A stretch of DNA of 64,000 nucleotides, taken from the NCBI GenBank assembly GCA_964562615.1, contig CAZLUD010000001.1:193072-257071 (forward strand), read 5' to 3'. The DNA comes from an uncultured Candidatus Saccharibacteria bacterium. GTDB lineage: Bacteria; Patescibacteriota; Minisyncoccia; Phycocordibacterales; UBA12088. The notes beneath the pieces were generated by a model, which did no database searches, was not told where the DNA came from, and saw nothing but the letters and a program-made list of their open reading frames with translations. Of this stretch, positions 1-64,000 are shown piece after piece (the first letter of the stretch is position 1; each line of letters opens with the position of its first letter). The translations under genes and the position numbers were made by a program.

Positions 1-2
1 AC

Positions 3-182
3 ATGGAAGAGTACCTTAGTGCACTCGATGTAAAGTACAGAGAAGTGCTGGTACTATTTTATTTTGAAGAGCAATCATACGAACAAATTGCTGAAATACT
101 ACAAATACCCAAAGCAACCGTAGGCGTACGCTTAAAACGGGCACGAATGGCAATGAAGCAGGTAATCGAAACAACATCATGA
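3..182 (+). CDS. RNA polymerase sigma-70 factor, ECF subfamily, C-terminal region-4 fragment (5' end lies outside the window)
   Basis: Frame 3 reads MEEYLSALDVKYREVLVLFYFEEQSYEQIAEILQIPKATVGVRLKRARMAMKQ and stops at TGA 180-182. This is a typical ECF sigma region-4 HTH, with the stop overlapping the ATG of the next ORF. Confidence 0.6.
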   Translation: MEEYLSALDVKYREVLVLFYFEEQSYEQIAEILQIPKATVGVRLKRARMAMKQVIETTS

Positions 183-928
183 ACAATCTCAAACAAGCAG
201 TAATGGATACCATAAAGACAGGAAATGTCTCTATGCATTCTAAAATGCACTTTATTATTCGTGGCACACTCCTTGTTGCTGGGTTTATTCTATTGTTGGC
301 AGTGTCACTATTTCTGGTGAGCTTTGTGGTGTTTCTCCTACGAACCAACGGCCTACTTGGTATTGCTCATTTCGGGATGGATGGACTTGCGTCTTTATTG
401 TTTAGCCTTCCTTGGCTAATCCTACTTTTGGTTATACTGGTATTTATCACCCTCGAATTGCTTGCGTCACACTTCTCCTTTGTCTATACACGCCCACTCG
501 TATATTCAATTCTTGGAGGCAGTATAGTGATAGTTTGTGGCGGAGTCCTTATTGCACATAGCACCATTCATGAACAAATGTTTCGTCTTAATGAAATTCG
601 TCCTATACCTGGGATAAATTATATCTACAAGCAAGCACTCGTTACTCCAGAAGGAGTACTGATTGGCATTATTTCTAGCTCAAGCGCTTCATTTATAGAT
701 ATTACCGCAAGAAACGGTTCTAGTACGCGCGTCGCCGTCATTGAAAAAACCAGGCGACCTCCTATCCCATTTACCGCAGGAGATTCGGTAGTGGTTATGA
801 CCAAGAAAGAAAACGGCGTTATCACTGCAATAGGTATACGTCCTATTGAAAAGAATCGCGCACTATTACACAAAAAGGATAATAGACCGGAGAAAAAAGA
901 GCTGTGCGAAAGTGAAGGGTGTAGATAA
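179..928 (+). CDS. Putative membrane anti-sigma factor or membrane protein co-transcribed with the ECF sigma
   Basis: The ATGA start overlaps the sigma factor stop. The 249-aa product has several hydrophobic helices. The call rests on the position immediately downstream of the ECF sigma gene. Confidence 0.45.
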   Translation: MNNLKQAVMDTIKTGNVSMHSKMHFIIRGTLLVAGFILLLAVSLFLVSFVVFLLRTNGLLGIAHFGMDGLASLLFSLPWLILLLVILVFITLELLASHFSFVYTRPLVYSILGGSIVIVCGGVLIAHSTIHEQMFRLNEIRPIPGINYIYKQALVTPEGVLIGIISSSSASFIDITARNGSSTRVAVIEKTRRPPIPFTAGDSVVVMTKKENGVITAIGIRPIEKNRALLHKKDNRPEKKELCESEGCR

Positions 929-1054
929 ATGAAATATATCGGCTGTGGTGGTGTACTAATTAGTGTGGGGACGCTCACATGTCACAAGAGAAAGCAGCAG
1001 TATCTTGTAACCATTACTTATTAGTACATACATTATTTCATTTACATCACTCGT

Positions 1055-1648
1055 ATGATTAAAACCTATATAATAGCGGGTATTATTGCGACCAGCATAG
1101 TAGCAGGAACCACTGCATTTGCCGCTGAAGATGCATTACCACTACGCGGCATTGGCCACGGCGATAAAGGAGCAATGGTGGCAGAACTTCTTGGCATTAC
1201 ACAAGAAGAATTTATCTCCAGAGTCAAAAATGGTGAAAAGCCAAAAGACATGCTTGAAGCAGCTGGTATAACCAAAGAAGATATGGAGTCTGCGAGAGCC
1301 ACCCACATGCGTGAGCGACTAGCGAAGGCAGTAGCTGATGGCAAAATAACGCAAGCCCAGGCAGATGAAAAAGTCAAAAAAATGGAATTGCACAACGCAA
1401 AGCATGAAGCAATGCGTGTAGCCATAACCAATAATGATTATGACGCATTCATTACTGCAGTTACTGACACTCCCCTTGCCGACAAGGTAACACGAGAAAA
1501 CTTTGCAAAATTTGTAGAAGCACATCGTCTCCACGAGGCAGGTGATCATGAAGGAGCAAAGGCAATTATGGACGATCTTGGACTCACAGGCCCACACAAA
1601 GGTGGAAAGCATGCAAAAGGCATGGGACATCTCAAACAAAATCAGTAA
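1055..1648 (+). CDS. Secreted hypothetical protein with an N-terminal signal peptide, Lys/Glu-rich
   Basis: N-terminus MIKTYIIAGIIATSIVAGTTAFAAE looks like a signal peptide. A terminator follows. Confidence 0.5.
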   Translation: MIKTYIIAGIIATSIVAGTTAFAAEDALPLRGIGHGDKGAMVAELLGITQEEFISRVKNGEKPKDMLEAAGITKEDMESARATHMRERLAKAVADGKITQAQADEKVKKMELHNAKHEAMRVAITNNDYDAFITAVTDTPLADKVTRENFAKFVEAHRLHEAGDHEGAKAIMDDLGLTGPHKGGKHAKGMGHLKQNQ

Positions 1649-1683
1649 CCCCACACACAACAAGCAAGAATAGCAGGGTTATA

Positions 1684-1713
1684 AAACACCACCCCGTAAG
1701 GAGTGGTGTTTTA
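1684..1713 (+). terminator. Rho-independent terminator hairpin
   Basis: The sequence aaaacaccaccccgtaaggagtggtgtttt has an approximately 10-bp stem and is followed by a T-run. Confidence 0.6.
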
Positions 1714-1782
1714 TTATGCAACCAATACCATATTGTACAAAAAAATTGCCGGACGAATCCGGCATAAGTGGTCAAAAATTTA

Positions 1783-2199
1783 TTATGCTTCTAGAGGAAG
1801 TGATTGTAAGGTTTTTGTTGCATTTATCCATGTATTCACCTCCTCTATATTTGGAGATCTTCTACATACTCTTTTACTTGTGTTGATTTCAACAATTAAC
1901 TGATGCAATACACTTGGCTTTTGCTTACTCAGCAAAGATGCTGAGGTTATATTAGCTATTACCAATAACTCAAGAAACCCCTGACCAACTCCGTAAATAC
2001 TTGATAGCTCGATACGTCCGTCGGCTATCGACAAGTTGTCGAGTGGAATTTGTAGATATTCAGCAAATTTGCTTAAACTTTGAAATCTACTCCTTTTTTC
2101 CAAGTATGCCCCTACAGTACAAATTTTGTTTTTTTTCAGAACACCTCGAACTTCCGGATCGATTCTAACTTTCGAAAGTGGGTTGTAAGCCGTAGCCAT
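1783..2199 (-). CDS. Hypothetical protein with a helix-hairpin-helix-like motif
   Basis: The motif IELSSIYGVGQGFLELLVIANITS resembles an HhH DNA-binding motif. There is no firm family assignment. Confidence 0.4.
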   Translation of the reverse strand: MATAYNPLSKVRIDPEVRGVLKKNKICTVGAYLEKRSRFQSLSKFAEYLQIPLDNLSIADGRIELSSIYGVGQGFLELLVIANITSASLLSKQKPSVLHQLIVEINTSKRVCRRSPNIEEVNTWINATKTLQSLPLEA

Positions 2200-2240
2200 C
2201 TTTGCCTCCTTAGTTACCCAAATGGGTTATACAATAAAAC

Positions 2241-3467
2241 TTGATATATAGCAACACCATCAAAGGGATGTCATATCAAACACGCAAGGCTGTATGTGCA
2301 CCATGCGTAAGTGTACTAAGCACCTTACCGCAATACCGATACAGCACGCATGACAATAAAGTAGTACAACCGTGGATATTCTTTTCTACTATTTGCTATA
2401 CTGCATGTATGCGATTTGGATACATACAACAATTTTTCTTCTTTGGATTACTACTAGTTACCACGGCTACCTTTTTGTGGATGATAGGTGGATTTATTAT
2501 GCCAATCTTTTGGGCAATAGTGCTTGCGATTGTCTTTTATCCCTTTTTTACTAGATGTGCTGACACACTATTTGATAACCGCACCGTTGCCTCACTCATT
2601 ACCATACTCATATTAATTGTTATCGTACTTGTTCCACTTATCAGTATTGCAGGGCTGGTGGTAAAAGAATCAATCACCCTCTATCAAACTATTACTGAAA
2701 ATGGCTCGGCGCAATCACAAACACTCTCATTACTCGGACACCTCGATGATCTCTCATATTATCTTGAGCCATACGGCATCTCGGAGGAGATGGTTAAAGA
2801 AAAGCTTAAATCATACGCCACAGGCATATCATCGTGGCTTACCTCGTCTGCTCTCACGGTGAGCCAAGTTACCTTTTCACTACTTATCAATATTTGTTTG
2901 ATGTTATATATATTGTTCTTTCTCCTTAAAGATGGTGATGCGATACAAAAAAAGCTGCTCCACATTCTCCCGCTTGGTGATAAATACGAAAAACTTCTTT
3001 TTGAACGTTTCAGCGCAACCACTCGTGCGGTAGTCAAAGGCACATTGGTAATTGCGGTTATACAAGGGCTCATAGGAGGTACACTCTTTTACCTTACTGG
3101 TGTTACTGCCCCTGTATTGTGGGGCGTAGTCATGACATTTCTTGCCATCATCCCAGCAGTTGGCCCAGCATTGGTGTGGATACCTGCTGGAGTCATTCTT
3201 ATCCTCTCAGGATTTCTATGGGAGGGCTTTACCATCCTTCTTGTAGGGAGCCTTCTTATTAGCCTTGTTGATAATGTCCTTCGGCCACTCCTTGTAGGAA
3301 GGGACACGCAAATGCCAGATGCTATTGTCTTACTTTCAACGATAGGAGGTCTTGCCTCATTTGGTATATCAGGCTTTGTAGTCGGGCCTATTGTTGCTGC
3401 ATTCTTTATTTCACTATGGTCAATCTTTGAAGAAAAGTACCACGCAGAGCTCTCTCAAAACACCTAA
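2241..3467 (+). CDS. AI-2E family transporter (PerM/UPF0118). The true start is probably internal, e.g. the Met at 2409.
   Basis: The C-terminal half VKGTLVIAVIQGLIGG...AIIPAVGPALVWIPAGVILIL...VDNVLRPLLVG is the typical AI-2E core, with multiple TM helices. Nucleotides 2200-2260 look like promoter sequence, so the 5' end of the ORF is likely not coding. Confidence 0.8.
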   Translation: MIYSNTIKGMSYQTRKAVCAPCVSVLSTLPQYRYSTHDNKVVQPWIFFSTICYTACMRFGYIQQFFFFGLLLVTTATFLWMIGGFIMPIFWAIVLAIVFYPFFTRCADTLFDNRTVASLITILILIVIVLVPLISIAGLVVKESITLYQTITENGSAQSQTLSLLGHLDDLSYYLEPYGISEEMVKEKLKSYATGISSWLTSSALTVSQVTFSLLINICLMLYILFFLLKDGDAIQKKLLHILPLGDKYEKLLFERFSATTRAVVKGTLVIAVIQGLIGGTLFYLTGVTAPVLWGVVMTFLAIIPAVGPALVWIPAGVILILSGFLWEGFTILLVGSLLISLVDNVLRPLLVGRDTQMPDAIVLLSTIGGLASFGISGFVVGPIVAAFFISLWSIFEEKYHAELSQNT

Positions 3468-4091
3468 CTATTTGATTAGTTCAATATATTCTCCAAGTAC
3501 CCATCCTTCTGTCTTTGCATCTACGACGATGAGGTACCAACCGTCTTTTGTATCTTTGTATTCATACTCAGTTCGTGGTGACACACGAGTGACGCGTGTA
3601 CCCGATGGAGATGGTGTTGCTCGAACATTAAGCCACCCTGTCTCGGTCTCACGTATGCGAAGCTTCTTAACCGCCGCTGTAGGAGCAGGCGACGTGCTGG
3701 TTGCTTGCGTACTTGTCGCTACTGAAGGAGGTGGCGTGAGGCTATCATCAAGTGGAGCTTCGTCAATCACTACTTCTGGCTTATTAGTAGTAGAAATGCC
3801 TAGGGTAAGAAAGTGCGGAGCATAAAAAACTATCCCTGCAATAATCCCAATTACTGCACTCACGACTACTATTTGAAATAGTACCCCTAAAAACGAAACG
3901 TCCTTAAAAAACGGTCGATGAGGTCGTGGCGGATACGGCTTATTACTTGCGGTGTAAGCTTCTTCTACCTCATCTTCAAATACGTCTTCTATAATCTCTT
4001 CATGCTCGTGTTCATGTGCATGTGCATTCTCGCTCGATTTTGTCTTACGAGTGATATCTTCTGTATGTGGTTTTTGTCGTTTGCCCTCCAT
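3468..4091 (-). CDS. Membrane-anchored protein with a C-terminal bacterial SH3 (SH3_3) domain and a His/Glu-rich N-terminus
   Basis: The C-terminus GWLNVRATPSPSGTRVTRV...DGWYLIVVDAKTEGWVLGEYIELI matches the SH3b consensus. There is a single TM helix, VLFQIVVVSAVIGIIAGIVFY, and the N-terminus carries HAHEHEHEE. Confidence 0.6.
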   Translation of the reverse strand: MEGKRQKPHTEDITRKTKSSENAHAHEHEHEEIIEDVFEDEVEEAYTASNKPYPPRPHRPFFKDVSFLGVLFQIVVVSAVIGIIAGIVFYAPHFLTLGISTTNKPEVVIDEAPLDDSLTPPPSVATSTQATSTSPAPTAAVKKLRIRETETGWLNVRATPSPSGTRVTRVSPRTEYEYKDTKDGWYLIVVDAKTEGWVLGEYIELIK

Positions 4092-4124
4092 GGTATGTAG
4101 TATAACTCCAGAGTACAGCTTTTA

Positions 4125-6116
4125 CTATGCCTCAAACTTTTGTGGATCACACTCCTTGCACACCCCAAGTGAGGTGAGTTTAGCAAGATAATCAAGGACC
4201 GTAATGACATATTCTGCATGACTCCACACAAGTGGCGCAACAGAAACTTGGCTTCCAGTGTATGGATTAATCTGCTCTGACAAAATACCCGAAGGAGTGG
4301 CATATTTTGTCATCCATTCAAAGACTTTTCTCACTGTATCCAAGGCGGCATCATCTTTCGCAGTTGCAATATCAAATTGCGCAAACCATAGTGAAGTTAT
4401 AAACCAAGCATTTTCAGATGCCTCATCTCCTGATCTAAAGTACTGATCGTGTTCATATCGCTTGATACCTCCAATATGCGTATCTACTTGTAGCTTCTTT
4501 CTTGTTACGGTAAACGCTCGCATGAGTCGCTCGTCAGTAGGAGGAAGTACTCCAAAGCGAAACACGCCGTACGCACTACTTGCATCCATGGTTCTATCTG
4601 CATGAACCACCCCTCCTTCAATCGTTATTGAACGATAGAAAAATCCCTCCCCCGCATCATAGCAATGCTTGATGATGCTGTGCTGTATTTCTTTTGCAAC
4701 ATCACTATACGTTAGTGCTTCGTCATGCTTTCCTAAAAGGGTTGCAAATTTTGATGCAACGGTAAGCGCGCCAAATACCGATGATGCGGTAAAGGTATGT
4801 ACCCCGTATCGCTCTTCCCATATATCGTAACTCGGTAGTGGCATTCCTGTTTTTTCATCACGATACGCGCACAAAAATTGTGCCGTCTTTTTTATGAGTG
4901 TATTGTATACCTCTTCAATAAATTCAAGATCCTTGGATAGCTCGTAGTAGCGCCAGAGCGAATACAGTACAAGCGCGGTCTCATCCTCTTGAATAGGAAG
5001 TGCCCGTTTTCCCTCTTTTACCCATGGATGCCACGAGCTGCCAAGAGAGCCGTCAACACCATACTTATGCATAAAGTAACCACCGTCAGAAACTATCCGG
5101 TTACAAAACTCAAAAAAGCGTTTTGCCGGAGAGTAGGAACCTGATTGATATAGCGCAATCGTAGTAATAGCACCGTCACGTGGCCATGAGTATGCATAAG
5201 AGTCTTTACCTTGATGAAGAATATCAGAGTCCGAAGAAGCAATAACCGCACCGCCCGCGTCAACGTGTGCTCGAATAGTAAACAAAGATCGCTTGAACAA
5301 TGCAATTGCCTTCTCTCCCATACCGTAAAAGGTGTATGGTCTTCGACTAACCCATGCCCGCCAAAAGTCCGTCGTAGTAGTAATCAAATGCTGTGGGCCC
5401 TTTTGAAGCACATACGAATTAAGACTAACCACGTCAGGTATTGATGACCCCGCACACATCCAAAAAAACACCTCTTTTTGCTCACGAGGCAACAACCTAA
5501 GTCCACACCCAATCACCGAATCAGCTGGCCCATGTTCTATTGGGTTCTTAGAAAGTATTCCCTCTTCTGCGTCCCTAAAGGAACCTTCTTTATTCCATAT
5601 ACCCTGTATGCCGGTGGTGTACTCACTAAACTTTTTGCCATCAACCATTGCGTTTACCAAGAACACCCGCTTACCTTTATAATGAATGACTGTGTGCGTA
5701 TCGGGGTCAAAGTATGCCGTGTGTGCTGTTGATGATTCGTATATTTGAAACTCTTGTCCAAAGAAAATTTTTACCACTCGCTCATCATTGCGTTCATTTT
5801 TTATCAAAAACTTTCTCACCAAAATTGCTTTTTCGTTATACACCACATCAGTAATAGTAATAGAGATACCAAGTTCATGATTGTATGCAGTGGTAACACC
5901 AACCTGCGAATCCACCTCAGAGCCAACTTGTATATCCCACGCATTATCAACAAACCAATAAAAGGTTCCATCGACCCACACTCCTACACGATGAATAAGC
6001 CCCCTACCTACGTGGTTTTCTAATCCAACTTGTGGATAATACAAGTCCTTAACCTGCCCGTCGGCATCAAATCCTATGAGCAAATTACCATTTCCGAGGG
6101 TGAGCGATCTAGACAT
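4125..6116 (-). CDS. Glycoside hydrolase family 15-like (glucoamylase/glucodextranase/trehalase-type, COG3387)
   Basis: The 663-aa product has an N-terminal beta-sandwich region followed by an (alpha/alpha)6-type region carrying the YSWPRDGA motif characteristic of GH15. It sits in a locus with GH57 and GT4 genes. Confidence 0.7.
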   Translation of the reverse strand: MSRSLTLGNGNLLIGFDADGQVKDLYYPQVGLENHVGRGLIHRVGVWVDGTFYWFVDNAWDIQVGSEVDSQVGVTTAYNHELGISITITDVVYNEKAILVRKFLIKNERNDERVVKIFFGQEFQIYESSTAHTAYFDPDTHTVIHYKGKRVFLVNAMVDGKKFSEYTTGIQGIWNKEGSFRDAEEGILSKNPIEHGPADSVIGCGLRLLPREQKEVFFWMCAGSSIPDVVSLNSYVLQKGPQHLITTTTDFWRAWVSRRPYTFYGMGEKAIALFKRSLFTIRAHVDAGGAVIASSDSDILHQGKDSYAYSWPRDGAITTIALYQSGSYSPAKRFFEFCNRIVSDGGYFMHKYGVDGSLGSSWHPWVKEGKRALPIQEDETALVLYSLWRYYELSKDLEFIEEVYNTLIKKTAQFLCAYRDEKTGMPLPSYDIWEERYGVHTFTASSVFGALTVASKFATLLGKHDEALTYSDVAKEIQHSIIKHCYDAGEGFFYRSITIEGGVVHADRTMDASSAYGVFRFGVLPPTDERLMRAFTVTRKKLQVDTHIGGIKRYEHDQYFRSGDEASENAWFITSLWFAQFDIATAKDDAALDTVRKVFEWMTKYATPSGILSEQINPYTGSQVSVAPLVWSHAEYVITVLDYLAKLTSLGVCKECDPQKFEA

Positions 6117-6555
6117 TATACGTAGAAAGCGAAGTTCTAACTGCGTCTATGGTCGCCTGCCTTGTTTTTGCACGTTTTATTTTTTTAGCGCAGGCGTCAT
6201 CACATAAGACAATACCAACCCATGGCACAAAGTCATTTCTATCCGCCGTAACATGATAAGAAAATTGTGCATCATCAATTTCTTCAAGAACACGAAGTAG
6301 TTCGAGTAAATTACTTATAACGTGTCCACTGCTAAAATAGAATCGATATTCTCCTTCAGCATGAAGCAAATCTTTCTTTTGAGATGATGTAGATGTGCTG
6401 GATTTTCTGGCGGCTTTTGGAAGTGCTGATCGTGAAGCTCGCTTCTTTACTGCTGGCGTTGCTTCTGTAACTACTTCTTTTTTAGCCATACGCATAGTGC
6501 CATTAACATTATAATTGCCCTGTATTCCTAATATATCTCTAAACGTTTCCCACAT
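6109..6555 (-). CDS. Hypothetical protein inside the glucan locus, Lys/Ser-rich at the N-terminus
   Basis: 148-aa ORF that overlaps the GH15 start by 8 nt. I recognise no domain. It may start at the internal Met (MRMAKKE). Confidence 0.4.
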   Translation of the reverse strand: MWETFRDILGIQGNYNVNGTMRMAKKEVVTEATPAVKKRASRSALPKAARKSSTSTSSQKKDLLHAEGEYRFYFSSGHVISNLLELLRVLEEIDDAQFSYHVTADRNDFVPWVGIVLCDDACAKKIKRAKTRQATIDAVRTSLSTYNV

Positions 6556-6597
6556 AGACTGAATGTATATAGTAAGTATACCACCGCGACTCTATAC

Positions 6598-7806
6598 CTA
6601 TATCTTGTTATGCACAGCTTCTATACGAATAGTAAGATCTTTTATCGCATTCATGTAGGCAATAAAGGCATCGTACGGCGAGTCATACGGTGAGAAGTAC
6701 GCATGCACATCACCATCGTTAGACCACTTGGTGCACATATAGTAAAAGTGATCAGATGTCTGTAGTCTTCGCCATGATGTAATAAGCGCAAGGTCATTGG
6801 TAGCAAGAACTTTCTCTTCAAGAGCGTACACTGATTCAATTGCGCTTCGCTGCATATCATTTGCCACCCACGCGGTAAGGTCTCTATCTGTATCTGCCCA
6901 CGTAAGTATGTTTGGTGCGTCAATTTCTCCCCTATCGTCATAGGTCACAACCGTCTGTGATGGGGTCATAAATGTATTATCTGGATGCGCAAGAATTGCA
7001 GAAGGTAACGCACGAAGAAATTCAAATATACCGGTGTCTTCCCATTGATGTTCTCCGAATGTTTCAAAGTCCATAAAGAGATTCACCGTCTCACCATTTC
7101 CATTTATTGATGAGATCCAATGCGCATAGGTATCAGCAGTAAGTGGCCATGATTCCCAACTCTTTTGTCCAAAACGAAACGCAACATCATCAGACAATTT
7201 ATAATTTTTTAAAAGGAGTTTTATGTTGGTTGCTCCTTTTGGATGGTAGACAAAATTAGGACTTCTGTCACCCAAAATGGTATGCCACCCCTCAGCAAGT
7301 ACCGCGCGATACCCAGCGGCATCTGCCCACTGCCCTACATCGTTATTATAGGAAAGCTCGGTATTTCTAAATACCGTTGGTGTTACTCCAAACAAGTCCT
7401 GAATCTTATGTTTATGAAGCAGGACCTGTCGTTCAAATTCTTTTTTTGAATAAAAAAATGCAAGTGAGTGATAGTACGTCTCACTCAACACTTCAACTCG
7501 CCCAGTTGCTATTACCTGTTTAAATAACGTAAGCGTGTCGCTATCCCATGCAGCAAGTTGCTCCAGTACAATACCCGAAAATGAAAGTGCAAAAGTAAAC
7601 TCAGGGTGTCTTTCTAATAATTCCAACATCACCCGTAGCGTTGGCGCATAGGATTTTAGTGCAACCTTTTTCAGTATCCATTCATTATTTAGATTATGTG
7701 CACCAGTCGCGTTAAAGTATTCAGGATCTTCCCCAATATCGAACACTCTATACCGCTTTACCCGGTAGGGCTGATGAACCTGTAAATACATGCAAATTGA
7801 CGCCAT
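6598..7806 (-). CDS. Glycoside hydrolase family 57 (alpha-amylase / 4-alpha-glucanotransferase / branching-enzyme family)
   Basis: N-terminus MASICMYLQVHQPYR is the GH57 signature. The hits ALSFSGIVLEQL and LSETYYHSLAFF are also present. The ORF extends to 7827, but the motif position suggests a start near 7806. Confidence 0.8.
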   Translation of the reverse strand: MASICMYLQVHQPYRVKRYRVFDIGEDPEYFNATGAHNLNNEWILKKVALKSYAPTLRVMLELLERHPEFTFALSFSGIVLEQLAAWDSDTLTLFKQVIATGRVEVLSETYYHSLAFFYSKKEFERQVLLHKHKIQDLFGVTPTVFRNTELSYNNDVGQWADAAGYRAVLAEGWHTILGDRSPNFVYHPKGATNIKLLLKNYKLSDDVAFRFGQKSWESWPLTADTYAHWISSINGNGETVNLFMDFETFGEHQWEDTGIFEFLRALPSAILAHPDNTFMTPSQTVVTYDDRGEIDAPNILTWADTDRDLTAWVANDMQRSAIESVYALEEKVLATNDLALITSWRRLQTSDHFYYMCTKWSNDGDVHAYFSPYDSPYDAFIAYMNAIKDLTIRIEAVHNKI

Positions 7807-7807
7807 A

Positions 7808-9001
7808 TTACATAGGGCTTCTACCAACCCGCTTATAGATTGCTTTCATTCTGAGAGCAGATTTTTCCCATGTTGCTGCTGATGCTTCCGCCTTTCCGTG
7901 GCGAATCAACTCGTGTGCGAGTGCCGGATATTCAAGAGTACAGAGTATTTTATTCGCAAGCTCTTCAACATCCCAAAAATCAACTTTAAGAGCATGAGTA
8001 AGTATTTCAGCAACGCCAGATTGCTTTGACACAATTACCGGTGTGCCGTGCATAAGCGCCTCAAGTGGCACGATGCCAAATGGTTCTGATACCGAAGGCA
8101 TCACCACCACATCAGCAGTTTTATACATACTATCTCGTTCATCTCCCCATAGAGGGCCGGCAAACAGTACGTTCCCTGAAAGTCCAAGTGATGCAGTCTC
8201 CCGAACAATCTGTCGTTCCATATCCCCCGAACCAGAGATGACAAATAATACGTATGGATTTACCTCAGCCACTCTTTTTGCTGCCTTGATAAAATAGTCT
8301 GGGCCTTTTTGAATAGTAATGCGTCCATGATACAGCACCACGCGGTATCCATGTCCTCTCAATACTGCAAGTGATGCCTGCACGTCTGACGCACTTGCTG
8401 CAGTTCCGTTATACACCACTGATATCTTTGATGCATCAATTGAGAATTTTTCTATAATCATGCGTTTTGTTCGCTCACTTACTGCCACAATATGATCTGC
8501 CGATACAAAGGCGCTATGCTCTATATCATAAATCTCTTTGTCCACATGATTACTTGCTGCCTGATCAAAGGATAGTGCGTGCACATGGAGTATAAGTGGC
8601 TTTTTTGTTCTACGCTTTACCGCCACGCCCGCTAAATAGCTTACCCAGTCATGTGCGTGTATTACATCAAAGTCGGTGTCACATACCTGCTCTTGTATCT
8701 GGTGCGCATACACCTTTGATTCATCTATGAGTTTGTTCCATGAGTGGGTAAGCGGCATATCCCCATCTACGCGTAGTGAGGATACATAGGGGCCATGCCA
8801 CCCGTCTTTCGAGAAAAAGTCAGGGACAGAACAAAATATGACCGGCATAGTTGTATCAACCGGCTGTTGTTTAGGGAGCACAAAAGTAATATCGTATCCA
8901 TCAGCAATAAGCGCATCGGTGAGACCCTTGCACGCAACACCAAGACCGCCCATGGTTTGCGGAGGAAAATCCCAACCAATCATCAAAACCCTTTTACTCA
9001 T
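7808..9001 (-). CDS. GT4/GT5-type glycosyltransferase, glycogen (alpha-glucan) synthase-like
   Basis: Start MSKRVLMIGWDFPPQTMGGLGVA, followed by a C-terminal EX7E-type motif EPFGIVPLEALMHGTPVIVS. The ORF extends to 9058, which falls inside an upstream hairpin. Confidence 0.75.
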   Translation of the reverse strand: MSKRVLMIGWDFPPQTMGGLGVACKGLTDALIADGYDITFVLPKQQPVDTTMPVIFCSVPDFFSKDGWHGPYVSSLRVDGDMPLTHSWNKLIDESKVYAHQIQEQVCDTDFDVIHAHDWVSYLAGVAVKRRTKKPLILHVHALSFDQAASNHVDKEIYDIEHSAFVSADHIVAVSERTKRMIIEKFSIDASKISVVYNGTAASASDVQASLAVLRGHGYRVVLYHGRITIQKGPDYFIKAAKRVAEVNPYVLFVISGSGDMERQIVRETASLGLSGNVLFAGPLWGDERDSMYKTADVVVMPSVSEPFGIVPLEALMHGTPVIVSKQSGVAEILTHALKVDFWDVEELANKILCTLEYPALAHELIRHGKAEASAATWEKSALRMKAIYKRVGRSPM

Positions 9002-9043
9002 GAACGCATGTGCTGTATTACTACATTTATATTGTACCTCAAT

Positions 9044-9073
9044 ACAAAAGGGCGACATAGTCGCCCTTTTGTA
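9044..9073. terminator. Strong 13-bp stem hairpin, probably a bidirectional intrinsic terminator
   Basis: The sequence acaaaagggcgac-atag-gtcgcccttttgt is a perfect inverted repeat with T-rich flanks. Confidence 0.4.
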
Positions 9074-9219
9074 TATCTCACTGTAATAGAACTACTTTTT
9101 ATTCTTTACTGACTTTTTTGGTTTTTTCTTTTCTTTGTTTGATCGTTGTTCTGCCATATATTTTATATCTACTATTCAATAATAAACTCGACCGTCATAT
9201 AGATAGTCTACCACTCATC

Positions 9220-9795
9220 TTACTTCAAAATAAATGCATCTATTGCGTATCCGATGCCGTATGCAATTGCTGCCGCTACTCCACCAACTAAGAGCATCTC
9301 CATACCAGCATACAGCCAGTGCAGTCGTGTAAAGAGTGCCCTACCACTCCCCACCACAAAAAGGGTAATAGCCGTAGCGATAGCAGAAACTTCAAATTGA
9401 TACTCAGGGGCTACACCAAATAAAAATGGTGTAAGTGGGAGTGTTCCTGCGATAACAAATGCAATAAAGGTAGCGGATCCGTCTCCAATAGGAGAGCGCG
9501 CTTGCACATGAGAGTCTGTATCGTGTACCGCTTGTTCAGAGGAGAGCGCTAAGTATCTTGATGATCCCATCGAGAAACCGTCTGCAATGAGATTTGATAC
9601 TCCCAAGATAATTATTACGGTCGCACCTAAATCTGCTCCTGATGCACCCGAGACAACCGCAAACGTGGTAATAATACCGTCGTTAGCGCCATACACAATT
9701 TCACTCAAGTAATACTGAAACTTGCTACGTATTTGTTCAATCATAACTTCACTAGTGTTCCATGAGTCGTCGTGTACCGCAATAGCTATGCACAA
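9220..9795 (-). CDS. VIT1/CCC1-family protein (PF01988-like) membrane protein
   Basis: The motif YGANDGIITTFAVVSGASGA is the family signature. Hydrophobic helices lie in the C-terminal half. Confidence 0.65.
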   Translation of the reverse strand: MCIAIAVHDDSWNTSEVMIEQIRSKFQYYLSEIVYGANDGIITTFAVVSGASGADLGATVIIILGVSNLIADGFSMGSSRYLALSSEQAVHDTDSHVQARSPIGDGSATFIAFVIAGTLPLTPFLFGVAPEYQFEVSAIATAITLFVVGSGRALFTRLHWLYAGMEMLLVGGVAAAIAYGIGYAIDAFILK

Positions 9796-11111
9796 TCGAG
9801 CGGCTTACTTCCTCGCGCAGTTTCCATTGAATGGTCAGGAAAAAAAGCATAAAAGGTACTTCCTTTGTTCTCTTCAGAAATAAACCAGGTCATGCCTCCG
9901 AGCTCATCGAGTATTTTTTTAACGATGTACAACCCAAGCCCAGTACCATCAACATCAAGCGTCCTAATGTTTTGTGCTCTGAACATCTTTTCATAGAGAC
10001 GAGACTTTTCTTGCACCGGCACGCCATACCCAGAATCAGTAACAGAAAGTAGTATGCCATTTGTTTTTATTGCATGGTCACCAACACATACTTCTCCTTC
10101 TTTCTTTTGCTCAAGACGAATCTCGATAACACTTGTGGGGTACGAATACTTAATGGCATTAGAAATAAAATTACTACACACTATCGATAACAAATTTTTG
10201 TCCGCGACTATATCATACTGTAGCTCGTCATCGATATGTGTTGTTACCGTCATACCCTTTTCCATAATAAGCGGCTGCATACTAACCACCACCTCATCCA
10301 CAAGAGCAGCAAGTGATAGTGTTACAGGTTCAATAGCAAAGGTACCAAGCTCAAGACGTGATACGTTTAACAGCGCATTAACAAGTGTCGTCATTTTTTG
10401 CGTGCTGTCATACGCCTCAGAGAGATACTTTTTTTGAGATGCTGAAATCTCTCCCGCATCACCCGCAAGGAGCATTTCAATGTACCAATTTGCAGTAGCG
10501 AGTGGTGTGCGTAATTGATGAGATGCAACAGAGACAAATTCTGTTTTTGCCGTATCTATTTGCTTTTCTTTTGTAATGTCTCTATCGATACCAACAAAAA
10601 ATTCGACATTGCCGTCATCATCATAAATCGGAGAAATGGTGGTGTGCGTTATGTACCGTTCTCCATTTTTTCTTTTGTTTTCGACTTCACCGATAAAACT
10701 ACGCTTTTGTGAAATAAGTCGTTCAAATACTCCTGCATAAAATACATGTGATGCTTCTGTCCCCCATAGCGATGTGTCTCCTGCCCGCCTTGAAAGCACC
10801 TCAACATTTGAAAATCCCGTTATCTCTTCAACCGCTCTATTGGCGTACGTTATCACTCCATGCGCATCAGTGATAATGATGTGGTCAGAGGCACTTTCAA
10901 CAGCGAGCTTAAATTTCTCTAAATCTTTAGCAATCTCAAGAGCCTTTTCCTTCTCAAGCTCCATATCATGGAGCACATTAGTAAGCGCACTGTATGAAGT
11001 AGCCAAATCTCTATGCTGTTTTTCTAGGCTATCGTCAGTGTGCATGTAGTAGAGGGTAATAAGAGCACTGCAACAGTCGGAACGTATTCCGACTGCGTGC
11101 GCTACTCTCAT
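9786..11111 (-). CDS. PAS-domain sensor histidine kinase
   Basis: The H-box HQLRTPLATANWYIEMLL is present, and the HATPase region contains GTGLGLYIVKKILDELGG. A PAS-like region lies upstream. The gene sits directly 5' of the pilin genes. Confidence 0.8.
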   Translation of the reverse strand: MRVAHAVGIRSDCCSALITLYYMHTDDSLEKQHRDLATSYSALTNVLHDMELEKEKALEIAKDLEKFKLAVESASDHIIITDAHGVITYANRAVEEITGFSNVEVLSRRAGDTSLWGTEASHVFYAGVFERLISQKRSFIGEVENKRKNGERYITHTTISPIYDDDGNVEFFVGIDRDITKEKQIDTAKTEFVSVASHQLRTPLATANWYIEMLLAGDAGEISASQKKYLSEAYDSTQKMTTLVNALLNVSRLELGTFAIEPVTLSLAALVDEVVVSMQPLIMEKGMTVTTHIDDELQYDIVADKNLLSIVCSNFISNAIKYSYPTSVIEIRLEQKKEGEVCVGDHAIKTNGILLSVTDSGYGVPVQEKSRLYEKMFRAQNIRTLDVDGTGLGLYIVKKILDELGGMTWFISEENKGSTFYAFFPDHSMETARGSKPLDCA

Positions 11112-11581
11112 TAACGAGTAACCTGTATTGTCTCATCTAGTTCTGCCTTAGGCGCGATTACTCTCACACGGTTACCAGATGTTGTCGCGATAGAATATCC
11201 GGTGCCATTAGTAAGAGTTGCTCCTTGAGGATCAGTAGGTAGTAGCGTGAGGTACGTCTCACCATCGGTGAGGTCACCCAAAAATACTAGCCCTCCTGAC
11301 GAACAAGTAGTAGATGCTACGCCCGATGCGCATATCTCAATTGGTGAACCATTTGAGGTAAACGGCAACTGTCCGTTTTCGTCGATTGCATACTGATACA
11401 CCGCATTGAGAATTGTGTTTACATCAGCCTTTCTCTGCGCGTTGCGAGTTTCCGCAAGTTGCTTAGATGGGTTGATTGCCACAATCACAATTGATGCAAG
11501 TATACCGATTGCTGCCACTACGAGAAGAATTTCAAGTAGGGTGAAGCCTCGATTTGTTATACGAGTATGTGCTGATTGCAT
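11111..11581 (-). CDS. Type IV pilin-like protein with prepilin-type N-terminal cleavage/methylation domain
   Basis: The N-terminal motif is RGFTLLEILLVVAAIGILASIVIVAINP (G-F-T-L-x-E class III signal). The first ~70 aa are nearly identical to the next ORF. Confidence 0.7.
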   Translation of the reverse strand: MQSAHTRITNRGFTLLEILLVVAAIGILASIVIVAINPSKQLAETRNAQRKADVNTILNAVYQYAIDENGQLPFTSNGSPIEICASGVASTTCSSGGLVFLGDLTDGETYLTLLPTDPQGATLTNGTGYSIATTSGNRVRVIAPKAELDETIQVTR

Positions 11582-11613
11582 AGTCCTCTGATGTTATCGG
11601 CTCACAATAAGGT

Positions 11614-12072
11614 CTATCGTCGTGCTTCGATTGTTTGACCTTGCTCTGCCTTTGGCGCATGTACCACCACACGACCACTTGAGGTGGTTGCAATAGAGTA
11701 ACCAGCACCACTAAGCACTACCCCACCTTGTGGATCAACAGGAACTGAAATGAGATATGTCTCTGCATCAGTAAGGGTACTTAGATCAACCAAACCTGAA
11801 CATGAGTTTGCCCCCGTTGCGCACACCTCGGTCAAAGTTCCAGTCGATGTGAAAGGAAGTCTACCCTCATTGTCAATCGCGTATTGGTATACGGCAGACA
11901 AGATGGTGTTAACGTCAGCGCGACGTTGCGCGTTGCGAGTTTCCGCAAGTTGCTTAGATGGATTAATAGCGACAATAACTATCGATGCAAGAATTCCGAT
12001 TGCTGCCACCACGAGAAGAATTTCAAGTAGGGTGAATCCGCGATTCTGCGTGCTTCGTGAAGAATTATTCAT
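11614..12072 (-). CDS. Type IV pilin-like protein, tandem paralog of 11111..11581
   Basis: Same N-terminal motif RGFTLLEILLVVAAIGILASIV. The first ~70 aa are near-identical to its neighbour, and the C-terminus diverges. Confidence 0.7.
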   Translation of the reverse strand: MNNSSRSTQNRGFTLLEILLVVAAIGILASIVIVAINPSKQLAETRNAQRRADVNTILSAVYQYAIDNEGRLPFTSTGTLTEVCATGANSCSGLVDLSTLTDAETYLISVPVDPQGGVVLSGAGYSIATTSSGRVVVHAPKAEQGQTIEARR

Positions 12073-12181
12073 GCTGAATATTTTTCTAATAATTGCTAAT
12101 AACCGGCTTATTATAGCGCCTTGTTGGTATAGACGCTAAAAAAACTGTGGATTACTTTTTATACAACCACGCACACTCTCT

Positions 12182-12553
12182 CTATTCTATGGTTATTGGG
12201 TTTGTTGAAATAAGCTTAATTTGAGCCGTTTTAACTATGTCGGACACGCTACTTGTCGCAAATAAATATGTACTCTCATTAATTGGTTTTACCATCACTA
12301 CACAATTACCGCCGCCAAATGCAAGAGTCTCCTCCCCGGTATAGGTTGCATGTTCTTTAATACGATACAAACCATGTTCAATACATGATTCGATAAGTTG
12401 TACTGCTTGCGCTTCATAATATGTATGCAGGCTCTGCCGTTCAGTATCTATACCTAACAATAGTATCGGGAGAGCAATCGCAACACCAATAGCACCAGCA
12501 ATCATTGTGGCAAACAACGTGATGTATCCTTGTTCATTCGTTCGAGTAGGCAT
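12182..12553 (-). CDS. Small membrane-anchored protein, possible atypical minor pilin or pilus accessory protein
   Basis: N-terminus QGYITLFATMIAGAIGVAIALPILLLG is a hydrophobic helix with no Glu at +5. The size and location inside the pilin cluster suggest a pilus role. Confidence 0.35.
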   Translation of the reverse strand: MPTRTNEQGYITLFATMIAGAIGVAIALPILLLGIDTERQSLHTYYEAQAVQLIESCIEHGLYRIKEHATYTGEETLAFGGGNCVVMVKPINESTYLFATSSVSDIVKTAQIKLISTNPITIE

Positions 12554-12558
12554 AGTAG

Positions 12559-13074
12559 TTATTGGCGTAATGCTGCAGTGCTTTGTAGTGTGTATTCTGT
12601 TTGTGTTGTATTAGCAAACATAGCACCCTTACGAAACGTAGTGGTCACATTCACTAGCCCAAGTGATGATGACGTTGCAGTGAAGAGTGCCGAAAACTCA
12701 CGTACCACGGTCTCAGGAGAAGTAATGCGCTCAGGTGCTAACGCGCTCTCACTTCTCCATATACCTGACGAAACAAATTCGTATTGTACCGTAGTACCAT
12801 CTTTTTGCTCTAGCACTAGCGTGCTACTAGTACTTAATATAGGTGGATCTAGCACTCGCCACGCCTTTTGTATGTCCTGAGTAATGAGTCGTTGTACCCT
12901 ATCCGCATCTTGAAATAGTTGTGACGTTTCTCTGTGTCGTAATTCTGCACGCATCATGCCGTATATATATGAAGATACCGCTCCTAACACCACTGTCATG
13001 ATGGTGAGGTACAGCATTGTTTCTACTAACGTAAATCCGCGTTGTTTATTCATAGGTGATGTGTACTGATTCAA
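12559..13074 (-). CDS. Pseudopilin or minor pilin with prepilin-type N-terminal domain
   Basis: The N-terminal motif is QRGFTLVETMLYLTIMTVVLGAV. Confidence 0.65.
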   Translation of the reverse strand: MNQYTSPMNKQRGFTLVETMLYLTIMTVVLGAVSSYIYGMMRAELRHRETSQLFQDADRVQRLITQDIQKAWRVLDPPILSTSSTLVLEQKDGTTVQYEFVSSGIWRSESALAPERITSPETVVREFSALFTATSSSLGLVNVTTTFRKGAMFANTTQTEYTLQSTAALRQ

Positions 13075-15844
13075 CGATAGGGGTAGATGATGCCGTATCT
13101 GTCATAAGAAGCATCCGATACTGCAACAATGTATTTGGACCAATTGCGCGAAGCGCATTTGGTATGGCGGCAGACCCATCACCCACCGTATACGGACCAT
13201 ACCAAGGACTAAAAAGTTCTGGGCTGTGCGCTGGTGCATACCTCACCATAAGAGACACAGATGTTGAAGCAGTAGACATCTCTTCCCACGCAATACTACG
13301 AATAGAGACTGTTTCTTTATTAGTATGATACCATCGTGAAGTAAACCAACCCTCCTTTGCATATAGTGGCTCCAATTCTTTTGGTGCAAGAATAAGTAAT
13401 TCTGCAGTATTGTTTTCGCAAGCAACAAACACCATTTGGTGGTATGTGGTAACCCCATTGCAATCACCTGCAGTGTTGTATGTTGATGCGATGGTCGGAT
13501 TTGTTGAAGACGCCACCGTAAGAGCAACAAATCCCGCAGCGTTGTTATTAGTAGCTACAAATACCGTAGGAAATAGTACGCTAATTCCTGTCACATCCTC
13601 TCCTATATTATATGTTCCCTTATAGCGTGGTGCCGTTATGGTAGAGATATCTACTATATGCATATCGCCTTCAGATGATGCATGATTAGTGCCAACATAT
13701 GCAGCGGTGTCAGTAACAGCAACTGAAGTAGCAGATAATGTCCCCGGTATATCCACCAATGCGGTTACCGTAGGTACTGCATGATTGGTTGCATCGAGCA
13801 CCGTCAATTCACTTGTATTGTGATCAGTTGCCAAAAAGAGAGTGGTATTTTGCACATCAATACCAAGCACATCCTCATTTACCTCATACCCCCCTATCTG
13901 CGTAAATGTGACAAAAGAAGGATTGGTGGTATTTGGAACAAGAGTATGGAGCTCATAGTTAAGTCCCGAAGAAGTGTTTTGTATTGTACCGACAAATAAT
14001 GTGGTGCCTACCACTCCTATTGCTCGTGCGTCTGAACCTGAATCAAGATTATAGTAACCAACTTTAATTATGTTGGTAGGATCCTTTACATATAAAACCA
14101 TTATCTCTTCTGAGTTATGTGATGTAGCAAGATATGCAAAATCTCCCACCACCACAACATCAAAGACACTTGCAGAAAGATTGAGTCCATCTAAATAAAG
14201 AGGGGTTGTTGGATCACTCACTTCATATACTGCTATATCCATACTTGCACCGGCATCAGTTCTGGTGACATAGGCAAGCGAGTCAACAACCTCAACATGC
14301 ACTGCGTTATCTGCGCTAACAATATCTTCCTTTGCTACTATGACCGGCTCTGCCCAACCACCTCGGCCAGCAGAAACAACACTCAATACTCCCTGCGCGC
14401 CGCCCGTTATCAAAAAACGTCCCGTCTTTATCATGGCATAGGGACTATAGGCATTCTCTACATCGATACTATCGGTACGGTAATCTGCCAAGGATACTAC
14501 CCTCACCTCGGCACCATATGATGATTCTTGCGCAATAAATAATCGCTCGTGCACATCATCATACGATAGTGACGTGATATTGGATGTGCCGTAATCAGTG
14601 TTTAGCAATTCTTCAACGTCGCTTGTTGGAGTGATTGGATGCTCAAATGAAAGCCCTATAACTCTATTAGTATCCATACCGATAAATACTTGATTCGTGT
14701 GTACACTAATCGCTCTTGCGTTTGGATTGTTTGCGTCACTGGGATTATACGTACGTACCACCTCACAGACCAACTCTGGACATTTTTTATAATCAACTAT
14801 CCATAGTTCGCTCTCATTATCTGTCGCAAGGTACGCGTACTCATCGGTAAGGGCTATTGCGCGAACCGCGTCACCAACCTCAACTGTGCCAAGTAATTCA
14901 CCTGTTTCTAAGTATACAAAAAATTCGCTCTCTACTTGTGTGGGCTTTCCTACCGCTACATACCCATCATGTTGGGCAATTGCTAGCGCACCCGCAGAGC
15001 CGGGTACATCAACGGGAGTAGTACTTGCGGTAGCTCGGTCAAACAACAGCATGTCTGCGTTTTGTGTATTAGTAGCGATAAATACGGTACTAGTTGCAAC
15101 AGCAAGCGAGCGAATACTATGTCCAATGTCATACTCGGCTATTGGGGTAAGTATCCCTTCTGATAGTGCCGCAATATCAAGAAGCGCAAGCTCTGGCGAG
15201 GTGACGCTCTCATCTCGTCCCACATAAAGATATGTTGCATCTGCCCCAAGAGCGCGTAATGATGCGCTACCAGGCAAGTCATGAGTATGAAAGGTAAAGC
15301 CCGTTTTCCAATCCCCTTCTTTTTCAAGAGAAATACTACCGTGTGATTCATCTACATATATAGAGTGTCTCTTACCCAAAGAAAACTCAGCGACAGTGGT
15401 ATCAATAAACGCAAGCATCCCGGATTGTACCCAATTGTAAAAGTAGGTAATAAGAGAAATCATTCGGGTGGCATATCCTCTCTCTTGCCAAGATACCGTG
15501 GCAGTAACTTGCTTGGTGTGCTCATCGTGTGATGCTATTTCAAGCGTACGGGTAAGTTGCTCGTGTACATCGGGAGGGCTATGCAATACATAGCCATCCG
15601 CCTCTACGGTTATACCGTAGGTGCCATCGACAAGATGAGAGAAGCCAGCTTCTCGTATATCGCGCGCAACCTCGATTGCCTGCGTGGCGAGCGCGGTTGC
15701 AGAGAGTCTATGCAATGAATCAGATGTGCTTTCTTCAGAGTACAGCAAGACCCCCGCAAAGACCGTGCTATATATAGCAAGAAGTGCCCCACTCAGTAGT
15801 ACCTCAACAATTGAAAATCCTCTTTCAGAATTACTCATACTCAT
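13046..15844 (-). CDS. Giant pseudopilin (932 aa) with a prepilin-type N-terminus fused to an LVIVD-repeat beta-propeller-like domain, a putative pilus-tip adhesin
   Basis: N-terminus ERGFSIVEVLLSGALLAIYSTVFAG. Over nine repeats of the LVIVD type are present, including YLATDNESELWIVDY, FLATDHNTSELTVLDATN, AYVGTNHASSEGDMHIVDIS, VFVATNNNAAGFVALTVAS and VFVACENNTAELLILAP. Confidence 0.7.
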   Translation of the reverse strand: MSMSNSERGFSIVEVLLSGALLAIYSTVFAGVLLYSEESTSDSLHRLSATALATQAIEVARDIREAGFSHLVDGTYGITVEADGYVLHSPPDVHEQLTRTLEIASHDEHTKQVTATVSWQERGYATRMISLITYFYNWVQSGMLAFIDTTVAEFSLGKRHSIYVDESHGSISLEKEGDWKTGFTFHTHDLPGSASLRALGADATYLYVGRDESVTSPELALLDIAALSEGILTPIAEYDIGHSIRSLAVATSTVFIATNTQNADMLLFDRATASTTPVDVPGSAGALAIAQHDGYVAVGKPTQVESEFFVYLETGELLGTVEVGDAVRAIALTDEYAYLATDNESELWIVDYKKCPELVCEVVRTYNPSDANNPNARAISVHTNQVFIGMDTNRVIGLSFEHPITPTSDVEELLNTDYGTSNITSLSYDDVHERLFIAQESSYGAEVRVVSLADYRTDSIDVENAYSPYAMIKTGRFLITGGAQGVLSVVSAGRGGWAEPVIVAKEDIVSADNAVHVEVVDSLAYVTRTDAGASMDIAVYEVSDPTTPLYLDGLNLSASVFDVVVVGDFAYLATSHNSEEIMVLYVKDPTNIIKVGYYNLDSGSDARAIGVVGTTLFVGTIQNTSSGLNYELHTLVPNTTNPSFVTFTQIGGYEVNEDVLGIDVQNTTLFLATDHNTSELTVLDATNHAVPTVTALVDIPGTLSATSVAVTDTAAYVGTNHASSEGDMHIVDISTITAPRYKGTYNIGEDVTGISVLFPTVFVATNNNAAGFVALTVASSTNPTIASTYNTAGDCNGVTTYHQMVFVACENNTAELLILAPKELEPLYAKEGWFTSRWYHTNKETVSIRSIAWEEMSTASTSVSLMVRYAPAHSPELFSPWYGPYTVGDGSAAIPNALRAIGPNTLLQYRMLLMTDTASSTPIVESVHITYE

Positions 15845-16307
15845 TATGTGCCTCAGTCACCCCATAACGATTTATTACAATAGTTCGTGAACCAAGTGAG
15901 GGCGGTACCAAGGTAATGGATGTAGGGGCAAACTCACGCATACGCGCAGACGAAAATTGAACCTCCCGCGCACCAGTGAGTCCGTATCGAGAACTAAATG
16001 AAATAACCTCATCAGCATGAGGGATTCTCTGTGCGTATGACGGCCCCGCATAGAGGGTAGTACTTGTTGCAGCAACATATACCCCCCACTCCCCCTCTCG
16101 TTTGTTTGAATACGCATATGCACTTGCCCGAGAAATCTGCTCGCGTATTGCTCCCTCCGCAACCTTACTATCTACCCGCTCAAGATACGAAAGATAGACT
16201 GGAGCCATGATTGAAATCATAAGCGCAAAAATACTTACTGAAAGCAGTAATTCTAGGACGGTAAATCCTTTTTGTCTTACGGGTGTTTTACCAGTATGCA
16301 TAGCCAA
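15831..16307 (-). CDS. Pseudopilin (GspH/FimT-like) with prepilin-type N-terminus
   Basis: The N-terminal motif is QKGFTVLELLLSVSIFALMISIMAPV. Confidence 0.65.
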   Translation of the reverse strand: MAMHTGKTPVRQKGFTVLELLLSVSIFALMISIMAPVYLSYLERVDSKVAEGAIREQISRASAYAYSNKREGEWGVYVAATSTTLYAGPSYAQRIPHADEVISFSSRYGLTGAREVQFSSARMREFAPTSITLVPPSLGSRTIVINRYGVTEAHNEYE

Positions 16308-16313
16308 ATGTAA

Positions 16314-17660
16314 TTACAGCTCTCCCTCTCCGGTGCTTGATTCACGTATATCACTTCTTTTTATCCATCCTTCAACTCCAGGTTTAACTATCACCCGTAT
16401 CCAGCTAGGAGTTACCTCGACGACATCGTATCCCACACTCATCTGCGCTCGTTGCATCACCTCTGTTTGCTCATCAGCAACTGCATATACCGGCACATCG
16501 TCAAACAATGTGTAGGCGATATCGCCAATAGGATTACCCTCCGTTACTGGTGCATTTGTCTTTGCTCCCATGTTAAGCCCACTCGTAAGATTGTATACCG
16601 GCAATATCACCGCAAACGCCACCGCAACAACTCCCGCCCATATGATAATAAGAAGTACCGGCTCAATGATGACAGAAAGATTTTTTGTCGCGATATCCGT
16701 ACGCTCTTCATACACCCTTCCTATGTGCATAAAGGTATCTGACAAGGTGCCTGAATTTTCTCCTGCGATAATGAGTTGCCCCACACTAGAAGGAATCAAT
16801 CGTTCGTACGAAGGGTACTCATCAAAAGCAAGCCGAAAGGTGTATCCGTTTTCAATTTGTGTTTCAAGATACGAATAAAATTCTTTATATGAAATAAACG
16901 TTGTCGCATCTTTAAGCGCGCGGATTGCTTCAACGAGCGTAAGACCGCTTGCAAGGAGGGTACCCATGATAAATCCGAGCCGTGACACCTCTATTTGTCG
17001 TACTATATTTTTAATGACCGGCAATCGCTGCATTATCATTTGCCCGATAAAACGAGTCTTTGAATACACAAACACAAAAAACATCGTGAGCGCGATAGTG
17101 ACAATAAATAACGGTACTGCGATTGTTCCGTACTTACTCAAAAATGTTCCAAAATCAATAAGTACCCTCGTAAGAAACGGGAGATCAAGTTGTAGTTGTT
17201 CAAACACAGTAGCGAGTCGTGGCAGAATAAGCCACGATATGCCAATGCCAATAACTAGTGTCACCCCAAGCACAAAGACTGGGTACATCATCGCGCTCTT
17301 TAACTTTGATTTAAACATTCTGTTCTTGCTTTGCGTGGTGACGACAAATTTAAGGTTATGACTTAATCGTCCATTCTCTTCACCTATTTTGACTATCGCA
17401 ACGACATACTCAGGAAATAACCCAGTACGAACTAACGCTTTCCAAAACGGAACGCCATTTTCGATATCTTCTCGTAGTCCAACAATAATTCGCTGCATGG
17501 TGCTACTCTTCATTTCTTTTTGCACCGCATCAACAGCTTGAATTACCCCCAACCCTGACGCGGTAAGGACCGAAAGGTTTTCAATAAAATAATCACGCTC
17601 CTCGCGTATACCAAGAGTTTCAAAAGGAAGCCGTTTGTGTGAGTATTCTGTATTATTCAT
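16314..17660 (-). CDS. pilC: Type IV pilus assembly protein PilC (GspF-family platform protein) with a C-terminal SH3-like extension
   Basis: Two T2SS-F repeats and three TM segments are present. An extra ~80 aa at the C-terminus, VYAVADEQTEVMQRAQMSVGYDVVEVTPSWIRVIVKPGVEGWIKRSDI, resembles SH3b. Confidence 0.85.
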   Translation of the reverse strand: MNNTEYSHKRLPFETLGIREERDYFIENLSVLTASGLGVIQAVDAVQKEMKSSTMQRIIVGLREDIENGVPFWKALVRTGLFPEYVVAIVKIGEENGRLSHNLKFVVTTQSKNRMFKSKLKSAMMYPVFVLGVTLVIGIGISWLILPRLATVFEQLQLDLPFLTRVLIDFGTFLSKYGTIAVPLFIVTIALTMFFVFVYSKTRFIGQMIMQRLPVIKNIVRQIEVSRLGFIMGTLLASGLTLVEAIRALKDATTFISYKEFYSYLETQIENGYTFRLAFDEYPSYERLIPSSVGQLIIAGENSGTLSDTFMHIGRVYEERTDIATKNLSVIIEPVLLIIIWAGVVAVAFAVILPVYNLTSGLNMGAKTNAPVTEGNPIGDIAYTLFDDVPVYAVADEQTEVMQRAQMSVGYDVVEVTPSWIRVIVKPGVEGWIKRSDIRESSTGEGEL

Positions 17661-17663
17661 GAA

Positions 17664-19346
17664 TTATTCTGCGCGTGACGGTGGCACTACACGCACAAGC
17701 TCAGCTATGGTGGTTTCTCCATGAAGAACTTTTTCCATGCCATTTTCAAACATGGATTGCGTACCTAAGGTACGTGCAAGTGTCCACACCTCATGCGCAT
17801 TAGGTGATGCGACAATACACTCCTGCATCTCTTTTCCTACAGGGATAAGCTCAAACACTCCCGTTCTTCCTGAGAATCCGCTATGGTTACATGCCTCGCA
17901 TCCTTTACCCTCATACGCAACCAAACTTTTTCCTTGTATCATGTTCGCTGCTTGTGGTGAAAGATTGGACACCTCTTCTTTGCTTATTTCTTTACTATAT
18001 TTACACTGCTCGCATATCCTTCTCACAAGCCGCTGCCCGATAACCAGCTCAAGGGTGGACGAAAGTAGAAATGACTCGATACCCATATCAAGAAGACGAG
18101 GTATTGCGGTAGCGGCATCATTTGCGTGAAAGGTAGAAAATAGCAAGTGCCCAGTAAGTGCGGCGTTAACCGCAATTTCTGCTGTCTCCTTATCACGGAT
18201 CTCGCCCACCAAAATAATATCCGGGTCTTGTCTCACAATCGACCGAAGTCCTTCAGCAAATGAGAGGTTGGTCTGATTATTTACCGACATATGATTAACT
18301 CCCTCTATTTTGTATTCAACCGGATCCTCAATGGTTGCAATGTTTATTTCTGGATTATTTAAAATCTTTATGAGTGAGTACAACGTGGTTGTCTTTCCTG
18401 AACCCGTAGGACCAGTTACCAAAATCATGCCGAATGGCTTTTTTGCGGCAGCAAGAAGAATTGTTTGGTGTGCATCAGATAGCCCAATATCACCAAGAGT
18501 AAAGTTACGAATATATGACGAAAGCACTCTAATTACCACTTTTTCTCCATCGATGAGTGGCAATATTGAGACGCGCAAATCCACCGATATGGTTGGTGTT
18601 CTAAATCGTATAGCTCCATCTTGCGCGGCACGATGTTCATCAGTTCGTAACCGTCCAAGTACTTTTATTCTGTTTAACACCGTCTCATACAAATCTTTAG
18701 GCAACCTTCCCGCTTCCTTTAATATGCCATCAATACGAAAACGAATGATCACCTCACCCTCTCGCGGTTCAAAGTGAATATCCGATGCTCTAAATACGAG
18801 CGCCTCTTCAACTATCTCTTCAATAAGCGTAGGGGCGATGCGTCTGTCTTTGGTTTCTATGATACTTGCAAATCGGGTCGAGAGCGCCTTTCTGTATTCA
18901 ATCAATATTGCGTCTATATCAATAGGAAGCGAAAATGCGAGTACTATTTTTTTCTGGGGAAAAAGCTCCTTTAGTGCACCTAGAAGTCCTCGGGCTTTTG
19001 GACTGTCTGTAGCAACCACATACTCGGTATCTCTTTTTTCAAAGAGTACTACCCTATACTTAACGGCAATCTCTTCTGGAATTTCTACAATCTGATCATG
19101 TGGTGGCTTGTGTGAGTTAAGGTCTGCATACACCACAGAAAAGTGCTCTGAAATCGCTTGACCGAGTAAGTCATTTGTAATGAGGTTCTCCTTATAAAGA
19201 TACTCAAGCGCGTGGGTATCCTCTTTTTCTGCAAAATCAAGTGCTTTCTGCTTATCTTCTAGAGCGATATAGTTTCCAGAAACTAAAATCGAAAGCATTT
19301 TTTCATCAGCAACATGTGTTGCCTTTCCAGACTTTTGTAGTGCCAT
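17664..19346 (-). CDS. pilB: Type IV pilus assembly ATPase PilB (GspE family)
   Basis: An N-terminal T2SSE_N-like domain is followed by the Walker A motif VTGPTGSGKTTTLYS. The C-terminus has the tetracysteine motif CEQC...CEAC. Confidence 0.9.
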   Translation of the reverse strand: MALQKSGKATHVADEKMLSILVSGNYIALEDKQKALDFAEKEDTHALEYLYKENLITNDLLGQAISEHFSVVYADLNSHKPPHDQIVEIPEEIAVKYRVVLFEKRDTEYVVATDSPKARGLLGALKELFPQKKIVLAFSLPIDIDAILIEYRKALSTRFASIIETKDRRIAPTLIEEIVEEALVFRASDIHFEPREGEVIIRFRIDGILKEAGRLPKDLYETVLNRIKVLGRLRTDEHRAAQDGAIRFRTPTISVDLRVSILPLIDGEKVVIRVLSSYIRNFTLGDIGLSDAHQTILLAAAKKPFGMILVTGPTGSGKTTTLYSLIKILNNPEINIATIEDPVEYKIEGVNHMSVNNQTNLSFAEGLRSIVRQDPDIILVGEIRDKETAEIAVNAALTGHLLFSTFHANDAATAIPRLLDMGIESFLLSSTLELVIGQRLVRRICEQCKYSKEISKEEVSNLSPQAANMIQGKSLVAYEGKGCEACNHSGFSGRTGVFELIPVGKEMQECIVASPNAHEVWTLARTLGTQSMFENGMEKVLHGETTIAELVRVVPPSRAE

Positions 19347-19376
19347 ACGGACAAACGGTTAACGTAGCGCCTCTCA

Positions 19377-19793
19377 CTATCGTGTAAGTATTGCTCTCTT
19401 AGTGTGTATTCTGCTAATTTCTGCCTTTTGGTGTGGGATATAGGTTTGTACTAATTCCACAATTTTATGAAGTGGCGTGTTTGATTTAATAAAATAGTCA
19501 CTTGCACCAAGCTCTCGAACTCGTGCGATATCTTCTCGCTGGCTTAAATTGCTACAGACAAGAATACGCACTCCCTTTTTTCCTAACACCTTAAGTACAG
19601 AGAACCCGTCCATGACCGGCATAACCAAATCGAGAATCACCACATCAAATTCGCTTGCTTCAAATGCCTCGATTCCTTGTTTGCCATTATGCGCAACCAC
19701 CACCTCATACCCCTCCCTCGTTAGCTTAAGCTCTAATGCGCGCGCCATAGGGCGCTCGTCATCCACTACCAAAATGCGGTAACTGTAAGCCAT
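19377..19793 (-). CDS. Single-domain response regulator (CheY-like receiver)
   Basis: ILVVDDERPMARALELKL...FDVVILDLVMPVMDGF carries the conserved Asp residues. It lies directly upstream of pilB. Confidence 0.8.
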   Translation of the reverse strand: MAYSYRILVVDDERPMARALELKLTREGYEVVVAHNGKQGIEAFEASEFDVVILDLVMPVMDGFSVLKVLGKKGVRILVCSNLSQREDIARVRELGASDYFIKSNTPLHKIVELVQTYIPHQKAEISRIHTKRAILTR

Positions 19794-19853
19794 AGGGATA
19801 TATATAGTATACCTCTACTATAGGTAGCGTGCTTGCTAATCTGGGGAGAAGTC

Positions 19854-20360
19854 CTACAGCACGCGACTATCGTACGCAAAGTGGAGTAGTGCTTGACGCT
19901 GACGTGGACGACAAGCAAGGTCACCAGCTCTGCAGTGGCGTTGCACTTGTGCTATGTGCCGCCTCATCTGCCTCCATCTGCGTATCTGTCTCGCATCATC
20001 CTCATGTCTTCTTCCCATGTAGTAACGACAGTACCACTCAAACCAACCACGTGGATCATCTGTATGTATCCATCCCTTTGCTCGCCAGTACGAAAGCGGG
20101 GTGCTTGCCTTTATCTTAAAAAAATTGAGTGATGGATCTGGTGCTCCTGACGCAAATTTTGCACGAGCAAACCAATCTTTTGGATATTCTTTAGTTGTAT
20201 CACGCATATACACCCCAGAAAAAACGCCAAGAGAAAGCATCTGCTTCGGTGTAAGCATTGGCGTAAACCCTTCATCAAAATGTTTCCCCATTGGTTCTGT
20301 GAGGTAATACACGTACCCCTTCTGCATCATATTATTGACTACCACTCGTTTCTTTTTCAT
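19854..20360 (-). CDS. Conserved hypothetical protein (motif GWIHTDDPRGWFEWYCRYYMGRR)
   Basis: 168-aa ORF whose central motif I recall as a conserved bacterial family of unknown function. The C-terminal ~40 aa lie in an unusually GC-rich stretch. Confidence 0.45.
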   Translation of the reverse strand: MKKKRVVVNNMMQKGYVYYLTEPMGKHFDEGFTPMLTPKQMLSLGVFSGVYMRDTTKEYPKDWFARAKFASGAPDPSLNFFKIKASTPLSYWRAKGWIHTDDPRGWFEWYCRYYMGRRHEDDARQIRRWRQMRRHIAQVQRHCRAGDLACRPRQRQALLHFAYDSRVL

Positions 20361-20451
20361 AGCTACAATTGTACCCTATTCTCTTACCTCTATGATATAC
20401 TCCTTTTGCCTACCTGGCATTTATTAAGTAGAAATTAGTAACGATATTCAT

Positions 20452-21174
20452 ATGAATAAAGGAATTTTCGTACTCATCGGCGTCGTGCTTCTTGCGGGCG
20501 GATGGTATGTCTTCACGAAAGAAGACCGACAGATGAACAAGGAAGTAGCACCTGAAACTACTCAGGATGAAATGAAAGCCACAAAGAGTGTTCCTGCTTC
20601 AGGAATGTACGAGGCAGTAGTTGCTGATAGTACCGTGATGTGGAGCGGTCAAAAGCCTCTTGTTGCTGGCTACGTGCACAAGGGCACCATTATGCTTTCT
20701 GAAGGCATGATCGAGGTTAAGGATGGAACTGCAGCAGGTTCTTTTACCATCGATATGAACAGCATCAAGGCAACCTCCCTTGGTGGTGGAAAAGAAGGAC
20801 AAGAATCTGGACTTGAAAAGCACCTCAAGTCTAAGGACTTCTTCAATGTTGAGACCTATCCAACTGCTACCATGAAGATTGCTAGCGTGACACCAATCGA
20901 AGGAGTTGCACATCGCTATACAGTAGTCGGCGAACTTACCCTTCTTGGAAAAACTAATGCAGTAACCTTCCCAGCTGATATCTACACCAAAGAGGATGGA
21001 ACGCTTATGGCTAACGCCACGGTAAGCATTGATAGAACTGTATGGGGAATCACCTATGGATCTGGGTCTTTCTTTGACAACCTTGCAAACAATGCAATCG
21101 ACAACAACATCAACCTTGATCTCTCATTGGTTGCAAAAATGAAGACTGCAGAAACCGAAGGATCAGCGATGTAA
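20452..21174 (+). CDS. YceI-like domain protein (periplasmic/secreted, polyisoprenoid-binding family)
   Basis: A signal/TM N-terminus is followed by FTIDMNSIKA...LEKHLKSKDFFNVETYPTATMK, which matches the YceI pattern. Confidence 0.7.
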   Translation: MNKGIFVLIGVVLLAGGWYVFTKEDRQMNKEVAPETTQDEMKATKSVPASGMYEAVVADSTVMWSGQKPLVAGYVHKGTIMLSEGMIEVKDGTAAGSFTIDMNSIKATSLGGGKEGQESGLEKHLKSKDFFNVETYPTATMKIASVTPIEGVAHRYTVVGELTLLGKTNAVTFPADIYTKEDGTLMANATVSIDRTVWGITYGSGSFFDNLANNAIDNNINLDLSLVAKMKTAETEGSAM

Positions 21175-21763
21175 TACCATTGTTGTTACCGGTAAAGAAA
21201 TAATTATCACACCGCTCGTCTTTGACGAGCGGTGTGATTTTTATATCGCAATAAAAATGTGCGGGCGCCATTCGGCGCCCGCAAGGATATGTACGATACA
21301 CAGCATCTTTAAATGCCATATATGTGGATACTTGAAATCTACTGGGCGTAATCGCCCATCCAGAAGGAACAATATCAAATGTAATATCGCCTTCCAGAAC
21401 CTCATCTGTTGCTAGTATTTTCCAGGTAAATGTGTGCAAAACACACTCTGCAGTTAATGGACTAGCTACCATCAAACTAGAAAATGCTTCAGTGTGTAGC
21501 ACACTCCCATCCGGCGCACCCTGTACCTCAATAAGCAAGACAAGATGCGCGTTTCCGTTGAACCTTGTGCAAGTAGAAATAGCAACGATGTTCTTTGTTG
21601 CTGTCTCCAATTGTTCAACTGGGCATTCTGATCTCCTGAGTTTGTTTGTGATCACTTCTTCTTTATTGAGAAGTGATATGCCAAAGAAAGGTGGTGCGAA
21701 AATTGCCACAAGAACAAGGACGAGAAGGATAAGTGGAATCCTCTTCAAGTGAGTCGTGGTCAT
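21110..21763 (-). CDS. Hypothetical membrane-anchored protein (217 aa) with a doubtful 3' end
   Basis: N-terminal TM helix LILLVLVLVAIFAPPFFGISLL. The last ~60 codons overlap the yceI 3' end and run through two terminator-like hairpins. A frameshift or an earlier true stop is possible. Confidence 0.4.
   Translation of the reverse strand: MTTTHLKRIPLILLVLVLVAIFAPPFFGISLLNKEEVITNKLRRSECPVEQLETATKNIVAISTCTRFNGNAHLVLLIEVQGAPDGSVLHTEAFSSLMVASPLTAECVLHTFTWKILATDEVLEGDITFDIVPSGWAITPSRFQVSTYMAFKDAVYRTYPCGRRMAPAHFYCDIKITPLVKDERCDNYFFTGNNNGITSLILRFLQSSFLQPMRDQG
21206..21243 (+). terminator. Rho-independent terminator after the yceI-like gene
   Basis: The sequence atcacaccgctcgtc-tttg-acgagcggtgtgat is a 14-bp stem followed by ttttat. 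Confidence 0.6.
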
Positions 21764-21907
21764 TGGTAACCCCTTTCATGGGTTTGCTTCAAAAAGCATA
21801 CCTGAGTCGTAAAACTTTGCACGTGTTTTTTTCACTATCCAAAAAAACATTATTGCAAGCCCTACTTTACGGGTGTATCATGCGAGCATTGTTTATAACA
21901 TACTAGT

Positions 21908-23644
21908 ATGTCACTCTCATCAAATACCAGTGGGGTAGTACTTCGAGTAAGAGAAAACTGGCGCTCAGCGCTTACTGTGGCGCTTATTTCACTCCCACTA
22001 TCCATCGCGCTTGCTATCGCATCAGGCGCAGGCCCAATTCCTGGCATTATTACGGGCGTATGGGCTACAGTTATTGCAGCATTATTTGGATCAAGTAACT
22101 ACAATGTAGTCGGTGTCGCAGGCGCACTCACCACCATACTCTTTGGCGCTGCGCTTTTTGCTGGTCCTTTAATACTTCCCTTCCTCGCAATAGCATCTGG
22201 TATATGTATCTTGCTTATGTATCTCTTCAAACTAGACAGATACATTCGCTACATCCCTAACGCAGTAGTGTATGGATTCGCATCTGGTGTAGCTATTCTT
22301 ATCGCTGCCAATCAACTGTACGACGCATTTGGTCTTTCACTCATTAAACGCCATGGTCACCTTATCCCAGACCTTATACAGTTTGTTGAAATGAAAAGCC
22401 AAATCAGTCTCACGAGTGGAGCACTCTTTGGCGTATTTCTTATTATTCTTCTTGCCTGGAAAAAGTGGATACGATTCCTTCCTGGAGTAATTCCTGTCGC
22501 AGCAGCAGGTTCACTCATTGGCTATCTTTCAGAGACAGGAAGATTCTTTGGATATTCATATATCACTCTCGAGGATAAGTTTGGCGATCTCTCTATCACT
22601 CTTATCCAAATACCACTTCTTAGTGATATTACGTCATTTATTAAGGATAGCGGTAATCTTATCTGGTTTTTTCAAACGGCATTTATTATTGCCGTTATAT
22701 CAGTACTCGAGACACTTATCACCGCGCGTATTGGTGACAAAATAACCAAAACAGAGCACAGCCCAAGAAAAGAGCTTAGAGGACTTGGCCTTGCCAACAT
22801 TGCAAGCGGCATCATGGGAGGACTCCCTGCAACGGGCGTATTTATTCGTACCGGCTTAAATATAAAAAGTGGTGCAACCCACAAAACATCACAAGGATTA
22901 GCTGCAATATTCACCGCACTCCTCAGTATTATTGCATGGCCATATCTCCAGTATCTTCCCTTGCCGGTTGTTGCTGCAATTCTAAGCATGACCGCTATTG
23001 GACTCATTGAAGTAGAGCATTTTGTACGATTCTGGAAATACGAAAAAGCGAGCCTCCTTGTTGGTATGGTGGTAGCGGCAACAACCGTGTTAGATGACGC
23101 AGGTGTTGGAGTACTCTTTGGTACCATTCTTGCGCTGCTTATCCTTATCGATCAACTCACTCGTGGACGACACGAAGTACAATTTAATGTAAACAAACAA
23201 AGAATTAAGCTCTCTGGTAAGGGTATGCTTGCTATACCAGAGGGCGTAGCACCAGACGTGGTGGTATACAGCATTGGCGGATTTGTTAGTTATGCTGATG
23301 CAGTGTATCACCGTGACAATATTCGTGTCCTCGCAAATACACCTTCAATTGAAACCATTGTTATCCGCATGCGAAACCTCCATTACGCAGACCTCGATGG
23401 CATCGACACACTCGCTGAAGGCATAGAGGACGCAGAAAGAATGAAGAAAAAAATTCTTATCTCATCAGCGAGTGACTACATAGCTACCCTTGCTACTCGG
23501 GATAGTATTTTTGCTCACCTCAAGAATGACGGTAAATTTTTTACCTCTACCGAAAGCGCGCTTCGTACGCTTGGTTTTGATGACGAGCACCTCAAGCGAG
23601 ATGCGCCACTCTATGTGAGCACCAGAGAAACTCAGACAATCTAG
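21908..23644 (+). CDS. SulP-family inorganic anion (sulfate) permease with a C-terminal STAS domain
   Basis: N-terminal signature LSLPLSIALAIASGAGPIPGIITGVWATVIAALFGSS, with a STAS-like C-terminus. Confidence 0.85.
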   Translation: MSLSSNTSGVVLRVRENWRSALTVALISLPLSIALAIASGAGPIPGIITGVWATVIAALFGSSNYNVVGVAGALTTILFGAALFAGPLILPFLAIASGICILLMYLFKLDRYIRYIPNAVVYGFASGVAILIAANQLYDAFGLSLIKRHGHLIPDLIQFVEMKSQISLTSGALFGVFLIILLAWKKWIRFLPGVIPVAAAGSLIGYLSETGRFFGYSYITLEDKFGDLSITLIQIPLLSDITSFIKDSGNLIWFFQTAFIIAVISVLETLITARIGDKITKTEHSPRKELRGLGLANIASGIMGGLPATGVFIRTGLNIKSGATHKTSQGLAAIFTALLSIIAWPYLQYLPLPVVAAILSMTAIGLIEVEHFVRFWKYEKASLLVGMVVAATTVLDDAGVGVLFGTILALLILIDQLTRGRHEVQFNVNKQRIKLSGKGMLAIPEGVAPDVVVYSIGGFVSYADAVYHRDNIRVLANTPSIETIVIRMRNLHYADLDGIDTLAEGIEDAERMKKKILISSASDYIATLATRDSIFAHLKNDGKFFTSTESALRTLGFDDEHLKRDAPLYVSTRETQTI

Positions 23645-23675
23645 CAAGTAACTGCCCACAACGCTCATCAGTACA

Positions 23676-23984
23676 TTATTTTTTCTCCCATCTGTCTTTG
23701 TCTCTTGTCTTTATCTTGTTCATTGTTGCGTCAAATCCACGCTGCATATCAAGATTAAGCGCGTTAGCAATACAAGCAAGAGTAAAAAGCACATCACCAA
23801 GCTCTTCTTCTACATCTCTACTATCCTCGGTTTCCTTCTTTTTCTTTAACCCATACCGATGTGATATTTCTCGAGAAAGCTCCCCCACTTCTTCCGTAAG
23901 TCTTGCAATTTGTTCAAATGGTGGAAAATATCCTAATTTATGAAGCGTAATCCACTCATGTACTTCTTGTTGGGTTTCTTTCAT
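23676..23984 (-). CDS. MazG-like nucleotide pyrophosphohydrolase domain protein
   Basis: The EEVGELSRE...EELGDVLFTL motif pair is typical of the MazG fold. Confidence 0.7.
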   Translation of the reverse strand: MKETQQEVHEWITLHKLGYFPPFEQIARLTEEVGELSREISHRYGLKKKKETEDSRDVEEELGDVLFTLACIANALNLDMQRGFDATMNKIKTRDKDRWEKK

Positions 23985-24324
23985 AGTCTTGTACTACAGT
24001 AAGTAATATGGATAGTGTATCACCATCTCCAATAATTTCCTTTCTCCTAATTTCAGCCTTTAATGGTAGTAAATAGACTCCTGATTTTGTATCAGGAAAT
24101 ATTGAGGTGTCCCACTCAGTTGCCCCTATACGCACAGTTACTCGTAGCGATCCCCATCCCCCAGCTATCGCTTTGTGCGTATTTTTTAGTGTAGTAGATA
24201 GCGCAATAGGAAGTGGCGCAAAATACCACGCACCTTTTTGTGCTTTTGTGTGTGCATTACCACCATAGACCATCACTGTGGTAGTAAATCTATGTGCTTT
24301 TTTTGACGTACGACTCTCTGCCAT
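23956..24324 (-). CDS. DUF1905-like small protein
   Basis: The pattern GGWGSLRVTVRIGATEWDTSIFPDTKSGVYLLPLK fits the DUF1905 beta-barrel pattern. Confidence 0.5.
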   Translation of the reverse strand: MAESRTSKKAHRFTTTVMVYGGNAHTKAQKGAWYFAPLPIALSTTLKNTHKAIAGGWGSLRVTVRIGATEWDTSIFPDTKSGVYLLPLKAEIRRKEIIGDGDTLSILLTVVQDYERNPTRST

Positions 24325-24343
24325 ACAGTGTATGAGTATAGAA

Positions 24344-25714
24344 TTACACCACCTGTGCCTGAGATTCTTTCTTCAAGACAGAGCGCATATACAGATAGGT
24401 AGCGATTGCGCCTGACCATACAATAAAGAACACCGACCACCACAATGCCTTGATACTACCCGGAAACAGTGTAGTCACAAAGAAAAATACTGGCAGTGGT
24501 ATAACCACCTGTCTAAGTATACCAATGATAAGGGGGAAGAAGGCATGTTTAAGACCTCGCAGTGAAGATTCTGAAACAAAGATAATCCCGTATGCCCATG
24601 AAATAAGCGCTGCGATAGATAAGTACCCTACGCCATAGGCAATGATATTCTCGTCAGTGGTAAAGAGACTAACCAATTGCCTCCCCAAGAAGTATATACA
24701 CAGCGACACCACCAGACTCATTATAAGTGAATACTTAATAGCAACTGCTACCACCTCTTTTACCCTATCAAACCTTTTTGCTCCATTGTTATGTCCAATA
24801 AGGGTAAGTACCGCGATAGTAAGACCGATGCCAGGTATTAAGAATATCTGCTCTATTCTGATACTAGTACCGTATCCCGCAACTGCATCAGGCCCAAACA
24901 GTGCGACAAAATACGTAATGACAAACGATCCTAGTGCGATAGTCATCATAGACAAACTTGCCGGAAATCCTTGCGAAAAGATTTTCATATACGGCTCTCT
25001 TTCAGGAAGAAAATGCTTCTGTATGTGGTGTGCAGTCATGATACCGGTGCGATACACCTTATACGCAAGGTATACAAACCCAACAAACGTAGAGAGGACC
25101 GTTGCAAGCGAGATGCCAAGTATACCAAGCGCAGGAAATCCAACATAACCAAACGCAAGCACCGGATCAGCAACAAGATTGATAAAGAATCCGGCAATAA
25201 GGACGTTGCGATATGATTTTGTATCACCCACTGAGTTGAGTATCGCGTTGAATACAAAACTCATGCTAAAAAATATCGAGCCAAGGAATAGTGGTTGCAT
25301 ATAAAGGAGTGCCTGTGTGAGCACCTCCCCTTTTGCGCTAAGCATGCTAAATAGGTACGGAGCAGAAAAGTAACCAATACACGTAAGCACAATAGAAATA
25401 AAGAATCCGAACGAAATCGCCTGCACTGCGTAGCGTTTTGCTTCATCTGTATTTCCCGCTCCAATAAAATTGGATAACAGTGAGGTAGTACCCGTACCCA
25501 CACCTGAACCAAATGCAATGATCAGAAAGAATATAGGAAAGGTAAGCGAGAGTCCGGCAAGTGCCTCTGGCGAAACCTTACCTGCAACAAACGTATCCAC
25601 AATGTTGTACATTGTGTTGAAAAAGAATCCAACCGCAGACGGAATACCAAGCGCGAGTATAAGCTTAGGGATAGGATCCTTAAGCAAGTGCTCTGAAGAA
25701 ACAGAAAGTGACAT
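24344..25714 (-). CDS. MATE-family efflux transporter
   Basis: N-terminus LALGIPSAVGFFFNTMYNIVDTFVAGKVSPEALAGLSLTFPI, with 12 predicted TM helices. Confidence 0.85.
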   Translation of the reverse strand: MSLSVSSEHLLKDPIPKLILALGIPSAVGFFFNTMYNIVDTFVAGKVSPEALAGLSLTFPIFFLIIAFGSGVGTGTTSLLSNFIGAGNTDEAKRYAVQAISFGFFISIVLTCIGYFSAPYLFSMLSAKGEVLTQALLYMQPLFLGSIFFSMSFVFNAILNSVGDTKSYRNVLIAGFFINLVADPVLAFGYVGFPALGILGISLATVLSTFVGFVYLAYKVYRTGIMTAHHIQKHFLPEREPYMKIFSQGFPASLSMMTIALGSFVITYFVALFGPDAVAGYGTSIRIEQIFLIPGIGLTIAVLTLIGHNNGAKRFDRVKEVVAVAIKYSLIMSLVVSLCIYFLGRQLVSLFTTDENIIAYGVGYLSIAALISWAYGIIFVSESSLRGLKHAFFPLIIGILRQVVIPLPVFFFVTTLFPGSIKALWWSVFFIVWSGAIATYLYMRSVLKKESQAQVV

Positions 25715-25720
25715 ACCGTA

Positions 25721-26980
25721 CTACGCAAGCACCAAAACTGCCACTTTCTTCCCTCGACGAAGGAGTGTAATACCATTTACCATATCATCACTTTGTAGCA
25801 CCTCATCAACAGCAGTCACCTCCCTACCATTTACCGATACTGCCTTTTGCAACAATAATCGTCTTGCTTCACCTTTTGATTCAGACAGTGCGCTCATGAC
25901 AAGCACGTCAACAATAGCAATACCTTTTGCTACATCCTTTTTTTGAACTACAAATGATGGCGCTTCTTTGACAAGAAGTGCCTTATCTTTTGCAGAAATA
26001 TTTGCAAGTGATTCACCATGATAGAGGATAGCCATTACACGCTCGACACTCTCTACCGCCTCTTTACCGTGAATAAATGCCGTTACTTCACTTGCGAGTG
26101 TGCGCTGCCCTAGTCTTTTGTGTGGTGCATCAGTATGCGTTGCTACTACACGTTCAATTTTTTTGAGTGGGAGAAACGTAAATATCTTTAAATATTCTTC
26201 AAGGTTTTCATCAGCAACATTGAACCAAAATTGATAGAACGCAAACGGCGAGGTCTTGGTTGCATCAAGCCATACAGCATTACCTTCTGACTTTCCAAAT
26301 TTTTTACCAGTACTTTTATCTACAATAATAGGAGTGGTGAGCGCGTAGACAGTCTTCGAAAGACGCTTTCGTACCAAATCAACCCCCGAGAGAATGTTTG
26401 TCCACTGATCTGCCCCACCAATCTGTAAGTCAACATTATGGGTATCTGCTAATACCTCATAGTCATACGCCTGTAATAGCGAGTAAGAAAATTCTGTGTA
26501 AGAGATACTGTCTTGCTCATCGTCTAAGCGCCGTTTAATAAGGTCGCGCTTAATAAGCTGGTTCACGGTAAAGTGCTTGCCGATATCACGCAAAAAATCT
26601 ATAGCACGCAGTTTTGTAAGCCACGTTGCATTGTTTATCATGACAAAAGACTTTTCACCAAATAGCCTAGAGAGCTGTTTTGTGAGTCCTTTTACATTTT
26701 TATTTACCTCTTGCGTGGTGATGAGTGGTCGCTCGCCAGTTGCTCGTGGGTCACCAATAAGACCAGTACCGCCCCCCACAATAAAGTAAGGCTTGTGTCC
26801 AGCCTGTGCTAAGTGGTGCATAAGGAGTATAGGCACCAAGTGCCCCACATGGAGAGAATCTGCTGTAGGATCCATTCCTAAATATACATTTCTCTTTTTA
26901 GATAACACCTCTGTAAGAGTGCCGCCGCCAACACCATCTATTAGTCCTCGAGTTGTTAGTTCATCTGTAAGTGAAGCCAT
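25721..26980 (-). CDS. tyrS: Tyrosyl-tRNA synthetase
   Basis: HIGH motif (ADSLHVGHLVP), KMSKS-like motif KFGKSEGNAVWLD, and a C-terminal S4 domain. Confidence 0.9.
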   Translation of the reverse strand: MASLTDELTTRGLIDGVGGGTLTEVLSKKRNVYLGMDPTADSLHVGHLVPILLMHHLAQAGHKPYFIVGGGTGLIGDPRATGERPLITTQEVNKNVKGLTKQLSRLFGEKSFVMINNATWLTKLRAIDFLRDIGKHFTVNQLIKRDLIKRRLDDEQDSISYTEFSYSLLQAYDYEVLADTHNVDLQIGGADQWTNILSGVDLVRKRLSKTVYALTTPIIVDKSTGKKFGKSEGNAVWLDATKTSPFAFYQFWFNVADENLEEYLKIFTFLPLKKIERVVATHTDAPHKRLGQRTLASEVTAFIHGKEAVESVERVMAILYHGESLANISAKDKALLVKEAPSFVVQKKDVAKGIAIVDVLVMSALSESKGEARRLLLQKAVSVNGREVTAVDEVLQSDDMVNGITLLRRGKKVAVLVLA

Positions 26981-27055
26981 AGTAGTGGTAAAAGTAACCT
27001 AGTACCGGTTAATAGTACCAGAAAAGTATTGTTATCAAAGCGGATGATTATCTAG

Positions 27056-27967
27056 CTAACGAAAGATAACCGTACCACCATCATCTTTCAATGTGAGGAT
27101 TAACTCACCTCTAGAGGTAAATACAAAGCCCTCAGTGTTTGAAAGAAAATCAGAAAATACTCTTTCCTGTGAACCTTCACAATACATAAGTGTCGACATC
27201 ATCTTATCAAAAGACAGACTGGTCTTTCCGGCAACATACTCTCCACCTATTCCATTACAATCAGTCGACGCAGAAAAAGTACCGTCATTATTAAATGAAA
27301 GCGTAAACGCATCAGACTTTTGTGGCATTACATCACCTTGTGGGGTGGTCGCTTTTATCCATTTCCATGTATTCATACCAAGAGTCATTTTTGATGGGTC
27401 TGCTTCACCTTCAAAATTTTGTGCAACTTCTCCAAAGGTAAGTGTAGTCGGATCAAGCATAAGCCACATACTCTTTCCAATAGATGGTTGGGTACTAAAG
27501 TCTTCGCCTACCGCTCTCTCTGCGTAATTAACCACAATAACGTTTCCATCCCCCATCGAGGTGCTTTGTGGAGCTATTCTGTCACCGATAAACACTCCTT
27601 TTGATCCAACGTAGCCACTTTCTTTATTAAGAGCTGCGACAAGATAATAAAACACTCCACTACCTCCAGTTTCTTGAGAAAGCAAAAACGCAGTGTCGAG
27701 ACGACCATCACCATCAAGGTCATGACTTACTTCGTTACCAAAGTATCGAGTTACTACTTTTGACGCACTTCCGGGTACCACTTCTTGCTCTGCAACACCG
27801 TTATTCAATATCACCCGCTTACCATCAATCACATACGTGGCATCCTTTGGTGACATAATAGGTGCCTCAACTATACCTACCACATCGCCATTTTGTTGTG
27901 ATGAATAAAAAAACCATACCGTACTCAAAATAACTGCTCCAAGAAATAGTGCTGAGAATGTTTTCAT
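27056..27967 (-). CDS. Secreted protein with a C-terminal META (HslJ-like, DUF306) domain
   Basis: Signal peptide present. The C-terminus FTLSFNNDGTFSASTDCNGIGGEYV...MMSTLMYCEGSQERVFSDFL fits the META pattern. Confidence 0.55.
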   Translation of the reverse strand: MKTFSALFLGAVILSTVWFFYSSQQNGDVVGIVEAPIMSPKDATYVIDGKRVILNNGVAEQEVVPGSASKVVTRYFGNEVSHDLDGDGRLDTAFLLSQETGGSGVFYYLVAALNKESGYVGSKGVFIGDRIAPQSTSMGDGNVIVVNYAERAVGEDFSTQPSIGKSMWLMLDPTTLTFGEVAQNFEGEADPSKMTLGMNTWKWIKATTPQGDVMPQKSDAFTLSFNNDGTFSASTDCNGIGGEYVAGKTSLSFDKMMSTLMYCEGSQERVFSDFLSNTEGFVFTSRGELILTLKDDGGTVIFR

Positions 27968-27994
27968 ATATATAGTATAGCAAAAAAATGATTA

Positions 27995-28711
27995 TTAGTT
28001 TTGTGATTCTATTGTAGCTTGTAACACACTGAACCATTCCTTATACCCAAGGGCTGAGGGATGCAGTCCATCTGGTGCAAAGTAATGATCTGGATCGAGA
28101 ACAAACACATCTTTTTGAGGTACCGTATACAGATTTACGTATACACCACCTGCTTTTGCTATCGCTCCTTCAACCTTTTTGTGATATTCGAGCGTTCGTG
28201 CGTGATAGAGAGGGCGCACAAACCATGGAAAAAGTATACTTGCACCTATATCACCTGCGGTAAGTACGTAGACATCTTTTGATTGATCTTTTAGTACGCG
28301 TACTGTAGTAGCTATTCTTTCTATCGCCTCATCTATAGCAACAAACCGAATAATGTCATTGGCGCCAATCTGAATGAGTACCACATCATACTGTGTACGC
28401 ATTGCCATAGCGCGCTGCCTTGCTAAATCACTGGTGAGCGCTCCAGATACTGCATAGTTTTCAACATGGGTGGCACCAAGATATTCTGCAAGATACCCTG
28501 GTACTGACTCTCCTCTAGTACTCCCTACCCCTACTGCTGTACTGTCTCCTAGCACAAGAATACTCACCCCCGTGTCAGTGTCGGCATGTTTTTCAAATCG
28601 AGTCGCCGTCTCACTTAACCCCTTTGCAATATGTATCTTGTAGGCAAATCGACACCCCTCATACAAGAGGTACAGACCAACCACCACCAGCACATACAGT
28701 AGAATTTTCAT
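27995..28711 (-). CDS. SGNH/GDSL-family hydrolase
   Basis: Contains the GDS block VLGDSTAVGVG, followed by QIGANDII and DGLHPSALGY (DxxH). Confidence 0.7.
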   Translation of the reverse strand: MKILLYVLVVVGLYLLYEGCRFAYKIHIAKGLSETATRFEKHADTDTGVSILVLGDSTAVGVGSTRGESVPGYLAEYLGATHVENYAVSGALTSDLARQRAMAMRTQYDVVLIQIGANDIIRFVAIDEAIERIATTVRVLKDQSKDVYVLTAGDIGASILFPWFVRPLYHARTLEYHKKVEGAIAKAGGVYVNLYTVPQKDVFVLDPDHYFAPDGLHPSALGYKEWFSVLQATIESQN

Positions 28712-29001
28712 TTTTGAATAGGAGTATTTTTTATAAGCAACAATTTTTCTGGTTTTGATAACCTCTTTATATACGCCTCTCGCTTTGATGCGACTGATCT
28801 ATTTTCACATGCTTCAGCATATACAAGCCGTACTACTCCTTTTGCTCTCGTGTACCTCCCCCCTACACCATCTTTATGTTCTTGAAGGCGACGAGCAGTA
28901 TCGGTGGTAATTCCTGTATACAAAGACCCATCCTTACACAAAAGGATATACGCATAAAACATACTCATACGATAAGTATACCCTGTATTATTCCTCTTCA
29001 C
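28708..29001 (-). CDS. GIY-YIG domain protein (UPF0213/YhbQ-like)
   Basis: FYAYILLCKDGSLYTGITTDTARRLQEHK is a GIY-YIG motif. Confidence 0.7.
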   Translation of the reverse strand: MKRNNTGYTYRMSMFYAYILLCKDGSLYTGITTDTARRLQEHKDGVGGRYTRAKGVVRLVYAEACENRSVASKREAYIKRLSKPEKLLLIKNTPIQK

Positions 29002-32000
29002 CGCCTACTGATTCTGTGGGTGTTTCTTCAAGTACCACCACTACTCTTGTACTTGTTGCGGTGTTTCCACTTGGATCACTAGCTACATATAGTATAGAGT
29101 GCGATCCAGCTACTGATGTATCAATAGCAACCGAGGATACTTCGCTGTTGTTGTAGTAGGTGCGGAGTATTGCGACGCCACTATCGTCTATCGCTACAGC
29201 GCCAAGGTCATTGTATGCTTCGCCAACAAAGAGTTCGGCAGGGTTGTTTCCAAAGACAGTAAGCTCTGGTGGGGTGGTGTCAGTATTGGTGGTGTCTTCA
29301 TCTACCGTCGTGTCATCTGTATTCCCTTTTGCAACCTCTGCTTCAAGCAATTTGATACGCGCTTCAAGTGCTTCTATTTTATTATCTTGTACACTAAAGC
29401 GACTCATAACTGTTGTATACAACTCTTGTATAGCCTTTACTACCACCGCACCAAGCTGGTCATACTTGACTGTTAGTGGTTCTCCTTCGGTATCTAGTAC
29501 GATAAGACGAGGATCAATGAGTTCAACTTCTTCAGCAATAAATCCAAGCTGTGCGCCTGGCACACCGATTGATTCATTATAAAGATAAGACACAGGGCGA
29601 AGCGCAAGAACAGTATCAAGGCTGGTAGCGAGTGTTTCTATATCATGCTTAAAGCGATTTGAAGAAACAGTACATGCTGCCCCGACGTTATAAAGTACTT
29701 CATTGCTAGCCGAGAGACACAATGCCCCGGCACCTGTAGAAAGACTTTTTAACGATACCGTACCCTCAACAGAAAGTTTTCGCCATGGAGTGGTGGTGCC
29801 GATGCCGACGTTGCCGGTATTTGTGATCCGCACTCGCTCTGAACCACTCGTGTACAAATTCAGGCCATAATACCCAGAAAGGTGCAGTCCTGGGTTGCCA
29901 AAGTCCCCATTTGCGATGGTCATCCCGTATGCGGCAAGGGTTGAGCCATTCGCACTAAACGTTTGAGAATTGGGAAGATAGCCGATCATGCTGCCATTTG
30001 CAACCGTAAGACCAATATTTCCAGTTACTTCCAACTTGCTCCCTGGATTTGTCGTTCCAATGCCGACGTTGCCCGCATTTATGTACGACGCTGTTCCTCC
30101 GTTCGTACTGAAAAGGATGTCCACGTTTCCTGACGTGTCGCGCATCCGATACCGGCTGTCCCCGCCGCCATCGAACCCGAAATCGTACTTCAGCGTCCCG
30201 CCGCTGTTGTTGATGTACACGGCGTCCGTCCCGCTTGGCGTGATCTCGAGACGAGCACCTGGATTGCTGTCGCCGATGCCGACGTTGCCGTTGAATATTC
30301 CAGTCCCCGCAGTTGTTGTCGCATATCCTGAATCATCAGCAAGTCTGAAATCTATTCCTGCTCCGTTACGCTTGATTGCAGGAAACGCAGATGTCGTTCC
30401 ACCAAACTGGAGTCTACCAAAGTCAGTATTGGCATTGTTAAATAATGTCATTATTCCATCGGTAGCAGTGAAAACAATCTTCGTCCCTGTGGAGCTAGAC
30501 CTAAGTCCCTGCCCGGTAATCACATTAATTCCTGTGGGTTGGAAAGAAATACCATTTGTGCCTTGGACTGAAACCAGAATGACTCCGCTACTGCTATTAC
30601 TCCAAGAAAAACCAGTACTAGGTTGACCTGAAAAAGCCATCGATGGAGATGCGGTTGAACCATTCCCCACATAGAGAGTCGTGGAAGATGCAATACCCTG
30701 CACATCCAGTTTCGACTGGGGATTCGTCGTCCCTATGCCGACGTTGCCGTTGTCATTAACTACAAACCTTGTGACATTAGAGGAGTCTGAAATTGCGAGG
30801 GCTTTCCCTGTGCCAGTTCCTGTACCCTTCACAGAAAGTTTTGCCCATGGTGTCGTCGTCCCAATACCCACAGATCCAGAGTTTGTGATGTGCAAACGTG
30901 TTTGTTCAACACCGCTTGTAAGCGTCTTTAGTGATACAGTACCAAGATTATTACGTCCTGATACAAGACTCAAATCATATCCTACATAGCCATACTGAAT
31001 ATACGCAGGTGCATATCCTGCGCTTCCATGATTATCAAGTATTAATTTAGCTGGGGTTGAGCTAGTACGTTCAATAACAATATCGCCATCTCTAATAGCA
31101 AGCTTTGCATACGGTGAGGTAGTGCCAATACCGACATTCCCATTATCATTGATCACAAACCTTGTGACATTTGACGAGTCAGAAACTGCAAACGCTTTTC
31201 CGGTACCAGTACCACTCCCCTTTATTGAAAGCTTTGCCCATGGGGAGGTAGTGCCGATGCCAATGGAGCCAGTGCCAGTAATACGCATACGCTCAATACC
31301 GGTACCAGTGCCGCCTGTACCAAAAATGATAGGCGCAACCGCCTGTGTAACTATTGCAAGTCCCCCAGTATCTCCCGAGCCAGTTTGCAAGGTACCTGAA
31401 AGAGGAATGTCGAGAAGATTCGTATTTCCCGTTGTTGAGTTGTTATGACTAAGAGCAAAAAATTGAGTAGACGAATTTTCTCCCACCGCTACCAGACGAG
31501 AAAATCCGGAGGAGAGAGTCGATTCGGAACGGATAACAGAATTTGCTGTACTGGAGAAGGTGTGGAGGAGAGTACTTGGACTACTCGTCCCCACCCCCAC
31601 ATTCCCCGTCGCCCTATACACATTGCCTCCAGAAAGCGTCCAGTTCCCCACCGTGGCACCAGCAACAAGCGCACCATTCCAGTAGAGGGAGGAGGCATTG
31701 TTGTATAGGCGGTTGGTGGTAGCAAGAGGAGTGGATGAGGCAAGGAAGAGTGAACCAGTCACTGAGGCATCTCCAGAAACTGAGAGCGTGGTGAAGGGAG
31801 AGGTGGTTCCTAGTCCTAGTCTGTTGTTCGTCTCATCAAAGAAGAAACTCGCATTGTCTTGTGATACCTGTCCTAGGGAGTTAGCAAAGAGGACAGAGCC
31901 GGAGGTAAAGCCAGAGAGCGTGGTGGTACCCACTATAGTGAGGTTCGTGATGGTAGGAGAAGAGAGAGACACAGAAGCAAGAGAGCCACCGGTCACGGTG

Positions 32001-32560
32001 GGGTTTGAGATGGTTGGTGATGGGATAGTGACTCCAGTCGGAAGATTGTCTATCTTCTGGGTGAGTCCCCAGACGGGAGTCGAGGGTGGCTGGTATGAGG
32101 AGTAGGTGCCATAGCCGGTGAAGGTAGTGGCGGTTTGTGTGGGGAGAGTGTTTAGTTTTGTGGTGAGGAGAGCAAGAGATGATTCGAGAAAGGAGATGCG
32201 ATTCAAGAGGTCGGTGTTGTTTGCTTCTATGGTGATGTACTTAGTCACCGGGTCAGTGACACGCTCTATGACTCTCTCCGTGATGATGGTAGAGGTGGCG
32301 GTATCAGTCTCCTCTTGTGGAGGGGTGGTGGGTGTTTCTTCTTGTGTGGGAGGTTGGTATACAACAGCAGTGTGTTGCCCTTCTTTGAGTGATGAGAGGG
32401 TGGTAGATAGGTTGTCGGGAGATGACGATATAAAGGCAAACACGCCGAGTGCCACAGATGCAATTGCCACGAGTAGTGGTGCCATAGATACCTTGAAGTA
32501 TACCGCTTTTTTGGGTGTTTTTGGTGTGGGGTGTGGGGTGTGGGGGTGAAAAATAAGCAA
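28988..32560 (-). CDS. Giant cell-surface protein (1190 aa) with Thr-rich linker, tail-fibre-like internal repeats, a peptidase-S74-type intramolecular chaperone domain, and a DUF5011/Ig-like C-terminus
   Basis: N-terminal signal anchor present. Repeated GNVGIGTTSPWAKLSIKGSGTGTGKAFAVSDSSNVTRFVINDNGNVGIGTT units occur. The C-terminal SSNRFKHDIETL...RPVSYLYNESIGVPGAQLGFIAEEVE...KIEALEARIKLLE resembles the tail-fibre/endosialidase chaperone domain. The end PPELTVFGNNPAELFVGEAYNDLGAVAID...YVASDPSGNTATSTRVVVV fits DUF5011. Confidence 0.75.
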   Translation of the reverse strand: MLIFHPHTPHPTPKTPKKAVYFKVSMAPLLVAIASVALGVFAFISSSPDNLSTTLSSLKEGQHTAVVYQPPTQEETPTTPPQEETDTATSTIITERVIERVTDPVTKYITIEANNTDLLNRISFLESSLALLTTKLNTLPTQTATTFTGYGTYSSYQPPSTPVWGLTQKIDNLPTGVTIPSPTISNPTVTGGSLASVSLSSPTITNLTIVGTTTLSGFTSGSVLFANSLGQVSQDNASFFFDETNNRLGLGTTSPFTTLSVSGDASVTGSLFLASSTPLATTNRLYNNASSLYWNGALVAGATVGNWTLSGGNVYRATGNVGVGTSSPSTLLHTFSSTANSVIRSESTLSSGFSRLVAVGENSSTQFFALSHNNSTTGNTNLLDIPLSGTLQTGSGDTGGLAIVTQAVAPIIFGTGGTGTGIERMRITGTGSIGIGTTSPWAKLSIKGSGTGTGKAFAVSDSSNVTRFVINDNGNVGIGTTSPYAKLAIRDGDIVIERTSSTPAKLILDNHGSAGYAPAYIQYGYVGYDLSLVSGRNNLGTVSLKTLTSGVEQTRLHITNSGSVGIGTTTPWAKLSVKGTGTGTGKALAISDSSNVTRFVVNDNGNVGIGTTNPQSKLDVQGIASSTTLYVGNGSTASPSMAFSGQPSTGFSWSNSSSGVILVSVQGTNGISFQPTGINVITGQGLRSSSTGTKIVFTATDGIMTLFNNANTDFGRLQFGGTTSAFPAIKRNGAGIDFRLADDSGYATTTAGTGIFNGNVGIGDSNPGARLEITPSGTDAVYINNSGGTLKYDFGFDGGGDSRYRMRDTSGNVDILFSTNGGTASYINAGNVGIGTTNPGSKLEVTGNIGLTVANGSMIGYLPNSQTFSANGSTLAAYGMTIANGDFGNPGLHLSGYYGLNLYTSGSERVRITNTGNVGIGTTTPWRKLSVEGTVSLKSLSTGAGALCLSASNEVLYNVGAACTVSSNRFKHDIETLATSLDTVLALRPVSYLYNESIGVPGAQLGFIAEEVELIDPRLIVLDTEGEPLTVKYDQLGAVVVKAIQELYTTVMSRFSVQDNKIEALEARIKLLEAEVAKGNTDDTTVDEDTTNTDTTPPELTVFGNNPAELFVGEAYNDLGAVAIDDSGVAILRTYYNNSEVSSVAIDTSVAGSHSILYVASDPSGNTATSTRVVVVLEETPTESVGGEEE

Positions 32561-32579
32561 AATTTATCCTCCAATTTCC

Positions 32580-33314
32580 TTACCGTCTGTTGTAGGTGCT
32601 TACCTCTTTTGTGGACTCATTGATGAGCTTAAGTACCTCGGGGGTAATTCTTTTTACGACAAAATACTCAGTGTTTGATTCATTATTTTTGCTCATGGTT
32701 ATAGCAAGGTGCACTAATTGCTCTTCACCAAGCGCTACTGGTGCCTCTTCACTATCTTGCGTATAGACACGCCAGGTACCATGTTGAATCTCGCTACCCT
32801 CTCTATAATCGACAAATGTGCTCTGCATAAACTCTCGAACGAGCGTTGGCTCGTCAGCGGATTGCCATCGGTCAACCAGACTCTCTGCTGCAATCTTTAC
32901 AATATCAACAGCATCACCTCCCCCTTCTGCCGCATCACCAAAATTAAATGGTGCCAAATTAGGATCAAATGGTTGTGCGCACAACGTAACGGTGTTTGTA
33001 GATTTGTTGGTAACGGTTACCCCCTCACCTGCAAATACATACGCATACTCAGCATCTTCAAATCTGTATCCATACCCCTCTACTTGTGGGAGTGTTCGTG
33101 TCAAAACACCATCGACAATAACTTCTAGCGATGTGCTTGAGGGAAACTCTGCAATAAAGTAACTGGTATCGTTACATATCATTGATATAGAAATGCGTTG
33201 TGTTTGTGAATCCTCAATCACATTCTCTTGCTCTATGCGGGTGCTATGGATATACGCAACATACCCAACTCCCACCATTACTACTACCAAAAGAGTAAAA
33301 ATTGCCTTATTCAT
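32580..33314 (-). CDS. Secreted/membrane-anchored hypothetical protein
   Basis: N-terminal TM/signal helix. Acidic 244-aa product with no recognisable domain. Confidence 0.45.
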   Translation of the reverse strand: MNKAIFTLLVVVMVGVGYVAYIHSTRIEQENVIEDSQTQRISISMICNDTSYFIAEFPSSTSLEVIVDGVLTRTLPQVEGYGYRFEDAEYAYVFAGEGVTVTNKSTNTVTLCAQPFDPNLAPFNFGDAAEGGGDAVDIVKIAAESLVDRWQSADEPTLVREFMQSTFVDYREGSEIQHGTWRVYTQDSEEAPVALGEEQLVHLAITMSKNNESNTEYFVVKRITPEVLKLINESTKEVSTYNRR

Positions 33315-33389
33315 CTAAGTCAAAATACGTATTACTAATAGTAGCTTTATACAATCATGCCATACGTGCGTGTCAAACAAACCTACGCA

Positions 33390-33974
33390 TTAGAGAAAGC
33401 GAATTGATTCTATAAGAGGAGAAAAATCACGGCGAATATCAGTCTGCTCATCAATAAATTGACCAGTTATAACGTATATCATGCCATTATGCGCAATCAC
33501 TACATTTTCTGATACATACAGACCATCTGCCATATACCGTATCGCACTAGCACCAGCTACCGTGATATCACCACGCTCTCCCTGCAACTGATTGATAGTA
33601 CTGTACTGGGGATTTTTTTCTGCCCATGCAAGAGGCGAAAGATTTTCGCTATTAGTGTAGAGTGCAACAGATATGACTGGCGAGGCTTCTCCTCCTAGTG
33701 GCGGAGCCTCGGTAGCATCCTCTGATGGGATAAGTACAATAGTTTTTATTGGCTCTTCATCTGTAGCAACTGGTACCCTCTCTTCTGTTACATACCCCTC
33801 AATGCCTGTTTTATAGTCAAAGACTATTCCTCCACGAGAGTCCTGATACGTTGCAATCATCGCCTCATTGAGACTTGCAGCATCTTTTTTGTCTTCACTT
33901 TTATCAGCAAAAATTACGTAGTACCCAAGCAGTACCACGATACTACTAGTCACAATTGCAAATAATACTTTCAT
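33390..33974 (-). CDS. Secreted hypothetical protein
   Basis: N-terminal signal/TM helix. No recognisable domain. Confidence 0.45.
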   Translation of the reverse strand: MKVLFAIVTSSIVVLLGYYVIFADKSEDKKDAASLNEAMIATYQDSRGGIVFDYKTGIEGYVTEERVPVATDEEPIKTIVLIPSEDATEAPPLGGEASPVISVALYTNSENLSPLAWAEKNPQYSTINQLQGERGDITVAGASAIRYMADGLYVSENVVIAHNGMIYVITGQFIDEQTDIRRDFSPLIESIRFL

Positions 33975-33988
33975 ATACGTAGTATATC

Positions 33989-34381
33989 TTATTTGTGTGT
34001 GCCACCACTTGCGAGCGTGGCGATAACTTTTTTTATTTGATCACTATATGCCGCTTTGGCTTTTGTTGATGTGAGTGACCCTACCACATCTCTTCGAGCG
34101 TCTGGTGATAAGTTTTTCCACGCTGTCTTTGCTTTTTGATTTTTGTTTAACGCGGTATACAAATCGATAGGCACCACCGCATAGCAACATGGTCGGCGTT
34201 TTCCTGAAAGAAGCTTGTCGCCCATTTGTTCTATCCGGCGGTTACGAGTCTCTTGTTGCTTTGCTGACTCTATCCACTGTATAAAGTCATACTGCGCTAT
34301 TGGTGTTAATGTCTTCCATATCTGAGACACCGCCTTATTGCTATCCAATGATCGCTGTATATCTATAGCTATCTTTTTCAT
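33989..34381 (-). CDS. YdeI/OmdA-like (DUF1801-related) small protein
   Basis: YDFIQWIESAKQQETRNRRIEQMGDKLLSGKRRP fits the OmdA C-terminal motif. Confidence 0.5.
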   Translation of the reverse strand: MKKIAIDIQRSLDSNKAVSQIWKTLTPIAQYDFIQWIESAKQQETRNRRIEQMGDKLLSGKRRPCCYAVVPIDLYTALNKNQKAKTAWKNLSPDARRDVVGSLTSTKAKAAYSDQIKKVIATLASGGTHK

Positions 34382-34391
34382 ATTGTTGATA

Positions 34392-34850
34392 TCACTTTTT
34401 GCCTCCTAATCGTTGTATGTAGGTAAAGTGTTTTTTTGTAACGGGCATTACAGAGAGTCGAAGGCCGGGTTCACGTAGTTGTATCCCCTCAAGAGCTGGG
34501 TCAGATTTTATTATGGCAAGAGACACTGGCTTGTTGCAGTGCTCTACATAGGCAATGTCAGGACAATACCATAGTGGTTTTTCTTTTGTTGCCTTTGGGT
34601 CAAAGTAGTGATTGTTGTTATCAAACTGTGACGGATCAGGATATGCTGCTTTTTGTACTTGTCCTATTCCATACACTCCTTTATGCGCGGTACTTGAATG
34701 GTAGATAAGCACACCATCCCCCACCTCCATCGCGCGCAAAAAATTGCGCGCTTGGTAGTTACGCACCCCTTCCCATGGAGTCTTTTTATCGCGCGCAAGA
34801 TCATCTATCGAATATGCTTCCGGCTCTGTTTTTACAATCCAGTAGTTCAT
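34392..34850 (-). CDS. EVE (PUA-like) domain protein
   Basis: N-terminus NYWIVKTEPEAYSIDDL...WEGVRNYQARNFLRAMEVGDGVLIYHS is the EVE signature. Confidence 0.75.
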   Translation of the reverse strand: MNYWIVKTEPEAYSIDDLARDKKTPWEGVRNYQARNFLRAMEVGDGVLIYHSSTAHKGVYGIGQVQKAAYPDPSQFDNNNHYFDPKATKEKPLWYCPDIAYVEHCNKPVSLAIIKSDPALEGIQLREPGLRLSVMPVTKKHFTYIQRLGGKK

Positions 34851-34890
34851 GAGGTTGTTCCTAAATGTATGGATACTTGTACAAGGCTAC

Positions 34891-35373
34891 TTATGCAGTA
34901 CCTTTTCGTGCCGCCTCAATGGTGGCGATATCAATTTTTTTCATTGTCATCATTGCATCAAAGACTCGTTTTGTTTCATCCCCACCAGCGGATAGCCCCG
35001 AGAGTAGCGCGCGCGGCGCTATCTGCCACGATACTCCCCACGCATCTTTGCACCATCCACACTCACTCTCTTTTCCTCCATTACCTACTATCGCATTCCA
35101 ATATCTATCAGTTTCTTCTTGATCATCGGTAGCAATTTGAAAAGAGAATGCTTCGCTTTGTGGAAACATAGGACCACCATTAAGCCCCATGCATGGGATA
35201 CCGAGTACAGAAAACTCAACCGTGAGTGCTTCACCTTTTACTCCACCCGGAAAATCTGAAGGTGCATAAAACACCTCGCCCACCGCACTATCAGGAAATG
35301 TTGCTGCATAAAATGTTGCCGCCTCAAGCGCCCCCTTCTCAAACCATAGGCACACGGTATTTTTTGATTGCAT
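34891..35373 (-). CDS. VOC-superfamily PhnB-like / 3-demethylubiquinone-9 3-methyltransferase-domain protein
   Basis: Contains CLWFEKGALEAATFY...CGWCKDAWGVSWQI. Confidence 0.65.
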   Translation of the reverse strand: MQSKNTVCLWFEKGALEAATFYAATFPDSAVGEVFYAPSDFPGGVKGEALTVEFSVLGIPCMGLNGGPMFPQSEAFSFQIATDDQEETDRYWNAIVGNGGKESECGWCKDAWGVSWQIAPRALLSGLSAGGDETKRVFDAMMTMKKIDIATIEAARKGTA

Positions 35374-35503
35374 ATGTTGTTGTAATTTTTAATACGATAT
35401 ATCCCAATCTCTGTATGTATAAACTACTCACTCACGAGTGTACCATGTACACAGAGCCCCGACACGTACGTGTCGGGGCTCTTCTCTTCACTTGCGCGTC
35501 ATC

Positions 35504-36384
35504 TTAGCATAACAACGCTCTCTTGCTTTTCATACTTTCTACAATGTGGGTAGGCGCCCATGGTCTGCGCAACTGCAGTGCACCAAAGCTCACTGCATGA
35601 GCTCCCATCTTAAAAAGCGTACCAACATCTGCCTCACTCATAGCACTTGGTGCTATGACCGGAAGGGATCCTTGCGCTACAAGCTCCCCCACTGCCATCC
35701 AATTTCTATGCTGTGCTGGTGCACCCGATACTCCACCACCCCCACCACCAACACGCATCTCTAGTGCAGCAAGCGGTGTACGACTATGTGGAAATACCAT
35801 ATTCCACGGTACGCTGTTAAGTGATATCGCCCCAACAACACCACGCAACGCTGCAGCAATACTTATACACCCCTGGTCAACTGAAACTTTAATGATAATT
35901 GGGTGTTGTGATGCCACCTTCACCGCTCTCACCGAAGAAAGAATGTTTTGTATAGATTCTCTCGCCTCCCCACATTTGGACAAGAAAGATTGACCTCAAT
36001 GCCAACAAGAGGAATCCTGTTCAGCATTCTAGCCATCTCAACCAATTCCTCTTCTTTTCCATGTATTGAGACAACGATATTGTTGTCTCTGAAATTGATT
36101 GTTGGTGCAATCTTATTTAGCCAATAGATAATACCGGGATTGGTTAGCCCAATCTTATTCACCATACCGCCATCAATAAAGCGGACACTCCCTAAAGGAT
36201 TCCACCAGGTAAAGTTTCCTTTCAAGGGTTTAAGTGTCAACGTCTTTGTGACAATGGTGAATAGGTTTGGCTTTATGGCCCCACACCAAACAAGCGGCCG
36301 CTGGAAAAACCATCCATCTCCATACCCAAACGAGCTACTAGAAAGGACATGCTCAAAAGAGTGCCCGTTTGAAAGTGTAATCAT
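35504..36384 (-). pseudogene. pyrD: Dihydroorotate dehydrogenase-like gene split across two overlapping frames (35929..36384 and 35504..35983), frameshifted
   Basis: The upstream ORF has GLTNPGIIYWLN...VNLSCPNVG (DHODH/DPD family). The downstream ORF continues with KVSVDQ...GAISLNSV...GAHAVSFGALQL. The two overlap by 55 nt in different frames. This is either a genuine disabling mutation or an assembly error. Confidence 0.5.
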
Positions 36385-36467
36385 GACACACTCCTCTTCT
36401 GGGTTACCACATCTGCATCCGAAACAAGCCTACCTGCGCCACGCCATTCGTCAATATCTATTTATGT

Positions 36468-36719
36468 TTACTTCTTTTTCCACCGTGGGGCGAAGCCAGC
36501 TATAAACGCAAAAAAGTGCGCTTTGATTCTGCTTTCTCCCCTCGCAACAATAGCCTTAACCATTTCCTTTTTAAACTCATTTAGATCAGTCCCTTCGTAG
36601 CAGAGCTTTCCATTGTTAAAACAATAACTACAATACTGCACTGACTCGCGCTTGTCACCGAGTGGATCTTTGTTAAACGGCATCAAACAACTTTCACACA
36701 TTGCATTATCTGTTTTCAT
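36468..36719 (-). CDS. Small zinc-ribbon domain protein
   Basis: Two cysteine pairs CESC and CSYC are spaced ~20 aa apart. Confidence 0.5.
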   Translation of the reverse strand: MKTDNAMCESCLMPFNKDPLGDKRESVQYCSYCFNNGKLCYEGTDLNEFKKEMVKAIVARGESRIKAHFFAFIAGFAPRWKKK

Positions 36720-36795
36720 GTTTTTATATCCTCATTATACACAAAACTCGTAGCGGGTAGATGATGCCCTTTTCAACTAACACACTTAAGCAAGA

Positions 36796-37188
36796 TTATT
36801 TTTTATCCTTCATAATAGCAACGCTCTTCTTAACCAATTTTTTTATTAGACCTAATGGAAGCTTGTCTTTTTCAGAAAAACTGATGATTGATTTTGTTGT
36901 TTTGTACTTTGATACTTCTTTCGCATAATCTTCTAATGCCGGTGGTCTCACATGCAATCTTACGAATGGCTTTTTATAGCTAAACCAGGCAAACATGCCA
37001 TCATAATCGTATCCACCATTGTATGAGTATCCGGGCATATCAAAATAATCTGTCCTTTCTTGTGCGGATGGTGCAGCTTTTTTAATTTCAGTCCGTATGG
37101 CATTCAGATGTAATTGCGCTTCTTTTGGGCACAATGCAATATACTCCTCAACTGTTTTTTCCTTTTTGTTTGGTTTAATACGTAACAT
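36796..37188 (-). CDS. DUF1801 (YdhG-like) domain protein
   Basis: Size and the pattern APSAQERTDYFDMPGYSYNG...FAWFSYKKPFVRLHV are typical of DUF1801. Confidence 0.55.
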   Translation of the reverse strand: MLRIKPNKKEKTVEEYIALCPKEAQLHLNAIRTEIKKAAPSAQERTDYFDMPGYSYNGGYDYDGMFAWFSYKKPFVRLHVRPPALEDYAKEVSKYKTTKSIISFSEKDKLPLGLIKKLVKKSVAIMKDKK

Positions 37189-37227
37189 ATCTTTATGTTA
37201 CTAGGAGCCGAGCATACATCAAACTGG

Positions 37228-37250
37228 CTGCCAGACTTGGATTCTAACTA
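37228..37250. repeat. Degenerate direct repeat of the tRNA-Gln 3' end (putative distal att-like boundary of an AT-rich island)
   Basis: gctgccagacttggattctaacta matches gctgccggacttggactcgaacca (41617..41640) at 20 of 24 positions. This is my own manual alignment. Confidence 0.35.
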
Positions 37251-39035
37251 TCTCGGTCTAGAACCAGAATATGCCTTAAAATATAGGTTCGCGTCTAGAG
37301 AAGTCCATATCTCTTCTGGTTTTTCCTCATCAATAAAAATTCTCATCCACAACTCTAGACTCAAAAGAATCCATATAATTTCTGAATTATCCTTTTCTTG
37401 TCTTAGATGCTCACATATACACTCACGTATATTGGAATAATTTAAGTAATCTCTTTCTATTCTTGGATGCATGAAAAACTGAAGATACCTCCCTAGTCCC
37501 TGATCGTCCCTTAACCATTCAGAAATGGGTAAACCAAACCCGCATTTTTTACGAAAAACAACATTGGCTGGTAAATATTTACTTGCGAGATTTTTTAAAA
37601 TAATCTTACTTTCTATATCGCTGACCTTTTGTGAATCTAACAATCTAAGAGCAAAATTGAGCAAACGAGGATCTAAAAATGGAAAACGATTTTCGACCGT
37701 AGACGCCATACCCATCTTGTCTTGTCTTAAGAGTAGAGAAGGGAGGAATGTCTGTAGATCATAATTCCCTAATTTCTGCATACTACTTTTTCCTTTCACA
37801 CCATCAACGATTAATTCTCTATGCTCAATTTTGGTCTTATCTATCTTAAAGAATCGTTGCACATCTACTTCAGTAGAAAAACTATTAGAATAAAATATTG
37901 ATTTTCTGTCATTTTTTGGCAAAATCTTTCTATATCTATTGTAACCTCCAAATAACTCATCCGCTCCCTCACCACTCAACAAGACTTTCACGTAACCTGA
38001 AGCAGTGTTACTTAACAGCATTAACGGCACTGTGTTAGGGTATGCAATTGGTTCATCCAGATGATAGGTGGCAATAGGGTAATTTTTACAAAAATAATTT
38101 TGATCAAAGACAATCTCGTGGTGTGTAGTGCCTAACAATTTTGAAACTTCTCTTGAGTATTCAAACTCATTCCATTTTGAATCATTGAGTCCAATGGAAA
38201 AAGAATGAATATCTTTTTGATTTAAAACTTTTTTTGCCAGTGAACTGATTAGACTTGAATCTACTCCACCACTAAGCTGAAATCCAACTGGAACATCTGA
38301 TAAAACATGCTCTGAAACACTCTTTGTTAACAATTCTTCAATGTCGGACTCAGCAACATCGACATACTCAGAGTACCTACTCTGAACCAGAGAATCGCTC
38401 TCAAGGTCATATTCAACTATTGCCGATGGCGCTAATTTATATACACTTTTTATCATAGTTTCTGAGCCTGAGATGACTCTAAATACACAGTACTCAAATA
38501 GATGTTCTTCATTTAACAAAAAATCGAATCCTGGTAAATGTCTGAAGGTTTTTAACTCTGATGACCAGGCGAACCAGTCTTCAGTATTTAAATAATAGAG
38601 TGGCTTAATACCAAACCTGTCAACGGAAAGAGTTACCTTATTAAATGTCGGTTCATAGAAACTAACTGCAAACATTCCTCTAATTAATTCAAAAACTTTT
38701 TTATCATGCTTTTTATAGGCCAATAGCAGAGTTTCTGTATCGGAATCAGTCTTATACATAAGTGGATTCTCCCTCATCTCAAGATGATTATATACTTCTC
38801 CATTATAAGAAATTACCAAGTTACCATCTTCGGTCGCCAGTGGCTGATTGGCTTTTTCTGACAAATCAAGTATTGCCAATCGATTGTGCCCAATAACAAC
38901 TCCATTGTTTTCATATATTCCAGATGCATCTCGTCCTCTATATTTTATTTCGTCCAACATCCTATTTGCGAGAGTTTTTCTCTCATCCACCGATAATTGC
39001 TTTTTCTTATCGACTAATCCTATTATTCCGCACAT
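37248..39035 (-). CDS. Asparagine synthase (glutamine-hydrolysing) family protein
   Basis: N-terminus MCGIIGL is the class-II amidotransferase Cys2. The PP-loop SGGVDSS lies in the synthetase domain. Codon usage is AT-rich. Confidence 0.85.
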   Translation of the reverse strand: MCGIIGLVDKKKQLSVDERKTLANRMLDEIKYRGRDASGIYENNGVVIGHNRLAILDLSEKANQPLATEDGNLVISYNGEVYNHLEMRENPLMYKTDSDTETLLLAYKKHDKKVFELIRGMFAVSFYEPTFNKVTLSVDRFGIKPLYYLNTEDWFAWSSELKTFRHLPGFDFLLNEEHLFEYCVFRVISGSETMIKSVYKLAPSAIVEYDLESDSLVQSRYSEYVDVAESDIEELLTKSVSEHVLSDVPVGFQLSGGVDSSLISSLAKKVLNQKDIHSFSIGLNDSKWNEFEYSREVSKLLGTTHHEIVFDQNYFCKNYPIATYHLDEPIAYPNTVPLMLLSNTASGYVKVLLSGEGADELFGGYNRYRKILPKNDRKSIFYSNSFSTEVDVQRFFKIDKTKIEHRELIVDGVKGKSSMQKLGNYDLQTFLPSLLLRQDKMGMASTVENRFPFLDPRLLNFALRLLDSQKVSDIESKIILKNLASKYLPANVVFRKKCGFGLPISEWLRDDQGLGRYLQFFMHPRIERDYLNYSNIRECICEHLRQEKDNSEIIWILLSLELWMRIFIDEEKPEEIWTSLDANLYFKAYSGSRPR

Positions 39036-40056
39036 ATTTTTTGTTGATATAATTAGAAACCGTTACAGCAATTTCCCTTTCCAGATCCGGTGATTCTTGA
39101 ACTTTTTCCCATTCGCCGTTTAAAGATTGCTTATAGTAAAATTTTGATTTTTCAATCGTGTATTGCCCCAAACAAAGGCATTGAAACTCAAACAAGAAGA
39201 ACTCGCCATCCTTATGTCCGATATCAAGAGACACAAATGGAGTATTAAGTTTCTTGTAAACAACCTCTGCATAATCAAGAAGCCCAATCGGAAGCTCTGC
39301 GTTAAAGTCTAAATTACCACTACCACTTGCGGTAAAGTTATTCTTTCTATTCTTACGAAATACTACATAGTACTTTTCTCCGTAAGCCAGTATTCTAAAG
39401 TCACCATCCAAGGCGCTGATAAAGTTCTGGACAATAAACTTCTTTCTATTATTAGACATTGGAGTAAATGGTTTCCCTGTCTTTATTTTTGAGAGAAACA
39501 GCTTTAAATTATCGAAGGTAAATGATCTTGATATCTTGTACGGCACAATCTTTTTATCCTGGTATATCTTAAGAAGACCGACATCTCGGCTTCTAGTGCC
39601 CGAACCAGGCTTTATAACAAAAATATCATTATCATTTGAATAACCAGACTGCACATATTCCTCATATGTACCAAATGATTTTGAATGAATGTTCTGTATC
39701 TCTCGTATTCCTAATACATCTCTCAACATCTCCATAAAAACCTTGTTGTGGTGAGCTCTAAAATATTCAAAATCTGGAATCAAGCGTGCTCCTTGTGTTT
39801 TCAATCCAAGTAAAATGTCTTCAATATAATCTTTGTAGGAAAGTCCCGGATCTTCTGACGATTGGTAGAGAACCCATTTGTTCTTGTAATCCTCTGCCCT
39901 CAAATCTATTTCGTAAAAGTGTTTTACAATCAGATTAAAACCATGGTCACAGAAATAATTTTTTAATTTATCGACATCAACAGAAGCACCTCTATATCTG
40001 GTAGAGAAGTAGAACTGATTTCTATAATCCAGAAGAATTATGATGTCACTATTCAT
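39007..40056 (-). CDS. ATP-grasp domain protein (RimK/TupA-like)
   Basis: Contains VIKPGSGTRSRDVGLL and FIVQNFISALDGDFRILAYGEKYYVVFRKNR, followed by FVSLDIGHKDGEFFLFEFQ. The start overlaps the asnB-like stop. Confidence 0.55.
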   Translation of the reverse strand: MNSDIIILLDYRNQFYFSTRYRGASVDVDKLKNYFCDHGFNLIVKHFYEIDLRAEDYKNKWVLYQSSEDPGLSYKDYIEDILLGLKTQGARLIPDFEYFRAHHNKVFMEMLRDVLGIREIQNIHSKSFGTYEEYVQSGYSNDNDIFVIKPGSGTRSRDVGLLKIYQDKKIVPYKISRSFTFDNLKLFLSKIKTGKPFTPMSNNRKKFIVQNFISALDGDFRILAYGEKYYVVFRKNRKNNFTASGSGNLDFNAELPIGLLDYAEVVYKKLNTPFVSLDIGHKDGEFFLFEFQCLCLGQYTIEKSKFYYKQSLNGEWEKVQESPDLEREIAVTVSNYINKKYVRNNRISR

Positions 40057-40651
40057 GTATTAGACCGCTCGTAATGGCGTTTTCAAGAAATTTCAAATCC
40101 CTTAGGATATTGAATCCCGTGTTATAAAAAGTGACTTTCCCATCCTTCAAATCTACCTCCTGCTTTCTGAAAATATCCAAGGCGGTTTTTACATCTACCC
40201 ATTTCGTATACATACCGATATTAGACTCATCATCAGTATATGACACCACCCCCTTCTCTCCTACAACAGCTGCAACATAACAAAAGTTGATGCAGTGTTT
40301 TTTATCTCTTGGCCTATAGTCATCAACAATCCCAACCTCGGACTTCAGCTCAACATTGCACCCCGTTTCCTCAAGACACTCTCTAATTACCCCTTGACCA
40401 ATATCTTCGCCATCATCTATACCTCCGCCAGGCAACTGGAGAAAATCATTTTGTTTATTACCAACTAATCCAATTTTCCTCTCACTGTCTACAATGATTG
40501 CTTTTCCAGTATTTCGATCTTCATACTCGATACTTGTATCTTCTGCCATCTCTGGAAAAACATCTTTTTGATATATGGTTGTAATTTTATTCATAAGTTT
40601 ATAAATTCTGTTGAATTTCAACATAATAGCGTATATATTTACAAAAATCAA
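40049..40651 (-). CDS. NUDIX hydrolase
   Basis: GGGIDDGEDIGQGVIRECLEETGCNV is a Nudix box (GX5EX7REUXEEXGU). Confidence 0.75.
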   Translation of the reverse strand: MIFVNIYAIMLKFNRIYKLMNKITTIYQKDVFPEMAEDTSIEYEDRNTGKAIIVDSERKIGLVGNKQNDFLQLPGGGIDDGEDIGQGVIRECLEETGCNVELKSEVGIVDDYRPRDKKHCINFCYVAAVVGEKGVVSYTDDESNIGMYTKWVDVKTALDIFRKQEVDLKDGKVTFYNTGFNILRDLKFLENAITSGLIHE

Positions 40652-40696
40652 AAAGTGATGTATTCTCTTTTCTGACCAAAAACGAAGGAAGCTCTA

Positions 40697-41365
40697 ATGA
40701 ATCCGCAAAAGATCATTGTAATGCGGCACGCAGAGTCACAGGAGGACGTCGACAAGACAGTATATGCCCACACAGCAGACTTGGACGTCGCCCTGAGTCA
40801 GAGAGGAGAAAAACAATCCATCGACGTTAGCCACACACTATCCAATATTCTTGGAAAAGGGAGTGTCCATTTCTACATATCTCCGGGACTGAGATTGCGT
40901 CAGACCTATAATCTGATGACGTCTCGCTTTCCTGAATACTTGCACCACAGCTTTTCTGTGGAGACACTTATCCTCAAACAATACTGGGGTGATGTGACTG
41001 TCGAGAATCGCCGCGAAATTGAAATCGCCCGATACAAGGAAGGTGTCCTGGTCTACCGTTTTCCAAACGGTGAAAGCGGTCCACAGCTCGTGGAACGTTT
41101 CAGACTCTTTGCAAGCAACCTTCGTGGTGAATTTGCAAAGAAGGACTTTCCGGAAAATATCGTGGTCCTCACACACGGGTTTGAAATGAGAGTCTTTCTC
41201 ATGGTTTGGTTTGGCTGGAGTGTAGAATACTTCGAAAGTTTGGCCAACCCGAGAAACTGTGAGATGATCACGCTTCATCTCAAACCTGATGGATCCTACT
41301 CAACGGATCGAGAAATGAGGATTTACGATCCATCGGGCAATCCAGCTCACGTGGCCAGAAAATAA
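40697..41365 (+). CDS. Histidine phosphatase superfamily (phosphoglycerate-mutase-like) protein
   Basis: The RHG motif sits in IIVMRHAESQED. This is the only plus-strand gene in the region. Confidence 0.7.
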   Translation: MNPQKIIVMRHAESQEDVDKTVYAHTADLDVALSQRGEKQSIDVSHTLSNILGKGSVHFYISPGLRLRQTYNLMTSRFPEYLHHSFSVETLILKQYWGDVTVENRREIEIARYKEGVLVYRFPNGESGPQLVERFRLFASNLRGEFAKKDFPENIVVLTHGFEMRVFLMVWFGWSVEYFESLANPRNCEMITLHLKPDGSYSTDREMRIYDPSGNPAHVARK

Positions 41366-41368
41366 GAT

Positions 41369-41412
41369 CAACCGGATGGGAGGTAGTTTGCCTCCCATCC
41401 GGTTAATTTTTA
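41369..41412 (+). terminator. Rho-independent terminator
   Basis: The sequence aaccggatgggagg-tagtttg-cctcccatccggtt is a 14-bp stem followed by aatttttat. Confidence 0.65.
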
Positions 41413-41617
41413 TAATAACAAAATGAATAACATGAAAAATACAAAACATTTTATTTTAATATTTTTCCTTTACTCGACCCAACCTGGATCTCGAACTAAA
41501 GCCGTGGCTTAAAATATAGAAACTAAATTTAACCAGTCAAGGATGCTTTTTCGAATTTTCCAAATGATACTTATTCTTCCTCACGTGTCGCGATCGCTAG
41601 GTACTAAAAACTAAGCT

Positions 41618-41688
41618 GCTGCCGGACTTGGACTCGAACCAAGATACACGCCTCCAGAGGGCGTAGTCCTACCATTAGACGATCCGGC
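41618..41688 (-). tRNA. tRNA-Gln (anticodon CUG)
   Basis: Reverse complement UGCCGGA...CUCUGGA...CUUGGUUCGAGUCCAAG UCCGGCA G. U1:A72 with G73 is typical of bacterial tRNA-Gln. The anticodon loop is cuCUGga. CCA is not encoded. Confidence 0.8.
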
Positions 41689-41795
41689 AAGGATACAATG
41701 CAAGCAGTTTTAGCTAGCACTATGCGCTATTTGCGCACATGGACTATAGCATATTGCTCATGTGGTCGCATCCCTTATTAAGGGGCGTGCACGCC

Positions 41796-42323
41796 CTAAA
41801 AAAGGAAGTGGTATACAAATGACACAATGGCGTCTGCCTCGGGTCCACGAGTTATTGCAGCGCCGAGCGCGCCAGTTATCACAAGGGATATAAGCCCAAT
41901 AGCAGCTACCACAGGAGCAAACCACCCATCCGTCATGTGGAGCGCGAGGGCATACTTGATATCGTATATCTTTTTGAACAATAGCCACTTGCTTATCACA
42001 AACAACTTGAATGCCGTACCATGCGAAAGTCGTAGCGCGTAGGCAGTAGCAAGGAGTGCAAATATAAGAAAGGTAATGATAGCAAACGCCTCATGTGTTT
42101 CTGTTACCTCGTGGATGATTTCTTCGCCCCCAAGCATTGACTCGGCATACATACCAAAGAGAATAGTGGGAAGTGCAGTGATTGCACCAAGAATGACCAG
42201 TACCCCTTTTATGAGGACAAGCTTTTCGTTTCTTCTAAAAAAGATATAGCTAGCGCACTCTATGAGTGCATACAGCGAGAGAAGTGCTATAGGAAAGTGA
42301 ACAAACAGTGGGTGCAAATTCAT
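41796..42323 (-). CDS. DUF2231-like integral membrane protein
   Basis: N-terminus MNLHPLFVHFPIALLSL is the family signature. Four TM helices. Confidence 0.55.
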   Translation of the reverse strand: MNLHPLFVHFPIALLSLYALIECASYIFFRRNEKLVLIKGVLVILGAITALPTILFGMYAESMLGGEEIIHEVTETHEAFAIITFLIFALLATAYALRLSHGTAFKLFVISKWLLFKKIYDIKYALALHMTDGWFAPVVAAIGLISLVITGALGAAITRGPEADAIVSFVYHFLF

Positions 42324-42330
42324 ACAAATA

Positions 42331-44013
42331 TTATATATCCTTTCTTGCTTTTGCTGCTTTGATAAAGGCAGTAAAGAGGGGGTGCGGAGAAAGGGGGCGA
42401 GCTAAAAATTCGGGATGAAATTGTGTGCCAAGCATGAAGGGGTGCTCGTCTTTTGATAGCTCGGTTATTTCCATAAGGCGATTGTCGGGTGAGGTGCCTG
42501 AGAAAATAAGTCCTGCTTGTTCTAGTCGTTCTATATATTCTGGGTTTACCTCGTACCTATGGCGATGTCGCTCTATCACAACATCCGCTCCGTAGGCAGC
42601 GCGAGCAATGGTGCCCTTCTTCAATACCGCCTTATACTCACCAAGACGCATTGAGCCACCGTACTGCTTGTTTTCAATTTTCTCTTTTTGGTCTGGCATG
42701 ACATCAATTACCAAATCTCCTGCATTTGGTTTTATCTCTTTTGTGTGTGCGCCGGGGATACCCGCCATGTGTCGTGCGTACTCGATAACCATAAGCTGCA
42801 TGCCGTAGCAAAGCCCGAAGTATGGGATTTTGTTTTTTCGCACATACTCGATAACGTTAATTTTTCCTTCTATACCAGTTTCGCCAAACCCCCCTGGGAC
42901 GAGTACCCCATCATAATTATCAAGGACAAACAATCCTTTGCCATCTTCAAAGTCTTGTGCAGAGATGTAGTCAATTTTTGGATAGACTCCTTGGTAGTAT
43001 GAGGAGTACTTAATTGCCTCAAGTACAGATATATACACATCAGAAAGTATAAAATCACCAGAACCAAAGTACTTCCCTACAACCGCTATCTTTATCTCTC
43101 GAGTTGCGTTTTTCTTTTTGGTGGCAAATGATCGCCACTTGGTAAGGTCTGCCTTATGTGAGCAATCAAGCGAGAGTAATTCGCAAAGATGATGGGTAAG
43201 CTGATCCTTTTCAAAGTTGAGTGGTACATCATATACACTTGCTACATCTGGCGCTGAAATAACATGCTCTTCGCGCACATTGCAAAAGGTGGCAATTTTT
43301 TCCTTTCTTTTTTTGTCGATGGCTACAGGCGCGCGAGCGATAATGATATCCGCAAACACCCCAGCGCTATTGAGCTCGCGCGCGGCGTGTTGGGTTGGCT
43401 TTGTCTTCATCTCACCTATTGAGCCTGGTACCGGTAGGTACGATACAAGCACCGTGCCAACGTTACGCGGTTCACGAATTTTTAACAGACGTATTGCTTC
43501 CAAAAAAAGAATATTTTCGTACTCACCTACGGTGCCGCCAATCTCTATAATCACCACATCAGCATGAGCTGCTTCCCCTGCCTTTTTTATTCGTGCGATT
43601 ACCTCGTTGGGTATATCTGGTACCACCTGCACGTTTTTTCCTTTGTATTCAAGATTTCGCTCCTTTTCAATTACGGCTTGATACACACTGCCAGTAGTCA
43701 TGTAGTTAAGACTAGGGATTGAGGTGTTGAGAAAACGCTCATAGTTGCCCATGTCTTGATCGGTTTCAAGTCCGTCATTGAGTACAAACACTTCACCATG
43801 CTCGGTTGGGTTCATGGTACCTGCGTCTACATTGATGTACGGGTCTATCTTCATCGCGGTCACTCGTAGTCCACGTGACTGCAATAGCATCGCAATAGAT
43901 GAGGAGGTGATACCTTTACCCACCCCACTCATTACCCCACCGACTACAAAGAGGTACTTTGTGGGAGTTTTTTTAGAGGACGATCGTGAAGTTCGGGCAG
44001 ACGGCGCTTTCAT
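42331..44013 (-). CDS. pyrG: CTP synthase
   Basis: N-terminal synthetase domain VGGVMSGVGKGITSSSIAMLL. The C-terminal glutamine amidotransferase has GLCYGMQ (catalytic Cys). Confidence 0.9.
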   Translation of the reverse strand: MKAPSARTSRSSSKKTPTKYLFVVGGVMSGVGKGITSSSIAMLLQSRGLRVTAMKIDPYINVDAGTMNPTEHGEVFVLNDGLETDQDMGNYERFLNTSIPSLNYMTTGSVYQAVIEKERNLEYKGKNVQVVPDIPNEVIARIKKAGEAAHADVVIIEIGGTVGEYENILFLEAIRLLKIREPRNVGTVLVSYLPVPGSIGEMKTKPTQHAARELNSAGVFADIIIARAPVAIDKKRKEKIATFCNVREEHVISAPDVASVYDVPLNFEKDQLTHHLCELLSLDCSHKADLTKWRSFATKKKNATREIKIAVVGKYFGSGDFILSDVYISVLEAIKYSSYYQGVYPKIDYISAQDFEDGKGLFVLDNYDGVLVPGGFGETGIEGKINVIEYVRKNKIPYFGLCYGMQLMVIEYARHMAGIPGAHTKEIKPNAGDLVIDVMPDQKEKIENKQYGGSMRLGEYKAVLKKGTIARAAYGADVVIERHRHRYEVNPEYIERLEQAGLIFSGTSPDNRLMEITELSKDEHPFMLGTQFHPEFLARPLSPHPLFTAFIKAAKARKDI

Positions 44014-44018
44014 AACGA

Positions 44019-44951
44019 TCAGACATTGAGGTAACGCTTCACTGCCAAGTAGCTAGAGACGGCACCAAGCATAATGCCTGCACCCACTAGGATGAGGAAC
44101 AAGACACCAAAATTGTGCGTGTAGTACTGGAAGAGGTCGATGCTCGAGTCAAAATATTCGCGAGTCTTTGGACCAAGCGCGAGCGCGATTGGATAAAAGA
44201 GAATGAGGGTAAGGAGTCCGGCAAAACCGCCATACATAATACCCTGAAAGACAAACGGCCCACGGATATATTGATTGGATGCACCTACAAGGCGCATCAC
44301 GGTAATTTCATCTCGTGCGGTGTATATCGCCAAGCGAATGGTGGTAAAGGTAATAAGGATAGAAGCAATAACCAACACCACCGTTACGGCAAGTCCTAGT
44401 GCCTCAGCGCTCTTGATGATGTCAGAGAGACGATCAATAGCGACTTTGTTTTTGAAATAATTTACTTCATCAATAATCGGCGTACCATCTTTTGATAGCG
44501 CGTTAGTATCATCAGAAAGAAATTCGGCAATACCCTCATATTGAGATGGTTCTTTTGCCTTTATAGAAAGAGCAGCCCCAAGTGGGTTGTCACCAAGCTC
44601 TTCAAGGGCTTGGAGCATGAGTTGATCGTTTGCGTGACGCTCCTTAAAGCGCGCGAGCGCATCCTCGCTTGAGATGTACTCTACCCGTTCTACTTGTGGC
44701 AAGCCCTCTATCTGGCGCTGAATGGTTTGTATTTCTTCTGTTGATGCGTTAACCGTAAAGTATACGTTTATATCTACCTTATCTCTGAATATCTGGAGCG
44801 CCGTGCTGAGCATGGCGTTAACAAAAATAAGTGAGCCAATCACAAACAACGTAACGGTCATCACCAAAATTGCTGCAAGAGACACAAAGCTGTTACGCCA
44901 AAAGCCCACAAAGCCTGCCTGTATTATTCTTTTAGTGTTTATCCAAAGCAT
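44019..44951 (-). CDS. ftsX: Cell-division ABC transporter permease FtsX
   Basis: FtsX topology (TM1, a large extracytoplasmic domain, three C-terminal TM helices). Immediately downstream of ftsE. Confidence 0.8.
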   Translation of the reverse strand: MLWINTKRIIQAGFVGFWRNSFVSLAAILVMTVTLFVIGSLIFVNAMLSTALQIFRDKVDINVYFTVNASTEEIQTIQRQIEGLPQVERVEYISSEDALARFKERHANDQLMLQALEELGDNPLGAALSIKAKEPSQYEGIAEFLSDDTNALSKDGTPIIDEVNYFKNKVAIDRLSDIIKSAEALGLAVTVVLVIASILITFTTIRLAIYTARDEITVMRLVGASNQYIRGPFVFQGIMYGGFAGLLTLILFYPIALALGPKTREYFDSSIDLFQYYTHNFGVLFLILVGAGIMLGAVSSYLAVKRYLNV

Positions 44952-44956
44952 GTTTG

Positions 44957-45685
44957 TTATAGAGAATACTTTCCTTCTTTATCATCACGTACCACTCTAC
45001 CATTATCCATAGTGATGACTCTGCGACGTATCGAGTCTACCACGCCTTTGTTGTGGGTGGTAAGAAACACGGTGGTGCCAAGGTCATTTATCTTTTTGAG
45101 AATCTGCACTACTTCGTAGGTATTGATGGGGTCAAGGTTACCGGTTGGTTCATCGGCAATAATCATCTCTGGTTGGTTTACTATCGCACGAGCAATGGCA
45201 ACCCGCTGCTTCTCTCCCCCTGAAAGCTCGTGAGGAAAATTCCACATCTTGTCACCAAGATCAACAAGATCAAGCACGTGTGGCACATCCGCGGCAATCT
45301 CTTCGTCTTCTCTCCCTGCTGCCTCCATCGCAAATGCGATATTTTCAAACGCGGTCTTATTAGGAAGCAATCTAAAATCTTGAAATACAGTTCCTACCTT
45401 TCTGCGATATTCGTTAAGAGATTTTCGTGGAATCTGATGAATATCAACTGAATGAAAAAACACCCTTCCGTCCGTTGGTGCGTCTTCTGCCAACAACATC
45501 TTAAGTAGTGTGGTTTTGCCCGCACCAGAGTGACCGACTACTGATACAAATTCGCCCGGCTCAATGGAGAGTGAGACGTTATCAAGTGCCACAGAATTAT
45601 CATTGTATATTTTTGAAACTCGGTCGAAATATATCATGGGTAAATTGGCAATTGGTGTACATCCCCTTAGTAGAGTATGCAACAA
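44957..45685 (-). CDS. ftsE: Cell-division ABC transporter ATP-binding protein FtsE
   Basis: Walker [18 protein letters not shown] signature [14 protein letters not shown], Walker [12 protein letters not shown]. Confidence 0.85.
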
Positions 45686-45687
45686 TT

Positions 45688-46578
45688 TTACCCCACATGT
45701 GACATGCCGTCTATAAACAACTGTATATCACCTTCTTCAAGGACACTGTCAACATTGCCGGTTTCTATAGAAGTACGATGATCTTTTACCAATTGATATG
45801 GATGCAGTACGTAGGATCGTATCTGACTACCCCACTCTATCTTGCCCACGTCTGTAGAAAGCTCGGCAATAGTCTCTTTTCTTTCTCGCTCCATAAGCGT
45901 AAATAGTTTTGCCGCAATCATGGCGAGCGCCTTTTCTTTATTGGCATTTTGATATCGCTCACCGTCCACATGAGCAGATACGCCGGTTGGAATATGCACT
46001 ACTCTTACTGCAGTCTCGCGCTTGTTTACATTTTGCCCTCCGGGGCCAGAAGATTTGGTATAAGAAATATCTAAATCAGACTCTGGTATATCCATCGCGC
46101 CGGTTTTTTCTATTACCGGCAATACCTCTACCAGCACAAAAGATGTTTGACGCTTTCCGCCGGCATTAAACGGCGATATGCGCACAAGGCGGTGTACACC
46201 GTATTCATGCTTAAGCTCTCCATAGGCACCCTTTCCAGATACCTCAATAGAAAGATTTCGATACCCGCCATGATCATTTTCATGCAGATGAAGCACGTGC
46301 ACATTCCAGTTTTTCTTCATGCAAAATTTTTGATACATGCGAAGCAGCATGCCAGCAAAATCCTCTGCATCATCTCCTCCCGCACCAGCATACAAAGAAA
46401 GTATCGCTCCGCCTTTATCATATTTACCCACTCCCTCGCGCGCATCTTTAAGCTCTTCGTATTCTTTCATGAGTGCCTGCGCGCGCTTTGGATCATTCCA
46501 AAAATCACTCGCATACATTGCGGACTCGATTTCTTTAATACGAATCTCTATCGCTTCTTTATTCATGAGTATATACAC
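45688..46578 (-). CDS. prfB: Peptide chain release factor 2 (short N-terminus, no programmed frameshift evident)
   Basis: SPF tripeptide RISPFNAGG and GGQ motif SGPGGQNVNK. The ORF starts 28 nt from the tRNA-Thr 3' end, so no upstream frameshift segment is possible. Confidence 0.85.
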   Translation of the reverse strand: MYILMNKEAIEIRIKEIESAMYASDFWNDPKRAQALMKEYEELKDAREGVGKYDKGGAILSLYAGAGGDDAEDFAGMLLRMYQKFCMKKNWNVHVLHLHENDHGGYRNLSIEVSGKGAYGELKHEYGVHRLVRISPFNAGGKRQTSFVLVEVLPVIEKTGAMDIPESDLDISYTKSSGPGGQNVNKRETAVRVVHIPTGVSAHVDGERYQNANKEKALAMIAAKLFTLMERERKETIAELSTDVGKIEWGSQIRSYVLHPYQLVKDHRTSIETGNVDSVLEEGDIQLFIDGMSHVG

Positions 46579-46605
46579 AGTACCACATCAGCATAGTGGC
46601 AAATG

Positions 46606-46678
46606 AGCCACCTCCCAGAATCGAACTGGGGACCTACGCGTTACGAATGCGTTGCTCTACCGACTGAGCTAAGGTGGC
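46606..46678 (-). tRNA. tRNA-Thr (anticodon CGU)
   Basis: Reverse complement GCCACCU UA GCUCAGUCGGUAGAGC A ACGCA uuCGUaa CGCGU AGGUC CCCAG UUCGAUU CUGGG AGGUGGC U. The cloverleaf is complete. Confidence 0.8.
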
Positions 46679-46689
46679 GCCCTGCAATG

Positions 46690-47289
46690 CTACGCCATAT
46701 CACGTAATTTTTCAATTTCACCAAGTAAGTGGTTCCTCAATCTTGAGTTGAGAAAATATACAGTAAGAACGCCATTCTGTGATTTATTTCTATACGTTCC
46801 CTTTTTATTTGATTTAGAAACTATTGTCTTATAAAACTGAGTCTTGGAAACATTAAGTTTATTTCTCCAAAATGCTTCTACTTGTGAGACTACCACATCA
46901 TTATGAACTTGAAGTGAAAATCGTAAGTCCCTTCGATTAATTACATATCTTTTTTCCAGAAAGTGGATGAAGCAATTTAAAAGATCTGGGTCACTATTAC
47001 CAAGCCTAATTTCACTTTTGTTCTTTTTATTTCCTTCCCCCCAGTACAAGCCTAACCCCAACCCAAGTAATAATATTTCTTTTTTATTTAATGGTGTAGT
47101 AACTGAAAATGGATTACCGTTAGGATTTTTCTTGGAATAAACTGCTTCTGAAATACTCCTTTTTGTTATTCCGTTCTTTTTCAACCAATAATTTACCTTA
47201 GATATTGAACAGCCAAGTATTGTAGCAATCTCTGAGGCTGATTTCTTTTCAAAAGAATATTGTTTGATCAACACAAATTTTGCGATCAT
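46690..47289 (-). CDS. LAGLIDADG-like homing-endonuclease-like protein with N-terminal HTH
   Basis: HTH-like SASEIATILGCSISKVNYWLKKNGI. LAGLIDADG-like block LLLGLGLGLYWGEGNKKN, followed by LLNCFIHFLEKRYVI. AT-rich. Lies between two tRNA-Thr genes, 58 nt downstream of the intron-containing one. The assignment is from motif reading only. Confidence 0.4.
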   Translation of the reverse strand: MIAKFVLIKQYSFEKKSASEIATILGCSISKVNYWLKKNGITKRSISEAVYSKKNPNGNPFSVTTPLNKKEILLLGLGLGLYWGEGNKKNKSEIRLGNSDPDLLNCFIHFLEKRYVINRRDLRFSLQVHNDVVVSQVEAFWRNKLNVSKTQFYKTIVSKSNKKGTYRNKSQNGVLTVYFLNSRLRNHLLGEIEKLRDMA

Positions 47290-47347
47290 ACACTAAGTAT
47301 AAATCGCCGTTGTTATTTGTTTAATGGCAAATGTCACCACTACATTG

Positions 47348-47624
47348 AGCCGATGTCCGGGATTGAACCGGAGACCTCCCCCTTCGTGTACACCTCATTT
47401 TCTTCCCTTTGCTTTATATGAGGACTAGACTGTATCTTTCGCATATTTTACTACATGAGCAAAACGTAGCGACCCTTGTCAGTCGTTCGGGCCTTTAAAA
47501 ATAGGCCACGGTCTGGACCAGTGCTGGCCTTTAACCGTAATTCAGGTTCAACTAGTAGTTTCCTACGTAGCGGGCAATCACACGGATTACCATGGGGGTG
47601 CTCTACCAACTGAGCTACATCGGC
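47348..47624 (-). tRNA. tRNA-Thr (anticodon GGU by my reading) interrupted by a 204-nt group I intron in the anticodon loop
   Basis: Exon 1 (47589..47624) reads GCCGAUG UA GCUC AGUUGGUA GAGC A CCCCC AUGGU. Exon 2 (47348..47384) reads AA GGGGG AGGUC UCCGG UUCAAUC CCGGA CAUCGGC U. Joined exons give a perfect 73-nt cloverleaf with a 7-bp acceptor, D, anticodon and T arms. Confidence 0.6.
47385..47588 (-). ncRNA. Group I (self-splicing-type) intron inserted after anticodon nt 36 of tRNA-Thr(GGU)
   Basis: Exon nt -1 is U and the intron's last nt is G. IGS GAUUGCC (intron nt 10-16) pairs with exon GGU plus intron AAUC to form P1 with U•G at the splice site. P2 is GUAG-GAAA-CUAC. P7 is GACUG/CAGUC within an S-like element AAGAUACAGUCUAGUCC. 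P8 is CUAC...GUAG. P9 is CCUCAU/AUGAGG just before the 3' G. Structure was assigned manually. Confidence 0.55.
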
Positions 47625-47716
47625 ACGTACCGTATATTTAGTACGGCCTAGAGCGCATGGTATCTAAAAAAAGAGAAGAATGCAAAGTCTAATACTCTAT
47701 AGTAGAGTAACCAGAT

Positions 47717-48523
47717 ATGGAACCATTAGCATATGCCATTATTGGCGCAGCAGTTGTAGTGGCGGTTTCTGGGGTTGGTATTTTAGTAGCATTATCACTC
47801 AACCACTCACTCCTCCACCGGGCACTGCACTATCTCCCCAGCTTTGCCGCCGGTGTGTTTGTCGTTATTATTTTGGGACTAGCTGAGGAAGCTCAGCACT
47901 CCCTCACCTTTATACAAGCCTCACTCCTTGGTCTCGGTGGCTTTTTACTCCTTGCAGGGGTGTCGTTTTTTATCCCCGACGCAGCACAAGGACACAGTGA
48001 GGAGTGTGAACATACTCACGGTAACGGGCGTGCCAAAGCAAGACGGTTATTTATCGCAGACGGTATTCACAACATGGGTGACGGTATCATTTTGGTGCCT
48101 GCCTTTGCAGCAAGCACCGAGCTTGGTCTTGCGGTATTATTTGGCATTATTGTGCATGAAGCAGTCCAAGAGCTGTCAGAGTTTTTTGTGTACAAAGAAG
48201 CTGGTATCCCTACCAAGGAAGCACTTTTCAAAAATGCGATAAGTGCATCAAGTATTTTTGTTGGCGTGGGCATTGGCGCGCTTATACCTAACCACGAGAC
48301 AATAGAAGCATCCATTATTGCAATCGCTGCAGGATCATTTCTTTTTGTGGTGATCCGCGACCTTCTTCCCCACTCTATCGCAAGAGGTAGAAAGGACTTT
48401 TTTATTCATATAGCAGTAGGAGCGCTAGGCGTGTTGCTTATGCTGCTAGTATCACACCTTGCACCACACATCCACGAAGAAGAGGACGATCATGACACCG
48501 AGCTACACAAGGTGATGGCTTAG
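47717..48523 (+). CDS. ZIP-family metal (zinc) transporter
   Basis: IHNMGDGIILV (HNxxDG) and IVHEAVQELSEF (HExxQE) motifs. TM-rich, with His-rich loops. Confidence 0.8.
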   Translation: MEPLAYAIIGAAVVVAVSGVGILVALSLNHSLLHRALHYLPSFAAGVFVVIILGLAEEAQHSLTFIQASLLGLGGFLLLAGVSFFIPDAAQGHSEECEHTHGNGRAKARRLFIADGIHNMGDGIILVPAFAASTELGLAVLFGIIVHEAVQELSEFFVYKEAGIPTKEALFKNAISASSIFVGVGIGALIPNHETIEASIIAIAAGSFLFVVIRDLLPHSIARGRKDFFIHIAVGALGVLLMLLVSHLAPHIHEEEDDHDTELHKVMA

Positions 48524-49068
48524 GCTCTTTTGAGAGAAAGGTACGAGAGTGCAAGAAGTGCAGAAAACGTAGTGACCGCCACCATAGGAAAGGTGAGGTA
48601 TCCAAACACCACCCAAGAAACCTCTGCGCATGAGGCTTCCAAAATTGTAGCCCCACAGGGTATTGATGCTTCGGTACCAGTAATAAGGGTGTAGTACTGA
48701 AGAATTGAGTGATATATAGCAATCACCATTCCTATCACTCCTAACACTATCGCGTATGGAGCAATGAGTGTCTCTTGCCGCTTCCATAAGGACACACCAA
48801 ATAGTACCGCTAGTGGGTACATAAAAATGCGCTGATACCAACACAGTGGACACACCGTGAGTAAATATGCGTATTGAAATACCAAGCTAGCAACAATAGC
48901 AACCACCGTGAGCATAAATGCCATCCACACATACTCGCGTGTGGTATAGGATGCGATAAATGCACGTACGGTGGGTATAAAAAACCACCCAATAACACCA
49001 AGCACAATTGCTACTTGCATCACAAACATTCCTATCCCTACAAATACTGAAAAATTCTCAAGTGTCAT
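48520..49068 (-). CDS. Disulfide bond formation protein (DsbB/BdbC family)
   Basis: Four TM helices. CPLCWYQR is the BdbC/DsbB CxxC motif. A second Cys pair lies in the periplasmic loop. Confidence 0.7.
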   Translation of the reverse strand: MTLENFSVFVGIGMFVMQVAIVLGVIGWFFIPTVRAFIASYTTREYVWMAFMLTVVAIVASLVFQYAYLLTVCPLCWYQRIFMYPLAVLFGVSLWKRQETLIAPYAIVLGVIGMVIAIYHSILQYYTLITGTEASIPCGATILEASCAEVSWVVFGYLTFPMVAVTTFSALLALSYLSLKRA

Positions 49069-49128
49069 ATGGGGTAATTATATACTATGTAGTAGCTGCA
49101 GCCATGCAATAAGTATATACGAAATACG

Positions 49129-49484
49129 TTGCGCGAGTGATGGGACTGACCCGCTTTTTCTAAGCCCTATGGGGCTAAGAACGCTGGTCGCGCCTCGCCG
49201 ACAAGCACTCGCCTTGCTCGTCTTGTATACCGGCTCCGGCGTTCAAGTCCCATCTCATTCGTCGCAAATGCAACAACAGCAAAGCATTCGCTTTGCTGTT
49301 GGCATATTGCGCGAGTGATGGGACTGACCCGCTTTTTCTAAGCCCTATGGGGCTAAGAACGCTGGTCGCGCCTCGCCGACAAGCACTCGCCTTGCTCGTC
49401 TTGTATACCGGCTCCGGCGTTCAAGTCCCATCTCATTCGTCGCAAATGCAACAACAGCAAAGCATTCGCTTTGCTGTTGGCATA
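49129..49484. repeat. Two tandem 178-bp direct repeats immediately downstream of tRNA-Asp, each beginning with a copy of the tRNA 3'-terminal ~19 nt
   Basis: Units 49129..49306 and 49307..49484 are essentially identical. Each starts ttgcgcgagtgatgggact, which equals the tRNA-Asp 3' end at 49485..49503. Each unit contains 8-bp and 12-bp perfect hairpins (ctaagccc/gggcttag and caacagcaaagc/gctttgctgttg). ORFs 48971..49318 and 49293..49496 are translations of this repeat. Confidence 0.85.
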
Positions 49485-49487
49485 TTG

Positions 49488-49561
49488 CGCGAGTGATGGG
49501 ACTTGAACCCACGACCTCTCCCGTGACAGGGGAGCGCTCTAACCAGCTGAGCTACACCCGC
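49488..49561 (-). tRNA. tRNA-Asp (anticodon GUC)
   Basis: Reverse complement GCGGGUG UA GCUC AGCUGGUUA GAGC G CUCCC cuGUCac GGGAG AGGUC GUGGG UUCAAGU CCCAU CACUCGC G. G73 discriminator. Confidence 0.85.
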
Positions 49562-49609
49562 AACTACCGCATACGTAATGCGTGTAGCGAGAGTATATAT
49601 ATATTTTGG

Positions 49610-49813
49610 CTATTTCGCAAACGTCAAAATGAGTCTATGGATAAGAATAGAAATCCATGAAATCCCAAAAACAAGCCCAATGATAAGACAAGTTGGAATA
49701 AATTCGACAGGAAAGAGCATGTTGTCCCCTGTCCAAATTGTCACAATCCCTAGCGTTGCGGTAATAATAGTAAAACTCAGAAACCCATTACGTAAATATA
49801 GTACTGTATTCAT
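49610..49813 (-). CDS. Possible small two-TM membrane protein (67 aa)
   Basis: Two hydrophobic helices. It lies between tRNA scars. Weak call. Confidence 0.25.
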   Translation of the reverse strand: MNTVLYLRNGFLSFTIITATLGIVTIWTGDNMLFPVEFIPTCLIIGLVFGISWISILIHRLILTFAK

Positions 49814-49920
49814 GCAGTATATAACTGTGGGTAATAGTTTGGGTTACAAAAATGCTCTATTCCCCCACAAACAGTGCGAAAGCACTGTTCTCCACCAACA
49901 CGGCGTTCACTTTGTTCACT

Positions 49921-49943
49921 TGTGTCGGCGGGAGGGATCGAAT
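49921..49943. repeat. Partial duplicate (22/23 nt) of the tRNA-Met 3' end (T-loop to acceptor), 134 bp downstream of the tRNA
   Basis: tgtgtcggcgggagggatcgaa is identical to 50075..50096. The T-stem partner is missing, so this is not a functional tRNA. A 9-bp inverted repeat ggatcgaa/ttcgatcc lies nearby. Confidence 0.6.
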
Positions 49944-50076
49944 CTTACAGATTCAGTACACCTTTTGGATATTTTTTTCGCAAGCTCAAAAATACCTCAA
50001 AAGGTCTTCGATCCCGCGTTACGCTCTTTCTTTGAAAGAGCTACGCCCCGCCTCCTTCAACTCACTCTGTTCGTTG

Positions 50077-50150
50077 TGTCGGCGGGAGGGATCGAACCTC
50101 CGACCTCAGCTTTATGAGTGCTGTGCTCTAACCATCTGAGCTACGCCGAC
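50077..50150 (-). tRNA. tRNA-Met/Ile2 family (anticodon CAU). Elongator Met versus lysidine-Ile cannot be decided from sequence.
   Basis: Reverse complement GUCGGCG UA GCUC AGAUGGUUA GAGC A CAGCA cuCAUaa AGCUG AGGUC GGAGG UUCGAUC CCUCC CGCCGAC A. The anticodon stem lacks the three-GC signature of initiators. Confidence 0.8.
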
Positions 50151-50239
50151 ATGTCATATGACCATACCAAAATTCTGGATTTTTTCAATTGCCTGAGTAA
50201 GTTTAGACCTCCCACGCTGCTGCGTGGGAGGTCTCATAC

Positions 50240-50665
50240 TTAATGCTGCCTCCTTTCATAAAGCGGAGTCCAGTACACTCCTTCCTCTGTGAGTGATCTT
50301 TCATTCATCCACTTAATCATTTCAAGAATACTTGGTGCTGCGTCATTATTTACCGCTTCCGTATGCATTGAAATTTCTTTCATTTGTCTAATCAGATCTA
50401 TAATCTTTTCTTTGATATCAACAACATTTTCAAGGTTAAATAACTCCCCAAAAATAGGTGCCCATCTTGGAGTACCAACGTCACCGAGGTGTAAACCACT
50501 TTCAAATTTATGAACAAATTCTCTAAAGATTCTTAATTCTTTTGTTGTTCTAAATTTTTTACCTTCAATTGCATGGTACAGCTGCATACTTGCACGTAGC
50601 CTCAAGGCAGGAAACGGAACAACAAATTCACCGAGGTTGTTCGTAGACATAAAGAAACCCTCCAC
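50240..50665 (-). CDS. Hypothetical protein (141 aa)
   Basis: Clean ORF followed by a hairpin at 50203..50232 (gacctcccacgc-tgc-tgcgtgggaggtc). No recognisable domain. Confidence 0.45.
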   Translation of the reverse strand: MEGFFMSTNNLGEFVVPFPALRLRASMQLYHAIEGKKFRTTKELRIFREFVHKFESGLHLGDVGTPRWAPIFGELFNLENVVDIKEKIIDLIRQMKEISMHTEAVNNDAAPSILEMIKWMNERSLTEEGVYWTPLYERRQH

Positions 50666-50758
50666 TGCTCATTTGTGATTAAATGAGCTACTAGACAGGA
50701 GCCTACTATAAAAATGTATAAAGTAAAAGCGTCCATATTTGGACGCTTTTACACCGTG

Positions 50759-50829
50759 TTGCGGGGACCGGATTTGCACCGATGGCTCGAGGTTATGAGC
50801 CTCGCGAGATACTTCTTCTCCACCCCGCA
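50759..50829 (-). tRNA. Atypical tRNA-like gene with CAU anticodon (U1:A72, degenerate D- and T-loops), possible pseudo- or specialised tRNA
   Basis: Reverse complement UGCGGGG UG GAGA AGAAGUA UCUC G CGAGG cuCAUaa CCUCG AGCC AUCGG UGCAAAU CCGGU CCCCGCA A. All four stems pair. The D-loop lacks GG and the T-loop lacks the TΨC consensus. A hairpin terminator follows at 50728..50752. Confidence 0.4.
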
Positions 50830-50915
50830 ATTGCGCCTTATTCAACACACCCTACAAAAGGCTTGTGAAGCGAACTATACACTTTTTTATAGCAAAAGGC
50901 AACGTGATATTTTTG

Positions 50916-51542
50916 CTACTCTACAAAATAAAACTCTGAGAATACCTGCTCATACAGGTTCATTGCGCGTAGCGCCTCACGGCGAGTGAGAATAAAGTCA
51001 CTTCCTCGGTGAGCAATTTCGTTCCTTACCTTGTGCGCATCCCATGCTTCTTGTATTTTTGGAAAATCACCACGCTCAACGTTTTTAAGTTTTTCACCCA
51101 GTGAGTTGCCCTGATACCCCGCGCTCGTAATTAGTTGGTCAAGCATGATATCTGCTTCAATAATGGCTTGCCGCCAATCGCTTGGATTGTGTGAATCAAT
51201 CATGAGGCGTATTCTCTGCCATTTATCAGTAGCAAGCATCTGTGGCTCACGCTTTTTAATAGAAGAAAAGAGTACCGCTTCTTCATACTCTTCTAAATCC
51301 TTGATGCGGTAGTAGTAATATATAATTCCAAAAAGGAGTAGCAGTGAAATAAATCCAGAAATAAGACTGAAAATAAACCACGCCTCAGCAAATATCGAGC
51401 TACCTCCACCATCTATACCACCGCTTCCAGAACCACCTCCACCATCCCCACCAGAAAAAGCAAAGAAAATTTGCCCCGTGATAACGAGATACAAAAGACG
51501 GAACAAATACTCGATATTGAGAAAATTGATACCGTAGTCCAT
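50916..51542 (-). CDS. Membrane-anchored protein with a C-terminal HEPN-like (DUF4145-like) domain
   Basis: Gly-rich region GGDGGGGSGSGGIDGGGSS, then a TM helix with a YYYY motif. The C-terminal AWDAHKVRNEIAHRGS contains an Rx4H HEPN-type motif. Confidence 0.4.
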   Translation of the reverse strand: MDYGINFLNIEYLFRLLYLVITGQIFFAFSGGDGGGGSGSGGIDGGGSSIFAEAWFIFSLISGFISLLLLFGIIYYYYRIKDLEEYEEAVLFSSIKKREPQMLATDKWQRIRLMIDSHNPSDWRQAIIEADIMLDQLITSAGYQGNSLGEKLKNVERGDFPKIQEAWDAHKVRNEIAHRGSDFILTRREALRAMNLYEQVFSEFYFVE

Positions 51543-51574
51543 TGTGTCTATTCTACTACAAAGTAGGTAGTACC

Positions 51575-52996
51575 CTAAGCGCCAATATCTTTTGCAACAG
51601 CGAAGAGGTGTGATTCGTTAGTATGTGCAGCTAAAAATTGAATCCCGAGAGGAAGTGCTACTCCCTCTACCATGACTTCACCAGAAGGGACAGAAATACC
51701 CGGGATACCTGCAATATTTGCTGGTACGGTAAATATATCTTCAAGATACATCGAGAGAGGATCATTCGTTTTTTCTCCAAAGACAAACGCAGGTCCAGGA
51801 GTGGTTGGCGTTGCAATAACATCTACCTTCGCAAATGCATCAGCAAATTCCTTTTTTATTTGATTCCTTACCGCAACCGCCTTTGCGTAGTACGCATCAT
51901 AATATCCTGAAGAAAGCACATAGGCGCCAAGTAAAATACGCCTACGAACCTCGTTACCAAATCCTTTTGTGCGAGTTTGTATAAAGTCATCAATACCGTC
52001 CTTTCCTTCAATATGAAGACCGTACCGTATACCATCAAATCGTGACAAATTAGTAGATACCTCAGCAGGCATAATGATGTAGTACACTGCAAGGCTTTTT
52101 GGTACAGCGGGGAGCTCAATATCAACAATAGTATGTCCCTTGGCTTTAAGCGCATTGAGTGCGTCTTCAAATACTTTTGACGCGTCGTGCGATAAACCCT
52201 TTTCTACAAACGCTCTTGGTACCCCGATAGTAAGTGGTCTATTCTCAGTTGCTACCGCTGGCGATACATAATCAGGTATGCTCGTGTGATCCATCGCATC
52301 CCTCCCCCGTACCGCATCAAAAAGAATTTTTGTATCCTCAACGCTCTTGCCAAATGGTCCAATAACATCAAGCGATGACCCCATCGCAATAAGCCCATAG
52401 CGAGAAACAGATCCATACGTAGGTTTGAGTCCCACCACTCCACAAAAACTTGCCGGTTGTCTAATAGACCCTCCAGTATCAGAACCATATGATCCAAGTA
52501 CCATACCCGCAGCAACCGCAGCAGCACTGCCGCCTGATGATCCACCTGGTACTCGTTTGCTATCGCGCGGATTAGTTGTCTTTTTGTATGCAGAATTCTC
52601 TGTAGAAGAACCCATGGCAAATTCATCACAGTTAGTGCGGCCCACAAGCACTGCCCCTTGCTTGGTAAGCGTATCTACTACTGTCGCGCTATAACTTGCG
52701 ACATATCCCTCTAGGATTTTTGAACTTGCGGTTGCGCGTGATCCTTTTCTGAGAATATTGTCTTTGAGTGCAATCGGAATACCCGTAAGCGGATGAATGT
52801 CCCCCGCTGCAATCATTGCGTCGGCGTGTGCCGCTTGTTCGAGGACATCACTATACACCTCAAGAAACGCGCCAACGATTGCATCACGCTCGGCTATTAC
52901 CGCTAAAGCTGCCTCAGCCAGTGCCACAGCTGAATACTTCTTCTCATCAAGGTCCTTTCTTGCTTGTGTTATTGAAAGAGTGCGAAGGTCTATCAT
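51575..52996 (-). CDS. gatA: Asp-tRNA(Asn)/Glu-tRNA(Gln) amidotransferase subunit A
   Basis: Amidase signature GGSSGGSAAAVAAG. 473 aa. Adjacent to gatC. Confidence 0.9.
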   Translation of the reverse strand: MIDLRTLSITQARKDLDEKKYSAVALAEAALAVIAERDAIVGAFLEVYSDVLEQAAHADAMIAAGDIHPLTGIPIALKDNILRKGSRATASSKILEGYVASYSATVVDTLTKQGAVLVGRTNCDEFAMGSSTENSAYKKTTNPRDSKRVPGGSSGGSAAAVAAGMVLGSYGSDTGGSIRQPASFCGVVGLKPTYGSVSRYGLIAMGSSLDVIGPFGKSVEDTKILFDAVRGRDAMDHTSIPDYVSPAVATENRPLTIGVPRAFVEKGLSHDASKVFEDALNALKAKGHTIVDIELPAVPKSLAVYYIIMPAEVSTNLSRFDGIRYGLHIEGKDGIDDFIQTRTKGFGNEVRRRILLGAYVLSSGYYDAYYAKAVAVRNQIKKEFADAFAKVDVIATPTTPGPAFVFGEKTNDPLSMYLEDIFTVPANIAGIPGISVPSGEVMVEGVALPLGIQFLAAHTNESHLFAVAKDIGA

Positions 52997-53000
52997 GGAA

Positions 53001-53276
53001 TTACATTATCTTTTTTACCACCACATGATCACCCTCGCGACCATGCGCAAGTGATAGCAATGTTTCAGTATGCTCGCCTGGGGCGTGAGGCTCGTTATCC
53101 TCTCTAAACACATTATGTACTCCAGTCACCTCATTGGTAGTTGGTTCCGCTTCTCCTAATTCACTTACATAATTTAGAATCGAAGAAAACTCCCCAATGA
53201 GGCGCTCTTTTTCTTCTTCTGAAAGCTCAATTCGAGAAAGTGCTGCCAGCATTTCTACGTCTTTCTTCGGTATCAT
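53001..53276 (-). CDS. gatC: Asp-tRNA(Asn)/Glu-tRNA(Gln) amidotransferase subunit C
   Basis: MIPKKDVEMLAALSRIELSEEEKERLIGEFSSILNYVSELGE is the GatC pattern. The ORF extends upstream to 53369, but the Met at 53276 fits the family length. Confidence 0.7.
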   Translation of the reverse strand: MIPKKDVEMLAALSRIELSEEEKERLIGEFSSILNYVSELGEAEPTTNEVTGVHNVFREDNEPHAPGEHTETLLSLAHGREGDHVVVKKIM

Positions 53277-53301
53277 ATGGCGTATCCTAGCATGAAGCGC
53301 T

Positions 53302-55365
<2,064 letters not shown>

Positions 55366-55374
55366 TCAAATGGG

Positions 55375-55800
55375 CTATTTGTAGCGCTCCACGATGCCTC
55401 GTTCTACTCTAAATCCAGTAGTAACCGAGCAGGTGGTGTTGTAGCCACGAGAGCGTATTTCACCAGTGGTGCTATTAACCGATACTACCGCGCAACCTCT
55501 TCCTGGTATATCAAGGGTGAAATTACCGTTACTAGGCCCGACGGTAAATGACTGGCTAAGACACGTGATGGTCTTTCCTTCATCAAAGGCTCCTTGTATC
55601 GCCCAATAAAGTGCGCAGTCAGAACCCGATTTTGCTGCATAAAGTGCTATTTGTGATACTTCACCAAAATTAGCAAGGCGAAGTTCTTTGGTCATTATTT
55701 GCATAACTGATGCACTCACCGAAAGCACAAGCGTAATGATAAGCATCGCATACAGAAGCGTAAAACCTTTATTCATAGTGTTGGGGTGCTTGGTATGCAT
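55375..55800 (-). CDS. Minor pilin-like protein (prepilin-type N-terminus without Glu5)
   Basis: N-terminus NKGFTLLYAMLIITLVLSVSASV. First gene of pilus locus B. Confidence 0.5.
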   Translation of the reverse strand: MHTKHPNTMNKGFTLLYAMLIITLVLSVSASVMQIMTKELRLANFGEVSQIALYAAKSGSDCALYWAIQGAFDEGKTITCLSQSFTVGPSNGNFTLDIPGRGCAVVSVNSTTGEIRSRGYNTTCSVTTGFRVERGIVERYK

Positions 55801-55802
55801 GC

Positions 55803-56414
55803 TTATGATTCTAGTTCTGCTTCACGTTTTGCTTTTGCTGCATTAAAGTCATACATAATTCTTGAAACGGTCATTGTCTTAGCACCAGAAGGTACATCCC
55901 ACGTCAAAATAACCTCAATAAGATTTTCATCCAAGTTACCATTTGGTTGCGTGACGCGAATTGTTCGCGTGTATTCAGATACCCCCCAACTACTGTTATA
56001 TCCATAAAACGATCCGGTAGAATCCTTTCTCATTGGCGGGCATGCCGAGGTGCATCTTGATATTGCATTAGCAGGCGTTGCCGCAGGTGCGACGGTGGTG
56101 TCCATGATACATCCATAGGTGCCTCCGCAGTTGGTACGGGCGTACGCAAAGCCGGCTGTTCCGTTTTTGGTGTCGTTGTCTCGTATATTAGTGAGGAGCT
56201 CCATGGCATCCTGCCCTAAAAAGAATGCAGTGATTTGCTCACGCGTATACGCAGCAGAATTAAGTGATCGTTGTACGAGCGCCATCGGACCAACCAAAGA
56301 AACAATAAGTACCGCAACCGCCACCAATGTTTCAATAAGGGTGAACCCAGCTTGCGTATCACCGTTTACACGATTATGTGGGTGTTGCTTCATCATGCTA
56401 GAACTCGGTCTCAT
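55803..56414 (-). CDS. Pseudopilin with prepilin-type N-terminus
   Basis: The N-terminal motif is QAGFTLIETLVAVAVLIVSLVGPMAL. Confidence 0.65.
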   Translation of the reverse strand: MRPSSSMMKQHPHNRVNGDTQAGFTLIETLVAVAVLIVSLVGPMALVQRSLNSAAYTREQITAFFLGQDAMELLTNIRDNDTKNGTAGFAYARTNCGGTYGCIMDTTVAPAATPANAISRCTSACPPMRKDSTGSFYGYNSSWGVSEYTRTIRVTQPNGNLDENLIEVILTWDVPSGAKTMTVSRIMYDFNAAKAKREAELES

Positions 56415-57999
56415 TAGTGACAGAACCAGATGTATTTCTCACTTCAGTAGTAGGAGCTAAACAACTATTTGAACAAGCGCCGCCAGTTGAGCATAGCCTG
56501 CAATCAAGTCCTGTAGTGCTCATGCCTGGGTCAACACATCCAGTAACTGCGCATGGCTGACCAGGTATACATATCGCACAGTTGATAACCGTTGTAGTGG
56601 TACCGCCACCGTTATTTACGACATCAAGGCATAGTGGAGAACACGTACCACCAGTAGTACAAGGTCTACAGTCTAGGTTATAGACAATATATGTATCCCT
56701 TTTATACACACTTACGCGCTTTATACTTCCACTGTTTGGTGTACCAAATCCTCCAACCCAATATGAATTGTTACCATAATTCATGGTAGTAGAGACAGTT
56801 GGCTCTGCCTGACTAGCATTGGTGAGATTGCTTGGAAGTGGATGAAATGCCTTTAGCTGGCACGTGATACCGTTTTGTGTCGTCGCTGGAAGAGATCCAT
56901 TAGTATAAGGGGCATTTCCTGCGTATGCGCGTATCGACATTAAATCTTCACACTTATTGCCCGAGTAATCTTCAGCAACAACCTTCAAATCGTATGAGAA
57001 AGTCAAATTGGTGTTTCTGAAATCAAGCAATACATAACGGCCACTTGTTTTACAATACCCTTTTCCGCTCACGCTTCCACTAAAGTCACAGTCCCACAAC
57101 GGACTAGCGCTCCATGCACCAACGACTTGAGTTGAGAATGTAGCACACGCAGGGTCATATGTACTTGGACTGTTTGCGTCAGGACCTTCGCCCTTTTCGC
57201 ATCTACCATTAGTAGTGGTAACTGAGGGAGTTGTAGTGGTGGTGGTGCAATCTGGTGAATTGCTGTTTTCATTGTAAAAACATCTACCATCCCCCGGTGT
57301 TGGATTGTTGGGTACGGTGGTAGAAGGACAATCAAGTGGATGTGTTTGGTATGACTCACCATAGTTACATTGCCCGTTGCCAGCTAATTCACCAGGATTG
57401 TAGGTATAGGTATACGCAACTGTGGTATCAACAGGTAGCGCCTCAGAAACCGTTGTTTGGATATTAAATGCAGTCTTTGTGCCATTACGCTCGCCTGCCT
57501 CACCCCGCACTACAATAAAGGCACGCCGCTGATTATCCCCTAATCCAGTCACAAAGAATCTACCGTACGAAAGATTTACATTAGGCGCGGTCATTGCTAC
57601 ATACGGTCCCGATGCGCCATTTTTAGACAAGAGCAATTGTCCTGATGAAGAAAAAGCATATACCCATTGATCAGCAGTAGTGCTTGTGTTTCCACCACGA
57701 GGCTCAAATGCGATGTACGTACCGCCTCCCTGACAATCCTGCTCGGTTGCAATAGAAGAATTATTTACGCTATTTGCACAGTGATACGTGCTACCGTCTC
57801 GAATGGTTCGAGACATAGAATCAAGTGCTGCGTTAAGATTATTAAATACCAACTTTTGTGATCGGGCTTTTTCATTACCGGTCATAAGCGATACAAACGA
57901 ACCAACCGTAACAAGTGCAACCACACTAAATAGTGCAAGTGCAACCAGCGTCTCCACTAATGTGTACCCTCGTATGTATCTTGTAGATGTAGTATTCAT
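56398..57999 (-). CDS. Large pseudopilin (533 aa) with a Cys-rich repetitive C-terminal region
   Basis: N-terminus RGYTLVETLVALALFSVVALV. The C-terminus has repeated CxxC-type blocks (CRPCTTGGTCSPLC...CAICIPGQPCAVTGC...CRLCSTGGACSNSC). Confidence 0.65.
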   Translation of the reverse strand: MNTTSTRYIRGYTLVETLVALALFSVVALVTVGSFVSLMTGNEKARSQKLVFNNLNAALDSMSRTIRDGSTYHCANSVNNSSIATEQDCQGGGTYIAFEPRGGNTSTTADQWVYAFSSSGQLLLSKNGASGPYVAMTAPNVNLSYGRFFVTGLGDNQRRAFIVVRGEAGERNGTKTAFNIQTTVSEALPVDTTVAYTYTYNPGELAGNGQCNYGESYQTHPLDCPSTTVPNNPTPGDGRCFYNENSNSPDCTTTTTTPSVTTTNGRCEKGEGPDANSPSTYDPACATFSTQVVGAWSASPLWDCDFSGSVSGKGYCKTSGRYVLLDFRNTNLTFSYDLKVVAEDYSGNKCEDLMSIRAYAGNAPYTNGSLPATTQNGITCQLKAFHPLPSNLTNASQAEPTVSTTMNYGNNSYWVGGFGTPNSGSIKRVSVYKRDTYIVYNLDCRPCTTGGTCSPLCLDVVNNGGGTTTTVINCAICIPGQPCAVTGCVDPGMSTTGLDCRLCSTGGACSNSCLAPTTEVRNTSGSVTNETEF

Positions 58000-58019
58000 G
58001 TTGACTATAGTGTAACAGA

Positions 58020-58604
58020 TTATCGTGGTACTGAAATCTGTCCTGTTGTGTATATTTCAACTAACTGCTCATACCCTTGTGAGCTCTTAAGATAAAACTG
58101 CCCGCGAGGGTATTCAGCAGTAGTTCCCGCTACTCGTATAACCGCCTCTGGATTGGGTCGTTGAAAGGTTACAACAAGCGCCGAGGAGGTACTGCAACTT
58201 GCTGAACCGGCATTATTAAGTACGCATACCCTATCAAGCCCAATGCCCGGTGGAAAGGCAAGTGTCTCAATGACCGTGTCTACTCCACTTGAATACTGCT
58301 TGTCTTGGTCGATGTCACTAAAAAATGTGATTGTGCCACCATTAAGGCCCGTTGCATGGACTCCGTATCCAACATCAAAATCGCTTCCCTCGCCTCTTAC
58401 CGCAACTCCATATGATTGTGCTTGTCGTAGCATTACCGCAAGCTCGTATCCAACGTTAGTAAGCTGTAAGTTACCCCTTCCTGAGGCGCCACCGGCAAGT
58501 ACCATTATTGAGACCATGATAAAAATAGATGTAACTACCAATACCTCAACAAGGGTAAATGCCTTGGTGTTAGTAGAAGAGACTTGTTGGGAGAGTGAAT
58601 GCAT
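58020..58604 (-). CDS. Pseudopilin (GspH/FimT-like). The likely start is the Met preceding KAFTLVEVL.
   Basis: Contains TKAFTLVEVLVVTSIFIMVSIMVLAG. The longer ORF to 58733 overlaps pilD, so an internal start is more plausible. Confidence 0.6.
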   Translation of the reverse strand: MHSLSQQVSSTNTKAFTLVEVLVVTSIFIMVSIMVLAGGASGRGNLQLTNVGYELAVMLRQAQSYGVAVRGEGSDFDVGYGVHATGLNGGTITFFSDIDQDKQYSSGVDTVIETLAFPPGIGLDRVCVLNNAGSASCSTSSALVVTFQRPNPEAVIRVAGTTAEYPRGQFYLKSSQGYEQLVEIYTTGQISVPR

Positions 58605-59385
58605 TGATAGAAAAAAATAACACGAGTAGAAATCCAATCGCAAGAAATGGAGCGAACGGTACTTCACTATGTATTGTAAGTGAGTTCTGCATAAACGGAA
58701 AGCCGTAGCGCTTGATAAGTAATAGTACAACACTAACCACTGCCCCTATCCAAAACGCAAGCATAAATGACGAGAGGGCTCCGACTATACCAAGAAACCA
58801 CCCAATACCAAGCGCAAGCTTTGCATCCGCAAAACCTATCCACGCTCCTTTTGATATAACCCATAACGCTGCAAATGGAAATGCAGCGAGTGCGCCACTA
58901 AGGAGTAGTAGTGGGTCAGGATGCATCACCAGACTTCCCTCATCTATGTATACAGAAAGTAGTGCAAGGACATTAAAGCTATACACAAACACATCTGGAA
59001 TAATTTTGTGTCGTAGGTCATACACCACAATAGCAACAAGGGTTGCTATTGCCGCGAGTAAGATACCCGCATCAATAACATTAGTTGTTATAAACGGAAC
59101 AGATGCAAATAGCACTCCCGTTGCTATCTCTACCAATAAATACTGTAGCGAGAGGGGCTTTTTGCATGTGCGGCATCTTCCTCGTAAAAAGATATATGAA
59201 AATAGCGGCACTAATTCATACGCACGGAGGGTACGCATGCAGTGTGGACAGTGTGACCTGCCGGTTATTGTTTCTCCCTTTTCAATACGTAGCACCACAA
59301 CATTAACAAAACTGCCAATACTCACGCCGAGGAGAAATAAAAATCCAATGATTATTTCTAGTTCCATGTATAGCAATAATAACAC
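58570..59385 (-). CDS. pilD: Prepilin peptidase (A24 family, PilD)
   Basis: N-terminal zinc-binding CPHC...CRTC, the catalytic-Asp region VYDLRHKIIPD, and multiple TM helices. Confidence 0.85.
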   Translation of the reverse strand: MLLLLYMELEIIIGFLFLLGVSIGSFVNVVVLRIEKGETITGRSHCPHCMRTLRAYELVPLFSYIFLRGRCRTCKKPLSLQYLLVEIATGVLFASVPFITTNVIDAGILLAAIATLVAIVVYDLRHKIIPDVFVYSFNVLALLSVYIDEGSLVMHPDPLLLLSGALAAFPFAALWVISKGAWIGFADAKLALGIGWFLGIVGALSSFMLAFWIGAVVSVVLLLIKRYGFPFMQNSLTIHSEVPFAPFLAIGFLLVLFFSINAFTLPTSLFY

Positions 59386-59387
59386 AA

Positions 59388-59414
59388 ACGCCCCTTGTGG
59401 GGCGTTTGTTTACC
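59388..59414 (-). terminator. Hairpin terminator downstream of the major pilin gene
   Basis: aaacgcccc-ttgt-ggggcgttt, with T-rich sequence after it on the minus strand. Confidence 0.55.
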
Positions 59415-59430
59415 ATGCTTTTTTGTTACA

Positions 59431-59883
59431 CTACGGTTTTACACAAAAAACGGCATCGGTTGGACCAGCCACTCCACAATTGATAGTTCCTAGTTGTGTA
59501 CCATCAAGATCGTTTGCAAGCGCTGGGCTACCGGTGTTTTCAAGAGTCGCACCAATTACGTAAGTAGTATTACCTGTCCCAGTTGTATATGCATATGCAG
59601 CTCTTGTGCTTGGATCAGTAGGAATGGTGCTTATGAAAGTACCGAGAGTGACACCTGAGCAACCATTTGCAACATTAGGCGTTAAAGGACCTGCTGGATA
59701 CTGTCCACAAGAGTCGAAGTATAGCTCAAACGCAAGCTGAAGTTGCTTAATATCAGTTACGCGAGTTGCATCTCGTCCCTTTGATCTTGCGCTGTTAAGA
59801 GACGCAAGCACGACGCTAGAGAGAATACCGATAATTGCGATAACCACCAAGAGCTCGATGAGGGTAAAACCTTTTTGCTTCAT
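59431..59883 (-). CDS. Type IV pilin (PilA-like, candidate major pilin)
   Basis: The N-terminal motif is KGFTLIELLVVIAIIGILSSVVLASLNSAR, a canonical type IVa N-terminus. A C-terminal Cys pair is present. Followed by a strong terminator. Confidence 0.75.
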   Translation of the reverse strand: MKQKGFTLIELLVVIAIIGILSSVVLASLNSARSKGRDATRVTDIKQLQLAFELYFDSCGQYPAGPLTPNVANGCSGVTLGTFISTIPTDPSTRAAYAYTTGTGNTTYVIGATLENTGSPALANDLDGTQLGTINCGVAGPTDAVFCVKP

Positions 59884-59913
59884 AAAATAATTACTAAATT
59901 AATACTAATAATA

Positions 59914-60426
59914 CTAATCGCAGTCGGTCGAGATACTGCCAGAAGGACCTTCTAGGCTATGCATACCGGAGGAAAGTCCACCGGATCCGACTTCGAGATA
60001 GAAACACACCTGATAGTCTTCTGAGGTTGCCCCCGCGTCACCATCTGTCGTACTGATAGAATACTGACACTGCGCTGTACCTCCGCTTTCACAAGCGGTG
60101 GTACCAACAGGATCAGTATATCGTGCAAGTTCGACAAAATTACCAGGGCCAGTACATGCAGTAAGCATATCATCCGCATCAGTACATCCCTCAATTTCAA
60201 CCGCGGCATCATCTGAGGTTATAGACATGACCTTAGCGATTTCGCGCATATCTGCCATACGAGTGGCATCACGTGCCTTTGCTCTTGCGCTGTTAAGAGA
60301 CGCAAGAACAACGCTAGAGAGAATACCGATAATTGCTATTACTACCAAAAGCTCAATAAGGGTGAAGCCTTTGTTGGCTTTCTTAGAAAATTCCACTGAA
60401 GCGCTTCGCCCTGTGGTTGTATTCAT
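59914..60426 (-). CDS. Type IV pilin paralog (PilA-like) with identical N-terminal 30 aa and divergent C-terminus
   Basis: The N-terminal motif is KGFTLIELLVVIAIIGILSSVVLASLNSARAKARDATR. The first ~100 nt are near-identical to the neighbouring pilin. The C-terminus is Cys-containing and acidic. Confidence 0.7.
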   Translation of the reverse strand: MNTTTGRSASVEFSKKANKGFTLIELLVVIAIIGILSSVVLASLNSARAKARDATRMADMREIAKVMSITSDDAAVEIEGCTDADDMLTACTGPGNFVELARYTDPVGTTACESGGTAQCQYSISTTDGDAGATSEDYQVCFYLEVGSGGLSSGMHSLEGPSGSISTDCD

Positions 60427-60530
60427 AATGTATAATACTCTACAAATTTATACTCTATTAGTAAAAACTCTTTACTTCATTAGTATACTAGGAATATTTT
60501 TTTTACTTAGCGTACTATGTGGATAACTTT

Positions 60531-61736
60531 CTATACACCAGTAGATACGTTGTAAATAGGTATAAGTACTGACGCAAGAAGTACACCCACTCCAAGTCCC
60601 AAAAGTACGATCATGGCAGGTTCAATAAGGTCAACCAGCGCATCGACGGCGTTTTTTACCTCTCGCTGATAGAAACTCGCGAGTGTCTTAAGAATTTTTC
60701 CAAGCTCTCCTGATTCTTCACCTACGCGCACCATACCCACCACAATACTAGGTATTTCATCATACTGCCCTATCGCCTTTGATAGTGCGTTACCATTTTT
60801 GACCATAGTCATTGATTCTTTGAGAATGTGTTCGTAGATGACATTATCTATAGTCTCTGCGGTAATTTCTATCGCACGAACCATAGGAATACCGCTTGAG
60901 AGCATGGTAGAGAGGTTGTCTGAAAAGCGCGCAAGGTAGAGCTTTCTGTACAAACTACCAAAGTACGGTGTACCAAGCTTTATTGAATCAACTGCATGTC
61001 GCCCTGAGTCTGTTTTTGCATAGCGCCAGAAGAAGAATCCACCCACCGCAAGCGCGATAAAAATAAACACTCCGTAACTAACAAAGAATCCTGATAGTGC
61101 AAGTACTACTTTGGTATACAGAGGTATTTCTTGTCCTGAATCAACCAAAATCTGACCAATACGTGGAATAACATACGTAAGCATCAGCACCATCACCGCA
61201 ATAAAGGTAGCGATAACGAATGCTGGGTATATAAGGGCGCTTTTCGCCTTTGAGGTAAGCTCGTAGGTTCTATCAAGATAATCCGCAAGATACATAAAGG
61301 TCTCGTCGAGTTTTCCCGTCTCCTCTCCTGCCTTTACCATGTTTACATAAAAAAGACTGAATGCATTTGGATGCTTTGAAAGCGCCTTTGATATTGATGA
61401 TCCAGACTGAAGATCATCGGCAACTTCCATGAGTACTTTTTGTAGAGATTCGTTTGTGCTTTCGATAGCAAGGAGCCTAAATACGCGAAGCGCTGAAACC
61501 TGCGCCTCAAAGAGGGTTGCAATCTGCCTTGAAATGATAACGATATCTTTATTGGATACCCCACTGAAAAAATCAACTTTAAACTCAAATACGCTTTTTG
61601 CTTCTGCAGACTCTATGGATGAGATGACAAGATCACGTCGCTGTAGCGACGCAATAGCCACATCCTCATTGATGGCATCAATGGTTCCTTCTCGCTCCTT
61701 CCCCTCTTTGTCTACTGCTTGATATGAAAATAACAT
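60531..61736 (-). CDS. pilC: Type IV pilus platform protein PilC (GspF family), second copy
   Basis: Two T2SS-F domains and three TM helices. 401 aa, with no SH3 tail. Confidence 0.85.
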   Translation of the reverse strand: MLFSYQAVDKEGKEREGTIDAINEDVAIASLQRRDLVISSIESAEAKSVFEFKVDFFSGVSNKDIVIISRQIATLFEAQVSALRVFRLLAIESTNESLQKVLMEVADDLQSGSSISKALSKHPNAFSLFYVNMVKAGEETGKLDETFMYLADYLDRTYELTSKAKSALIYPAFVIATFIAVMVLMLTYVIPRIGQILVDSGQEIPLYTKVVLALSGFFVSYGVFIFIALAVGGFFFWRYAKTDSGRHAVDSIKLGTPYFGSLYRKLYLARFSDNLSTMLSSGIPMVRAIEITAETIDNVIYEHILKESMTMVKNGNALSKAIGQYDEIPSIVVGMVRVGEESGELGKILKTLASFYQREVKNAVDALVDLIEPAMIVLLGLGVGVLLASVLIPIYNVSTGV

Positions 61737-61743
61737 ACGGTGG

Positions 61744-62847
61744 TTATAACATTCCTTCTAGGAGCTTTGGATTAATAGAGTGTCGATACGCATTCTCTAC
61801 CGTTATCTCGCCCTTTCGTACCAAATCCGCAAGTGACCTATTCATGGTAATCATGCCTTGATCTGACGACGTTTCTATCACGGTATTAAGCTCGTGGGTT
61901 CTTCTTTCTCTGATAAGATTCGCAATGGCGCTATTATTGATAAGTAGTTCACACGCAGGAATAAGCCCGCCCGCGATGCGTGGGACAAGACGTTGCGAGA
62001 AGATGCCAAGCAAGCTTGCCGCAAGCTGTGTCCTGATTTGGTCTTGCTGCCCACCTGGGAACGAGTCGATGATACGGTCTATGGTTTGTGCGGCGTTATT
62101 GGTGTGCAAGGTTGAAAGCACAAGGTGTCCGGTTTCTGCAGCAGTAACGGCGGTAGCTATAGTCTCTGCGTCGCGCATCTCACCTACCAAAATAACATTC
62201 ACGTCCTGTCTAAAACTTGATACGAGCGCTGTTTTAAAGTCGCGAGTATCAATACCAACTTCTCGTTGATCAATAATAGATTGCTTTTGTTGATAGACGT
62301 ACTCGATGGGGTCTTCAATGGTGACAATGTGCTCAGAGCGCGTTGCATTGATAAGATCAACCATTGCCGCAAGAGTAGTGGATTTACCTTGTCCAACTGG
62401 TCCTACCACCAAAAAGAATCCCTGTTCTTTATTTGCAAATGTCTCAAGTATTGGGGGTAGCCCTAATTCACTTATGGACTTTATTTCAGACGGGATAAGT
62501 CGCAGCGCAATAGAGACTGCCCCCTGCTGCACAGACGCATTACCTCTAAACCGCGTGGCAGTTTTATAGGTGTACGAAAAATCAATTTCTTGATCTGAAA
62601 CAAATGTTTCGAATTGTTTCGGTAATACCAGCTCTTTAAGAAATCCGAGTGTATCCTCTGGAGTAAGCACATCCATCTTTACAAGTGGGATAAGTGATCC
62701 AGAAACACGTATTGATGGTTGATACCCTACTGAAAGGTGTAGGTCAGAAGCACCTTCAACCATAGTGGTTTCAATAAGAGATACCAGCGTACGCTTGTAG
62801 TCTTTTTTCTTCAAACCAACTAATTCGAGTGCTCCTTTAGGTTCCAT
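61744..62847 (-). CDS. pilT: Type IV pilus retraction ATPase PilT
   Basis: Walker A VVGPVGQGKSTTLAAM with PilT-length N-terminus. There is no tetracysteine C-terminal domain. Confidence 0.85.
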   Translation of the reverse strand: MEPKGALELVGLKKKDYKRTLVSLIETTMVEGASDLHLSVGYQPSIRVSGSLIPLVKMDVLTPEDTLGFLKELVLPKQFETFVSDQEIDFSYTYKTATRFRGNASVQQGAVSIALRLIPSEIKSISELGLPPILETFANKEQGFFLVVGPVGQGKSTTLAAMVDLINATRSEHIVTIEDPIEYVYQQKQSIIDQREVGIDTRDFKTALVSSFRQDVNVILVGEMRDAETIATAVTAAETGHLVLSTLHTNNAAQTIDRIIDSFPGGQQDQIRTQLAASLLGIFSQRLVPRIAGGLIPACELLINNSAIANLIRERRTHELNTVIETSSDQGMITMNRSLADLVRKGEITVENAYRHSINPKLLEGML

Positions 62848-62862
62848 ATGATAACTATACCA

Positions 62863-63264
62863 TTAGCTATGCTTTTTCTTATACACTTCAAGCACCTTTG
62901 CAAGCACTTCTGATGGTACTGAGTTTGCTTTTATGATGTAGCCATCTGCGCCAAGTTTTTGCGCCTTCTCAATATCAGACTCTTGTCCTTGATTGGACAA
63001 CATGATAACCACGGGATTACCACCTAGCTTTTCAGCTTTGACGGTCTCAAGAATTTTTAATCCATCAACCTCGGGCATCACCACATCAAGAATAAGCGCA
63101 TCGGCGACAAATCCATCTCGAAGTTTTTCGAGTGCCTGAATACTATCAAGAAACCCTTCAACCTCTATCCCTGCCTCCTTAAATTTGATGCTATACATCT
63201 CTAGCAAAAATTGATCATCATCAACCACAAGAATCTTTTTTGGCTTTTTTTCAGTGTCGGTCAT
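62863..63264 (-). CDS. Single-domain response regulator (CheY-like receiver)
   Basis: KILVVDDDQFLLEMY...ALILDVVMPEVDGLKIL. It is positioned between the second pilB and pilT. Confidence 0.8.
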   Translation of the reverse strand: MTDTEKKPKKILVVDDDQFLLEMYSIKFKEAGIEVEGFLDSIQALEKLRDGFVADALILDVVMPEVDGLKILETVKAEKLGGNPVVIMLSNQGQESDIEKAQKLGADGYIIKANSVPSEVLAKVLEVYKKKHS

Positions 63265-63269
63265 AGGTA

Positions 63270-64000
63270 TTATTGTGTTTCTACTACGTCTGGTAGTGCG
63301 GGCGCCTCTACGGGTAACGCTTCAACCTCTGGGGTGTCATCTGACAATACTCCGCCAAGGGTGTTAATTTCTTCAAATGGAATAATTTTTTCGAATGCTT
63401 TTAATATAGCATCCTCTTTCATGGTGAGCATGCCAGAACCTCGAGCAATTTTCCAAATCTCTTGTTCATTAGCACTTGCTAGTATTGCCTGCTCAATATC
63501 ATGACTCATAGGCAATAATTCATACACACCAACACGTCCTCTTGTACCACTAGGACAATCGCCCGATGGGTCTATTCCCCACATGGATTTTCCTACCGGA
63601 ATACTTGAACGGTACTTTTCAGGTAAATCTTCAAATTGCTTATCAATCATCATCTTGATACTTCCTTCAACTGGCATCTCTTTACCGCTACCAGGGCAGA
63701 GCCTGCGTACCAATCGCTGACCGATTACCAACTGAAGCGTTGGCGCAATGAGGTACGGATCAACCCCCATATCAATAAGACGTGGGATTACACCAATCGC
63801 ACTGTTGGTGTGAATAGTAGAAAATACAAGGTGACCGGTAAGTGACGCTTGTACGGCAAGTTGTGCAGTTTCTTTATCGCGGATTTCTCCCACCATGATA
63901 ATGTCTGGGTCCTGACGAAGAATAGAACGAAGACCAGAAGCAAAAGTATAGCCAATTTCTGGACGTACTTGTGACTGGCTCACCCCTTCAATGTTGTACT
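63270..64000 (-). CDS. pilB: Type IV pilus assembly ATPase PilB/GspE, second copy (5' end lies beyond the window)
   Basis: C-terminal region with an Asp box, His box and tetracysteine motif (LCPGSG...GDCPSG). The ORF is open to the window edge. Confidence 0.8.

Follow-up and report, generated by a model that had tools for sequence, protein, structure and literature searches.

The system for N-acetylglutaminylglutamine amide (NAGGN; AsnO and Ngg) pairs an ATP-grasp ligase with an AsnB-type enzyme that amidates the ligated product, and the same ligase/amidotransferase pairing is formed by the D-Asp ligase and AsnH of lactic acid bacteria (Lactococcus/Enterococcus). In C. jejuni, the ATP-grasp amidoligase Cj1438C attaches serinol-P or ethanolamine-P to glucuronate as an amide, after which the phosphatase Cj1435 takes off the phosphate (PMC11800379). 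Here we describe a Patescibacteria gene cassette in the genome of a Saccharibacteria relative, located within a window of 64,000 nucleotides (the whole stretch of DNA analysed). When likened through sequence and predicted structure to the C. jejuni HS:2 glucuronamide module, the cassette shares its combination of ATP-grasp ligase, phosphatase and UDP-sugar-dehydrogenase(-like) protein, both systems include ATP-grasp family members fused to a glycosyltransferase (the ligase being the C-terminal part of Cj1438), and Cj1441, from the capsule locus, is the top structural match of the fifth cassette gene. However, the cassette ATP-grasp is not TupA-like by sequence (the family of Cj1438C), its fusion partner is GT4 and not GT2 as in C. 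jejuni, the phosphatase belongs to the histidine-phosphatase superfamily and not to HAD, and the dehydrogenase-like protein has 232 aa compared with the 390-aa UDP-glucose dehydrogenases, with its gene deleted in the window. In addition, the cassette has NUDIX and AsnB-type enzymes, to which the C. jejuni model assigns no role, and no PLP enzymes. Taking origin and function jointly, the best explanation, for which we put the balance at about even, is a transferred Patescibacteria cassette for the amidation of surface-glycan carboxylates.

Gene content of the cassette

The features of the region, in window coordinates, are:

36459..36460, no strand: strain-variable junction, left edge of the low-GC zone
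36468..37188, minus strand: Zn_ribbon_2 (36468-36719) and DUF1801 (36796-37188) genes (Pfam)
37224..37250, minus strand: degenerate direct copy of the tRNA-Gln 3' end, TAGTTAGAATCCAAGTCTGGCAGC plus CAG
37248..39035, minus strand: AsnB-type glutamine-dependent amidotransferase, 595 aa
39007..40056, minus strand: ATP-grasp ligase of an unclassified family, 349 aa, assigned by fold only
40049..40594, minus strand: NUDIX hydrolase, 181 aa (likely form), ATG at 40594
40595..40696, no strand: divergent intergenic region between the NUDIX and histidine-phosphatase genes
40697..41365, plus strand: histidine-phosphatase superfamily (branch 1) enzyme, 222 aa, RHAES motif
41367..41407, no strand: strong bidirectional terminator hairpin after the phosphatase gene, kept in homologous cassettes
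41432..41449, plus strand: remnant ATGAAAAATACAAAACAT (MKNTKH), 5' end of the fifth cassette gene (cassette-border alignment)
41452..41617, no strand: 166-bp spacer between cassette and tRNA, unique to this lineage
41618..41641, minus strand: 3'-terminal 24 nt of tRNA-Gln, the att-like core (proximal copy)
41618..41689, minus strand: tRNA-Gln(CUG) (ARAGORN; Rfam tRNA model, 56.6 bits)

The asnB-like, NUDIX and histidine-phosphatase genes, which had been named from the letters and translations in an earlier sequence-only reading of this DNA, were upheld by the TIGR01536 and Pfam cutoffs. The AsnB-like protein combines an MCGI start, which supplies the Ntn Cys, with a PP-loop synthetase domain; it matched Pfam Asn_synthase (2e-77), together with GATase_6/7, and scored 407.6 bits on TIGR01536, the general asparagine synthase model (cutoff 267.1), with TIGR03108 (exopolysaccharide-associated amidotransferase) as the second-best NCBIfam match, while searches against PDB sequences gave 7ylz hydroxyamidotransferase (5e-44) and E. 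coli AsnB (4e-43). The longest NUDIX ORF begins at TTG 40651, and 181-aa homologues align from 40594; the Nudix box (GGGIDDGEDIGQGVIRECLEETGC) is intact, the Pfam NUDIX match (6e-12) passes its cutoff, and the nearest PDB entries are DIPP and Ap4A hydrolases (3e-6). Likewise, the phosphatase passes the cutoff for Pfam His_Phos_1 (1e-15). The AsnB-like and ATP-grasp genes overlap by 29 nt and the NUDIX and ATP-grasp genes by 8 nt, with overlaps of 13 nt elsewhere, and the operon of NUDIX, ATP-grasp and AsnB-type genes would be translationally coupled. Promoter-like hexamers, as consensus matches only, are present on both strands of the divergent intergenic region.

For the 349-aa protein, searches of Pfam and NCBIfam were empty up to E<=10, and its earlier naming as an ATP-grasp holds by fold only. 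Its AlphaFold2 model (pLDDT 91.4) matched ArgX, LysX, RimK, DcsG and PsnB when compared with the PDB using Foldseek (E 2e-13 to 1e-8), and the protein is predicted to have an ATP-grasp fold nearest to ArgX, LysX and RimK. Ligases of this type match best in structure (Foldseek E 2e-13 to 1e-9, TM 0.5-0.69) and JGI labels relatives glutathione synthase/RimK-type; however, there was no significant sequence match to PF08443 or another ATP-grasp Pfam family, and the cassette has no LysW or S6-type partner. The TupA-like subfamily, which had also been put forward, was not matched either (1 of 44 members, E = 0.074). K149, D278, E290 and Q292 are invariant in this ATP-grasp family, which numbers 1143 50%-identity representative proteins (E<=1e-3).

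Relatives often carry a fifth gene, and in L168, L169, L170, L175 and L177 this is intact and encodes a short UDP-sugar-6-dehydrogenase-like protein of 232 aa, some relatives of which are named UDP-ManNAcA dehydrogenase by JGI. Its predicted fold (pLDDT 95.3) has Cj1441 and other UDP-glucose dehydrogenases as top structural matches (TMq 0.74-0.76), and it would lack the C-terminal part, since the 390-aa dehydrogenases are covered only partly (TMt ~0.46). In the window, nucleotide homology with other cassettes stops at 41451-41464 and the gene has been deleted to the six codons that are left.

A variable region beginning at tRNA-Gln

The tRNA-Gln(CUG) at the end of the segment, previously read from the sequence, was placed by ARAGORN and Rfam, with the 3' end (41618) towards the cassette; CCA is not encoded, and it is otherwise the same as the tRNA-Gln of the closest relative. 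A 24-nt copy of this 3' end in direct orientation at 37227-37250 matches the window tRNA at 20 of 24 positions, which bears out the match reported in the sequence-only reading apart from its coordinate, which was one base off. The runner-up on both strands of the whole window was 16/24, and among 300 first-order Markov random windows the best was 19/24, seen once, with none >=20/24; the copy is not due to chance. It is the same in strain contigs L001-L005, its first three bases are the AsnB stop codon, and cassette homology ends 1-2 nt away from its start. Because the copy runs on as ...GGCAGCCAG, it contains CCA, which is also present in the relative's tRNA-Gln and missing from the window's own. 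The 166-bp spacer had no significant similarity to tRNA or other loci, and a tRNA-like stretch at ~41466-41495 was not significant (p about 0.05). The tRNA-Asp and tRNA-Met of the window are also trailed by copies of tRNA 3' ends, in each case with no cargo, and such scars are therefore common here.

In the closest relative MAG found (L013), synteny runs from 52980 to 41614 at ~82% nucleotide identity and breaks 4 nt past the tRNA-Gln 3' end, with a Dsb/copper block behind the same tRNA and no cassette at the site. The region unlike L013 is ~12.5 kb (29045-41614) and not 4.4 kb; the cassette occupies a variable region beginning at the tRNA-Gln 3' end. No empty site was seen in any relative. 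As had been stated, no integrase was found, with a Pfam scan of ORFs >=100 aa across 24.3-42.3 kb giving no integrase or recombinase. The Zn_ribbon_2 and DUF1801 genes, beyond the repeat, do not belong to the cassette elsewhere, and the cassette was absent at 68 loci with DUF1801 homologues.

Base composition

The AT-rich zone spans ~36460-40700, with a GC of 0.35 compared with the 0.42-0.46 typical of the window (0.44 as a single figure), and takes in the DUF1801 (GC 0.35) and Zn-ribbon (GC 0.41) genes, both of which are beyond the repeat. The histidine-phosphatase gene falls outside this zone; at GC 0.47 its GC3 of 0.516 is the window maximum, and it is the strongest synonymous-codon outlier (z = -4.8), with bias towards GC. 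In the AsnB-like, ATP-grasp and NUDIX genes, GC3 is 0.30-0.35 compared with a window mean of 0.373 (sd 0.05), and the deficit is mostly in GC1 and GC2, with FYMINK residues at 0.31-0.39 (window 0.262 +/- 0.034) and GARP residues at 0.17-0.18 (window 0.242 +/- 0.031). The low GC of this trio arises mainly from amino-acid composition, so the AT-richer codon usage originally described across 37248-41365 is only weakly true (synonymous-usage z -0.9 to -1.9), and the zone itself has other limits and excludes the GC-rich phosphatase gene. GC and codon-usage analysis therefore did not mark out the island as expected, as the low-GC zone and the repeat-bounded segment differ in their borders.

A low-GC trio with a GC-rich phosphatase gene is seen again in the distant homologous cassette L011, where the flanking DNA has a GC of 0.47-0.53, and L010 has an ATP-grasp/AsnB pair that is also low in GC, which argues that the bias is a property of the cassette and not a mark of recent arrival here. 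Across hosts, flank GC ranges from 0.36 to 0.53 while the trio stays at 0.31-0.41.

Occurrence of the cassette elsewhere

Comparison of Saccharibacteria/Paceibacteria genomes identified a conserved block, formed by the histidine-phosphatase gene divergent from the operon of NUDIX, ATP-grasp and AsnB-like genes, with the same gene order and orientation in L008/L009, L011/L012, L166/L167, L168, L169/L170 and L175-L177; the phosphatase gene adjoins the trio in L008, L011, L166, L168, L169 and L175. Nucleotide identity was 74-88% in six of the seven other contexts examined, the seventh being the most distant full cassette (L011; ATP-grasp identity 50%), and an eighth context has a bare ATP-grasp/AsnB pair. 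Strain duplicates apart, the seven contexts are each unlike that of the window and mutually different. The L168 cassette, put at 88% identity in nucleotides and elsewhere at 91% identity, likewise has a tRNA-Gln upstream of it, with UUG as the anticodon. Several relatives have NUDIX-ATP-grasp fusions of ~520 aa. With five unrelated contexts, nucleotide homology is limited to window positions 37252/37294-41451/41464; the cassette is a discrete unit, and these comparisons support a gene block that behaves as a relocating unit. The homology borders coincide with gene ends, which may reflect unalignable intergenic DNA at 75-88% identity.

Origin of the cassette

Like integrase-mediated islands at tRNA 3' ends, the segment adjoins a tRNA 3' end, has a direct repeat of this end at its far border, carries cargo of atypical composition and is missing at the corresponding syntenic position in a close relative; unlike them, it has no integrase in or near it, its repeat is degenerate (20/24), its compositional borders are off from the repeats, no empty site was seen and it is very small (4.4 kb). 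We propose that the cassette would have been brought by horizontal transfer, most likely on a larger element integrating into the tRNA-Gln 3' end, with the integrase and other element DNA later lost and the displaced tRNA end staying as a scar. In favour of insertion at the tRNA we counted that synteny with L013 breaks just past the tRNA, that tRNA-end scars are common in this window (tRNA-Asp, tRNA-Met), that all four genes are compositional outliers, that the repeat is significant, correctly oriented, carries the ancestral CCA and lies 1-2 nt from the homology end, and that the L168 cassette is also downstream of tRNA-Gln; against it we counted the lack of integrase and empty site, the 12.5-kb differing region, the absence of tRNA fragments from the flanks of cassette copies elsewhere and, in L011, a neighbouring tRNA-Ser that points the wrong way. 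Since the trio is also low in GC in distant hosts, its composition does not date arrival here. Of the old tRNA-targeted insertion suggested by the sequence-only reading, the tRNA-linked variable region and the real repeat are retained, and the argument from composition and the extent are not.

A clearly less probable account, to which we nevertheless give some weight, is that the cassette has long been resident and was inherited vertically, as an operon in a region prone to rearrangement next to a tRNA, with intrinsic AT-richness and a tRNA copy that is an unrelated scar or partial tRNA duplication. The trio's GC3, within about 1.5 sd of window genes and with bias mostly of amino-acid composition, would agree with this, as would the recurrence of low-GC trio and GC-rich phosphatase in L011, a GC-richer host whose cassette proteins are 50% identical, the lack of mobility genes, the frequency of cargo-free tRNA 3'-end copies (tRNA-Asp, tRNA-Met) and a region of difference far larger than the cassette. 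However, a resident operon sits poorly with seven other contexts that all differ, strain duplicates apart, with a cassette 88% identical in nucleotides to that of L168 when core genes are ~82% identical to the closest relative, which has no cassette here, with a trio that keeps its low GC across host flanks of such different GC, and with a repeat that starts so near the end of cassette homology.

Predicted function

Decoration of a surface-glycan sugar acid is the probable role of the cassette, a reading that draws on fusions, neighbourhoods and analogy only, and which favours sugar-acid amidation of the kind seen in the Campylobacter glucuronamide pathway over RiPP synthesis. The shared target of the enzymes would be a carboxylate on a nucleotide sugar or glycan: in cassettes that have it, the dehydrogenase-like protein would make a uronic acid, the ATP-grasp would activate a carboxylate as an acyl-phosphate and then join it to an amine (for example an amino acid or phosphorylated amino alcohol), the AsnB-type enzyme would turn carboxylate into carboxamide with glutamine as source, and the histidine phosphatase and NUDIX would strip a phosphate or nucleotide handle. 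A GT4 glycosyltransferase is fused to ATP-grasp family members P0218 and P0229, the P0218 locus has PMT, three GT4 genes and Bac_transf, the L010 homologue sits among GH8, GT2, PMT_2, GH6 and GH113 genes, and that of L174, an IMG/VR viral contig, lies in an operon of methyltransferase, GT4, DUF362 and ATP-grasp genes. These fusions and glycan loci, together with the UDP-sugar-dehydrogenase-like companion, strengthen the surface-polysaccharide modification guessed earlier; counted against a glycan role, no glycosyltransferase adjoins the cassette in the window and the dehydrogenase-like gene is lost.

It is rather improbable that the ATP-grasp and AsnB-type enzymes instead act on a small peptide, either an amidated dipeptide osmolyte (NAGGN-like) or a peptidoglycan side chain (as the D-Asp ligase and AsnH do), with the NUDIX and phosphatase acting on a nucleotide-linked precursor. 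The ligase/amidotransferase pairing follows the logic of both the NAGGN and D-Asp ligase/AsnH systems, amino-acid ligases (ArgX, LysX, RimK, DcsG and BacD) are the proteins structurally nearest to the ATP-grasp, the AsnB-like protein reaches 294 bits on TIGR03104, the model for the NAGGN amidotransferase, and UDP-linked peptidoglycan precursors would suit a NUDIX partner; however, that score is far short of the cutoff of 570, there is no GNAT domain, unlike Ngg, and the context is glycan-related and not osmolyte or murein, with fusions and neighbourhoods that indicate glycosyltransferases and not mur or fem genes, and a UDP-sugar-dehydrogenase-like companion. NUDIX and histidine phosphatases are often solitary and the AsnB-like protein passes TIGR01536, as would be expected if an asparagine synthetase, a house-cleaning NUDIX, a phosphatase and an orphan ligase had come together by chance, but order, orientation and overlaps kept down to 50% identity and the NUDIX/ATP-grasp fusions make such a set of unrelated housekeeping genes very unlikely. 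Least credible of all is the graspetide or lasso RiPP cluster mentioned in the sequence-only reading, in which a ribosomal precursor peptide would be the substrate for cyclisation by the ATP-grasp or the AsnB-like protein. The graspetide ligase PsnB is among the structural matches (E ~1e-9), but ArgX, LysX and RimK match better, and the partial match of the AsnB-like protein to the lasso cyclase model reaches 175.7 compared with a cutoff of 525, in a protein that keeps the N-terminal Cys glutaminase. Furthermore, the cassette has no B-type protease or RRE and no precursor-peptide ORF or conserved small ORF, nor room for one, with genes overlapping or ~100 bp apart and cassette borders that are gene ends.

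Strain variation at the left edge

At the junction at 36459..36460, other strains have a 663-bp Ser_hydrolase gene, and leftwards of this point strain identity goes from 99.5-99.8% down to 96.7-97.8%.

Gene content of the tRNA-Gln cassette

Between tRNA-Gln(CUG) and a degenerate copy of its 3' end lies a cassette of four enzyme genes. As a module centred on an unclassified ATP-grasp family, it is common in Patescibacteria, relocating and uncharacterised.

Features of the cassette and its borders
41618-41689, minus strand: tRNA-Gln(CUG) (ARAGORN and Rfam), 3' end toward lower coordinates, into the segment
40697-41365, plus strand: branch-1 histidine phosphatase (His_Phos_1, 58.4 vs 21.7 bits; motif VMRHAES)
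40049-40594, minus strand: NUDIX hydrolase (PF00293, 46.1 vs 21.1 bits)
39007-40056, minus strand: ATP-grasp protein, by fold only
37248-39035, minus strand: AsnB-type amidotransferase (TIGR01536, 407.6 bits vs a cutoff of 267.1; Asn_synthase domain, 2e-77)
37227-37250, tRNA strand: tRNA-end repeat in direct orientation, 20/24 identities to 41618-41641

The gene content named in the sequence-only reading (asnB-like, ATP-grasp, NUDIX and histidine phosphatase) was borne out for all four genes, by TIGR01536, fold, PF00293 and His_Phos_1, respectively, and catalytic motifs are retained in each of the enzymes. Overlaps of 29 nt and 8 nt join the three genes of the minus strand, a strong hairpin terminator lies 3' of the phosphatase gene, and 167 bp separate the tRNA-Gln 3' end (41618) from the start of the cassette. 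The AsnB-like protein starts with MCGI, which provides the N-terminal catalytic Cys, and has a PP-loop domain. It scored under the cutoffs for the NAGGN amidotransferase (TIGR03104, 294.1 vs 570.1 bits), whose GNAT-ATP-grasp partner is absent, and for the PEP-CTERM amidotransferase equivalog. The Nudix box (GX5EX7REUXEEXGU) is intact in translation (GGGIDDGEDIGQGVIRECLEETGC), the histidine phosphatase reached no specific equivalog cutoff, and PADLOC anti-phage defence models returned only a weak generic NUDIX match.

The ATP-grasp protein gave no significant Pfam, NCBIfam or PDB sequence match, as a single sequence or as a profile, the best being BacD with an E-value of 0.13. Membership of the ATP-grasp group, as read earlier, was upheld by fold, but a subfamily could not be assigned, with nothing at E<=10 against the named ATP-grasp Pfam families, including TupA-like PF14305 and RimK PF08443; among 44 family members the sub-threshold best matches were to GSH-S_ATP (7), YheCD (6), TTL (6), ATPgrasp_ST (6), TupA (1) and RimK (1). 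Using 44 homologues, AlphaFold2 produced a model with a pLDDT of 91.4, which had 365 matches in the PDB at E<=1e-3; the top 50 were all ATP-grasp enzymes, led by ArgX, LysX and RimK (E 2e-13 to 1e-9). Residues K149, D278, E290 and Q292, which represent the conserved Lys and the Mg-binding acidic/amide positions, are invariant in the family. The model, with its three-domain fold, places this protein in the ATP-grasp superfamily, where its family is an orphan.

Conservation and genomic contexts of the cassette

Homologues of the ATP-grasp protein number more than 500 in a collection of 5.8 billion proteins, with those named by source belonging to Paceibacterota (Nomurabacteria, Zambryskibacteria), and an exhaustive profile search with the family detected 1143 representative proteins (50% identity level) at E<=1e-3 and 407 at E<=1e-30. 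Several homologues are ~520-aa NUDIX-ATP-grasp fusions. The cassette layout, with the phosphatase divergent from NUDIX, ATP-grasp and AsnB, was the same in contigs of homologues at 91, 82, 79, 78, 71 and 50% identity, and a 56%-identical homologue (contig L010) has the ATP-grasp and a convergent AsnB gene only. No publication describing this ATP-grasp/NUDIX/AsnB combination was found in the open-access literature searched.

The neighbourhoods differ in each of the other seven contexts examined, and nucleotide similarity of the window to other cassette loci (74-88%) is restricted to window 37252/37294-41451/41464. Core genes common to the window and cassette-bearing contigs were only T2SSE, T2SSF and PCRF, which are possibly paralogues.

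Cassette neighbourhoods in other contigs
L008: type IV pilus genes
L011: RuvX and a tRNA cluster
L166: periplasmic binding protein and a restriction-modification system
L168: tRNA-Gln(UUG)
L169: IS200-type transposase and ribosomal genes
L175: acetyltransferase and histidine kinase

In five related contigs (L168, L169, L170, L175 and L177) a fifth gene lies 3' of the phosphatase gene; its first six codons are left in the window at 41432-41449, where the similarity ends. The intact 232-aa protein had no Pfam match, and its model (pLDDT 95.3) matched UDP-glucose 6-dehydrogenases in fold, Cj1441 ranking first (TMq 0.74-0.76), while covering part only of the matched 377-456-aa dehydrogenases (TMt ~0.46). 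A GGHC motif is invariant in this family.

Base composition and codon usage

The AT-rich composition earlier ascribed to the segment holds for the trio of NUDIX, ATP-grasp and AsnB-like genes, which are low in GC, but the histidine-phosphatase gene is GC-rich, the low-GC zone is off the segment borders and the codon-usage shift in the trio is mild. GC is ~0.35 across ~36460-40700 vs 0.42-0.46 around it, and the borders of this zone differ from those of the repeat-bounded segment (37227-41617): a DUF1801 gene (GC 0.35) and a Zn-ribbon gene are inside the zone yet left of the repeat. The histidine-phosphatase gene, which lies outside the zone, has a GC of 0.47 and a GC3 of 0.516, the window maximum (mean 0.373 +/- 0.05); no other window gene deviates as far in synonymous codon usage (z = -4.8). 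Values for the AsnB-like, ATP-grasp and NUDIX genes were a GC3 of 0.30-0.35 and z of -0.9 to -1.9, and their AT-richness is mainly in codon positions 1 and 2, with F/Y/M/I/N/K raised and G/A/R/P reduced vs the window average. All four cassette genes are thus atypical, in two opposite directions.

Distant cassettes, down to 50% identity and in GC-richer hosts, show the same signature, with trio GC3 1.5-3 sd under that of flanking genes and a phosphatase gene that is host-like or higher. Because it recurs in this way, the low GC is a long-standing trait of the trio operon and says little about when the cassette arrived in the window genome. Across cassettes down to 50% identity, in hosts with a flank GC of 0.36-0.53, the phosphatase gene is consistently ~10 GC points above the divergent trio.

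The left edge of the low-GC zone coincides with a strain-level junction at 36459/36460, to the left of which identity to other strains falls from 99.5-99.8% to 96.7-97.8%, and this drop suggests a recombination boundary. At the same position strains L001, L002 and L004 have a 663-bp insertion encoding a Ser_hydrolase. Ser_hydrolase genes also occur near the cassette in two contexts; they are mutually only 26% identical, and we regard this as coincidence. The adjacent pyrD (dihydroorotate dehydrogenase; 35504-36384, minus strand) is broken, apparently by a frameshift, into overlapping ORFs of 151 aa and 159 aa. Strain contig L002 has the unbroken gene (292 aa), while L003, a 100% match to the window, shares the split.

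The tRNA-Gln junction and the origin of the cassette

The earlier observation that the segment ends at tRNA-Gln, with a match to the tRNA 3' end at its other edge, was confirmed. The repeat has 20/24 identities whereas the next best real match in the whole window, on both strands, has 16/24, and in 300 first-order Markov random windows the top score was 19/24, reached once, with 20/24 in 0/300. The repeat is therefore real, and the 24-nt match is significant against a random background. On the tRNA strand it reads TAGTTAGAATCCAAGTCTGGCAGC and then CAG. The first triplet of the repeat serves the AsnB-like gene as stop codon, and the repeat starts 1-2 nt from the end of cassette homology. CCA is present in the repeat and in the tRNA-Gln gene of the closest relative, while the window's own tRNA-Gln is without it. 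A second tRNA-like fragment, at ~41466-41495 between the tRNA and the cassette, was rejected, with a local alignment score of 11 vs a shuffle mean of 8.2 (p ~0.05, not significant).

Using a TyrRS scan of GTDB genomes, we identified the uncultured Candidatus Saccharibacteria MAG GCA_964409035.1 as the nearest genome. Collinearity of its contig 2 with the window covers 52980-41614, at ~82% nucleotide identity and with compared core proteins at 88-99%, and the alignment stops 4 nt beyond the 3' end of tRNA-Gln. Behind the identical tRNA-Gln of the relative, ~10 kb or more of other genes stand in place of the cassette. As the accessory block behind this tRNA-Gln differs between the two genomes, its 3' flank is a hot spot of variable DNA in the lineage. 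Contig 1 of the relative is collinear with window 15482-29045 and ends within a repetitive surface-protein gene; the left flank in the relative is on a separate contig from the tRNA-Gln side. Since the two collinear blocks end at 29045 and 41614, the region variable against this genome spans ~12.5 kb (29045-41614), and the cassette is its tRNA-proximal part. No empty site was found. In JGI metagenomes, 68 DUF1801 homologue loci, which were only 44-68% identical, had neither the cassette nor a tRNA-Gln junction and have no bearing on an empty site.

The block behind tRNA-Gln in the relative (10707-20528) encodes DsbA/DsbB, PAP2, a CsoR-type repressor, a copper P-type ATPase and a cupredoxin, and its first 3-4 kb have a GC of 0.34-0.38. 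At the other end of the variable region is the gene of a 1190-aa surface-type protein (28988-32560, minus strand), in which a Peptidase_S74 chaperone domain is combined with an Ig-like domain and with internal repeats spaced 129-393 nt. The contig of the relative breaks off in the counterpart of this protein, with repeat-level similarity only.

The sequence-only reading had interpreted the segment as an old tRNA-targeted insertion. We consider this plausible, with the segment embedded in a larger variable region, and on balance insertion of the cassette at tRNA-Gln is probable. Synteny with the closest relative breaks at the tRNA-Gln end and the repeat, besides being significant, is correctly oriented, carries CCA and adjoins the end of cassette homology, although other cassette copies are without tRNA fragments and the homology borders are also gene ends, which divergence alone could produce. 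A 91%-identical cassette (L168) is likewise downstream of a tRNA-Gln, and the seven other contexts examined are each different. The cassette is 88% similar to copies in other hosts, with flank GC of 0.36-0.53, vs ~82% for the core to the nearest relative; its composition counts for less, as the signature recurs in the 50%-identical cassettes of GC-richer hosts. The sequence-only reading was correct that there is no integrase, and a Pfam scan of ORFs >=100 aa at 24.3-42.3 kb detected no integrase or recombinase; this, together with the missing empty site and a variable region of ~12.5 kb, tells against a simple insertion of the segment itself. We lean towards reading the repeat as the mark of an integration event in which a larger element, since eroded, brought in the cassette; the reduction of the dehydrogenase-like gene to six codons is in keeping with erosion of this kind. 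As a genomic island the cassette is small, decayed and rather ordinary, and it shows small functional modules moving between such genomes without recognisable mobility genes.

Predicted function of the cassette

Tiny genomes and a life spent attached to other microbes characterise Saccharibacteria and Paceibacteria; a conserved multi-enzyme module that they retain and exchange therefore likely matters for their lifestyle. Judging from the gene overlap and the NUDIX-ATP-grasp fusions, the cassette enzymes probably act together. Their ATP-grasp family is common, lies outside Pfam, is uncharacterised and is tied to glycosyltransferases by both fusion and neighbourhood. Two members are GT4 glycosyltransferase-ATP-grasp fusions, one of which sits among PMT-type transferases, three GT4 genes and a Bac_transf initiating transferase, and the neighbours of the L010 homologue are GH8, a cellulose-synthase-like GT2, PMT_2, GH6 and GH113. 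In an 81-kb IMG/VR viral contig (L174, 7593-11023) a 41%-identical family member ends an operon of methyltransferase, GT4, DUF362 and ATP-grasp genes; a ribonucleotide reductase and a Dam-type methylase adjoin this operon.

In the C. jejuni capsule, glucuronate is amidated with serinol phosphate or ethanolamine phosphate by Cj1438, an ATP-grasp amidoligase fused to a glycosyltransferase, and the phosphatase Cj1435 then takes off the phosphate (PMC11800379). This is the closest documented logic to that of the cassette; however, the cassette is not a member of the pathway, as its ATP-grasp is not TupA-like, its phosphatase is from another superfamily, and its NUDIX and AsnB proteins have no counterpart there. 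From the GT4 fusions, the glycan neighbourhoods, the dehydrogenase-like companion and the C. jejuni logic, we tentatively propose that the cassette may function in sugar-acid amidation. The ATP-grasp protein would form an amide at a carboxylate, the AsnB-type enzyme would convert a carboxylate to a primary amide with glutamine as donor, and the phosphatase and NUDIX hydrolase would remove a phosphate or nucleotide handle.

A peptide-type product, either NAGGN-like or a peptidoglycan D-Asp/iso-Asn bridge, is a possible alternative. Synthesis of a RiPP, for which the sequence-only reading had suggested a graspetide or lasso-like peptide, is unlikely and that suggestion was not supported: there is no conserved small precursor ORF, the genes overlapping and the cassette borders being gene ends; the N-terminal glutaminase of the AsnB-like protein is intact; and the lasso cyclase model (NF033535) failed at 175.7 vs 525 bits, with the lasso partner genes (B protease/RRE, precursor) absent. 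Sugar-acid amidation can be extended to an undescribed Patescibacteria pathway, although this fuller version is the more doubtful: the new ATP-grasp family, with NUDIX, AsnB-type, histidine phosphatase and miniature UDP-sugar dehydrogenase proteins, might put amide-linked decorations on the uronic acids of surface glycans, and horizontal transfer might pass the cassette between Saccharibacteria and Paceibacteria. Episymbionts such as these plausibly attach to their host cells through surface glycans, and such decoration, if true, would offer a testable handle on how these organisms build their cell surface. The cassette is a variation on known kinds, namely the tRNA-associated islet and the ATP-grasp/amidotransferase decoration pathway.

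Other tRNA loci in the window

Of the five annotated tRNAs in the window, three have copies of their 3' end downstream. At tRNA-Asp, 19 nt across the 3' end (TTGCGCGAGTGATGGGACT) are present three times, spaced 178 bp (49129-49503), and this sequence heads two perfectly identical units of 178 bp in tandem (49129-49306, 49307-49484) just 3' of the gene. The 3' end of tRNA-Met (50076-50150) has a 26-nt copy (96%) at 49920-49945, 154 bp downstream.

tRNA-Thr(GGT) (47347-47624, minus strand) is split by a 204-nt insert (47385-47588) directly 3' of the anticodon. In the closest relative this tRNA is uninterrupted and matches both exons at 100%, and ARAGORN identified the spliced form as tRNA-Thr(ggt). 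As in group I introns, U is the last base of the 5' exon and G the last base of the insert, and the smallest known group I introns are near 204 nt. The insert had no Rfam match even at E<=1. Between tRNA-Thr(GGT) and tRNA-Thr(CGT) lies a 199-aa ORF (46690-47289, minus strand; GC 0.32), which is absent from strain contig L001 and from the closest relative, where both tRNA-Thr genes are 11-40 bp apart. This ORF gave weak HTH matches only and has a putative LAGLIDADG-like stretch, LLGLGLGLYWGEG.

Follow-up and report, generated by a model that had tools for sequence, protein, structure and literature searches.

A tRNA-Thr(GGU) gene split by a divergent predicted group I intron, and its putative LAGLIDADG-like neighbour, in a Patescibacteria-type genome

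Introduction

Group I introns are found in a number of bacterial tRNA genes, and a survey raised the count of interrupted tRNA types from 4 to 21 (Williams 2020, 10.1101/2020.01.27.920355). A classical insertion site lies between tRNA positions 36 and 37 and is used by the introns of tRNA-Arg and tRNA-Ile2, which are listed as Arg.5Ug and Ile2.5Ug in the same survey. In Patescibacteria, 36/37 introns of tRNA-Thr(GGU) have been reported in three complete genomes (PMC13011429; Nakagawa, mSystems 2026, Table 1), that is, in 3 of the 95 complete genomes of this phylum, and according to PMC13011429 the 'divergent group I introns' of Castelle 2018 are these tRNA-Thr introns. The Rfam group I model RF00028 misses them, whereas the model gpI_bact_tRNA.cm of tFind (Williams 2020) finds all three, and for two of them ARAGORN gives a wrong identity, tRNA-Arg(GCG) (PMC13011429). 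The tRNA-Thr introns cluster with other tRNA introns of the Patescibacteria and were placed in subgroup IA. [quoted passage not shown] Some introns of the Asn/Asp/Tyr type carry genes for HNH endonucleases (PMC13011429); most tRNA introns, as published, are without endonuclease genes.

Here, we describe a member of the tRNA-Thr(GGU) family encoded in a 64-kb stretch of DNA, referred to as the window, and compare it with homologous and related loci (L numbers) from other genomes. An earlier note on this DNA had considered tRNA-Thr a possibly new host or insertion site; however, both had already been listed in PMC13011429, which cites Williams 2020 and Castelle 2018. Host, site and detection problem are thus all published, and the window merely extends a family that was described before. 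What may be new is confined to the linkage of tRNA-Thr genes to a family of open reading frames (ORFs), and the endonuclease-like gene tied to tRNA-Thr(GGU) is the more interesting lead than the intron itself.

Comparison with described tRNA introns

The window intron shares host, anticodon, insertion site, length class, phylum, the failure of RF00028 and the lack of an internal ORF with the published tRNA-Thr 36/37 introns of the Patescibacteria. Nothing essential differs between the two sets, which comprise three complete genomes there and at least 112 distinct members here.

The 35/36 introns of tRNA-Asn, tRNA-Asp and tRNA-Tyr of the Patescibacteria, which belong to subgroup IA, are inserted one nucleotide earlier and in other tRNAs. 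Their helix order is alike, a covariance model built from tRNA-Thr introns matches them over their full length (see below), and the core motifs are common to both groups (GAUAACGGUGAA versus GAAUAACGGUUAA and AAGAUAUAGUCC versus AAGAUACAGUCU, with a swap from A-U to G-C in P7). P7 reads GACUA/UAGUC in the Asn/Asp/Tyr introns and GACUG/CAGUC in the Thr introns, and P3 comprises about 6 bp in the former but 3 bp in the latter. Furthermore, most of the Asn/Asp/Tyr introns that were scanned score significantly with RF00028, two of them above the gathering threshold. The IC3 introns of Azoarcus tRNA-Ile(CAU) and Agrobacterium tRNA-Arg(CCU) are inserted at the same site as the Thr introns, after the third anticodon nucleotide, have a length of about 200 nt and lack an ORF. 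In the Azoarcus intron, the GAAA loop L2 docks on a receptor in P8, an arrangement that the Thr family appears to share. IC3 introns differ in their host tRNA and in their core, which is of the GUAGAGACUAGACGG type (as in L008:324-530), whereas the Thr family was placed in IA (PMC13011429).

Among the fetched Patescibacteria loci, it is common for a further tRNA gene to be interrupted by a group I intron as well. IC3-like introns lie in tRNAs with a CAU anticodon (L008:301-577, L072:2728-3026, L108:6140-6428, L055:1885-2190 and L074:2057-2361), and IA-like introns in tRNAs called as Tyr, Asp or Ser (L028:7625-7895, L084:7162-7436, L133:6997-7291, L058:1513-1802, L127:6366-6680, L021:2870-3153 and L092:907-1193); the ARAGORN names and insertion positions of these second introns are unreliable.

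The split tRNA-Thr(GGU) gene

ARAGORN -i reports a split tRNA-Thr(ggt) gene at c[47347,47624], in which 204 nt of intron separate position 36 from position 37 (Table 1). The exons joined in silico fold into a cloverleaf of -33.7 kcal/mol (z = -3.2), which is equalled by none of 200 shuffles; the acceptor and anticodon stems are perfect and both exons are intact. These results bear out the earlier proposal that two tRNA halves lying 204 nt apart form one tRNA-Thr(GGU), interrupted in its anticodon loop after an exonic U by an element that ends in G, and the genome, which had been taken to be CPR-like, is indeed of the CPR/Patescibacteria type. The gene is missed by default ARAGORN and by the Rfam tRNA model RF00005, both of which list five other tRNAs in the 64-kb window. 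The intron is chiefly of importance for annotation: to default tRNA finders and Rfam, genomes of this kind seem to be without tRNA-Thr(GGU) and score as less complete. A second tRNA-Thr(GGU) gene was not detected within the 64-kb window by ARAGORN, either with default settings or with -i. The intron contains no ORF of its own, as only spurious ORFs of at most 53 aa overlap positions 47385..47588, and scans of the locus for promoters and terminators gave results at chance level. An identical locus is present on two metagenome contigs.

Table 1. Features of the split tRNA-Thr(GGU) locus in the window; intron position i lies at window coordinate 47589 - i.
Feature	Position	Strand	Basis
tRNA-Thr(GGU) exon 1, tRNA positions 1-36, 3' end = anticodon GGU	47589..47624	-	ARAGORN -i, sequence
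Predicted group I intron, 204 nt	47385..47588	-	ARAGORN -i
P1: exon GGU + intron AAUC (47591..47585) with internal guide GAUUGCC (47579..47573); U.G at 5' splice site	47573..47591	-	sequence; covariation
P2 hairpin with GAAA tetraloop, intron positions 17-40	47549..47572	-	RNAalifold de novo
P3 5' strand CCU (C43-U45), partner GGG (G114-G116, 47473..47475)	47544..47546	-	alignment
P4 ACGGUU/GACCGU (A51-U56/G76-U81) around J4/5 AAA, P5 GGCCA/UGGUC (positions 60-73) and J5/4	47508..47538	-	alignment, RNAalifold
P6 hairpin GGCCU/AGGCC, positions 82-99	47490..47507	-	alignment, RNAalifold
P7 5' strand: A, bulged C, GACUG (candidate guanosine-binding helix); then J7/3 ACAA and P3 3' strand GGG (47473..47475)	47480..47486	-	sequence
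P8, 11-nt-receptor-like motif CGCUAC...UAUGCG, positions 117-150	47439..47472	-	alignment
J8/7 AAGAUA + P7 3' strand CAGUCU	47427..47438	-	sequence; invariant, partly fixed by search pattern
P9.0 (GU 47425..47424 = G164-U165, with AC 47387..47386 = A202-C203) + P9 hairpin + omega G 47385 (position 204)	47385..47425	-	alignment
P9 hairpin, positions 166-196	47423..47393	-	alignment
tRNA-Thr(GGU) exon 2, position 37 to discriminator	47347..47384	-	ARAGORN -i, cloverleaf fold
199-aa ORF, N-terminal HTH + C-terminal putative LAGLIDADG-like domain, motif GLGLYWGEGNK	46690..47289	-	
Intronless tRNA-Thr(CGU), directly 3' of the 199-aa ORF	46605..46678	-	ARAGORN + Rfam

A family of tRNA-Thr introns with a conserved fold

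Diverged copies of the intron occur on contigs that encode relatives of the neighbouring 199-aa ORF, and the core shared by these copies was turned into the search pattern GACTGACAAG N{12,42} AAGATACAGTC. With one genome per species, at least 120 loci match this pattern, nearly all of them labelled as Patescibacteria metagenome-assembled genomes (MAGs) of many lineages; complete genomes among the matches listed are those of Candidatus Wolfebacteria (L060, CP011209.1) and of a member of the Patescibacteria (L035, CP174359.1). According to ARAGORN -i, which often misnames the host tRNA (Arg gcg, His gtg or Pro ggg), 112 of the 120 listed matches lie inside a split tRNA, and the other 8 are close to the end of the locus or uncalled. 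A parser that demands paired anticodon and acceptor stems was applied to 129 loci with the core motif (the 120 and earlier fetches) and accepted 118. All 118 spliced products are tRNA-Thr(ggt) interrupted at 36/37, and they represent at least 112 distinct introns of 171 to 266 nt.

Some records outside the Patescibacteria also contain members of this family. Two are labelled Bacteroidota, namely Niastella populi (L063, NZ_LWBP01000002.1, 5196-5450), an isolate genome in which the intron lies on a 300-kb contig, and Candidatus Limimorpha (L069, 4739-4780). Several other matches carry the label Gammaproteobacteria or Pedobacter MAG and may be mis-binned. The family may thus not be confined to Patescibacteria.

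The fold was assessed on a MAFFT alignment of 112 sequences, onto which 53 pairs were mapped from the window structure. In these pairs, 87.8% of the cells are paired, a share that not one of 500 shuffles attained; the shuffled value is 74.0%. Changes on both sides were seen in 35 pairs and in 1029 individual cells (359 after shuffling), and the covariation score of 0.414 compares with at most 0.139 when partners are slid by 1-3 columns. RNAalifold predicted P1, P2, P4, P5, P6, P7 and P9 de novo from a 50-sequence subset; P8 was not predicted by RNAalifold on the MAFFT alignment. P4 and P7 never vary and thus add nothing to the covariation, and P7, J7/3 and J8/7 are also fixed by the search pattern. 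As compensatory changes keep the helices in 112 distinct sequences, selection on the RNA fold is implied, and the same architecture, maintained in this way across the family, means that the arrangement in the window has not arisen by chance. A minimum free energy fold of the intron alone was discarded as evidence, since its z-score of -1.9 is barely better than shuffles and such a fold cannot show the P3/P7 pseudoknot.

The individual elements are conserved to different degrees in the 112 sequences. P1 is paired in 87% and has GC, GC and UG pairs that are invariant in 112/112 sequences, and its inner pairs covary. In P2, 8 of the 10 pairs that RNAalifold predicts from the 50-sequence subset covary and the loop is GNRA throughout the family; only 56% of P2 is paired in the structure mapped from the window, because the bulged P2 of the window is out of register with the majority. 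The 3 bp of P3 are 100% paired, and double changes from CG to UA occur in 3 and 6 sequences. P4 is invariant except for one pair, where UG changes to CG. Four pairs covary in each of P5 and P6, which are 87% and 95% paired, respectively. J6/7 of the window intron reads CGAA, and the motif AAGAUACAGUCUAG is present. P7 consists of A103-U162, the bulged C104 and GACUG/CAGUC, with a G-C pair adjoining the bulge, and is a candidate guanosine site whose columns are fixed by the search pattern. The outer four pairs of P8 are 97% paired and all covary, as do all six pairs of P9, which is 92% paired. P9.0 (2 bp, 97% paired) is GC in 66 and AU in 39 sequences at one pair, and CG in 57 and UA in 41 at the other; the terminal G is required by the parser, but the dinucleotide that precedes it covaries with the one that follows CAGUCUA.

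The earlier note had named P1, P2 with its GAAA loop, P7, P8, a P9 hairpin and the terminal G, all of which are present in the window sequence. It had found neither P3 nor P4 to P6; these helices are not absent and could be placed, together with P9.0. With P3 to P6 and P9.0, the topology is that of a standard group I intron and contains the P3/P7 pseudoknot.

L2 and P8 do not vary independently. A GAAA loop is accompanied by an 11-nt-receptor-like P8 (GCUAA...UAUGC) in 34 of 40 sequences, compared to 0 of 53 for GYAA or other GNRA loops (Fisher p = 1.4e-19), and the window intron combines a GAAA loop with CGCUAC...UAUGCG in P8. This pattern points to a predicted tertiary contact between L2 and P8, which would exist in two interchangeable forms within the tRNA-Thr intron family. 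GYAA loops go with a plain short P8 helix.

Assignment to group I

RF00028 gave no match on the window, neither at the gathering threshold nor at E <= 10. It also failed on 14 homologous loci, although the same run found the IC3-type intron in L008 at 37 bits, and its sole trace was a 26.9-bit match in L133. Introns in other tRNAs were recognised above the gathering threshold of 50 in L133 (61.7 bits) and L092 (54.6 bits), and below it in L021 (47.1 bits), L058 (46.3 bits), L072 (42.7 bits) and L127 (38.5 bits). That RF00028 misses the tRNA-Thr family is documented (PMC13011429), and such a false negative leaves the group I reading unrefuted.

A covariance model, R1, was built on 50 tRNA-Thr intron seeds only, with the RNAalifold structure and a short calibration that makes its E-values rough. 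The window intron, itself one of the 50 seeds, scores 142.9 bits. R1 also matches introns in other tRNAs of the same phylum over their full length: L028 with 30.6 bits (1e-8), L084 with 28.3 bits, L133 with 21.4 bits (1.4e-5), L021 with 16.7 bits and L092 with 15.3 bits (2e-3), and those in L133, L092 and L021 are matched by RF00028 as well. The tRNA-Thr family is thus homologous to recognised group I introns. Because R1 reaches introns that RF00028 recognises, and because the cores are related and the splice-site rules are kept, the window intron is regarded as a divergent but genuine group I intron. With a probability of roughly 0.88, the 204 nt are a divergent Patescibacteria group I intron at position 36/37 of tRNA-Thr(GGU), which would be spliced from the precursor to give a functional tRNA-Thr(GGU). 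The family would then represent a compact and naturally diverse group of predicted group I ribozymes with a P3 of 3 bp.

If so, the gene would be transcribed as a precursor, in which the intron folds into the P1-P2 and P4-P6 domains and a P3-P7-P8-P9 domain, with the GAAA loop of L2 docking on P8. U36 is paired with G at the end of P1, and exogenous guanosine bound in P7 would attack just behind it. P9.0 would then bring the terminal G into the site vacated by the guanosine, so that exon 1, now free, could attack after this G. Ligation of the exons would supply a functional tRNA-Thr(GGU) that is otherwise missing.

Alternative explanations

It is conceivable that the element belongs to group I but is not autonomous, so that efficient splicing would need a protein and the adjacent HTH/LAGLIDADG-like protein would act as maturase. 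The divergent core, which escapes RF00028, and the reduced P3 are consistent with such a dependence; LAGLIDADG proteins are known maturases of group I introns, with one bacterial case included (PMC3984707), and the well-conserved ORF family lies beside tRNA-Thr(GGU) in 69 of 71 loci, 56 of them with an intron (see below). However, about two thirds of the intron loci lack an adjoining close relative of the ORF, 13 ORF loci have an intronless tRNA-Thr(GGU), and ORF paralogues lie beside intronless tRNA-Trp, tRNA-Met and tRNA-Val genes. Moreover, the related Asn and Asp introns dispense with protein in vitro. A dependence on this protein is thus rather unlikely.

Much less probable is that the intron has decayed, or is some other insertion, and that this copy of tRNA-Thr(GGU) is a pseudogene. 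Splicing of the tRNA-Thr intron is a prediction from sequence, and standard tools find neither the tRNA nor the intron. On the other hand, every core element fits the family consensus, the exons are intact, compensatory changes extend across 112 distinct sequences, and the 64-kb window has no other tRNA-Thr(GGU). Finally, an intervening sequence of another kind might only resemble group I, for example a group II intron, a ribozyme of a new class or a protein-spliced intron of the bulge-helix-bulge type, as the missing match to the curated covariance model could be taken to mean. This is very hard to reconcile with the full group I topology, comprising the U.G pair at the splice site, the P3/P7 pseudoknot, the P7 bulge next to a G-C pair, and P9.0 with the terminal G, or with the reach of R1 to introns matched by RF00028. 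In addition, group II introns are much longer than 204 nt, and no intron of the bulge-helix-bulge type is known from bacteria (PMC13011429).

The neighbouring 199-aa ORF

On the minus strand, the split tRNA-Thr(GGU) is followed by the 199-aa ORF, tRNA-Thr(CGU) and then genes whose products have domains of a release factor (PCRF/RF-1), of an ABC-transporter ATPase and of FtsX. Gaps of 57 nt and 11 nt separate the ORF from the split tRNA on its 5' side and from tRNA-Thr(CGU) on its 3' side, respectively. Relatives of the ORF, about 198 aa long, number more than 800; those listed are 49-59% identical to the window ORF, and the named ones among them come from Parcubacteria/Paceibacteria-type MAGs. 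Pfam detects only a weak HTH in the ORF product, and this HTH resembles the DNA-binding module of two phage PHROGs families annotated as HNH endonucleases (E = 4e-5). Within the motif GLGLYWGEG, G84, E85 and G86 are invariant in 40 aligned relatives, and 2 of 40 family members give a weak match to Pfam LAGLIDADG_3 at E = 0.04. Foldseek and a sequence search against the PDB returned nothing significant for the ORF. We consider the product LAGLIDADG-like with moderate confidence.

The linkage of this family to tRNA genes was determined in 80 metagenome loci that had been sampled by protein alone, 71 of which have enough downstream sequence. In 70 of the 71, a tRNA gene on the same strand starts about -25 to +84 nt from the estimated end of the ORF. 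This tRNA is tRNA-Thr(GGU) in 69 loci, intronless in 13 and split by introns of 170-240 nt in 56; the 56 were counted as tRNA-Thr(GGU) by their ARAGORN profile, with the same miscalls and intron lengths as in the genome set, and the strict core motif is present in 40 of the 56. The two remaining loci have a tRNA-Thr(CGU) and, in L213, no called tRNA. Conversely, a close relative of the ORF lies just upstream in 33 of the 107 intron loci with enough upstream room. The window shares with L134 the rarer order GGU, ORF, CGU. Compared to an intron in 3 of 95 complete Patescibacteria genomes, 56 of 71 loci make for a strong association, to which shared ancestry could contribute. The anticodon arms of the neighbouring tRNAs are mostly GC-ATGGTAA-GC in intronless and CC-ATGGTAA-GG in intron-bearing genes, and two arms are common to both.

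Distant paralogues of the ORF, with a length of about 226 aa and an HTH + GLxLYWGEGxK...NSDP layout, are found inside tRNA clusters (L059:1833-2153, L076:402-647, L036:1234-1551, L064:2641-2949, L127:5676-6032, L072:1975-2331 and L108:6834-7190). They lie just upstream of intronless tRNA genes (Trp, Trp, Val, Met, Met) or divergently from an intron-bearing tRNA-fMet. These paralogues beside other tRNAs, and the 13 intronless neighbours, speak against a strict dependence of the ORF on the intron. Together, the data suggest a wider protein family in Patescibacteria that is linked to tRNA genes and not strictly to introns, and within this family, each gene may be associated with one specific tRNA gene.

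The ORF product is probably a partner of the intron, either as a free-standing homing endonuclease or as a splicing helper, or as both, the link between them being associative. It is tempting to speculate that it might be a homing endonuclease, and possibly a maturase too, for the uninterrupted tRNA-Thr(GGU) gene; the intron would shield the resident copy, and both elements would spread by collaborative homing. We put this forward tentatively, as the less likely outcome. The closest parallel is the collaborative homing described in PMC3984707, from which the present case differs in that it concerns a tRNA gene on a bacterial chromosome and a protein that is LAGLIDADG-like, rather than Endo VII or HNH, and known from its sequence alone. 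It also differs in that ORF paralogues adjoin intronless tRNAs and in that the ORF family shows a higher conservation than is typical of selfish endonuclease genes. If the ORF product is active, it would explain the persistence and movement of ORF-less tRNA introns in the reduced genomes of the CPR and would supply new LAGLIDADG-type nucleases specific for tRNA genes. Collaborative homing, if true, would call for a correction of the published view that these tRNA introns, being without endonucleases, are immobile.

The gene order around the ORF recurs on related contigs. In the window, tRNA genes for Met, Met and Asp (49487-50829, minus strand) precede Thr(GGU), the ORF and Thr(CGU) (46605-47624, minus strand), followed by the PCRF/RF-1 gene, and the same order is found in L003, L005, L138, L149 and L212, with Thr(GGU) and Thr(CGU) sometimes swapped around the ORF. 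Six of the 40 relatives in the alignment have the C-terminus ...(K/L)PM*. The ORF was examined in L003, where it overlaps the downstream tRNA, which ARAGORN calls from position 3597, as the ORF extends to 3606. From this locus, we infer that such ORFs stop at the conserved TAG of tRNA positions 8-10. Processing of a co-transcript by RNase P would in that case remove the stop codon of the ORF.

Follow-up and report, generated by a model that had tools for sequence, protein, structure and literature searches.

Tandem folded units behind a Patescibacterial tRNA-Asp gene belong to a large family of elements whose closing helix re-uses the 3' end of the tRNA

Introduction

Genomic islands and prophages integrate at tRNA genes, and their att direct repeats are cores of the tRNA 3' end, of the P4 type. 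Williams, in 2002, reportedly distinguished sublocation classes among such tRNA-integrating elements. Integron attC sites and the attP of CTX phage represent another kind of recombination site, in which structure is kept while sequence varies and which feature an imperfect inverted-repeat stem, arrays, and strand specificity. MITEs and REP repeats are short and structured, occur in many copies within a genome, and have inverted termini with a direct repeat on either side. On the RNA side, the trailer of a tRNA transcript is a non-coding segment behind the tRNA that is removed in 3' maturation. One such trailer, the 3'ETS-leuZ of E. coli, is said to act as a sponge. Removal of terminators from tRNA transcripts by RNase P or PNPase is described in two reports (PMC2811032, PMC4176162). 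Additionally, the bacterial Y RNA YrlA is portrayed as a small tRNA-mimic RNA that re-uses acceptor and T-stem sequence and may occur in tandem copies; it is linked to rsr and keeps the T-loop and D-arm (PMC4201824).

The present analysis concerns two tandem units behind tRNA-Asp in the window, which is the whole 64-kb stretch of DNA that was analysed. They belong to a large and previously undescribed family of three-way junctions, in each of which a duplicate of the tRNA 3' end pairs with its own antisense to form the closing helix. No description of this family was found in the literature, including a survey of 224 motifs, and to our knowledge no described RNA or mobile element has this build.

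The elements share with att repeats a direct repeat of 16–26 nt that is taken from the tRNA 3' end and starts at the T-loop, together with tandem accretion beside the tRNA and a flank that is a hotspot for inserted genes (loci L028, L018, and L004). In contrast to att islands, the element DNA measures only 90–180 nt, is non-coding and conserved in structure with covariation, and carries an inverted copy of the repeat. Moreover, the elements have no linked integrase, stand behind at least 17 tRNA types, and occur inside tRNA operons. The elements resemble attC and the CTX-phage attP in all the features named above, whereas they differ from attC in that their stem is copied from the adjacent tRNA, in that they have no IntI or Xer context, and in that no non-tRNA family of Rfam matches them. 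The stem ends of the units read GTTCAAG.../...CTTGAAC, with C at position 4, as against RYYYAAC / GTTRRRY for the R''/R' motifs of attC, and the units thus have no such core sites. MITEs are likewise similar in size, folding, number, and arrangement of repeats, but the termini of the elements differ from site to site, being the local tRNA end, and the elements are confined to tRNA 3' flanks in one orientation. Furthermore, their core is conserved by compensatory changes instead of sequence identity. The terminal strands follow the adjacent tRNA, and no other copy of the unit was found in the window.

As in known tRNA trailers, a hairpin directly follows the tRNA, and transcription of the elements is predicted here. 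Known trailers, unlike the elements, have no conserved multi-helix core, antisense strand, duplicated tRNA end, or genome-wide family. The elements share with YrlA the small size and the borrowed acceptor and T-stem sequence, and they differ in having a three-way junction in place of the T-loop. Unlike in Y RNAs, the closing helix of the elements runs past the discriminator and copies the adjacent tRNA; no Y RNA or tRNA-like family of Rfam matches them.

Architecture of the tandem units

The tRNA-Asp(GUC) gene lies on the minus strand at 49487..49561 (ARAGORN and Rfam place its lower boundary at 49487/8) and scores 69.4 bits with Rfam RF00005. The sequence-only reading had claimed two near-perfect 178-bp units directly downstream of it. 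Both are there, and they are 100% identical in the repeat search. Unit 1 (49307..49484, minus strand, 178 nt) adjoins the tRNA, and unit 2 (49129..49306, minus strand) is distal. TRF reports a single array at 49129–49503 with a period of 178, 2.1 copies, 100% matches, and a score of 750. The 19-mer TTGCGCGAGTGATGGGACT recurs at 49129, 49307, and 49485, and even with up to three mismatches allowed the 64 kb contain exactly these three sites, where chance would give 0.02. This 19-nt block, here called A, consists of tRNA-Asp positions 58–73 plus three trailer bases (CAA). Its upstream copy (49485–49503, minus strand) is thus the last 16 nt of the tRNA with three trailer nucleotides. The block that had been described as opening each unit is real; its place is at the other end, as each unit ends with it in the orientation of the tRNA.

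Each unit follows the order Hp0, A', P2, P3, and A, all on the minus strand. Hp0 is a perfect 12-bp hairpin, CAACAGCAAAGC-GAAU-GCUUUGCUGUUG, at 49452..49479 in unit 1 and 49274–49301 in unit 2. It is followed by A', UUGCGACGAAUGAGAUGGGACUUGAAC (49419..49445 and 49241–49267), which is antisense to tRNA-Asp positions 53–73 plus the trailer and forms the 5' strand of helix P1. P2 (49370..49418 and 49192–49240) is built as GCC / GGA internal loop / variable hairpin / GA / GGC. P3 (49326..49369 and 49148–49191) reads GCGACC...GCGGGUC. The closing block A, AGUCCCAUCACUCGCGCAA (49307..49325 and 49129–49147), is the copy of the tRNA 3' end and provides the 3' strand of P1.

Because the tRNA 3' end is also present in every unit in inverted form, including a perfect stretch of 14 nt (GTTCAAGTCCCATC), a long helix closes the unit. 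Folded alone, each unit forms the 12-bp hairpin Hp0 and a three-way junction closed by the A'/A helix. The unit folds far more stably than shuffled sequences do, with z = -7.1 in the sense and -9.3 in the antisense direction. Instead of the two stable hairpins per unit proposed earlier, three hairpins and a long closing helix were found. That the 19-nt block supplies the 3' side of a helix, and that the 5' side of this helix is complementary to the tRNA end, had escaped the sequence-only reading.

The locus sits among housekeeping genes, including DsbB, a ZIP transporter, RF2, FtsE/X, CTP synthase, GatA, LigA (the NAD-dependent ligase), and a type IV pilus cluster. The neighbourhood is that of a small chromosome of the Patescibacteria type. 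At the gathering threshold, Rfam 15 returned only five tRNAs from the whole window. At E <= 10, no match fell within the units (49129–49484) apart from one chance-level microRNA row, mir-4477, which spans the tRNA 3' end into unit 1 with 17.6 bits (E = 5.7), where the gathering score is 74. An Rfam search of 18 related loci yielded only tRNAs and one group I intron.

A family of elements behind many tRNAs

A scan of one genome per species with the 19-mer gave 28 loci, of which 22 are Patescibacterial tRNA-Asp loci. Sixteen of these 22, counted from the sequences, have between one and three elements downstream that are built like the window units: a hairpin is followed by a strand in antisense to the tRNA end, then by two more hairpins and a tRNA-end copy. 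The same build is found behind tRNA-Met, initiator tRNA-Met, and tRNA-Thr, and each time the terminal strands match the element's own tRNA. A metagenome scan with a core sequence pattern then provided at least 120 loci; conservation at the pattern positions is biased in this sample because the pattern was used to select it. Of these at least 120 loci, 80 were searched with model R1, which confirmed 95 elements in them. Altogether, at least 122 elements were recovered from CPR MAGs and metagenome contigs.

The position of the elements is highly regular. A tRNA on the same strand lies within 300 nt upstream in 92 of 122 cases, representing 17 amino-acid types, and most of the other elements are at contig ends. 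Neighbouring elements and tRNAs are on the same strand in 100 of 102 pairs and on opposite strands in two. In 36 cases the stretch identical to the tRNA has its start in the T-loop (offset -19 or -21), and copy A usually begins at T-loop C56. Among the 176 tRNAs of these loci, 83 (47%) have an element; the selection of loci that contain one biases this figure upward. Another tRNA follows within 120 nt behind 11 elements. A second class of architecture has A' paired with the final 2–5 nt of the tRNA and with the trailer, and here the element stands 8–11 nt behind the tRNA; at L089 and L069 this distance leaves a promoter no room, and the L089 element lies between tRNA-Lys and the next tRNA. About a quarter of the members, the 'trailer class', have little or no downstream A block. 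Single-copy loci predominate, and tandem arrays recur.

The window units are members of this family by their P1 from the tRNA end, the AA, P2, the GG, P3, the strand, and the place. Model R1 hits the window at 49318–49431 (unit 1, 50 bits) and 49140–49253 (unit 2). A second covariance model, R2, was built from the 95 metagenome members and holds no window sequence. In the 64 kb it finds only the two units (22.5 bits, E = 3e-4), and this independent score is no higher because P3 of the window deviates from the consensus. R2 aligns P1, J, and P2 with high posterior probability and P3 as a flipped variant. Whereas the family consensus of P3 is GGUCGCG...GUGACC with a bulged A in between, the base helix is flipped in the window units, which have GACC...GGUC where the family has GGUC...GACC, a flip of four pairs.

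Structure and covariation

The minimum-energy folds of 25 members gave the same three-way junction. In alignment A1, which comprises 19 hand-trimmed cores with a consensus of 21 pairs, compensatory changes occur in 17 of the 21. Its cells are paired in 96.6% of cases, as against 29–47% when the partner is slid by 1–3 columns, and double-change cells number 102 against 11–21 in the slid controls. None of 500 shuffles reached the covariation score of A1. The 93 distinct metagenome members behave alike, with 94.4% of cells paired and 475 double-change cells against 28–64 in slid controls; this alignment leans towards the structure because it was fitted to the model and pre-selected by pattern. 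Over both alignments, pairing in the slid controls ranges from 28 to 47%.

Several unpaired positions are conserved as well, including the AA of the junction, the GG before P3, and the bulged A in P3. P2 is the most conserved module of the family and consists of 3 bp, an internal loop of G(G/C)A // GA, which is conserved too, and a variable hairpin. It does not represent a K-turn, as the strand between P2a and P2b has 3 nt where 5 are required. A retroviral-type primer-binding site was also rejected, given that A' complements the gene-encoded trailer CAA and not CCA.

In 30 of 41 members the pairing of A' with A passes the discriminator, and in 15–26 of 41 it reaches the trailer; within the four bases that follow the discriminator it fades. 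With such pairing, P1 does not faithfully mimic an acceptor end with a free 3' tail, and a role as a simple RNase P or RNase Z substrate is weakened by this. The elements are quite probably a family of functional single-stranded structures, presumably RNA.

Strand, transcription, and a possible role as tRNA trailer

The structure favours the tRNA-sense strand, on which G·U pairs are common. For instance, pair 116/200 is G·U in 45 sequences and G-C in 38. In 24 of 25 elements the sense strand has the more favourable fold; mean energies are -43.6 kcal/mol for sense and -36.3 kcal/mol for antisense (p = 1.6e-5). This bias alone is no proof of RNA, because folded single-stranded DNA also tolerates G·T pairs. 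An RNA trailer is nevertheless the likeliest reading, since both G·U pairs and fold energies are sense-sided and some copies lie 8–11 nt behind a tRNA or between tRNAs. Judged from such spacing, transcription of these copies together with the tRNA would be hardly avoidable.

In a sigma-70 consensus scan, no promoter-like match fell between tRNA-Asp and the units, and matches in the window were found just upstream of tRNA-Asp and of tRNA-Met. The match ahead of tRNA-Asp, TTGCGA-17-TATACT (49592..49620, minus strand), is a candidate promoter by consensus only. The earlier suggestion that the repeat might be a structured RNA processed from the tRNA transcript fits the covariation, the strand-specific G·U pairs, the constant co-orientation, and the lack of a promoter-like match of its own, and it remains the best fit among the readings considered. 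We rate the chance that the unit is an RNA domain co-transcribed as a tRNA trailer as somewhat better than even.

The element would then act as RNA, made from the tRNA promoter as part of the 3' trailer, with transcription assumed to continue through Hp0. Two alternative partners are predicted for A', namely the 3' end of the tRNA itself (helix H1) and the downstream copy A (helix P1). When the whole locus is folded (446 nt), each A block pairs with the A' that comes after it, and the T-arm and acceptor strand of the tRNA are thereby invaded. A downstream copy of A would offer A' a partner other than the tRNA, so that n units need n + 1 copies of A, which is the 2.1-copy pattern of the locus. 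During or after release of the tRNA 3' end, the trailer would fold into the junction instead of invading the tRNA. From the layout and the predicted folds we infer both the transcription and the competition between H1 and P1. The P2/P3 core would most likely provide a platform that binds a protein or ligand and controls or assists tRNA 3' maturation or turnover of the trailer. No linked protein partner was found among 86 ORFs adjoining family members. A role specifically in gating or processing the tRNA 3' end is put forward tentatively and falls short of an even chance.

Two features sit uneasily with a trailer RNA. Between the tRNA and A', many family members have a strong terminator-like hairpin; this would be unexpected in an RNA transcribed together with the tRNA and counts against this reading. 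In the window, both Hp0 copies (12 bp) are called terminator-like, weakly, with a weak U-tail, UUGCAUUUGC; related Hp0 hairpins share a conserved GCAAA-CUGC-UUUGC module and have no U-tracts. Furthermore, a perfect complementarity of up to about 20 nt, tailored to each tRNA, exceeds what selection on an RNA would need and suggests a templated origin at the DNA level. The complementarity of A' to the whole block is the main point that a trailer RNA leaves unexplained.

If the trailer reading is true, about half of the tRNA genes at the sampled CPR loci (a figure biased upward) have a conserved folded trailer domain, which would point to an undiscovered layer of tRNA 3'-end maturation or control in organisms with minimal genomes. 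The alternative would be a new kind of tRNA-targeted mobile element. In practice, short-read assemblies break at tRNA loci because of these repeats, which may also be mistaken for prophage att sites. The more than 120 members recovered suffice to define a new RNA family that can be tested in metatranscriptomes.

Mobile DNA as the main alternative

The sequence-only reading took the reiterated tRNA end as the footprint of an integrase at att sites. Of this, the direct repeat of the tRNA 3' end stands, while the cargo and recombinase context expected with it were not found. The segment between A blocks is a conserved, folded stretch of 159 bp with no ORF, cargo, or cassette, and family members lie inside tRNA operons. 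As a scar of att recombination, the locus is thus not supported. ORF records were also sought for further assemblies through the spurious ORFs that span the unit boundaries, and no record matched.

A miniature mobile or integrative DNA element is the strongest competitor of the trailer RNA, and we hold it to be unlikely, with an appreciable residual weight. It would be an attP-like module free of cargo, possibly acting as folded single-stranded DNA in the manner of integron attC or CTX-phage attP. Its A'/A stem would recreate a duplex copy of the target in the tRNA gene, the T-loop of the tRNA would be the site where a recombinase encoded elsewhere inserts it, and each further insertion would lengthen the array. 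Such an element would account for the sharp and recurrent left boundary of the direct repeats in the T-loop, for arrays made of different units (L015, L012), and for the complementarity of A' to the entire block including trailer bases. It also agrees with two elements of L022, behind tRNA-Asp and tRNA-Thr, which have near-identical P2 and P1 strands specific to their tRNAs, with islands placed exactly at the block boundary (the retron island of L028 and the ATP-grasp ORF of L018), and with a tRNA 3' flank that is hypervariable between strains (L004). Turnover at the DNA level is indeed real, as the tRNA flank is an insertion hotspot at L028, L018, and L004 and the L022 elements share P2.

Several observations nevertheless argue against mobility of the element itself. 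The 30 ORFs scanned with Pfam between 35.5 and 64 kb of the window, which are all longest non-overlapping ORFs of at least 90 aa there except the antisense ORF 49578–50117(+), include no integrase, transposase, or RT. The 86 ORFs beside family members are unrelated housekeeping genes with no enriched family, none matching more than two ORFs, and no recombinase is present among the 25 of 77 matched families listed for them. Moreover, one recombinase would have to serve at least 17 tRNA sequences and re-tailor both stem strands at every move. Internal loops and a bulged A that are conserved, together with compensatory changes in hairpins of variable length, are features typically seen in RNA, and some members lie between the tRNAs of one operon. 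The expectation that the 19-nt core would be carried by outside elements found no support either, with 0 matches in viral contigs; the sole family match in those contigs is at the end of a contig of 34.7 kb.

The insertions at these flanks are of different kinds. At L028, a retron (type VII-A2 RT and nucleotidyltransferase) lies between tRNA-Asp and a decayed element and is flanked by 11-nt repeats. An ATP-grasp gene separates two elements with the same hairpin and A' at L018. At L004, a nucleotidyltransferase gene is inserted 17 nt behind the unit. GAAC and CAAG flank the core, and a target of the IS91 type was considered, as were origins by rolling hairpin or template switch.

A more radical variant, which we regard as improbable, is that the unit is the copy in the genome of a small 'dumbbell' circle of RNA or single-stranded DNA, with a rod stem of A and A' capped by Hp0 and by P2/P3. 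The A blocks upstream and downstream would be a single segment in such a circle. The 2.1-copy array would be its multimer, cut at corresponding sites of consecutive A blocks and afterwards ligated. Pushed further, and with equally slim prospects, the unit would be the chromosomal copy of a self-propagating, dumbbell-shaped single-stranded circle of about 110–180 nt, RNA or DNA, with a stem that duplicates the 3' end of a tRNA gene. It would enter at T-loop position 55/56 by means of this stem and leave as a circle after cleavage in successive A blocks. Such a parasite would be viroid- or retrozyme-like and could be retargeted to any tRNA. The order A-Hp0-A'-core-A-Hp0-A'-core-A is a circular permutation repeated 2.1 times, the registers H1 and P1 are interchangeable in folds, and tandem arrays recur in the family. 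However, no ribozyme family of Rfam matches at E <= 10, members of the trailer class have no or hardly any downstream A, and most loci are single-copy. The junction, checked by eye, does not fit hammerhead, twister, HDV, or hatchet.

Tandem state and copy number among strains

The identity of the two window units, the breaking of short-read contigs of the same species at the repeat, and the single unit in one strain assembly (L006) would suit a mere assembly artefact, in which the assembler expanded one unit to two. This had been named as the observation that would undo the tandem array, and we consider it very improbable. Contigs from other datasets that encode identical flanking proteins were compared for this purpose. 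Three near-identical strains (L006, L001, and L004) have one unit each, whereas two others (L003 and L159) have at least two tandem units. Because the units of L003 and L159 differ from each other by substitutions, they cannot be collapsed or expanded copies, and the tandem state occurs in nature, in two independent datasets. Several of these strain substitutions keep the pairing: a G·U pair became U·G in P2b of L003, and a G-C pair became G·U in P3 of L159. Many short-read contigs of this species end inside the repeat, as is expected of any repeat. Exact tandem pairs are also found in other species, for example 2 x 122 nt at L021 and 2 x 108 nt at L029.

Across strains, copy number therefore varies between one and at least two units, and some species have no element. 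The copy-number differences and exact tandem duplications are probably due to unequal recombination or slippage between the repeated A blocks. This pattern of one versus at least two units, and of presence versus absence between species, would result from recombination between the repeats as well as from integration.

It is scarcely credible that the units are decayed pseudo-tRNAs, left as neutral partial duplications by a tandem duplication of the tRNA-Asp gene. Each unit closes with the exact tRNA 3' end, and the GCGAGUG of the P2 loop has the potential to pair with the acceptor strand, but covariation across the family largely refutes this origin. The core is unrelated to tRNA and common to elements that stand behind tRNAs of 17 types, nothing in a tRNA corresponds to the antisense strand A', and neither ARAGORN nor RF00005 calls the units as tRNA or tRNA-like on either strand.

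A related element behind tRNA-Met

A tRNA-Met(CAU) gene at 50076–50150 lies 590 bp from tRNA-Asp and has a related element of its own, which the sequence-only reading had missed together with the large family. This type-2 element (49920..50075, minus strand) directly follows the gene. It opens with an antisense strand that contains an inserted hairpin, continues with a long hairpin with a GAGC..GCGA loop and a GUAC followed by a hairpin with a CUGUAAG loop, and is closed by a copy of the tRNA-Met 3' end of 23–26 nt at 49920–49945.

Type-2 Element and Recurrent Hairpin

The second subtype of the element, type 2, is kin to the tRNA-Asp units and lies on the minus strand at 49920–50075 of the window, downstream of tRNA-Met (50076–50150). 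It combines an antisense strand, into which a hairpin is inserted, with a long hairpin whose loop reads GAGC..GCGA and with GUAC followed by a hairpin with a CUGUAAG loop; a 23–26-nt copy of the tRNA-Met 3' end comes after these. Across the roughly 1 Mb of loci retrieved, a regular expression for the type-2 module matched 15 times, and the flanking type-2 architecture was present in 13 of these matches.

Many loci of the family also share a small hairpin of near-constant sequence, GCAAA-CUGC-UUUGC, which is placed either immediately 3' of the tRNA or, where the acceptor stem meets the T stem, inside the antisense strand (examples among the comparison loci are L104, L084, L049, L078, L073, L015 unit 2, L021, and L035). 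Hp0, the first hairpin of each window unit (GCAAAGC-GAAU-GCUUUGC), is similar to it.

The 34.7-kb IMG/VR contig L035, listed as viral, terminates in at least three tandem family elements (2840–3319); it may be a wrongly classified CPR fragment or a phage bearing the element. The array behind the initiator tRNA-Met of L021 (~1000–1300) is interrupted within its repeated units by a scaffold gap (a stretch of N), which shows that such arrays break or confuse assemblies.

Introns and Inserted Genes at tRNA-Asp

The tRNA-Asp gene is split by a group I intron in two CPR MAGs, at 5972–6292 in L034 (Rfam, 84 bits) and upstream of 7470 in L012, and neither split gene was called by ARAGORN. Genes are also inserted at the tRNA-Asp flanks. 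At 3990–6800 of L028, a Zambryskibacteria MAG, an island bordered by the 11-nt repeat TCGCGCAAAGC lies between tRNA-Asp and a decayed element, and encodes a DUF2204 nucleotidyltransferase, a 230-aa protein of unknown function, and a retron-type reverse transcriptase (best match RT_VII-A2). The near-identical strain L004 (210–900, a variant of window 49069–49128) carries between the unit and dsbB a gene for a 182-aa NTP_transf_6 nucleotidyltransferase, which is missing from the corresponding site of the window and has the short repeat ATTGCA on its borders.

Other Genes of the Window

Directly upstream of tRNA-Thr (46605–46678), a free-standing minus-strand ORF (46690–47289) encodes 199 aa with an N-terminal HTH, for which Pfam matches are weak only; the stretch GLGLGLYWGEGNK looks like a LAGLIDADG homing-endonuclease motif. 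Two neighbouring, overlapping minus-strand ORFs at 35504–36384 match different halves of dihydroorotate dehydrogenase (PF01180) and may represent a frameshifted or split gene.
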